A DNA stretch of 32,000 nucleotides from Pseudomonas asuensis. Lineage in GTDB: Bacteria > Pseudomonadota > Gammaproteobacteria > Pseudomonadales > Pseudomonadaceae. Under the pieces are notes generated by a model. The model was not told the DNA's origin. It saw only the letters and a program-made list of their open reading frames with translations, and did no database searches. The position numbers and the translations under genes were made by a program. Positions 1 to 32,000 of the stretch are shown here, piece by piece. Location of the stretch: positions 27,745-59,744 of the forward strand of contig NZ_BMNW01000006.1 of assembly GCF_014646755.1 (NCBI RefSeq), written 5' to 3'. How positions within the stretch are numbered: the stretch's first letter is position 1; each line of letters begins with the position of its first letter.

Positions 1-73
1 TAACGCCGATCAGGGCAAAGGCGCTGATCATGCCGTAAGCCTGGGTGACCTTGCTTAGTGATTCGATAATCAT
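1..73 (-). CDS. madM: malonate transporter subunit MadM, 5' end only (gene runs off the left edge)
   Basis: ATG at 73..71 lies a few nt after the madL stop (79..81). Translation is MIIESLSKVTQAYGMISAFALIGV, a hydrophobic start. Its position after madL matches mdcABCDEGH-madLM clusters. It is absent from the ORF track because it is truncated by the window edge. Confidence 0.55.
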   Translation of the reverse strand, partial: MIIESLSKVTQAYGMISAFALIGV

Positions 74-78
74 GTCGG

Positions 79-480
79 TCACCGTTGTACGCTGGCCAGC
101 TGGTTAGGGGCAGAAGCCACCGCTTTTTTTCGGCCCACCTTGTTCAGTACTGGCACCAGGGCAAACGCGATGGCAATGGCCAGAAAACCGGCAAGAATAG
201 CCGCCGGACCGCCCTTGAGCGCACCAGCCACATTTTGCTGGGCCGCCATGGCCACGACGATGGGAATGTAGATCGCGCTCCAGAACTCTACACCTTGTTC
301 GGTCTTGGGATGAAACTTGCCATGCTTGCCGATCCAGCTACTCAGGAAAATGAGCATCAGCATGGCGATGCCAACACCGCCCACGTTGGCAGGCACACCG
401 ATCAGTTTACCGAGCACTTCACCGATGAAGATGCCGGTCAGCGTACAGATGGAGAGTAGAGCCACACCGTAGATAATCAT
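79..480 (-). CDS. madL: malonate transporter small subunit MadL
   Basis: 133-aa polytopic membrane protein (MIIYGVALLSICTLTGIFIGEVLGKLIG...) directly downstream of mdcH. Size and position are typical of MadL. Confidence 0.8.
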   Translation of the reverse strand: MIIYGVALLSICTLTGIFIGEVLGKLIGVPANVGGVGIAMLMLIFLSSWIGKHGKFHPKTEQGVEFWSAIYIPIVVAMAAQQNVAGALKGGPAAILAGFLAIAIAFALVPVLNKVGRKKAVASAPNQLASVQR

Positions 481-540
481 TGTTATTGTCCTCTGGGTCG
501 AAGTTCTTGTTCTTGTGCTTCGAAACGCTAGGCGATCTCT

Positions 541-1476
541 CTATCGGTCGCGATTGGCCTCCTCGCGCAGCAGCGCAGTAATGGTGTCGGTCCGTGTACC
601 TTGAAACGCCACCGCAGTTCCGGGGTTGATGACGCGTTTGGCAAGCGTGGTCAGCACCGTACCGGGCACCAACTCAACGGCAAGTTGCACGCCGCGTTCC
701 TGAGCATTGCGTAAGGTCGCGTGCCACTCCACGATGCGACACATATTGAAGGCCAAATCATCAGCAAGACGCGCCGGGTCTATGATGAGCCGGGCGGAGC
801 TACCGCTCAGGTAGCGTATCTGAGGGCGGTGCAAGGTTATCGATTGGAACGTGGCGGCGAGTCGATTGGCCGGCTCGGTCAATAAAGCGCAATGGGAGGG
901 TACGCTGACAGCCAGGCGGCGTGTAACGCCGGTACCACCTGAGCGAACCTTTTCGGCCAGGGCTGCCAGCGCAACGTCCGAGCCGGACGCGATGAACTGT
1001 TGTTCGGCATTGCTGTTAGCCAGAAAGACAGGCGCATCTGCGGTCGAGGTAGCTTCTACCAGGCATTCAGCCTCGTGACGCTGCAGCCCCAGCATCGCCA
1101 GCATGCCGTATCCTTTGGGAAACGCTTCTTGCATCAGCTTACCGCGCAGATCCACCAGCCTTAACGCATCGGCATAGTCGAGTGCATTTGCGATCACGGC
1201 GGCTGGATAGGCACCAATGGAAAGACCGGCGACATAGTCTGGGGCAGGGGCTTGCTCCAATAACAGACGTGCACTGGCAACGCCTGCAATCAACAGGCAG
1301 AGCTGAACGGCATGTGTCGATTGCAAGGCCTCAGCGGTATCCAGCATGTCGAGCGACACATTGAGGATGGCTTCAGCTTCCCGCAAGGTATCGCGTATAA
1401 CCGAGGCGTCAGGCAGCGTGTGCAGCATGCCTGGCTGCTGTGCGCCCTGGCCGGGGAACAGGAAAAGACTGCTCAC
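541..1476 (-). CDS. mdcH: malonate decarboxylase epsilon subunit, malonyl-CoA:ACP transacylase
   Basis: 311 aa. N-terminal FLFPGQGAQ and GLSIGAY motifs of the FabD-like acyltransferase fold. Its start overlaps the mdcG stop (1473-1476). Confidence 0.9.
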   Translation of the reverse strand: MSSLFLFPGQGAQQPGMLHTLPDASVIRDTLREAEAILNVSLDMLDTAEALQSTHAVQLCLLIAGVASARLLLEQAPAPDYVAGLSIGAYPAAVIANALDYADALRLVDLRGKLMQEAFPKGYGMLAMLGLQRHEAECLVEATSTADAPVFLANSNAEQQFIASGSDVALAALAEKVRSGGTGVTRRLAVSVPSHCALLTEPANRLAATFQSITLHRPQIRYLSGSSARLIIDPARLADDLAFNMCRIVEWHATLRNAQERGVQLAVELVPGTVLTTLAKRVINPGTAVAFQGTRTDTITALLREEANRDR

Positions 1477-2099
1477 GCAGCGATCTCCACCAAGTGCCAG
1501 GGATCAGTGACCAGACAGGCTCCGCTGGCTCGCTTGAGCAGCACGCGGTGGCTTGACTGTGCCCACTCGCGCAGGGCAATGCCTCCCTGTGGGGTTTCCA
1601 GTTGAATGTCCAGGCGGCACGGTGCCTTGTCCAGCTTATTCAGCAGGGCCAATGCCTGTGATCGAGAAAGAGGTGCAGGTGCACGCATGAGCAGATCGAG
1701 ATCGCTATCGGCGTGTAACGTGCGGATACCCGTCGCCAGCTGGAAACCCGCACTGCCGGTCACCCCCCAGACGAGACCGGTAGCATCCAGGCAGGGTTTG
1801 GCCCATATCAATGCTTTTAGGGCAGGCAAATCGGCGGGGTAGCTTTTGATGGCCGAAACCAGCTGTTCGGGTGAAAGGCTACGAACGATACGGTCCAAGG
1901 CCATCCAAGTGCCGAAGCGCTCTTCGCGTCCATGGCCACGTATACCTACGGCCACAACGCCGGGTTTGCCCTCGGCTCGACGAACAACGACTGGCTCCCC
2001 ACTCGCGACTGCTGCGAAGGCCCATTGCGGTGCTGTGGTAGGCAGTTGCTCTGGGATAAATCCCCAGAGCAGATCATGTGGGCGAGGGACTGGTTTCAT
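1473..2099 (-). CDS. mdcG: malonate decarboxylase holo-ACP synthase (phosphoribosyl-dephospho-CoA transferase)
   Basis: I prefer the ATG at 2099 (MKPVPRPHDLLWG...) because GGAGG sits 4 nt upstream. The ORF-track start at 2129 would overlap the mdcE stop by 7 nt and remains possible. Operon position is between mdcE and mdcH. Confidence 0.85.
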   Translation of the reverse strand: MKPVPRPHDLLWGFIPEQLPTTAPQWAFAAVASGEPVVVRRAEGKPGVVAVGIRGHGREERFGTWMALDRIVRSLSPEQLVSAIKSYPADLPALKALIWAKPCLDATGLVWGVTGSAGFQLATGIRTLHADSDLDLLMRAPAPLSRSQALALLNKLDKAPCRLDIQLETPQGGIALREWAQSSHRVLLKRASGACLVTDPWHLVEIAA

Positions 2100-2122
2100 A
2101 AAGCCTCCGTAATCAATTAGAG

Positions 2123-2923
2123 TCACCATTGCTCCAGCAACTTTTCCCGCACCTGTCGTGATGCGCTGCGATTGGAAGCATCCAGGCGGCCACGTAGATC
2201 ATGCGATCCTGCCGCAATATCGGCCACGGCCTGTTGCAGGCATTCGCTTACCCGATTGATATCGCCTTCGGTAGGACGTTCGATGCGCTCGACCGACAGC
2301 GTCTCCCATAGGAGACCCAGCGAAGCATAGTTATGGAGGTCGTATGCCATGGGTGGAATGTTTGCCGCCAACGCTTCCAGCTCGTCGACGCTGCGCAGGG
2401 TGATACGTGCTGCTGATGCTTTGCCCATTGCATGCACCTCAACACCGGGATCGCGGAGCGCAATAAGGCGATTGGCCTGATAGCCATGGGCAAGAAACGC
2501 ACCGGACATCGCCTTGCCCACAATCAAACCAATCACTGGGTGACCTGCGAGCCGAGCGCGTGCATAGGCATCTACCGCACCTGCCAGTGCCTGGTGGATA
2601 CCCAGCGCTTCCTCACGTCGGCCATATGCCTGGCTTGGTACGTCAATAATGGCAACCAATGCGCGTTTGGTATCGTGATCGCGGTCGGCCTCTATGGCTT
2701 CATTAATGATTCGGCCGAGGCCCCAGCCTTCGAGCAGCCCCACCTCACCGCAGCGAGCGCGGGGAAAGGGATTTTGCTCATCGGGGACCACTGCAATCAC
2801 GCGAGCCGGTAAGCTGCCCAGTGTTGTATCGCAGACCTTCAGCGAGGCGGGCAGACCTTCAAAGGGTTTCGCATTAGGTGAAAGTGCGTTGAACCAGATC
2901 AGTCCACGTGTAGAGAGTGTCAT
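2123..2923 (-). CDS. mdcE: malonate decarboxylase gamma subunit (carboxyltransferase)
   Basis: 266 aa in the expected operon position. Its start overlaps the mdcD stop by 4 nt. Confidence 0.9.
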   Translation of the reverse strand: MTLSTRGLIWFNALSPNAKPFEGLPASLKVCDTTLGSLPARVIAVVPDEQNPFPRARCGEVGLLEGWGLGRIINEAIEADRDHDTKRALVAIIDVPSQAYGRREEALGIHQALAGAVDAYARARLAGHPVIGLIVGKAMSGAFLAHGYQANRLIALRDPGVEVHAMGKASAARITLRSVDELEALAANIPPMAYDLHNYASLGLLWETLSVERIERPTEGDINRVSECLQQAVADIAAGSHDLRGRLDASNRSASRQVREKLLEQW

Positions 2924-3783
2924 TTCACACCTCCTTCATCGCCAGCGGCGTATAGGTCGCGGACGGTTACCGCATCGATGGGTTGTTCGGGTTCAAGACG
3001 GCCGAGGCGGTCAAGAAACCAGGCGTACCGCCGACTACGCTCGAGCGCAGGCTTACCTTGTCTGAAACAGGTACGAATCTGGGCATGGATTGTTTCGGTA
3101 TCATCAGGTACATAGGCGTCAACAAGGCCCGTCACATGGCGCTGCTCACCACCGGTCAGGCTCCAGATGAAGGGACGATCCCGAGAATCGTACTCCTCGA
3201 TTCCCGCCTCCTGCTCAATGACTTGAGGGCCATTCAGGCCCAGCCGTGCCTCTTGCGTCACAATCAGATAGCTGCACAGGCCGGCAGCGATGGACATACC
3301 ACCAAAACAACCAACGGGGCCGGCGATAACTGCTATGACCGGCTGGTACTGTCGGAGGTCGACGATAGCCGCCTGGATTTCAGCAATAGCGGCCAGACCG
3401 AGATTGGCTTCCTGCAAACGTACGCCGCCTGTCTCCAATAGCAGCACGGCGCGGGTTGGAATACCGTTGCGGTTGTCTTCGGCAGCCAGTTCCAGGGCTC
3501 CGGCAATCTTGGCCCCGCCCACCTCACCCATGCTTCCGCCCTGGAAAGAGCCCTCAATAGCGGCAATCACCGTGGGCTGACCTTCAATCGTGCCCTTGGC
3601 AATGACCACGCCGTCATCAGCCTGCGTCACGATGCCCTGCTTGGGTAGCCAAGGCGACATCATGCGTTCAAACGGGCCGATCAATTCGCGGAAGCTGCCC
3701 TGATCAAGCAGGGCGCGAGCCCGCTGCCGGGCACCCAATTCAATGAAACTGCGAGATTGGAGTAGGCGTGCGGTATCAGTCAT
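2920..3783 (-). CDS. mdcD: malonate decarboxylase beta subunit (carboxyltransferase)
   Basis: Acetyl-CoA-carboxylase-beta-like sequence ([22 protein letters not shown]...). I chose the ATG at 3783 over the ORF-track start at 3858, which would run deep into mdcC. Confidence 0.9.
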   Translation of the reverse strand: MTDTARLLQSRSFIELGARQRARALLDQGSFRELIGPFERMMSPWLPKQGIVTQADDGVVIAKGTIEGQPTVIAAIEGSFQGGSMGEVGGAKIAGALELAAEDNRNGIPTRAVLLLETGGVRLQEANLGLAAIAEIQAAIVDLRQYQPVIAVIAGPVGCFGGMSIAAGLCSYLIVTQEARLGLNGPQVIEQEAGIEEYDSRDRPFIWSLTGGEQRHVTGLVDAYVPDDTETIHAQIRTCFRQGKPALERSRRYAWFLDRLGRLEPEQPIDAVTVRDLYAAGDEGGVK

Positions 3784-4090
3784 GGAATGCTCCTTCCAAC
3801 TGTAACTCTTCCAGCCCTTGTTCCAGGCGTAAACGCACAACGCCGGGCGTCGCACCAAAATCGTGGATCTCGATATTCAACGCTGGTGGCGTCTGCTCAC
3901 GAAACATCCGCTCGAACAGGTTCTGCCAGCGCGCCGCACTGCCATTCACCGATGTCACGACATTCAACCTGAGCATGCCTGCCTCGCCGGGCTCCAGCAG
4001 CACCTCCAGGTCTCCCGAGCCAACACCGCCCACCAGGGCTCTACCCCGAGGGGACTGACCGGCTGGAAATTCAAACTTCAAGGTTTCCAT
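3776..4090 (-). CDS. mdcC: malonate decarboxylase acyl carrier protein (delta subunit)
   Basis: 104 aa ([11 protein letters not shown]...) between mdcB and mdcD. Size and position are typical of MdcC. Confidence 0.9.
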
Positions 4091-4962
4091 GAGATAGCGC
4101 TCCTCTGCATGCAGGATTCCAGGCGATCAAGAAAGAGGGTAGAGGCCAGCAGATCGGCAGCACCACCGGGGGATGCATTCAGGCGTAGTAACGCGTCGTC
4201 CAGTTGGCGCAACGCGCGTCTGCCCGCCAGGGTTGCGCTGCCACCCTGCGCAAGGACTGCCTGCGCGCCGTGCTGAAGCGTATCCAGACCTTCAAGACCC
4301 GCCCTATGCAGGACGCAGGTATCCGGTAAAACGGCCATGATGGCGATAAGCGCATCAAGCCGCGCATTTTGCTCTCCGGCGCCTTTCGCTCGGCTCTTCA
4401 ACAGTTGTGGTAAACCATGCCCTACCACAGCGGGGAACCCCGCTTGCGCCTGTTCACGGGCGCCGGGAAGACCGTATCGGGCGCAGGCCCTGAGACCATG
4501 ACTATTCTGTACCTCAGGCGCAAATCGATCAGGCAGGCGTGCCAACACAGCAGCGCGGTGAGCCACGTCCGCAGGAGAACCGTGTTCCGGTTCAAACGCT
4601 GCGGCAGCAGTCAGCAGGCCCAGCGCCCAGATCGCGCCCCGGTGCGTATTGACTCCACCAGTGGTTTCCAGCATGACACTTTCGCCCTTGCGGCCTAGCT
4701 GACCCAGCATCTCGCGCAAGGACTGGTCTAAGTCCTGCGCAACACTGGCGGCTTCCGCCATGTCTTGAAAGGTTTGCCGCAGTGCATAGGCCGAGCTGTG
4801 CATTAGCCCCAGGTTCAGGTCCGTATGCGCGCCATTATTTCGGCGATCGACCAAGCCAGGTTTGGGTGAAAGATCTGCCTCGTCGATAAGGACTTGCACA
4901 GCCAGATCCGCCAGCTGCCCGGCAAAGGAAGAGGTGAGGGGTACCGCGATCAAGGCACGCAT
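4078..4962 (-). CDS. mdcB: triphosphoribosyl-dephospho-CoA synthase
   Basis: The internal ATG at 4962..4960 overlaps the mdcA TAA (4964..4962) by 1 nt, reading TAATG. Translation starts [11 protein letters not shown]... The CitG/MdcB family call rests on operon context and length (294 aa). Confidence 0.88.
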
Positions 4963-6629
4963 TACCAACTCCTGAATTTGGCTGGAGGGTTGTAAAGACC
5001 GCCTGACCACTCCACGAGGTCGGCAATGCTCTTGGCTGCCAGGAGTTCGCGTGTAGCATCGGTACGGCGGATACCCAGGTCTTCCGGCAGGGCCAATAGG
5101 CCGTCGCGGCGCATCTGCTCGGTTCTTTTGGGATCGTGGCGTAAACCGATATCAGTCACACCCGCAACCGCTGCAATCAATGCCCGACGCTCCTCTTGAG
5201 AGCGGGCCTTGTACAGATAGGCAATTCCTTCCTCTGTAAGCAGATGCGTGACGTCATCGCCATAGATCATCACGGGCGCCAGTGGCATGCCGCTTTTTTT
5301 AGCAACATCGACAGCATCGAGCGTATCGACGAACGTGGGTTTGCCACCCTCCTGGAAGGTCTCGACCATCTGCACTACCAGCTTACGGCCACGCTCAAGC
5401 ATGGCGGTCGGGCCTTCTTCCACCCGCATATCGAGCCATGCGGGTGTGCCGTGGCGACGGCCATGTGGGTCATGTCCCATGTTGGGTGCGCCTCCAAATC
5501 CGGCCAGGCGTCCACGTGTTACGGTAGAGGAATGTCCATCGCCATCCACTTGTAGCGTTGCGCCAATGAACAGGTCGACAGCGTATTGTCCTGCCAGTTG
5601 GCACATCATCCGATTGGAGCGCATGGAGCCGTCACGCCCGGTGAAAAACACGTCCGGCCGGGCTGCGATATAGTTTTCCATGCCCAGTTCGGTGCCAAAG
5701 CAATGAACGCTTTCCACCCAGCCGCTTTCAATCGCTGGAATAAGCGTGGGATGCGGATTGAGCGTCCAGTTACGACAGATCTTGCCCTTGAGGCCCAGTC
5801 GTTCACCATAGGTGGGCAGGATCAGTTCGATCGCAGCGGTATTGAACCCAATCCCGTGGTTGAGCGACTGCACGTTGTGTTTTTCATAGATTCCTCGGAT
5901 CGCCATCATTGCCATGAGCACATGGACGGGCTTGATATGGCGAGGGTCTCGGGTAAACAACGGTTCGATGTAAAAAGGTTTGTCCGCCACCACCACAAAG
6001 TCGACCCAGGAAGCGGGGATATCCACGCGCGGCAGATCGCTTACGTCGTCCACCAATTCGTTGACCTGAACGATGACGATGCCATCGCTAAAGGCACCTG
6101 CTTCGATAAGGGCGGGTGTGTCCTCGGTGCTGGCGCCCGTATAAATATTCCCGTGCCGGTCTGCCTTGAAGCCAGCGGACAAGACAACGTTGGGAATCAA
6201 GTCCACTAACAGGCGTGAGTAAAGTTCGATGTAGGTATGGATAGCGCCAACTTCCAAGAGTCCGTCTTCGAGCAGCTGACTGATACGCAGGCTCTGTGTG
6301 CCGGCAAAGGAGAAGTCCAATTTGCGAGCGATGCCGCGTTCAAACAGGTCCAGATGTTCGGCGCGCCCTACGCTGGGCATGATCATGTGCAGATCATGGA
6401 GCTTGCCAGGGTCCGCCTTGACCAATGAGCGAGACAGAAAATCCGCCTGCTTCTGATTGTTGCCTTCCAACACCACGCGATCACCGGGGGCAATCAGCGC
6501 TTCAAGAGCTTCAACGATCCGCTCGGTTCGAATGATCGCGCCTTCAGCATAGGCACTTGCCTGAGCGACACGCCGCTGCTTTTCGGTGCGCCGCCGCGAC
6601 CATTGAGGTGGAGGAGAAGTTATTGTCAT
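4962..6629 (-). CDS. mdcA: malonate decarboxylase alpha subunit (acetyl-S-ACP:malonate ACP transferase)
   Basis: 555 aa, first gene of the operon. Size and sequence are typical of MdcA. Confidence 0.92.
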
Positions 6630-6875
6630 GATGACTCCACGAAGTCCGCTGTCGTGGTCTCACGCTAGTCCTCCTTCTGAATGCCTTCAATCAACCTCAG
6701 TGTCGAATCGTTAACCTGAGCGTAATGATTTACAGAGTACGCATACCTTTGGCTATAACGGAAAACAGATGCAGAACGTTCAATACTTCCATCATTTTGC
6801 TCAGGCTGCTAAAACATCGCTGTTACATGCATCTGGCTATACCCCTCACAGGCTATCGGCTAGGAGACTTGGAGT

Positions 6876-7928
6876 ATGACCACCTGTGCAACTGAGCACA
6901 TTGAACGTTTGGAGCACATTACTCAGCGCCGTAGCGAGTTGGCCCAAATCATCGAGCGTTTCGCTCCTGACTATGGAGTTCATGCTACCGCGATCAGTCC
7001 ATTACACCTGATCCGTAGCGATCACCCGACAGAAGTCATCTATACCGTTCACAAACCTGGCCTTTGCCTCATTGTGCAAGGTGCCAAAGAGATCCGATTG
7101 GCTGAGGAATGTTACCGGTACGATCCGCTCAACTACCTCGTGGTTTCCGTCACGTTGCCGCTAGCAGGAAAAGTGATTGAGGCAACAGGCGATAAGCCTT
7201 ATCTGTGCATTCGCCTTGATCTTGATCCCTGTGAGATTGCTCAACTCGTCTCGGACGCCAGCCCTATCGGCGTACCGGATCGCCCAGCAGAGCGGGGGTT
7301 GTTTCTGGACCAGATCGATCCGCCCATTCTGGACGCTATGCTCCGTCTGCTGCGCCTGTTAGATACACCTGACGACATTCCCATGCTGGCGCCTATGGCC
7401 ATCAAGGAAATTTATTACCGATTGCTCAGGGGCAGGCAGGGGCACCGCCTGTATGAAGTGGCATTAGCAGATAGCCAAGCCCAACGGGTCGCCCGTGCTA
7501 TTGATTGGTTGAACAGCCACTTTTGTGAGCCGCTGAGTATCGACGCCCTGGCCAGCCATGTGAATCTTAGTACATCAGCGCTCCATCATCGTTTCAAGGC
7601 CGTAACGGCCATGAGTCCGTTGCAATATCAAAAGCAGCTGCGCCTAAACGAGGCACATCGATTGATGATATCTGAAGGATTGGATGTGACCCGTGCATGC
7701 TACAAGGTTGGCTATGAAAGCCCCTCACAGTTCAGCCGGGAGTACAGTCGTTTTTTCGGCGCATCACCGATTAAGCATATTGGGCAGCTTGGAAAGAGAG
7801 CATGGCTATTTGATAGCAAATTGATGCTATCCCGACTAGGGACTTTTGGGCTAAGAGCCTCAGCCAAGAAGCTATATCCTCTTGTAAAAATATCATGCAA
7901 ATCCCCAATAAAGCTTATATATCAATGA
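6876..7928 (+). CDS. AraC-family transcriptional regulator (AraC_N-type sensor domain plus C-terminal double HTH)
   Basis: C-terminal HTH signature (LSIDALASHVNLSTSALHHRFKAVTAMSPLQYQKQLRLNEAHRLM...GYESPSQFSREYSRFFGASP). Divergent from mdcA. The last ~45 codons are AT-rich and may be read-through into a non-native tail. Confidence 0.85.
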   Translation: MTTCATEHIERLEHITQRRSELAQIIERFAPDYGVHATAISPLHLIRSDHPTEVIYTVHKPGLCLIVQGAKEIRLAEECYRYDPLNYLVVSVTLPLAGKVIEATGDKPYLCIRLDLDPCEIAQLVSDASPIGVPDRPAERGLFLDQIDPPILDAMLRLLRLLDTPDDIPMLAPMAIKEIYYRLLRGRQGHRLYEVALADSQAQRVARAIDWLNSHFCEPLSIDALASHVNLSTSALHHRFKAVTAMSPLQYQKQLRLNEAHRLMISEGLDVTRACYKVGYESPSQFSREYSRFFGASPIKHIGQLGKRAWLFDSKLMLSRLGTFGLRASAKKLYPLVKISCKSPIKLIYQ

Positions 7929-7954
7929 CTTAATGGTTTTATTCCTGCCCTTGA

Positions 7955-7981
7955 AAGTCCTGCTTTTTCGAAGCAGGACTT
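7955..7981 (+). terminator. stem-loop downstream of the AraC gene
   Basis: AAGTCCTGCTT / AAGCAGGACTT 11-bp perfect stem with loop TTTCG. There is no clear T-tract. Confidence 0.4.
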
Positions 7982-8367
7982 CAGCGTTTGTGATGGCGGG
8001 TGAACGATGTTCAAAGGTAAATCGATGAGACAACTTGTCAGCGAACCTACAAGCAATGCGTAAGAGGTTCCACTCCATGTGTTCTCAGCGTGTTGAAAGT
8101 CCGTAGATCGATCTCATCCTTCATAAGCTCTGGTAGCTGAGTCAGGAAGGTTTTACGTAAGCCCTCTCAAGGACAGTCTGGGGAACACCAGATCTCATGG
8201 ATAAACCACTCACTCGGCTCGTCTCGGCGTTGGTGATGCATGTAAGCCAAGCAACCCTGCCACGGCGTGAAGGCAAAATTAGCGAAGCCAGGTGCTTGCC
8301 TCGCATCTGTGTCTTACCCGGATAAGACTATGTTGGTGAGTTCACACATCAATCAGGCCTCCTTAAT

Positions 8368-8400
8368 GCTCCCTGCTGCCTAGGCAGAGCAGCAGGGAGC
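8368..8400 (-). terminator. stem-loop immediately downstream of the SDR gene
   Basis: GCTCCCTGCTGC / GCAGCAGGGAGC 12-bp perfect stem with a 9-nt loop, beginning 9 nt past the stop at 8409. No U-tract. Confidence 0.45.
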
Positions 8401-8408
8401 ATAAGCAT

Positions 8409-9167
8409 TCAAACCGTGGTATAGCCACCGTCTGCCATGACAACCGAACCCGTCATGAAGCTGGCGCGATCGGAGGCCACAAAGGCAATTACTTCAGCGA
8501 TTTCTCTCGGCTGGGCAACACGGCCAATCGGGGCGTTAGTGGCATGTTCACGCAGGAAAGCGCGGCCATCAGGCATGATGTCATCGAGGATGCCAGTCTC
8601 CACATCGCCAGGGGCTACGACGTTGGCCCGAATGTTATGCGGCGCGCCTTCAAGCGCGAGAACCTTGGTGAGCTGAGCAACCGCACCTTTCGACGCGGCA
8701 TAGGCGCCAATGGTAGGAAACGCTACCTGACAGGCATAGGAGCCTACATTGACGATGGCGCCGCGCTTGTTATCGATCATGACGCGCATCGCCTCACGAG
8801 CATGCAGGAACATGCCGCGTGCGTTGACGTTCATGACCTTGTCCCACTGCTCGACGGACATATCGGTAACGTTTATGTTGAGGATGATCGCAGCGTTATT
8901 GACCAGAATATCAACCTTGCCAAAGCGCTCCATGGCAAGGGCAACGGCGCGTTGAGCAGTTGCTTCTTCCGCTACATCACCGACCAGCGCAGCGATGCAC
9001 TCTGATTTTTGTTCAAGCTCGACAACGGATGGCTTGATGTCCTCGGCAACGACAGAGGCGCCACGCTCAGCAAACAGTGTGGCTACAGCTTCGCCGATTC
9101 CACCCGCTGCACCGGTGACGATGGCGACTTTACCTTCAAGTTCTTGTACGGGAGTTGTAGTCATCAT
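8409..9167 (-). CDS. SDR-family oxidoreductase
   Basis: TGAAGGIG cofactor motif, NNAA, and catalytic YAASK. ATG at 9167 is preceded by GAGGAGA. The ORF-track start at 9179 is a TTG. Confidence 0.9.
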   Translation of the reverse strand: MMTTTPVQELEGKVAIVTGAAGGIGEAVATLFAERGASVVAEDIKPSVVELEQKSECIAALVGDVAEEATAQRAVALAMERFGKVDILVNNAAIILNINVTDMSVEQWDKVMNVNARGMFLHAREAMRVMIDNKRGAIVNVGSYACQVAFPTIGAYAASKGAVAQLTKVLALEGAPHNIRANVVAPGDVETGILDDIMPDGRAFLREHATNAPIGRVAQPREIAEVIAFVASDRASFMTGSVVMADGGYTTV

Positions 9168-9430
9168 GTCTCTCCTCAAGTATCAAACGCCGTAAGCGGC
9201 TGTGGTTGAAGTCGAGATCACGATATCGAGTTTGCCCGGCGTGATAATCGCCGCGTTTCTTCATGCCTTATGAAGGAAGGCTAAATAATCCAGAGGTAGA
9301 TGGGGCAGGAATGAAAGGGCCGCAAAGCACGGCCACTTCTACGGTAGACATAACAGGTATTAGTGTCGGTTAACTAAATCCAAATGCCGGCAAAGGCTTC
9401 ACTGGCCGTGAATGGTCATGTGCTGGTCCG

Positions 9431-10345
9431 TCAACGGCTGCGCGCGGAGTCTTTTTTCAGAAAATCGATAAATGCCCGTAGCGAGGCCAGCTGTTGGCGC
9501 TGCCGAGGGTAACTCAGATAAAAACCATCAAACGGCGCGCACCATTCCTGGAGTAGCGGGACCAATGTTCCAGCGTTGATAAAGGGCTCCATCTGGTCTT
9601 CCAACCAAAAGGCGATACCCACGCCGTTGACTGCAGCCTCAATGGCTACACGCTGATCGTTGACGATGAGCGGGCCTTTGACGGCTATGGCAAACCACTC
9701 AGTATCACGCTTGAATTCCCAGCGATACGGGTGGATCTGGCCTGGCCAGCGCCAGTTGATACAGCGGTGATTTTCCAAGTCATACGGCGTTTCCGGATAC
9801 CCGTACCGCTCAAGATAACGCGGCGAGGCGGCTGGAATCTGCCTGAGTTCAGGCCCTAGCTTGATGCCAACCATGTCCTGCTCAATAAGCTCTCCCAGGC
9901 GCAGAGTGGCATCGAACCCTTCTGCAACAATATCCACGGGCCTATCATCTAATACGACATCCAGCTCTATCTCGGGATAGGCCTCGGAGAAAGGCTGGAA
10001 GATTGGCTCAAGAAAAACACGTGAGGCTAGCCGAAGGGCATGCACACGTAATCGACCGGAAGGCTTCTCACCAAATAAACAGGCGTTCTCTACAGCGTTT
10101 GCTACCTCCTGTAAAGCGGGCTTGAGTCGTTCAAGCAAGTGCTCGCCAGCAACGGTCAGGCTCAGACTACGGGTCGTACGGTTGAACAGACGAACCCCCA
10201 TGCGCTCTTCCAAACTACGTATTGTCTGGCTAAGTGCAGAAGGGGATACCTGCAACTCTTCAGCAGCCCGAACGAAACTGCCACGTTCAGCAATGGCCAC
10301 GAACGCTTGCAGTTCTGCATAGTTTTGACCGCGCATAGTAAGCAT
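9431..10345 (-). CDS. LysR-family transcriptional regulator
   Basis: N-terminal winged HTH (ELQAFVAIAERGSFVRAAEELQVSPSALSQTIRSLE) plus a LysR substrate-binding domain. 304 aa. Confidence 0.9.
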   Translation of the reverse strand: MLTMRGQNYAELQAFVAIAERGSFVRAAEELQVSPSALSQTIRSLEERMGVRLFNRTTRSLSLTVAGEHLLERLKPALQEVANAVENACLFGEKPSGRLRVHALRLASRVFLEPIFQPFSEAYPEIELDVVLDDRPVDIVAEGFDATLRLGELIEQDMVGIKLGPELRQIPAASPRYLERYGYPETPYDLENHRCINWRWPGQIHPYRWEFKRDTEWFAIAVKGPLIVNDQRVAIEAAVNGVGIAFWLEDQMEPFINAGTLVPLLQEWCAPFDGFYLSYPRQRQQLASLRAFIDFLKKDSARSR

Positions 10346-10405
10346 CCTGTGTACTCGTCTGTCTGAAAAGCGCAGCGTGCCGATTCTGCATGAGCGCGAG
10401 CGCCT

Positions 10406-10837
10406 TCAAACAGAAATGATCGCCTCAAAGCCCGGTATAGGGGCCTCAAGTGCAAGTGCGGCTTTGACCGGATCAAAATATTCACGAATGAACGCAATCT
10501 TTCCATTCTTCACGCGAACGAACAGCACATAGTCCTGACGATACGTCCTACCCGTTGCCGTGATAATGCCTTCCGCCCTTACTTCGGCGCTGGCCTCATC
10601 AGGGTTATTAGACGCATGGATTCTAAGATCATAAAAGCGAAACTCTTCCACGGCGCCCACAAACCAGCCTACATGATGCAGGACTGCCTCACGCCCCGCC
10701 AGTTGTGCCGGGTGACCCAAGGAAGGGGCAAAGGGAAGCTCCCATAAAAGATCATCCGCAATCAAGGTTTGCCATTGGGGTTGATTGGCTACAAACGTAT
10801 CAAAGTGCTGTTGAAGCAGTTCGGTTGCAGTGCGCAT
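10406..10837 (-). CDS. SnoaL-like / NTF2-fold protein
   Basis: 143 aa with a pattern typical of the ketosteroid-isomerase-like fold. Sits between wrbA and the LysR gene on the same strand. Confidence 0.6.
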   Translation of the reverse strand: MRTATELLQQHFDTFVANQPQWQTLIADDLLWELPFAPSLGHPAQLAGREAVLHHVGWFVGAVEEFRFYDLRIHASNNPDEASAEVRAEGIITATGRTYRQDYVLFVRVKNGKIAFIREYFDPVKAALALEAPIPGFEAIISV

Positions 10838-10880
10838 AGCGGTCTCCTGAGTTGTGGTGTGCAGGTAATAAGAGAAATTA

Positions 10881-11480
10881 TTAGCCGAACAACTTGATAG
10901 CTGTTTTTGCCGTCAGCTCGCCCTGGTGGCGTGCGCCTTCAAGTTCGGTTGCGCTAGGCAGGCGTGAGCCGTCCCCCGCTGTAATGGTGGTAGCCCCGTA
11001 AGGCGCACCGCCTACCACTTCCGTTACGCTCATCTGCCCTTGGTGGCTGTAAGGCAGCCCCACAATCGTCATGCCAAAGTGCAGTAAATTGGTGATGATC
11101 GAGAAAAGGGTCGTTTCCTGGCCGCCATGCTGTGTAGCAGAGGCCGTAAAGGCACCGCCCACTTTGCCATTTAATACACCGCGTGCCCATAAGCCGCCTG
11201 CCTGATCCAGAAACGCGGCCATCTGGCTGCTCATCCGGCCAAAGCGGGTTCCTGTGCCCACAATGATCGCATCGTAATGCTCAAGATCGGCAATGGTCGC
11301 TACCGGTGCTGTTTGGCCAAGCTTGAAATGGGCACTCCTGGCGATCTCTTCCGGTACCGTTTCAGGGACACGTTTGATATCTACGTCAGCCCCTGCCGCC
11401 CGCGCGCCTTCTGCTACAGCTTCAGCCATGGTCTCGATATGACCGTAAGAGGAGTAATACAGAACCAGAACCTTAGCCAT
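10881..11480 (-). CDS. wrbA: NAD(P)H:quinone oxidoreductase, flavodoxin-like WrbA
   Basis: [25 protein letters not shown]... is the canonical WrbA N-terminus, and the product is 199 aa. The ORF-track N-terminal extension to 11717 is rejected. Confidence 0.92.
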
Positions 11481-11578
11481 GTGACGTCTCCTGAGTGGAA
11501 TAAGCGGCCAGTGCCGCAGTGGAGAAACTTTCGCATGGCTCAAGATTCGAAAATAGCCAGCTAATATCGACCGGTTCG

Positions 11579-11593
11579 TTCGATAAAATCGAA
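11579..11593. promoter_or_regulatory. palindromic operator candidate TTCGATAAAATCGAA (box 1)
   Basis: Perfect TTCGA-N5-TCGAA palindrome that contains T-N11-A, ~100 bp upstream of the wrbA start. One of three copies in this cluster. Confidence 0.5.
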
Positions 11594-11602
11594 CAGTAGC
11601 GA

Positions 11603-12508
11603 TCAAAGGTTTTGTGCGGCCTGTGCCTTGAAGCGATCTATCAACCATGTGGCAGCAGGGCCAGGCGGTGAATCTGTACGATAAATCACGGTAAAGTCGT
11701 ACGTGCCACCAGGGCAATCTGGCAAATCCAGTAATACCAGCCTTCTTTCGGCAATATCACTCTCTACCATGGGCTGCGGCATGTTTCCCCAGCCAATACC
11801 TTCCTTGAGTAGCATGTGTTTGGAACCAAGGTCAGCCAGACGCCAGGTGCGGGCGCTCATAACAGCGTATTCTTGCCCCTCGGTCAGTGTGGAGCGGTCC
11901 GTCAGGACCAGTTGCACATGCTCACGGGTAGCGCCAGGAGCGTTGGCGCTTGAGGCCAATGGATGGCTGGGTGCTGCAACGGGCACTAAGTCAACGCTGC
12001 CCACTGCAATCCGCTCCAGACCGTCAAGGTTAGTAATCAAAGGACCGCTGACACCCAACGCAGCGCCTCGATTCAGTACCCGTTGCGTGACAGCGCCTAA
12101 TGCTTCTATATGAAGGTGGAGGGAAACAGTGGGAAAGGTTTCTCGAAATGCCCTCAAGGCATCCACTACCCGCGCACTGGGCAGCATGACATCCAAGACC
12201 AGATGGATCTCGGCTTCAAGTCCTTGCAGGAGCCCCTTTACCTTGGCACGCAGTCCGTTGATGCCGCTATATACCATGCGCGCTTCGGCTAATACCGTTC
12301 GCCCAGCGTCTGTCAGCTGAGGTTTACGAGTAGTTTTGCGATCAAAAAGAGTTACGCCCAACTGCATCTCAAGGTTAGCAATGGTATAGCTGATAACAGA
12401 CGTAGCCCGGTGTAGCTTACGAGCAGCCCCGGCAAAACTACCCACCTCGACAACGGTAAGAAAGACACGCAACTGGTCCAGCGTAGGCGTACCGGGATCA
12501 GACATCAT
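11603..12508 (-). CDS. LysR-family transcriptional regulator, YhaJ-like by context
   Basis: LysR HTH ([38 protein letters not shown]). Divergent from a pirin gene, as in E. coli yhaJ-yhaK. 301 aa. Confidence 0.85.
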
Positions 12509-12523
12509 TTCGAATTCCTCGAA
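12509..12523. promoter_or_regulatory. palindromic operator candidate TTCGAATTCCTCGAA (box 2)
   Basis: Perfect TTCGA-N5-TCGAA in the LysR/pirin divergent intergenic region, abutting the LysR start codon. Confidence 0.5.
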
Positions 12524-12653
12524 CGTTTTAATGCATATTATCTGGATTTTGCTGAACGCCCATCTGTTTTAGTCTGGCCTGGTAGTCACTTCCGAGTGAA
12601 GTCTTTTGCCTGCAATCCGCCGATTGCACCTATGCCCTGCGAGGCCTGCAACC

Positions 12654-13574
12654 ATGACGTTATCTAATTCCGCATCCGCTATTGAGCATCTCATCCTGCC
12701 AGCCGTAAGAGACTTGGGTGATGGCTTTAAAGTACGCCGCGCTTTACCTTCTGCACAGCGACGTACCGTGGGCCCCTTCATTTTTCTGGACAGCTTTGGG
12801 CCAACCGTTTTCAAGGCAGGCGAGGGGCTTGATACACGGCCCCATCCGCATATTGGTTTGTCGACCATGACTTATCTGTTGGAGGGTGAGATGTTGCATC
12901 GCGACAGCGAGCACTATGTCCAGACCATACGGCCGGGCGAAATCAACCTGATGACGGCGGGTAAAGGAATTGTTCACTCCGAGCGCAGCACCGAGTCAGC
13001 CCGGCAAGCAGGTGGTACGGTATTTGGCTTTCAGTCATGGCTAGCGTTACCGGTTGCCCATGAAGAAGCTGACCCAGGCTTTCAACATGTCAGCTCAGGA
13101 GAGATTCCTGTAATAGAGGACGAAGGCGTTACCGTCAGGGTACTAGCTGGCACCCTGCATGATAAGCAGGCACCTACACGCACGTTTTCTGATCTGTTCT
13201 ATGCCGACGTGGTACTCGAAGCCGGAGCGCGCTATCGCATCCATAAAGAGCATGTTGAAAGGGCCATCTACGTCGTAAGCGGTGAGGTTACAGTGAGTGG
13301 GCAGGATGGCCGCTTCGGCCGGGACCAGCTGGTTGTCTTCAAACCAGAAACCGAGATTGTACTAAGTGCAACTGGAATGACTCGGTTAATCTTGCTGGGA
13401 GGAGAGCCGCTTCCTGAAAAGAGACATATCTTCTGGAATTTTGTATCGAGCCGCCGTGAGCGCATCGAGCAGGCTGCCGAAGACTGGCGTTTACAGCGTT
13501 TTCCAGGCGTACCTGGAGAGCATGAGTTCATCCCGTTACCGGAAACACGAATCCGTTTAAAAGCTACTGTGTAA
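12654..13574 (+). CDS. pirin-family protein
   Basis: Pirin cupin motifs (RPHPHIGLSTMTYLLEGEMLHRDSE...NLMTAGKGIVHSERS). I prefer the ATG at 12654 over the ORF-track TTG at 12606. Confidence 0.9.
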   Translation: MTLSNSASAIEHLILPAVRDLGDGFKVRRALPSAQRRTVGPFIFLDSFGPTVFKAGEGLDTRPHPHIGLSTMTYLLEGEMLHRDSEHYVQTIRPGEINLMTAGKGIVHSERSTESARQAGGTVFGFQSWLALPVAHEEADPGFQHVSSGEIPVIEDEGVTVRVLAGTLHDKQAPTRTFSDLFYADVVLEAGARYRIHKEHVERAIYVVSGEVTVSGQDGRFGRDQLVVFKPETEIVLSATGMTRLILLGGEPLPEKRHIFWNFVSSRRERIEQAAEDWRLQRFPGVPGEHEFIPLPETRIRLKATV

Positions 13575-13593
13575 ACATCATCGCGTTATCCTG

Positions 13594-13635
13594 ATGCCCG
13601 CCCGGATGCTATTCGGAGCGGGCATTGTCTTTTCT
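13594..13635 (+). terminator. rho-independent terminator after the pirin gene
   Basis: ATGCCCGC ... GCGGGCAT stem followed by TGTCTTTTCT. Confidence 0.6.
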
Positions 13636-13667
13636 GCGCCTACCCAGAGACTACTAGCCGCCGCTAT

Positions 13668-13698
13668 CTCCTGAGCTTCACACCTTGAAGCTCAGGAG
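13668..13698. repeat. 13-bp perfect inverted repeat (hairpin)
   Basis: CTCCTGAGCTTCA-CACCT-TGAAGCTCAGGAG in the pirin/doxX intergenic region. No T-tract. Function unknown. Confidence 0.5.
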
Positions 13699-13718
13699 AG
13701 TTAAGTCTATAGATTATG

Positions 13719-13733
13719 TTCGATTAAATCGAA
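13719..13733. promoter_or_regulatory. palindromic operator candidate TTCGATTAAATCGAA (box 3)
   Basis: Perfect TTCGA-N5-TCGAA ~105 bp upstream of the doxX start. Confidence 0.5.
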
Positions 13734-13836
13734 TCTAATGGTCTAAATTAATCGGCTATTGCGAATAGCAAACCACAGGCAGACTTCTCCCCATCGAGAC
13801 ACATCATGGTGATGCGTCCTAAATGAGGATCTACTC

Positions 13837-14274
13837 ATGTCACAGTCAGCCAACCTTGTTCAAACTACTTCCCATACATCCGTTTCCAACGCTTCAGCAG
13901 CTACAACTGCATTGCTGGGCCGGATACTGATCAGTGCAATCTTCATTCTTTCAGGCATCTCCAAAATTACTGCGCCCGCCATGATCATGGGTTATATCGA
14001 GTCGGTCGGTTTGCCGTTTCCTGCCGCCGCCCTAGGGGTTGCCGTGTTGGTTGAAGTGGTAGGTGGTATTGCGTTGGTCCTCGGCTATCAAACACGAGCA
14101 GTGGCTGCGTTCCTGGCCTTGTTTAGCGTAGTGACCGCACTGGCCTTTCATAGCAATCTGGCTGATCAAAATCAGTTCATTCATTTCTTCAAGAATATCG
14201 CCATGGCCGGTGGGCTTCTTCAAGTAGTGGTTCTTGGGGCTGGCCAGTACAGCCTGGACGCCCGTCGTAGCTGA
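13837..14274 (+). CDS. DoxX-family membrane protein
   Basis: 145 aa with four hydrophobic segments. LLGRILISAIFILSGISKI is typical of the DoxX family. Confidence 0.85.
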   Translation: MSQSANLVQTTSHTSVSNASAATTALLGRILISAIFILSGISKITAPAMIMGYIESVGLPFPAAALGVAVLVEVVGGIALVLGYQTRAVAAFLALFSVVTALAFHSNLADQNQFIHFFKNIAMAGGLLQVVVLGAGQYSLDARRS

Positions 14275-14333
14275 TAGAGATACCAGGCTAGCGGCCTGGC
14301 ATAACTTGCAAACCCTTCACTAGAGAAATCATC

Positions 14334-15257
14334 ATGAAAGCCATACGTGCACAGCAATACGGGAACCCCGAGGTACTCCGCCTTGAAGAAGTAGCTGATC
14401 TGACGCCGGGTAAAGGACAAGTGTTGATTCAGGTAGCTGGTAGTGGAATAAATCCAATCGACTGGAAAGTCCTCTCCGGGGCCATGAAGCGGTTTATCCC
14501 CTTACCGTTACCCTATACGCCAGGGGTTGAAGTCGCAGGAACAGTTATCGCATTAGGTGAGGGCGTAGACATATTCAGCCTGGGCGACGAGGTTTTTGGC
14601 TTCATCGGTATTACAGGTGGGTACGCCACCCAGGCAGTAGCGGATGCCGACAGGCTGGTCTTAAAGCCCAACAGCCTTTCATTGCTAGAGGCAAGCGGTG
14701 TGCCGGCGGCAGCCTTGACGGCTTGGCAAGCCTTGCATGAGCATGCTGCCATTCAGACAGGCCAACGTGTCCTGATCCAGGGAGCGGCGGGCGGGGTTGG
14801 CAGCATGGCCGTACAGTTGGCTCGTATAGCTGGCGCTGAAGTCATCGCGACGGCATCTGCCCATAATCATGATTACCTACATGCACTAGGCGCTACACAA
14901 CTCATTGATTACCGCCATGAAGCATTTGAGAAAGTTGTTTCGGATGTAGATATCGTAATCGACCTTGTAGGCGGCGAAACTCAAGCCCGCTCCTGGTCAG
15001 TGTTAAAAAAGGGCGGTGTGCTGGTGTCACCCGTCAGCGCGCCGAGTGAAGAAGCTGCTCGTAGCATAGGAGCAACAGGCAAACGCTTCGCTACCCGTTC
15101 AGACGGGAAGCAACTAGCACAGATTGCCGACTTATTTAACCGGGGAGCACTTAACGTGGAAGTAGAAACCATACCCTTGTCCAGGGCAGCTGATGCGCTA
15201 CAGAGAAGCCTAGCAGGCCATACGCGGGGCAAAATTGTGCTGGATGCTCGGGAATAG
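14334..15257 (+). CDS. NADPH:quinone oxidoreductase-like MDR (zinc-independent)
   Basis: MKAIRAQQYGNPEVLRLEEV...GINPIDWK, and an AAGGVG Rossmann motif. 307 aa. Confidence 0.88.
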   Translation: MKAIRAQQYGNPEVLRLEEVADLTPGKGQVLIQVAGSGINPIDWKVLSGAMKRFIPLPLPYTPGVEVAGTVIALGEGVDIFSLGDEVFGFIGITGGYATQAVADADRLVLKPNSLSLLEASGVPAAALTAWQALHEHAAIQTGQRVLIQGAAGGVGSMAVQLARIAGAEVIATASAHNHDYLHALGATQLIDYRHEAFEKVVSDVDIVIDLVGGETQARSWSVLKKGGVLVSPVSAPSEEAARSIGATGKRFATRSDGKQLAQIADLFNRGALNVEVETIPLSRAADALQRSLAGHTRGKIVLDARE

Positions 15258-15291
15258 CAAGATTCCAAATGTTAAACTGATGAATACTTAA

Positions 15292-15323
15292 TGGCCGGTT
15301 CTCTAAAACCGGTCATTTGGTTT
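15292..15323 (+). terminator. rho-independent terminator after the oxidoreductase gene
   Basis: TGGCCGGTT-CTCTAA-AACCGGTCA (9-bp stem with one G.U pair) followed by TTTGGTTTG. It marks the left edge of the AT-rich island. Confidence 0.6.
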
Positions 15324-15385
15324 GACCAATTTTTGAAAGATATTATTTTTCCCATATCTCTAATGCTGAAGTTTATAAATAAAGA

Positions 15386-16021
15386 TTAAGATGGAGATAT
15401 AAAAAATACCCCTTTGAGAGTGGTTGGTGACTGTCTTTTAGGAATTAGTAGGTAAGCATTTGCGTCGGTAAGATAGAATATATCTTTATAAGGGATTGGA
15501 AAGTCAGAGGAGTAAATTTGTAGCGCAACATTGTAATTTTTGGCAATGTATTTTTCTAGGGAAATTTGTTTTGGGGTTTCGCTTGTTATCATGGAGCAAA
15601 CTACAAAATCATCCACCTCAAAATGCTCGTCAACAATTTTGGCGTATGTCTCAGGTATAGTATATGTCTCCGATTTTATAAGTTCTGCTTCTAGGTCTTC
15701 GCTATGTATAACTTGAGTGTATCCATTACTAATAAATTGTAAATCCTCAATGCTGCCAGAGGTACTTATCAAGTCTAGAAAGTATTCGCCCGGGTGATAG
15801 GTCGAGAAAATATAGATTATTCCATTGTTTGGAATAGTGTCCGGTAAGAAATAAAGTTTAGCTAGAGAGCAGTTTATACTCATAACCAATGTAAGCGGTA
15901 AGTGGTCAGGATTTTTTGGCCAAGCCTCTACTTTCGCTTGGCTACCACCAAGCGTGATACCACAATGTTTATTTAAGTCCGAGGTTGGGACAATTCTCTT
16001 TACTGTCTTGATTTTACTCAT
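15386..16021 (-). CDS. hypothetical protein, DUF1963 (YwqG)-like pattern; last gene of the T6SS island
   Basis: 211-aa ORF in strongly AT-rich DNA. The segment GITLGGSQAKVEAWPKNPDHLPLTLVMSINCS...LPDTIPNNGIIYIFS resembles the GG..P...WP...PL.F..QI....lP..G.l.fF signature of DUF1963. This is by eye and not HMM-verified. Confidence 0.6.
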   Translation of the reverse strand: MSKIKTVKRIVPTSDLNKHCGITLGGSQAKVEAWPKNPDHLPLTLVMSINCSLAKLYFLPDTIPNNGIIYIFSTYHPGEYFLDLISTSGSIEDLQFISNGYTQVIHSEDLEAELIKSETYTIPETYAKIVDEHFEVDDFVVCSMITSETPKQISLEKYIAKNYNVALQIYSSDFPIPYKDIFYLTDANAYLLIPKRQSPTTLKGVFFISPS

Positions 16022-16104
16022 TTGCAGTCTATAAGTATTTTATAAAAAACGAAGGCTTAACTATTTAATTATATATTTTCTAGTTGTAAATTTATCATTT
16101 TGGA

Positions 16105-16476
16105 CTATAAGTCAAATAGAGGGTGCGTCGGAAAAATGCCTGCCATGTAGCTAGCCCATAATCTTTCAATAAAATGATTTTCGATTTTATTAAGGGCTGC
16201 TTCAGAGATTAGACCAATATCATCAGATGCATACCCTGCTAGCTCTGAGTTTTGAGTTAATTTAAAAGTATTTTTAAATGCTATTTCTCTAAGTGATAAA
16301 ACTTCGACATTTTCATCTAGATTTATTGTTCTTATTTCTTTAAATGCCGAGGACCAGGCGGAGTCAAAGTCTTCATGGTCTCTGGCATCTAATGCAGTAT
16401 TCCAGTCTCTATCTACAAAAATCGATTCGTAAAAGCTATCTGCTTCGATTTTTTCTTTAATGTCTAAAAAATTCAT
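16105..16476 (-). CDS. hypothetical acidic protein, candidate immunity protein of the decayed orphan-1 toxin
   Basis: 123-aa AT-rich ORF. AAGGAGG lies 9 nt upstream of the ATG, and that SD sits inside the last codons of the toxin remnant (...VENWLRRQG*). I recognise no family. Confidence 0.6.
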   Translation of the reverse strand: MNFLDIKEKIEADSFYESIFVDRDWNTALDARDHEDFDSAWSSAFKEIRTINLDENVEVLSLREIAFKNTFKLTQNSELAGYASDDIGLISEAALNKIENHFIERLWASYMAGIFPTHPLFDL

Positions 16477-16530
16477 CTCAACCCTGCCTCCTTAGCCAAT
16501 TTTCTACAAGGTTAACTGCTTGTACAGGCG

Positions 16531-17065
16531 TTACATTTTTACTAAGAATATGAGTCCCGTTGCATAAGCGTACATATACTTTAATGTCATTAAGCGATCA
16601 TAAGCCTCAAAAAGCTCGTAAATCGTCCCGCCAGTGGATCGTAATAACGAACGTATTGTAATGCAGGCCCGTTTCGGCGTCGTAGTACTGTCCTTGAAAA
16701 CGTAGGTTCCGCTCGATCTCTCTGGGAGCCAGCGCTTCCAACGCACCCTATGCCTTGTAGTAAGCGCGCCATACCATGTGGCCGGCATCGTCCGTAAACT
16801 CAAGCGGCGTATCAATCTGGTTGGTGTGAAAGCAGTAGTGCTTAGACTTTTGATCAGGCTGGCTTGGCTCAGTGATTCATGGCCGCGGTAGGTTTCGGCT
16901 TTAACCAGGCGGTTTTCGCAGTCGTAGGTAAAACGCTGATAACCATTAGGATTGTGCCGCTCGCTGACGTTACCCCAAGCGTCGTAGGTGAGGCGCAGGT
17001 CTTTCCAGGCCTTGAGGCGGTTGTCTGGGCTCAAGGCTTGGGAGGCGCTCAGGTTGCCGGCAGGG
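16531..17065 (-). pseudogene. orphan Rhs C-terminal fragment 1 (decayed)
   Basis: It starts with ...[62 protein letters not shown], identical to the main Rhs. Relative to the main gene it has a 190-bp deletion at an AGCCAGC microhomology (~16858-16864). It also has TAG (16748-16750) in place of the Trp of YYKTWG, and a 1-nt deletion in the NTFRYYDP codons (~16650). The sequence after DPLAGRFT stops within 9 codons. The 167-aa ORF in the track is a chimeric reading across these lesions. Confidence 0.85.
16886..17065 (-). repeat. 180-bp direct repeat, copy in orphan 1, identical to 20252-20431
   Basis: Base-by-base comparison shows no mismatch over 180 bp. Four mismatches occur in the 35 bp immediately downstream in gene sense (16851-16885). 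Similarity ends abruptly at 17066. Confidence 0.9.
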
Positions 17066-17179
17066 ATACTCCTCTGATAAAGGTCTGTACCATAAAACCT
17101 TTCTCCCTGGGACCAAACAACTAGTAGCCGATTTTAAAAAATATTAATTGCATAATAAAGTTAATCAAATGCACAGTTT

Positions 17180-17752
17180 TCAGTTTTCATGAATCAGGTT
17201 AAAATTAAAGCTTTCAATAGTTGTCTCACTAGATAATTGTGGTAACTCATAAGACTCTATGAGTTCAATTTTGTATATGTAAGTATTTTCTTTTTTTGAA
17301 TCTGAGCGAACCCCTCTAATATTTGCCGAATAGATGCCTGGCTTGACATCAAGATAGTCATTATTTTCTAGCTTAGAATGATAATTAGCTCTGTAATGTA
17401 AGAAGAAATTCGGTTCCCAATCAAATAAAGCGTTAAGGTCTGCCGTTATTAGTAAGCCTGATTTTACTGTTAGTGGAAATCCTGAATAAAAGAAATCTTC
17501 TATAAGGTCAGGTTGGTTTTTTCCGCTATCAATATGAATGTAATAGTCATGCTCTACTATTGGATATAGAGATAATATTACGCCTTTTTTTATGGACTCT
17601 TGGCCTATATCTTCGTTGTTTATGAAGTGCTCAAATATATTGTTTCCTATATAATTTTTTTCTATGAGAAAAGCGTTCAAGACCAATGGGTCAAAGATCA
17701 CTATGCCCGGAGAATGTAGATTTATATGAGATTTATTTTTAAATTTATCCAT
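17180..17752 (-). CDS. hypothetical protein, candidate immunity protein of the orphan-2 toxin
   Basis: 190-aa AT-rich ORF. Its ATG overlaps the last codons of the toxin remnant (ACTGGAGGTTGTAATGGATAA), and GGAGG serves as the SD. I recognise no family. Confidence 0.6.
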   Translation of the reverse strand: MDKFKNKSHINLHSPGIVIFDPLVLNAFLIEKNYIGNNIFEHFINNEDIGQESIKKGVILSLYPIVEHDYYIHIDSGKNQPDLIEDFFYSGFPLTVKSGLLITADLNALFDWEPNFFLHYRANYHSKLENNDYLDVKPGIYSANIRGVRSDSKKENTYIYKIELIESYELPQLSSETTIESFNFNLIHEN

Positions 17753-18490
17753 TACAACCTCCAGTAATTTTGCTTTTCCATTTTAGTGATTTATGTAAGG
17801 CTTCCCGTATTGTAATATTTTCCCCTATGACTTCTCCAGTTTTAGGAGTTTTTAATGTTCCTTTAGCTGTAAAGCTTTCGTAAGCAACATCAATTTTTTA
17901 ATCAATTCCTCCGTGCTACCATCAAACTTTCTGTTAAATGGAACACCCATTTTACTAAGAGATTTATGAAATTATTCGTGAAGTTTGTCAGAGCCCGCTA
18001 TGGCATTAGGGAACCATGAGGGTGAGTTTAGTTTAGTACCCAATTGAGGATACCCGTGAGAATTGGCATGTGCTCTGGGAAACGGATGGTGGCCCATTCC
18101 GTCAGACTTCAATGGCTTCCAGAAAGGCATCCAGCCCCATGGGTCAGCCCAGCTAATAGCATTAGAGGCATATTGGTAGAGATTTATACTACCTAATAAA
18201 CCAATCGGGTCCTGCGTCGTAAACCGTCCTATCAGCGGATCGTAATAACGAAACGTATTGTAATGCAGGCCCGTTTCAGCGCCGTAGTACTGCCCCTGAA
18301 ACCGCGAGTTCTGCTCAATCTCTCTCGGGACCAGGGCTTCCAGCGCGCCCCATGTTTTGTAATAGGCACGCCATACCATATGGCCGGTATCGTCCGTGAC
18401 CTCAAGCGGGGTACCGATCTGGTCGGTATGAAAGTAATAGCGCTTGGGCTCATCTGGCGATTTGGCTTTGTATCTACACGAGTGAGCCAT
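17745..18490 (-). pseudogene. orphan Rhs C-terminal fragment 2 with an interrupted HNH/EndoVII-like toxin tip
   Basis: 17972-18490 encodes ...[19 protein letters not shown]...[40 protein letters not shown]. By eye this is ~90% nt identity to 19765-20033 of the main gene. It continues GMGHHPFPRAHANSHG...AGSDKLHE and hits TAA at 17972-17974. The same frame continues FHKSLSKMG... for 39 codons. A third frame then ends ...IREALHKSLKWKSKITGGCNG* at 17745, which resembles the main toxin end ...YREALEKL...NSIRTGGC*. Confidence 0.75.
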
Positions 18491-18775
18491 CGGGACGGCA
18501 TTGAGTACCGGCTAACTAGGCTCCTCCGCCCCTGGGCCAATGATTAGGTGGAACGCTTGAGCCGCACGATTAAATAGGCCACTAGCAAGGACTTTCACCA
18601 TGCCTCGCTTAAACAATTGCAGAATCATATAAAAGATCATCTCTGGGTCTATAACACCGCTCGCTTCTTGCGCTCATTGAAAGGACAAAGAACGACTGGC
18701 TTTATCCTCCAGCAATGGCAGAATAGGCACAATTCTTTTTAATCGATTCAGACACTTTATCTTCGATAGATAAAA

Positions 18776-19345
18776 TTAAAGCCTGAGCTTCTTTTCGAGA
18801 AGTTGTATTCCTTTAATATTGGATTCTTTTATCTCTCTGGCGACATCGTTAGAAATTGCTACTTCTGAGAGACATTCTTTGCATCTAAATATTGATTTTT
18901 CAGTCTGTAGATCAATTAAAGTAATTTTTGTAAACTTCTTAGGTCCATCTGGGAGAAAATCAATTATTGGTTTGCATATACAGTTGGCCATATCAAAAGC
19001 TTCTTGTATAGATAAATAGTTTACTATGTAAAACCCTTCATGGAATTTGCCTTTATGTCTTATTTTTGTTTCTAAAAGCTGTATAGAATCTTTGGAGAAA
19101 TTTGTAAGTAGCTTGGCGAGCCTTTTGCTTATGACGTCAGGGCCATTACTAAACAGGTAATCATAAGAAGTTAAATTCTTGATTGATGCGTTTGATTTTG
19201 CAGATAGATATATGTCTTTAAAATCATTCGGATTTACGGGATTTCCTATCTTCAAGCTTAGTGAGTCAGGAAAAATGTTTGTGTCATATTCGAGCCAGTA
19301 ATTGTTGGGATATTTTTCATCTATATCAATTAGGTACATCAGCAT
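18776..19345 (-). CDS. candidate cognate immunity protein of the Rhs nuclease tip (Imm11/DUF1629-like pattern)
   Basis: 189-aa AT-rich ORF. Its start overlaps the rhs stop (ACAGGAGGATGCTGATG). The segments [11 protein letters not shown]...IQLLETKI...FYIVNYL...[33 protein letters not shown] resemble the DUF1629 layout as I remember it. Not HMM-verified. Confidence 0.65.
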
Positions 19346-22300
19346 CCTCCTGTCCTTATTGAATTTTTGTTTAATAATATTCTTCCAGATCTTAAGCCTT
19401 GCCTATTCTCAATTATAAGCTTCTCTAAGGCTTCACGATACTGACTTGAATTCCAATTCTTAGACTTTCCATAGCTATGTAATGCGTCTAGGTCTGCTCT
19501 AATGTTTTCAGTGTACTTGGGGTGTGATCCTCGATGGACTGTCCTAGTTGCATGATTCTCAACGTATTTTGGTAAGTAAATTATGTTTTTTAAATTATGT
19601 ATATTGAAATTTGCTGCCTTTAAGGCTTCATGTGCTTTAAGTTCTTGGGGGATGATGTGATGTTTTTGAAAACCACTTATACTATTCATAGTGTTATAAG
19701 TGGTAAGGCCTTCTGGATCAACCCAAGACTGGCTATTGACTGCATATTGATATAAATGACTTCCCCCTAACAACCCGATTGGGTCCTGCGTTGTAAACCG
19801 TCCCACAACCGGATCGTAATAACGAAACGTATTGTAATGCAGGCCCGTTTCAGCGTCGTAGTACTGCCCCTGAAACCGCAAGTTCTGCTCAATCTCTCTC
19901 GGGACCAGGGCTTCCAGCACGCCCCATGTTTTGTAATAGGCACGCCATACCATGCGGCCGGTACTGTCCGTGACCTCAAGCGGAGTGCCGATCTGGTCGG
20001 TATGGAAATAGTAGCGCTTAGGCTTTTGATCAGGCTGGCTCGGATCAGTATCTAACCGAGCGAGCGGGGCGTAGCTGCCGGTTTCGTAGATATACAGGCT
20101 GTGTAGATACGCTTTTTGCTCCTGCAGCATGCGCAGGCCTTGCCAGAGGAAGCGGGTCGTTTCGGTTTTATCCTCTGTTAGAACATGCTTGGCAATACGG
20201 CGGCCAAGGCAGTCATATTCGTAGCTGGCTTGGCTGAGCGAGTCATGGCCTCGGTAGGTTTCGGCTTTAACCAGGCGGTTTTCGCAGTCGTAGGTAAAAC
20301 GCTGATAACCATTAGGATTGTGCCGCTCGCTGACGTTACCCCAAGCGTCGTAGGTGAGGCGCAGGTCTTTCCAGGCCTTGAGGCGGTTGTCTGGGCTCAA
20401 GGCTTGGGAGGCGCTCAGGTTGCCGGCAGGGTCGTAGCCGAAGTCCTCATTACCGAGCTGGGGGTGGTGTGGTTCGCGGCTACGCAGTTGGCCAATGGCA
20501 TCGTATTTGTAATCCGTAGCGCCACGGTGCTTATCGATCTGCCGTAGGAGTTCGCCCGCCTTGCTGTATTCATAGCGGCGATGTATGAGCGTGGCGGGAT
20601 GTTCAGGATGACCGAGCAGGCTGTTCTTTTGCGCGTTGAGTTGCGAGAGCTGTTCATGCGGCAACTCAATAGTGGCTTGCCAGCGTTTACGGCCAAAGCT
20701 GTCGTATCCAAAGCGGCTGGTTAGGCTGCCTTGGGTACGCAAGGTCTCCCTGTGTAGGGCGTCACGCTCGAAATCGCTGATCAGCAAGCCGTCGAGGTTT
20801 AGTTGGTGCAGATGACCGCTGCCGTAATACAGATGATTGAGCGTACGACCATCCGGCAGGCTGAGCTGAGTAAGATTACCTAGTGCATCGTAAGTGTAAG
20901 CCAGTGCGCCCAAGGCTGACTGCTCTTCTACCAAGCGGCCTGCCTTGTCGTAGCTGAAGCTAAGAACGTCCGGCCGTATGCCCAGCGTTTTACCGTGCTC
21001 GCTGGGCTGCCGTTCAATGGCTACGACCCGATCCAGCTCGTCATAGGTGTAATCCAGGCGAGCATCCTGGGTCATTTTGCTGAGTAAACGACCTATGGCG
21101 TCGCGCTCAAATTCGCTGGAGCGTGTCTGGCCTAGTCCCGCCTGGTCAGCGGTATGCTCATCCATGCGGATTAGTGCGCCGGATACGTTGTAGTGGAAAC
21201 GACGACGCAGACCGTCTATACGAATTTCTTCTATCAGGCGGTCAGCTGAGTCATAGGCAAAACGATAGGCCGCCCCGTTCTCGTTTACCAAGGCAGCCAG
21301 ACGCAGCGCCTGATCATAGTGGTAACGGACTCGCTGGGCTTTGGCGTCCTTGCGCTCTACGGGTAGGCCGCGAGCATTACGAGTGACGTTTGTTGTACGC
21401 TTATCAGCATCAGTATGGGTAAGTAGCTGCCCAAGCGCATTATAGGTATAGGAATCTATACTGCCGTCAGGATGCTCGACCCGAAGGACTTCGCCGTCGG
21501 GTTTGCGATGCAGTCGGGTGGTTTGGCCGAGTGCGTCGGTTACTGCCGCAAGATGTAAGTGTTCACTGTAGGCATAGTGGGTGTGGTTGCCTGAGCAGTC
21601 CTGATACCGGGTAACTTGGCCAAGGGCGTTCCACCAGTAATAAGTATTGTTGCCTAAGGCATCCGTTACGGTATGGGGTAGGCCATTATCGGCACTAAGA
21701 TAGCGAGTGATTGCGCCAAGCTCATCCGTCTGAGCCAGCAAGCTACCTGCCTCATCGTATTCCCAGCCGAGTGCGCTGCCATCGGGCCTCGTCAGTGAGG
21801 TAAGGAATTCAGTATTGAGATGATAGGTATATACCGTCGAGCGACCGATAGGATCAGTGTCTTTGACTAGTCTTGAAAACCCATCATATTCGAAAGCTAA
21901 TGTATTGCTGTCAGGGAGCGTCACACCCGTTATGTTGCCTGACTCATCTAAGCCAATGTGGTATTGCTCACCGCTAAAGTCTTGGGCAAAAGTGACACGA
22001 CGGTTTTCATCGTAATGAATAATGGCTTTGCGATTTAACGTATCAATAATGTATGTCGTACGAGCTGTCAGATCATAACTGAAGCTGTAGCGCTCACCAT
22101 CACTGGTCCAATGCTCTGCTACTCGCAGGCTGCCGTCTGGGAGTTTGCCCCACCGATAATGACACACCAAACCTAGGGCATTTTCATGCATGACCATGAG
22201 GCCGTGGTCATAGCCAAAGCGTCGACTGGTAGCGCCATTGCGATTAGTGATGCCGACGAGTTGATCCTGCGCATCGTAAGCATAGCGAACAAGGGTTTCT

Positions 22301-23523
22301 ACCGGCTTGCAATCCTCGATACGCTCTACCCGCACCAAGCGATTACCCGCTTCGTTGTAGCAGAGATGGATACGTACCATACTCTTTGAGTGGATATCGG
22401 TCAGCCGACCTTCTCGATACGTAAGCGCCAGGTAATTACCGTGAGCATCCTCGATGCGTTTGAGCGGAGCGGGCGTGCCATCCTCTGGTAGATCGCCAAA
22501 ATAGAGAAATGTACAGTCGAGGGTCTGCAATAGATAATGGCCGCCCTCAGTACAAACGATCGTAAACTGCTCCGCTGGATAAAAGACTCGCTCATTAGGA
22601 TTTAGTAGTTCGAGCGGAATTTCCCGGCCCTGGTTATCGCTTAAAACTAGACGATCCTTCTCGCGCCGTAGGCTTTGCTCCCAGGGCATTACCCAGCCGC
22701 GCCCGAGAATACCCTCACGCTCGATGTCGCTGGCGTAAAAGCGTGCCCAATGGATAGGCAGCAGGCCGGGAAGCGTAAAATCGATCTCACTGTCTTCCAG
22801 CAATAGTTTACGACCATTTACCGCGTCAACCGGATGGCCAAACAGTGCGCCGAAAGCACGCGTCAATACTGGGGCCGCTACTGCTCGTGTAAACGCCTCG
22901 GAAGCGGCAAAGGTGGCTGCAAACTTGAGCGCGCAGGGCATAACGGCTTTCAAGCCATTCTTGGCTGCCATTTTCACAAGGCTGCCTATACCGCCACCGA
23001 GTGCCATCAGAACATCAACCGTGGTACGTAACCATGCCGGTACTTCGTCATCTATAGGCAGATAGGTCTGAGTTTCGGCTCCAACATTTACATTAGGAGA
23101 ACCCGAGTCGATCGTTGCACCACAGGTGAGTTGATCTCCTTTACGGGCAGCGGGAAAACCGTTAATGAAGACTTTGGCTGAACCTTGGGCAATTTGCGGG
23201 GGCTTGCTATGCTTCTCACAGACGCCGGTGTCCGCCTCAACACGCGCAGCCGCTAGACCGTTGATAAAGGTATTGGGCGAGCCGGAAACAATCCCTCCGG
23301 CGGGGGTACTCCTTGATCGTCCGATCGTTTCGCCGAGCGCAGTCAGTGCTGCTCCGCCAAAGCCAGCCAGTACGCCCGCCATCAGGGCAACACCAAAGCC
23401 GCAGGTAGCGGTTGCTACTGCTACTCCTACTACAAGGGCAATACCTATCGCCGCTCCGGCAAGAAAACCGCCTAACGCGCTGGTATGGACGATCTCATCG
23501 TCAATGCGAGCGGCTTCGTACAT
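19339..23523 (-). CDS. rhs: T6SS effector: prePAAR motif, TM region, PAAR, TM region, Rhs/YD-repeat cage and a C-terminal toxin
   Basis: ATG at 23523 with GGAGA upstream gives [14 protein letters not shown], which matches the prePAAR motif AARxxDxxxH. The next elements are a Gly/Ala-rich TM stretch, PAAR motifs (NGLAAAR, NGFPAAR) and a second hydrophobic region. After that come many YD repeats, then [40 protein letters not shown], the DPxGL autoproteolysis signature. A 121-aa tip ends the protein. 1394 aa in total. Confidence 0.95.
19342..19704 (-). other. Rhs C-terminal toxin domain, AHH-type HNH/EndoVII nuclease-like
   Basis: After DPEGL the sequence is [21 protein letters not shown]...NIIYLPK...[17 protein letters not shown]. 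The HHIIP ... LP ... H.GSH..Y pattern fits the AHH nuclease family. Base composition turns abruptly AT-rich exactly at this junction. Confidence 0.65.
20252..20431 (-). repeat. 180-bp direct repeat, copy in the main rhs gene, identical to 16886-17065
   Basis: See the partner entry. Encodes [59 protein letters not shown]. Confidence 0.9.
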
Positions 23524-23602
23524 TTGACTTCTCCCTGTCACACGGATTGTCTTTCGCCGTGCCAAGCAAACCTGATGATGCTTATTGATTCCGCTTCACG
23601 AG

Positions 23603-24034
23603 TTAACGAGACGGAATAAAATTACTTAAAAGCTCTACCCACAATGCATCCTGTTCTGATGTAAACGGTGCTTGTCCGCTCGCGGTAAAAACAAGAACGC
23701 GCTCGGGTGCCATTGGAAAAGCAGCCTGACGCTGATATACGTCTTTGCCGCTTGCCTTGTACCGAGAATCAATTTGGATACCCTGAATGGGGACGTTCAT
23801 GGATAGCTGCGCCAGCTTTCTGTCCAAAGGTTTGTACTTGGCAAGTTTTGCGGCGATCAGCTCAACCTGTCGGTCAACATAATCATCAAGGGCCTCGTCC
23901 GAGGGTTTGGTATCTCGGGAAACCGTAAGGCTGAACGGAAAGGGGGCCGTGTCTCCCGGAACGAATACATTGATGGTGCGATCCTGAAAGCCAGCAGGCA
24001 GCTTTAAAGTACCTTCGTTGATCTTGTAGCTCAT
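23603..24034 (-). CDS. eagR: DUF1795-family Eag chaperone for the prePAAR effector
   Basis: 143 aa. The N-terminus MSYKINEGTLKLPAGFQDRTINVFVPG matches the EagR/EagT6-type start (..EG.l.lP.g..DrsiNvf). It lies between vgrG and the prePAAR rhs gene, which is the canonical arrangement. Confidence 0.85.
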   Translation of the reverse strand: MSYKINEGTLKLPAGFQDRTINVFVPGDTAPFPFSLTVSRDTKPSDEALDDYVDRQVELIAAKLAKYKPLDRKLAQLSMNVPIQGIQIDSRYKASGKDVYQRQAAFPMAPERVLVFTASGQAPFTSEQDALWVELLSNFIPSR

Positions 24035-24054
24035 GAGATTTCTCGAAATTTGGA

Positions 24055-26019
24055 TTACTGGGAGGCAGAGCCTGATCCATTCGTACCTGATGAAGGATGG
24101 AATACAGCATTGATCTGAGCATCGATTGAGGCCTTCACTCCTTGCCCCTCCGGTGAGGCTCCTGCCTTACCACCCGGCACATTGATGTCGAGAGTGCCGC
24201 CAGTGTTTATCTGGCCTGCGCCGCTGGCGCTGATATTGAATTCAACACAGGAAATATTAACGAGGCCGTTGGCGTACATCTCGAACACGCTTTCGCCACA
24301 AACAAGGCGAATACCTTCACCTGCCTCAATGAGATATGTTGAGCTGACGCTATCCACCTTCGAGCCGCCTACCAGCAGCTGGTCATCCACCTTGACGATA
24401 CGCATGCGGTTCTGACCAATGACTACCGTTTCGTCCTGACCAATGGTTTTGGTTCGGTCAACCCCTACGGAGTGGGTTTCACAATTGCCCACTTCAATGT
24501 CCATGTCGCGCTGACCGTGTACGTAGATCTGCTCTGCACCGGCTTTATCTTCGATTCGCAGTTCATTGAAGCCATTGCCGCCAGGCGTGCTTCTGGTCTT
24601 GAAGACTGTCCGGGTCTTGTTGGCGGGCAGGTTGTAAGGCACCAGGTTTGCGGCGTGATGCAGGCAGCCTGTAATAAGTGGCTGGTCCGGATCGCCTTCC
24701 AGAAAGGTGACCAGTACTTCCATTCCGATTCGGGGAATCGTGACGGCACCATAGCCTTCATGGGCCCAGTTGCTGGCAACACGCAGCCAGCAACTGCTGT
24801 GCTCGTTCATCTGGTCCAATCGATCCCAATGGAATTCCACGCGGACGCGACCGTATTGATCGCAGTAGATTTCTTCTCCAGCGGGGCCGGTGACAATTGC
24901 GGTCTGGCTACCCAGGATTTTTGACTTAGGGTGCTTCAGGGCTGGTCTGAAGATCGTGTCCCAAGGCACTGCCGTAAAGAAGTTGCGATAGCCCTGCTGG
25001 AAGCCATCCTTGTCATCTACATGCGAGGATATGGATTCTTCTAATACTTGGGGTTGTTTGCCTTCGTGTGTCAGCTCGGTGAATAGCCACAAGTCATTCC
25101 ATTCACTGCGTGGGTGCTCGGTCAAGGGCATGAAGTGGCCGGAAACAAGTGTTGGCAGGTCACTCTTACCGCGGGCGATCTGGTAATCCGAGCGATGCCT
25201 TTCCAAAGCGCGCTGGCTTAGCTGCTTGCCACGGGCGCGGTCCATGAAGGCGCCAGGGTAGTCATAATCTTCCAGCTCTGGCACAGCCTCGCCGGTGTGA
25301 GACGCTTCCATGGTGAGTTTGGGCTTTTCAAAGTTGTAGTCCCGGCGGCTCACTTTGGTTGTTCGGGTTTCAACCTGGACTGCAAATTTTCGTATGACCT
25401 GATGGTCCGCAACCAGTCCCGTATCCTGCTGGAAGAGCGCAGGGTTCAGCTTGGGGAAGCAAGTCTGATCATCACCAAAGACCATAATGTGTTCAGTCTG
25501 GGTATGCTCAAAGTGGTAATGAATACCTTCTTCTTCACAAAGCCGATTGATGAAATGCAGATCAGTCTCATCGTACTGAACACAGTATTCACGCTCGGGA
25601 TAGGCTGAGCCCAGCTGAAAGCGAAAGGCATTAGAAAGAATGCCATGTTCTTTCAGAACGGTGGCGATGATATCGGGCACGTTAAGGTGCTGGAAGATAC
25701 GCTGGTTATGCCGATGGCAAAGATAGTGGACACGCGGCACGAGCGTGACACGGTAGCGCGTCATACGCTTGCCGGACTCGCCTTGTTCGGCACTGTGAAT
25801 CAGGCCATTGAACCCCGTACCGGTCTGCTCCAAGGCTAGGAAGGCAGGCTGATTAAGCAGCGATTCAAGGTCAAAGTCAGGCTTTTCGCTGATCAGTTCA
25901 ATATCGAACCGAAAGCCGCTATTCAATCCTTCACGCCCTGCAAATTCCAGCACCTGAAAATCATGGGGAACACCCGGAATCTCAAGTGTGAACTGGGTTT
26001 CATTGGCTGGGGAGAACAT
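24055..26019 (-). CDS. vgrG: T6SS spike protein VgrG
   Basis: ATG at 26019 with GAGGAACGAGG upstream gives MFSPANETQFTLEIPGVPHDFQVLEFAGREGLNSGFRFDIELISE, a typical VgrG N-terminus. gp27/gp5-like core, 654 aa. The ORF-track extension to 26112 is rejected. Confidence 0.93.
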   Translation of the reverse strand: MFSPANETQFTLEIPGVPHDFQVLEFAGREGLNSGFRFDIELISEKPDFDLESLLNQPAFLALEQTGTGFNGLIHSAEQGESGKRMTRYRVTLVPRVHYLCHRHNQRIFQHLNVPDIIATVLKEHGILSNAFRFQLGSAYPEREYCVQYDETDLHFINRLCEEEGIHYHFEHTQTEHIMVFGDDQTCFPKLNPALFQQDTGLVADHQVIRKFAVQVETRTTKVSRRDYNFEKPKLTMEASHTGEAVPELEDYDYPGAFMDRARGKQLSQRALERHRSDYQIARGKSDLPTLVSGHFMPLTEHPRSEWNDLWLFTELTHEGKQPQVLEESISSHVDDKDGFQQGYRNFFTAVPWDTIFRPALKHPKSKILGSQTAIVTGPAGEEIYCDQYGRVRVEFHWDRLDQMNEHSSCWLRVASNWAHEGYGAVTIPRIGMEVLVTFLEGDPDQPLITGCLHHAANLVPYNLPANKTRTVFKTRSTPGGNGFNELRIEDKAGAEQIYVHGQRDMDIEVGNCETHSVGVDRTKTIGQDETVVIGQNRMRIVKVDDQLLVGGSKVDSVSSTYLIEAGEGIRLVCGESVFEMYANGLVNISCVEFNISASGAGQINTGGTLDINVPGGKAGASPEGQGVKASIDAQINAVFHPSSGTNGSGSASQ

Positions 26020-26418
26020 CCTCGTTCCTCTGCTTCCTGCTCGGTATACAAGGCATGTCCAGGCGGGCAGCGTGTCGCTTTTCTGGAGATGCGTAAGTGG
26101 CTCCCCATACACGGTATAGGCGGTGGGGATTTACCGGCAGGCTAAACGAAAGACGCTGGCAGAATCTTGCGCAGTAGGTATGAGAACGGTAGGCGTTGTT
26201 TAAAAATACGAACCAGTTCTTATAGGTTTCTAGTTAAGGCTTAAGCTGCCTTGGTGTTGCGCTTGTGGAAGGATCTAAGCCAAGCAAGACAGGCCCTGAA
26301 AAGTCTGATAGTTATGCTGATTAAGTTTCATCGATAGGAGGCATAAGCTGTCACCGGCAAGTACGTTTCTTGTTCTTCACGCGCATCCTTGCGCAGCGAC
26401 TTTATCAGGAGCCTTACA

Positions 26419-27507
26419 ATGGAAATAATGGCCGCAGTTACTCATTCCAAAGGACAGCCCTTTAGCCTAGAGAAGGTTACCCTGTCTGATCCGACTGCTA
26501 ACGAAGTGTTGATTCGGATTGTTGCGACAGGTGTTTGCCATACTGATGCCGTTGCCCGTGACTTAGGGCTTTCGCCCTATCCCGTAGTGCTTGGTCATGA
26601 GGGCGCAGGCATTGTCGAGCAGGTAGGCTGTAATGTTAGTGATCTGGAGATAGGCGATCATGTGGTCCTGTCGTTTGCGCACTGCGGTAAATGCGAAAAT
26701 TGCCTGACCGGGCATCCTACGGTGTGCAGGGTCTTTAACGATCTCAATTTTGGCGGCCGCATGGAGGACCATACCTGTCGGCTTCGCCAGGGAGATACCG
26801 AACTCTCTTCCTTTTTTGGTCAATCATCCTTTGGCACCTACGTGATTGCCAGCGCACGTAATGTCGTCAAGGTTGATAAGGAAGTGGACCTAGCGTTATT
26901 AGGGCCGCTGGGTTGCGGTATTCAGACGGGGAGCGGAACGGTATTTAACCGCCTTCGCCCGGGGTTTGGGGACAGCCTTGCCGTTTACGGCTGTGGTGCT
27001 GTGGGATTGAGCGCGATCATGGCAGCAAAGATTGCAGGGTGTGCTCAGATTTTTGCGGTCGATGTGCATGATAGCCGTCTTCAGCTAGCCAAGGAGCTTG
27101 GTGCTACGCATGTGTTCAACGGTAGTCAGGTTGATGTAGTCAGGGAAATCAAGGCTGCCTCTTTGGGCGGTACGCACCACGCGGTTGAAACTACAGGGGT
27201 TCCGCCGGTTGTTCGCCAATGCCTGCAGGCGCTGCGGCCATTAGGGCAAGCGGCGATTGTAGGCGTAACCCCCGAAATGACCATTGATGTTCATAACGAG
27301 ATCATGGCGGAAGGAAAGACCATGATGGGTGTGATTGAAGGTGATGCCGTGCCACGCCTCTTTATTCCCAAGCTGATCGAGTACTACAAGGCAGGGCGCT
27401 TTCCGTTCGACAAGCTTGTCAGGTTTTATGATTTCAAGGACATCAATCAGGGATTTGAAGATTCCAAGCAGGGAATCACCGTTAAAGCCGTCCTGAAATG
27501 GAGTTAA
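26419..27507 (+). CDS. zinc-dependent alcohol dehydrogenase (aryl/benzyl-alcohol dehydrogenase-like)
   Basis: GVCHTD, GHEGAG and the structural-zinc Cys cluster CGKCENCLTGHPTVC. ATG at 26419 has CAGGAG 7 nt upstream. The ORF-track start at 26389 is a TTG. Confidence 0.9.
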   Translation: MEIMAAVTHSKGQPFSLEKVTLSDPTANEVLIRIVATGVCHTDAVARDLGLSPYPVVLGHEGAGIVEQVGCNVSDLEIGDHVVLSFAHCGKCENCLTGHPTVCRVFNDLNFGGRMEDHTCRLRQGDTELSSFFGQSSFGTYVIASARNVVKVDKEVDLALLGPLGCGIQTGSGTVFNRLRPGFGDSLAVYGCGAVGLSAIMAAKIAGCAQIFAVDVHDSRLQLAKELGATHVFNGSQVDVVREIKAASLGGTHHAVETTGVPPVVRQCLQALRPLGQAAIVGVTPEMTIDVHNEIMAEGKTMMGVIEGDAVPRLFIPKLIEYYKAGRFPFDKLVRFYDFKDINQGFEDSKQGITVKAVLKWS

Positions 27508-27613
27508 TGCTCGGCCAGTTACATTGCTAACGCCTAGCTTGGTTGGCCTGTTGCAGTTGAACTTTCAGATGAGCAGGCAGAGGCTAAGCGTGGGATAAAG
27601 GACGCTGGGCTGT

Positions 27614-29023
27614 TCAGAACGTATCGATCATGCGGCCCAGCGTTCCCATGGCCTTCTCGCTCTCAGGCGTCCAGGGATGGCCATAATTCAGCCTTGCACA
27701 GTTTCCAAAGCGTTGGCTGGCCGAGAAGATAGGGCCGGGAGCAAGGCTGATACCCTGAGCGATGGCCATACGGAGCAACTGAAGCGTATCGACACGCTCT
27801 GGAAATTCAAACCATAGAAAATAGCCGCCAGTTGGGCGGGTTACACGGGTTTCGCTCGGAAAGTGCCGTGCTGCTGAGTCCAGCATGGCGCTCTGCTGGG
27901 TTTCCAATGCATGGCGCAATTTTCGTAGGTGTCGGTCATAGCCACCATGTTGCAGATAGTCTGCAATGGCCGCTACAGCAGGAACCGAAGGAGAAATGGT
28001 CGTCATGAGCTTGAGGCGATCGATGGCCTCGGTGAAGCGTCCGCCAGCAACCCAGCCCACTCGATAACCCGGCGCCAGACATTTTGAAAACGAACCGCAA
28101 TGCATGACCAGCCCATCATCATCAAAGCTTTTCACGGCTCGTAACGGTTGGTTGGAGAAATTCAACTCGGCATAGACATCGTCTTCAATCAATGGAACCT
28201 GATGCTGCTTCAAGAGTGTGTACAGCGCCTGCTTCTTCTCGAAACTCATGCTGGCACCCAAAGGATTTTGCAGGCTGCTCATGAGCCAGCAAACTTTGAT
28301 AGGAAGATGAGAGAGACTGTGCTCCAGCACATCAAGATCAACACCTTCCCGTGGATGAACGGGGATCTCGACGGCCTTCAATTTTAAACGCTCCAATACC
28401 TGAAGCGTCGCATAGAAAGCAGGTGCCTCTATTGCAACCAGGTCGCCGGGGCTCGTTGTACTTTGCAGGCATAGGTTCAAGGCTTCCATCGCCCCGTTGG
28501 TAATAACCAACTCCTCAAGCGGGAGACGGGTACCGTTGACCCTATAACGAAGGGCTATTTGACGGCGCAACTCATTGCTGCCTGCCGTCATGTCTGCAAT
28601 AGCGGCCTGGGTTGAAAGGTGTCTTAATGCGTGGGTCATGCTGCGGGCAAGGCGAGGAAGCGGAAACAACTGTGGACTGGGAAAGGCAGACCCAAATGGA
28701 GTGGTCGCAGGGTCCTTGATAGAGTTCAGGATGGAGAAGACCAGTTCGCTGACATCCACCTCAGTGGTTTCAGCCTTGTGACCAGTAATTTCAGGCTCAT
28801 GCAGCGGGCGCTTGGCGTGCTCACGTACGTAATAGCCTGAGCGGGCGCGGGCAATGATCAGCCCTTTATCTTCCAGCAGGTAATAGGCCTGGAATACGGT
28901 CGAAGGGCTGACCGCGTAGGTACGACTGGCATGACGTACCGATGGGACTTTTTCACCCGCCTTAAGTACACCGGTTCGAATCAGGTTCGCAATTTCATCA
29001 GCAAGTCGCTCGTAACGTTTCAT
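27614..29023 (-). CDS. MocR-subfamily GntR regulator (HTH fused to an aminotransferase-like PLP domain)
   Basis: N-terminal GntR HTH (KRYERLADEIANLIRTGVLKAGEKVPSVRHASRTYAVSPSTVFQAYYLLEDKGLI). The C-terminal fold-type I domain carries SFSKCLAPGYRVGW. 469 aa. Confidence 0.9.
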   Translation of the reverse strand: MKRYERLADEIANLIRTGVLKAGEKVPSVRHASRTYAVSPSTVFQAYYLLEDKGLIIARARSGYYVREHAKRPLHEPEITGHKAETTEVDVSELVFSILNSIKDPATTPFGSAFPSPQLFPLPRLARSMTHALRHLSTQAAIADMTAGSNELRRQIALRYRVNGTRLPLEELVITNGAMEALNLCLQSTTSPGDLVAIEAPAFYATLQVLERLKLKAVEIPVHPREGVDLDVLEHSLSHLPIKVCWLMSSLQNPLGASMSFEKKQALYTLLKQHQVPLIEDDVYAELNFSNQPLRAVKSFDDDGLVMHCGSFSKCLAPGYRVGWVAGGRFTEAIDRLKLMTTISPSVPAVAAIADYLQHGGYDRHLRKLRHALETQQSAMLDSAARHFPSETRVTRPTGGYFLWFEFPERVDTLQLLRMAIAQGISLAPGPIFSASQRFGNCARLNYGHPWTPESEKAMGTLGRMIDTF

Positions 29024-29144
29024 GCTTTTCGCTGCAGCGCTGGTGGTTGATACCTATACCGTATTGGTGTCTCTACGAGCGCTTACGACTTAAAACAGAA
29101 GATTGAAAGCGGTTGCGTCGAGACACTGATGGTCTTTCTATGCA

Positions 29145-29267
29145 TTAGCGGTCGTTCTTCTGCACGTCCTTTCTATCCTTGTTTAGCTGTACGCCAGCGT
29201 AAAACCCCCATCCCAGTAGAACGAAGGCCAGAAAGCCAAACAGTGACATAAAGAATACGTCGCTCAT
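29145..29267 (-). CDS. possible small membrane protein (40 aa)
   Basis: MSDVFFMSLFGFLAFVLLGWGFYAGVQLNKDRKDVQKNDR has one TM helix and a basic tail, with AGAGG upstream of the ATG at 29267. The upstream part of the 71-aa track ORF looks non-coding. Confidence 0.35.
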   Translation of the reverse strand: MSDVFFMSLFGFLAFVLLGWGFYAGVQLNKDRKDVQKNDR

Positions 29268-29726
29268 GATTGAAACCTCTTGCGTAGCAGGAAAGGGTAA
29301 GCATTGATACAGGCATCGTAGCGAATGAATGTGTTTGCTAGAGCAGCTCTCTACCGGCATTACCCATGCGCCTACAGTAGGGCTCTAGGCCTGCGCAAAA
29401 CAGATTCAGATTCTTAATAAAAAACCGTATCAGATGTTGAGTCACCCTTTTTTGGCATTGTTGCACGCCGTTAGCTGAGTAGTCTCAATACGCGTTGACT
29501 CTGGTAGACCGCCTTCAGCTTGGGCTGATTTGTCTTCGAGGCACGACCCTTGTGACAAAAAATGTCACTGCTGGTCCCAAACCGTTACGCTTGGCCAACA
29601 ACATTTTGTCAACTCTTTCATGCTTGGTAAGCGTGTAAATTTTATGAATTTTTTAAAACTGCTTTCTCTACCCCTAAATTTTGTGAACGTTGTCGAAAGT
29701 AATTCGTGTTTTTTTGGAAAAACCTA

Positions 29727-29753
29727 AAACAACTGTTTCACAAACAGCTGTTT
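29727..29753. promoter_or_regulatory. two tandem palindromes, AAACAACTGTTT and AAACAGCTGTTT, upstream of the GH5 gene
   Basis: Site 2 (29742-29753) is a perfect 12-bp palindrome. Site 1 (29727-29738) differs at one base. Their starts are 15 bp apart. They lie in an AT-rich intergenic region ~270 bp upstream of the GH5 ATG. Confidence 0.35.
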
Positions 29754-30024
29754 AATACAGTGAAACCATTTTTATAAGCTATTGATTTTAAATAAATTTA
29801 TATGTATTGACGAAAAACAATAGTGTCATATTGATATTAATTTCACTGCTTTTTGAGTGGCACGCTTTTCTCAATCCCCCGGTAGTACAGCCACGCTCGG
29901 CCACCAAGCAAGGTAGTTAGTTCTGCCTGAAGACCAAAACGATAACAGTCTTGATACGAGCCTTTTAGGTTCGGCCGTTAAGTGCGCACTTCAGAAATGA
30001 CACTTTAGGTTTATTGGGGAATTC

Positions 30025-32000
30025 ATGAAAAGCTCAAGCAGGCGTTCCCGTAGTCTGGCTTTCAAAGTAATGAGGCAATGCGCGCTACCATTGGCGGCGT
30101 TACTGGTTTCGTCTTCGGCTGTGGCATCGGTCGACCTGGTGGGGCTGAACTTGTCTGGGGCTGGCTTCGCATCACACGTGCTGCCCGGCATCAACGGAAC
30201 CAACTATATATTTCCGACAGAGTCTTACTTCAAGCAATGGAGTGAGAAGGGCATAAAACTGGTGCGCTTCCCGATTATCTGGGAGCGGCTGCAGCCTACG
30301 CTTGGCGGTGCACTGGACGCTAAGTATGTGCAATTGATCGATAGCACGTTCAGCTATGCAGAAAAGCATAACGTAAAGATCATTCTGGACCTTCATAACT
30401 ATGCTCGATATCGCGGCCAGATCATTGGAACAAGCGGTGTGCCTTATGCGCGATATCAGGAGATCATGACAAAGATCGCGCAGCGTTGGAGCAGCCAGAA
30501 GTCGCTTTATGCCTACGACATCATGAATGAGCCCAATGGTGCGCTGAACTATTGGAACACGGCAGCTCAATACGGCATCAATGGCGTACGTGCGGTTGAC
30601 ACCGTTCGCCCCATTATTGTCGAAGGCAACGGGTGGGCCGAGGCTACGCGCTGGGAGCAGTGGAATAATACGTTGCTCGATCTCAAGGATCCTTCAAATA
30701 ACCTTATCTTTTCTGCGCACACCTACTTTGATAACAATGCGGGCGGCAATTACGAGTCCGTTGACGTTAGCAAGCTTGACCCCATGTATGGCGTTGAGCG
30801 AGTCAAGCCCTTTATCGAGTGGCTCAAGAAGCACGGCAAGAAAGGCTACATCGGTGAGTTTGGCATCCCGGACAATGACTCTCGCTGGAATACCATCATG
30901 GATAACATGCTGGCATATCTGGCGCAGAATTGTGTTCCGGCCACCTATTGGGCGGCAGGTCCGGGCTGGGGTAACTATTTCATGTCTGTGGAGCCTATAA
31001 ATGGTGTTGAGCGTCCTCAATGGCCTACTCTCAAAAAGTACGTCAATAACACCAGATGTACTGCGTTTGGACCTATAAACGGTACTGACGCAACAGCACC
31101 AAGCCAACCCGCTAAACCGGCTCAGCCGGCAGTTCCTGCGCAGCCTGCTACTCCATCAAAACCTGCCACTCCTGCGCCGAGTAAGCCTGTTACGACAACA
31201 CCTGCAACACCGAGTCAACCTGTGACTGCACCTGCTACGCCAGCAGTGCCTGCCATGCCAGCAAAACCAGCGACTCCTGCACCTGCACCTGCGCAGCCCG
31301 CTACGCCTAGCCAACCGGCGAAACCTGTCGTGCAACCGGTAACGCCTGTCACCCGCAGCGGGATAGATCTGGTCGGCTTGAATTTGTCAGGAGCAGCGTT
31401 TGCTCCACACGTCGTACCCGGCAAAAACGGTGTTGACTACCTGTATCCCACAGAGGCGGATTTCAAGCAGTGGAATCAGAAAGGGATCCGTCTGATCCGC
31501 TTTCCTATTCTATGGGAGCGCATACAGCCTAAGCTCAGCACAATGCTCGATCCCAACCAGGTTGGCTTGATCCAGACCACTATGAACCTGGCCCAGAAAT
31601 ACAACATCAAGGTTATCCTGGATGTGCATAACAATGGGCGCTACAACGGCAATATCATTGGGGCGGGGCAGGTTACCTACACCCATTTCTGGGACCTGAT
31701 GTACCGAATTGCTTACCGCTGGGCCAGCCATCCTGCCCTGTATGGGTATGACATCATGGCCAAGCCGCATGACATGGATAATTACTGGCTCAAGGCTGCC
31801 CAGTCCGGAATCGATGGCGTACGAACGGTAGATCATACTCACCCGGTGATTGTGGAAGGTAATGCTTGGTCCAACGCATCGCTATGGCCCTATTACAATG
31901 ACAGTCTGCTCAGCCTCAAGGACTCGGCCAATAACATTATCTTTGCAGCGCACGTCTATCTGGACAAGGATGGGAGTGGTACTTATAACCCGGAAGACAC
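30025..32000 (+). CDS. secreted tandem GH5 (cellulase-family) protein, 3' end beyond the window
   Basis: My own translation from the ATG at 30025 gives 658 codons with no stop up to the window edge. The ORF is not in the supplied track. The signal peptide is MKSSSRRSRSLAFKVMRQCALPLAALLVSSSAVA/SVD. GH5 domain 1 has VRFPIIWERLQP, LDLHNYARY, DIMNEPNG (Glu codon 30529-30531) and YIGEFGIP (Glu codon 30856-30858). A Pro/Ala/Thr linker follows. Domain 2 starts at ~31357 with the same motif order (IRFPILWERIQP, LDVHNNGRY, DIMAKPHD). Confidence 0.9.
   Translation, partial: MKSSSRRSRSLAFKVMRQCALPLAALLVSSSAVASVDLVGLNLSGAGFASHVLPGINGTNYIFPTESYFKQWSEKGIKLVRFPIIWERLQPTLGGALDAKYVQLIDSTFSYAEKHNVKIILDLHNYARYRGQIIGTSGVPYARYQEIMTKIAQRWSSQKSLYAYDIMNEPNGALNYWNTAAQYGINGVRAVDTVRPIIVEGNGWAEATRWEQWNNTLLDLKDPSNNLIFSAHTYFDNNAGGNYESVDVSKLDPMYGVERVKPFIEWLKKHGKKGYIGEFGIPDNDSRWNTIMDNMLAYLAQNCVPATYWAAGPGWGNYFMSVEPINGVERPQWPTLKKYVNNTRCTAFGPINGTDATAPSQPAKPAQPAVPAQPATPSKPATPAPSKPVTTTPATPSQPVTAPATPAVPAMPAKPATPAPAPAQPATPSQPAKPVVQPVTPVTRSGIDLVGLNLSGAAFAPHVVPGKNGVDYLYPTEADFKQWNQKGIRLIRFPILWERIQPKLSTMLDPNQVGLIQTTMNLAQKYNIKVILDVHNNGRYNGNIIGAGQVTYTHFWDLMYRIAYRWASHPALYGYDIMAKPHDMDNYWLKAAQSGIDGVRTVDHTHPVIVEGNAWSNASLWPYYNDSLLSLKDSANNIIFAAHVYLDKDGSGTYNPED
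31090..31356 (+). repeat. low-complexity Pro/Ala/Thr-rich interdomain linker coding region
   Basis: Encodes ~88 aa of reiterated P-A-x-P/K-P-A-T-P units (APSQPAKPAQPAVPAQPATPSKPATPAPSKPVTTTPATPSQPVTAPATPAVPAMPAKPATPAPAPAQPATPSQPAKPVVQPVTPVT). Confidence 0.85.

Follow-up and report, generated by a model that had tools for sequence, protein, structure and literature searches.

Gene organization of the island

The stretch of DNA that was analysed (32,000 nucleotides, hereafter the window) comes from a genome of the Pseudomonas luteola group and contains an auxiliary T6SS island with the gene order vgrG, DcrB/DUF1795-family gene, prePAAR-PAAR-Rhs-AHH gene, Imm11-like gene and orphan array. The features are, in order of transcription:

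24055..26112, minus strand: vgrG (685 aa), T6SS spike, head of the island
23603..24034, minus strand: DcrB/DUF1795-family gene (143 aa)
19339..23565, minus strand: main rhs, intact, 1408 aa from a TTG start, with prePAAR, PAAR, Rhs core and AHH nuclease tip
18776..19345, minus strand: 189-aa ORF, Imm11-like, overlapping the stop codon of the main rhs, GC 0.33
18168..18487, minus strand: orphan A, extra copy of the 3' end of the Rhs core (main rhs residues ~1167-1275, 85.8% nucleotide identity)
17745..18130, minus strand: toxA, the toxin tip of orphan A, a predicted divergent PT1-like DNase domain, dead
17180..17752, minus strand: 190-aa ORF, intact, GGAGG 5 nt before the ATG
16618..17065, minus strand: orphan B, Rhs core fragment (main rhs residues ~1045-1258)
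16478..16597, minus strand: toxB remnant, PT1-family DNase tip
16105..16476, minus strand: 123-aa ORF, PIM1 family, intact, AAGGAGG 10 nt before the ATG
15386..16021, minus strand: 211-aa ORF, YwqG/DUF1963 family, intact, with no toxin remnant upstream

The vgrG product matches the Pfam families Phage_GPD (2e-85), Gp5_trimer_C and Phage_base_V. The adjacent gene matches DcrB (2.3e-35), and its position and family suggest that it encodes an Eag-type chaperone for the prePAAR Rhs protein. The main rhs product, of which the true start may be an ATG 14 codons inside the TTG start, matches prePAAR_I (7.9e-23), PAAR (3.1e-18), RHS_repeat (2.5e-56), RHS (1.9e-13) and AHH (4.4e-18). The 189-aa ORF is a candidate for the cognate immunity gene of the AHH tip; its product scores 21.1 bits against Imm11 (PF07791; E 2.2e-4), below the 22.1-bit cut-off, and because of this borderline score it is labelled Imm11-like only. 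The GC content is 0.525 in the main rhs, compared to 0.32, 0.34 and 0.37 in the 190-, 123- and 211-aa ORFs, respectively.

Rhs core copies and toxin remnants

A BLASTN comparison of positions 15300-19338 with the main rhs (19339-23565, minus strand) reveals three homologous segments, 18487-18168, 17065-16858 and 16873-16618, which agree with the two extra core 3' ends that a preliminary description of this DNA had placed at ~18190-18490 and ~16618-17065. The first segment is the core of orphan A (orphan 2 of that description), which is also detected by Pfam RHS (4e-14) and NCBIfam Rhs_assc_core (6.6e-25). The other two form orphan B (its orphan 1).

Alignment of toxA to the intact Rhs tips of two related loci (L001 and L004; L numbers denote loci compared with the window) defines its boundaries and its lesions. 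Compared to L001 (P. luteola, CP044085), toxA contains a nonsense codon (GAA to TAA at 17974-17972) followed by a frameshift at 17899-17894, where a run of seven A residues has lost one, and in tblastn the remnant is 94% identical to the intact tip but split over two frames. The nonsense codon and later frameshift reported earlier are thus both present; the former is specific to the window copy, where it might conceivably reflect an error in sequencing. No Pfam match is obtained for toxA. A profile comparison with PT1 by hhalign gives a probability of 97.8% and an E-value of 1.2e-12 over 113 columns, with the GHH motif aligned, and the tip of locus L014 bridges the two, sharing 40% identity with toxA and 28% with PT1. 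Since a direct single-sequence search of toxA against the PDB returns no match, toxA is regarded as a distant PT1 relative, i.e., a putative PT1-like domain of a divergent branch with predicted DNase activity.

Orphan B is more severely damaged. Its segments 17065-16858 and 16873-16618 correspond to main rhs residues ~1045-1114 (98.1% nucleotide identity) and ~1173-1258 (82.1%), and are joined at 16871/16870 by an out-of-frame deletion of ~190 nt. A nonsense codon (TGG to TAG, 16750-16748) and, further along, the loss of 1 nt at ~16651 add to the damage. The core ends after the sequence RYYDPLAGRFT (~16618). The toxin tip, toxB, is reduced to its last 39 codons (16597-16481) and the native TGA, which lies 1 nt before the ATG of the 123-aa ORF. 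These observations bear out the deletion, nonsense codon, frameshift and near absence of a tip described previously. The remnant was identified by tblastn with a Rhs tip from P. tremae (54% identity, E 3.5e-9), which itself matches chain C of PDB entry 8OWS with an E-value of 8e-58. The orphan of L001 shows an identical cut junction to orphan B, but different, independent deletions.

The three AT-rich open reading frames

The 190-, 123- and 211-aa ORFs are uninterrupted and AT-rich, as previously stated. Good SD sequences had been ascribed to all three; these are present before the 190- and 123-aa ORFs, whereas a search before the start of the 211-aa ORF yielded no recognisable SD sequence. 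Homologues of all three ORFs directly follow polymorphic toxin tips in other genomes, contrary to the outcome that the preliminary description had held to speak against its reading, namely that such neighbours are never found.

The product of the 123-aa ORF is a clear homologue of PIM1. A phmmer search matches residues 4-116 to 8OWS chain A (E 2.5e-15), and superposition of the predicted model (pLDDT 94) on this chain by Foldseek gives an E-value of 4e-5, a TM-score of 0.81 and 35% identity. The suggestion that the unassigned ORFs might represent undescribed immunity families therefore does not hold for this ORF, which belongs to the already described PIM1 family (8OWS). The family comprises 389 representatives, and the window protein keeps all residues that are invariant in it. 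In five loci (L040, L041, L051, L057 and L072) intact PT1-family Rhs tips are followed by homologues at a distance of 0-33 nt or overlapped by them, and a full PT1 tip is also present upstream of homologues in L036, L038, L048 and L066. According to published work on the pair (bioRxiv 10.1101/2021.10.19.465003; structure, PDB 8OWS), PT1 acts as a metal-dependent DNase, its activity in vitro is lost in the presence of purified PIM1, as demonstrated for PIM1(Em), and PIM1 blocks the catalytic pocket. By homology, the 123-aa protein is predicted to be a PIM1-family immunity protein that neutralises PT1.

For the 190-aa ORF no sequence match is found in Pfam, NCBIfam or the PDB, and 13 members of its family show no Pfam match at E ≤ 0.1, ComJ (PF11033) included. 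In L001, the 3' end of the toxA-bearing Rhs gene, stop codon included, shares 8 nt with the gene of a 90%-identical homologue. This arrangement suggests that the 190-aa ORF is the cognate immunity gene of toxA, and that its product would inhibit the PT1-like toxA DNase, a toxin still carried live by other P. luteola strains. A Foldseek search with the AlphaFold model (pLDDT 82) identifies the ComJ/Nin structure 4MQD with an E-value of 3e-5 and a probability of 1.0, but with a TM-score of only 0.42-0.59 and an rmsd of ~6 Å.

The 211-aa ORF matches Pfam DUF1963 (PF09234) with 28.9 bits, above the 23-bit cut-off (E 1.8e-6), although covering only positions 12-109 of the 216-position profile, and its homologues carry the NCBI name 'YwqG family protein'. 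In six loci with a full junction (L020, L075, L077, L087, L091 and L092), homologues follow within 17 nt a Rhs tip here named toxC; the same junction, cut by a contig end, is seen in L074 and L096. Five further loci of the family contain decayed toxC remnants in the same upstream place, and some homologues sit apart from any toxin (L017). toxC is a Rhs toxin domain of ~130 aa with the motifs LFELGTYG, AHELLRHE, LDLDHHTR and HWHE, for which neither Pfam nor the set of solved structures provides a match. A Pfam model is likewise lacking for PT1 and the divergent toxA branch, though the structure of PT1 has been solved (8OWS). The recurrent junction points to a role of the 211-aa protein as immunity to this unclassified tip, in which it would bind toxC. 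For YwqG/TYPP proteins a GGxP motif and a conserved Q have been described, and for the bacterial YwqG proteins a role in protein-protein interaction or a chaperone-like role has been proposed; immunity is not described (Burroughs & Aravind 2014, PMC4275035), and no link of DUF1963 to toxin immunity was found in the literature searched. Within the 211-aa subfamily itself, an invariant GG (G25, G26) is followed by SQ, compared to the published GGxP, and at least 90% of the members share Q168; these positions may correspond to the ones described.

Displacement of toxA in related strains

Comparison of the window with L001 and L002 directly illustrates the displaced-C-terminus model. In L001, the Rhs protein is full-length (1402 aa) and ends in an intact, live toxA, and the gene of the 190-aa homologue follows. 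In the window and L002, the main tip position is held by the AHH module, and toxA is an orphan with a frameshift common to both. The classical displaced C-terminus arrangement proposed earlier is thereby supported. The evolution of the Rhs locus can be traced from a live toxA in one strain to a frameshifted orphan in others, with a nonsense codon added in the window, while the 190-aa immunity gene appears to stay constrained across all these states of toxA.

Comparison with known systems

Poole et al. 2011 (PMC3150448) and Koskiniemi et al. 2014 (PMC3967940) have described orphan arrays of the rhs-CT/rhsI and cdiA-CT/cdiI types. As in those arrays, a full-length rhs is followed in the same orientation by 5'-truncated core fragments, variable tips and small AT-rich immunity genes, an organization that is attributed to incoming cassettes which displace the older tips. 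In the window an intact rhs lies upstream in the same orientation, and the fragments derive from the core 3' end only (main rhs residues ~1045-1275, 82-98% nucleotide identity). The succession of fragment, distinct tip and immunity ORF is seen for toxA with the 190-aa ORF and for the toxB remnant with the 123-aa ORF; for the 211-aa ORF the fragment has been wholly lost. The orphan toxin of Salmonella has stayed intact, and recombination with the main rhs can bring it back into use, whereas in the window each orphan toxin is inactivated and one has shrunk to 39 codons, which leaves the immunity half as the only part able to function.

Orphan immunity genes that protect against non-self effectors are known (PMC10539506, PMC3150448, PMC3967940), with T6SS examples in the Serratia Rhs NADase immunities (PMC10539506), the Bacteroidales orphan immunity genes (bioRxiv 10.1101/2025.05.03.651265) and a Stenotrophomonas poly-immunity cluster (bioRxiv 10.64898/2026.07.13.738213). 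The window array resembles these systems in that immunity genes are kept without their cognate effector, suggesting protection against neighbours, and in that CP044085, a strain of this species, carries one corresponding toxin live. Unlike the T6SS poly-immunity arrays, it is small (three genes) and still bears remnants of the source toxins, and its protective effect is a prediction.

With the PT1-PIM1 pair (8OWS) the window shares a PIM1 homologue with a PT1 3' end just upstream, and toxA, the distant PT1 relative, keeps the GHH motif. The PT1 partner has been deleted, however, and toxA pairs with the unrelated 190-aa family, which is mixed α/β, whereas PIM1 is all-helical. The 190-aa protein would also share with ComJ/Nin, the inhibitor of the NucA DNase in Bacillus subtilis (4MQD, PF11033), the function of DNase inhibition in addition to the similarity detected by Foldseek; unlike ComJ/Nin, it has no ComJ Pfam match, superimposes with the low TM-scores given above and is ~60 residues longer. 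A true ComJ-family gene is present in the equivalent array of L002.

Selective constraint and alternative explanations

The combined data very probably reflect an auxiliary T6SS vgrG-eag-rhs island that carries at its 3' end an orphan Rhs C-terminus/immunity array with decaying toxins and retained immunity genes. All six lesions lie in the core and toxin remnants; random placement across remnants (1324 nt) and ORFs (1581 nt) would produce this outcome with P = 0.009. The 190-aa ORF has a dN/dS of 0.18 (P = 4e-7), a value that does not isolate constraint in the orphan state because the compared divergence falls in part on the lineage of L001, which carries the toxin in live form. The dN/dS of the 211-aa ORF is 0.17-0.24 (P ≤ 1e-4), including lineages in which no toxC remnant was detected at the locus, and that of the 123-aa ORF is 0.36-0.57 (P 0.03-0.06), only marginally below neutrality; adjacent housekeeping genes give 0.17-0.22. 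Among related P. luteola-group loci, the 190-aa ORF is open in 4 of 4, the 123-aa ORF in 11 of 11 (in one with an altered C-terminus, 119 aa) and the 211-aa ORF in 9 of 9 complete loci. The dN/dS values and the intactness in all related loci support the selection to keep immunity envisaged in the preliminary description, which for the 123-aa ORF is marginal.

Alternatively, the ORFs could be intact only as short and recently displaced sequences that decay like the toxins, in the absence of selection. The weak constraint on the 123-aa ORF would fit such neutral survival, as would the few substitutions between the closest pairs (3 synonymous and 8 non-synonymous between the 211-aa ORFs of the window and L007) and the deviation of the window 190-aa copy (P61S and D113E) from two columns of its family with a conservation of 90% or more. 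Nevertheless this explanation is improbable: the 190- and 211-aa ORFs have dN/dS values as low as those of neighbouring housekeeping genes with P ≤ 1e-4, all three ORFs are open in every related locus while the adjacent remnants bear several independent deletions, and the dS of 0.25 of the 190-aa ORF indicates that the divergence is not recent.

The ORFs might also serve self-immunity, as extra or principal antidotes to a live PT1, toxA or toxC encoded elsewhere in the same genome. Pseudomonads often have several vgrG-rhs islands, and the view covers only 32 kb of the genome. A live toxin, however, normally has its own immunity gene directly downstream, as in every intact pair observed here, and tblastn searches with toxA, toxB and toxC match only the remnants in the 32-kb window; this explanation, too, is improbable. 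That the ORFs are other island cargo, such as a chaperone-like YwqG/TYPP protein or phage-defence genes, is very unlikely, for despite the chaperone-like role proposed for YwqG (PMC4275035), the absence of a DUF1963-immunity link from the literature searched and the 211-aa homologues apart from any toxin (L017), homology to PIM1 is clear for the 123-aa ORF, the stop codon of a live toxin gene lies within the overlap with the 190-aa homologue, and the 211-aa family follows full toxC in six loci and decayed toxC in five more, a signature of cognate immunity.

Proposed origin and function of the array

In the preferred reading of toxin decay with immunity retained, new tip/immunity cassettes would enter the rhs core by recombination at its conserved 3' end, and each insertion would shift the previous tip and immunity gene downstream; one step of this process is seen in a relative. 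A displaced tip would then decay, because without the prePAAR-PAAR-Rhs delivery part it is no longer under selection; in the window two PT1-superfamily DNase tips would have died in this way and a third would have disappeared completely. The immunity genes would be kept because they can function alone, neutralising an incoming toxin within the cell, and may thus protect against neighbours. Their expression would depend either on transcription that continues past the rhs operon or on promoters of their own within the array; the preliminary description had advised a look for internal promoters in the AT-rich spacers, and a scan for sigma-70-type promoters gave 12 sites compared to 12.5 ± 4.4 in shuffled sequence, i.e., no excess.

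Retention of orphan immunity genes is established biology, and the understanding of these systems is unchanged. It is reasonably likely that two of the pairings are ones for which no description was found: a YwqG/DUF1963 (TYPP) clade immune to toxC, and a ComJ-like family of ~190 aa immune to divergent PT1 DNases. If these pairings are real, the array would work as a small acquired island that defends against toxins of three types circulating among pseudomonads. In practical terms, three hypothetical proteins can be given functional labels, i.e., PIM1-family immunity, PT1-like DNase immunity and immunity to an unclassified Rhs tip.

Organization of the vgrG-rhs island

The orphan array lies on the minus strand, within an auxiliary vgrG-rhs island, which is not a full T6SS cluster and has ordinary genes of metabolism and regulation on both sides. 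The 4 kb downstream of the main rhs gene contain two partial copies of the Rhs core 3' end; both had been noticed in the preliminary description, and both are recovered by BLASTN against the main rhs. The relevant features are as follows.

Features of the island (identities and residue numbers refer to the main rhs)
24055-26112, minus strand: vgrG
23603-24034, minus strand: DcrB/DUF1795-family gene, putative Eag-type chaperone
19339-23565, minus strand: main rhs, intact, prePAAR-PAAR-Rhs, 1408 aa, with a C-terminal AHH nuclease domain
18776-19345, minus strand: Imm11-like ORF, overlapping the main rhs stop
18487-18168, minus strand: orphan A core copy, 86% identity, residues ~1167-1275
17065-16858, minus strand: orphan B core copy, part 1, 98% identity, residues ~1045-1114
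16873-16618, minus strand: orphan B core copy, part 2, 82% identity, residues ~1173-1258

The core copies have a GC content of 0.52-0.55, versus 0.32-0.39 for the toxin tips and the small ORFs. The three AT-rich ORFs of 190 aa (17180-17752), 123 aa (16105-16476) and 211 aa (15386-16021) find their best matches among P. luteola or 'MULTISPECIES Pseudomonas' proteins, and the flanking genes of the window show ~95% nucleotide identity to P. luteola CP044085 (locus L001) and other assemblies. A megablast search of E. coli genomes with 15200-19400 gave no match, so that the locus is not enterobacterial. Genes of the zinc-type alcohol dehydrogenase family are located on both sides of the island (14334-15257 and 26389-27507), and the presence of these flanks in all P. 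luteola loci indicates a fixed insertion site with hypervariable island content. Over 21654-24176, the Eag-type chaperones of the window and L001 are just 44% identical and the N-terminal Rhs halves cannot be aligned, from which it follows that both the 5' and the 3' ends of the locus are mosaic. An AT-rich segment (29500-30000, GC 0.39) without a long ORF is flanked on one side by a GntR-aminotransferase gene and on the other by unannotated ORFs.

Decay of the orphan toxins

Orphan A contains the DPWGW core motif, followed by a tip of ~128 codons (toxA), which is found intact at the end of the full-length 1402-aa Rhs of L001. Alignment of the window with four loci (L001-L004) reveals a GAA to TAA change at 17974-17972 and an A7 run shortened by one A (17899-17894), matching the nonsense codon and later frameshift described previously. 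The independent assemblies L002 and L003, in which the toxA module is also an orphan, carry the frameshift and lack the nonsense codon. It follows that the frameshift is genuine and predates the nonsense codon, which is specific to the window lineage. As this homopolymer change (A7 to A6) is the sole lesion in L002 and L003, slippage could in principle restore the toxin frame there.

Set against the main rhs and its L001 counterpart, orphan B shows a ~190-nt deletion (junction 16871/16870) beside a 12-nt AGCCAAGCCAGC microhomology, a TGG to TAG change at 16750-16748 and a 1-nt deletion at ~16651, which account for the deletion, nonsense codon and frameshift reported earlier. Its core homology stops abruptly after 'RYYDPLAGRFT' (~16618). 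In the L001 orphan the end junction is the same and the internal deletions differ, indicating that the truncation is old and that decay continued independently. The tip was said to be almost absent, and indeed 16597-16481 encodes no more than the final 39 residues of a tip of the PT1 family (toxB; 54% identity to a P. tremae Rhs tip, E 3.5e-9), with its native TGA 1 nt before the next ATG. The P. tremae tip in turn matches the toxin chain of PDB entry 8OWS with an E-value of 8e-58. Altogether six lesions are observed in 1324 nt of core and toxin remnants versus none in 1581 nt of ORFs (P = 0.009 for uniform placement), bearing out the proposed contrast between dead toxins and uninterrupted ORFs.

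The 190-aa and 123-aa ORFs have retained strong Shine-Dalgarno sequences and their native toxin-stop/immunity-start junctions. The good ribosome-binding sites attributed to all three ORFs thus hold for these two and not for the 211-aa ORF, which has none and is separated from the 123-aa ORF solely by an AT-rich 83-nt spacer (16022-16104); a homologue of the 211-aa ORF in locus L020 has a clear GGTGAGG. A promoter and terminator scan gave no excess over shuffled sequences, which says nothing either way on internal promoters.

The 123-aa ORF is PIM1

Searches of Pfam and NCBIfam assigned no family to the 123-aa ORF, nor to any of the three toxin tips (toxA, toxB and toxC). Its AlphaFold model (pLDDT 94) consists of seven helices and superimposes on PIM1, the immunity partner of the DNase toxin PT1 in the 8OWS complex (chain A), with a TM-score of 0.81 and 35% identity; sequence comparison alone gives an E-value of 2.5e-15. 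HMMER retrieved 389 relatives from 1.84 billion representatives, and a genome scan with an 11-sequence alignment as query identified 48 loci in Firmicutes, Bacteroidota, and beta- and gamma-proteobacteria. Complete PT1 tips lie 5' of the homologue in L036, L038, L040, L041, L048, L051, L057, L066 and the metagenome array L072, and at clean junctions the genes overlap or are at most 33 nt apart. All invariant and nearly invariant family residues are kept in the window protein. The 123-aa ORF is PIM1, and the earlier suggestion that two of the ORFs may be undescribed immunity families does not apply to it. For the 190-aa ORF, searches of Pfam, NCBIfam and PDB sequences gave no match.

The 190-aa ORF and toxA

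In L001, a homologue 90% identical to the 190-aa ORF begins 8 nt ahead of the stop codon of the Rhs gene that bears toxA, the position in which cognate immunity genes are typically found. With 12 clusters found, the family is small. The AlphaFold model of the 190-aa protein (pLDDT 82) resembles the fold of ComJ/Nin (4MQD; E 3e-5, TM-score 0.42-0.59), a protein that inhibits the B. subtilis DNase NucA, a likeness that is suggestive, not proof, of membership of the ComJ/Nin family. toxA contains a GHH motif and has no Pfam or PDB sequence match. A profile of toxA and the 40% identical tip of L014 aligns to the PT1 profile over 113 columns with a probability of 97.8% and an E-value of 1.2e-12. 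Experiments have validated PT1 as a metal-dependent DNase toxin domain (bioRxiv 10.1101/2021.10.19.465003); a search of the supplement of that paper found no motif of toxA or of toxC, the Rhs tip discussed below. The L014 tip, part of a 356-aa orphan Rhs, shows 28% identity to PT1 and is an intermediate joining the toxA and PT1 branches. The same region of L014 (1589-3174) also contains, directly behind this Rhs, a 171-aa ORF with weak similarity to the 190-aa ORF (26% identity, E 2e-4).

More distant homologues (38-42% identity) are located within Rhs orphan/immunity arrays of other genomes (L005, L072). In L072 and L073 (5843-6582 and 1014-2578), the homologue comes directly after the first 41 codons of a PT1 tip, which suggests that a deletion or recombination has joined related PT1-type tips; an apparently live Rhs-PT1 and PIM1 pair is part of the same array. 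In L005 (8001-9091) and L006, the 190-aa and 123-aa ORFs have neighbouring homologues (38% and 37% identity, respectively), 155 nt apart with no Rhs remnant in between, inside an orphan immunity array of ~10 genes (Imm-NTF2, DUF7716, SUKH, DUF6386 and others). A two-gene functional unit is rejected, since the 190-aa gene occurs without its 123-aa neighbour in L002 and the 123-aa gene without the 190-aa gene in L007-L015, and since either gene has a cognate toxin of its own.

The 211-aa ORF and toxC

The 211-aa ORF scores above the Pfam gathering threshold for DUF1963/YwqG; a PDB sequence search gave no match, and no toxin remnant was found in the spacer 5' of it. Homologues with 35-43% identity lie directly 3' of toxC, a ~130-aa Rhs tip that has no Pfam or PDB match, in L020 (8 nt) and the metagenome loci L075, L077, L087, L091 and L092; the junction is the same in L074 and L096, where the contig edge cuts the locus off. 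In five further metagenome loci (L078, L079, L080, L081 and L095), toxC is truncated or internally deleted and the YwqG gene is intact, the same asymmetry of decay as in the window. As the literature covered presents bacterial YwqG proteins solely as putative mediators of protein interaction or chaperone-like proteins (PMC4275035), we infer the immunity role from synteny, which argues strongly that the 211-aa protein would confer immunity to toxC. Contrary to the refuting condition named in the preliminary description, homologues of each ORF occur beside polymorphic toxin tips elsewhere: the 190-aa ORF in L001, the 123-aa ORF in PT1 loci and the 211-aa ORF in toxC loci.

In four P. luteola-group loci (L009, L010, L011 and L013), the main rhs is called as two ORFs (978 and 418 aa; positions 1663-5852, 8 nt lower in L010), so that the delivery gene seems to be disrupted. 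Downstream of it, both the PIM1-like and the YwqG-like gene are intact.

Selection on the immunity genes

Among related P. luteola-group loci, the 190-aa ORF is open in 4/4, the 211-aa ORF in all nine complete loci and the 123-aa ORF in 11/11, one of which has an altered C-terminus giving 119 aa. The Nei-Gojobori dN/dS of the 190-aa ORF is 0.18, from 24 synonymous and 20 non-synonymous changes (binomial P 4e-7). The 211-aa ORF has values of 0.17-0.24 (P ≤ 1e-4) and the 123-aa ORF has values of 0.36-0.57 (P 0.03-0.06); those of neighbouring housekeeping genes are 0.17-0.22. In the compared loci no live cognate toxin of the 211-aa or 123-aa ORF was found, toxB being present as remnants and toxC matching L020 alone; the constraint on these two ORFs therefore applies to the orphan state. 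The divergence of the 190-aa ORF falls partly on a lineage with a live toxin. Comparison with the strain carrying the live toxin gives no sign of relaxed constraint on the window copy: of 19 amino-acid differences, placed with 11 outgroups, six are window-derived, seven L001-derived and six ambiguous, without asymmetry or window-lineage excess. Live copies of these toxins could be present elsewhere in the genome, beyond the 32-kb window.

Relation to known systems

The arrangement is that of a classical orphan rhs-CT/rhsI array (PMC3150448, PMC3967940), and the retention of immunity without toxin resembles that in the orphan-immunity literature (PMC10539506; bioRxiv 10.1101/2025.05.03.651265). 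Unlike the Salmonella orphan, the orphan toxins of the window are past recombinational rescue. The observation of decayed toxins beside intact ORFs is confirmed, and its interpretation as selection to keep immunity is supported by the low dN/dS, marginally so for the 123-aa ORF, and by the ORFs being open in all related loci. New at the annotation level are the proposed pairing of a PT1-like branch with a ComJ-like immunity family and the proposed pairing of a YwqG clade with toxC.
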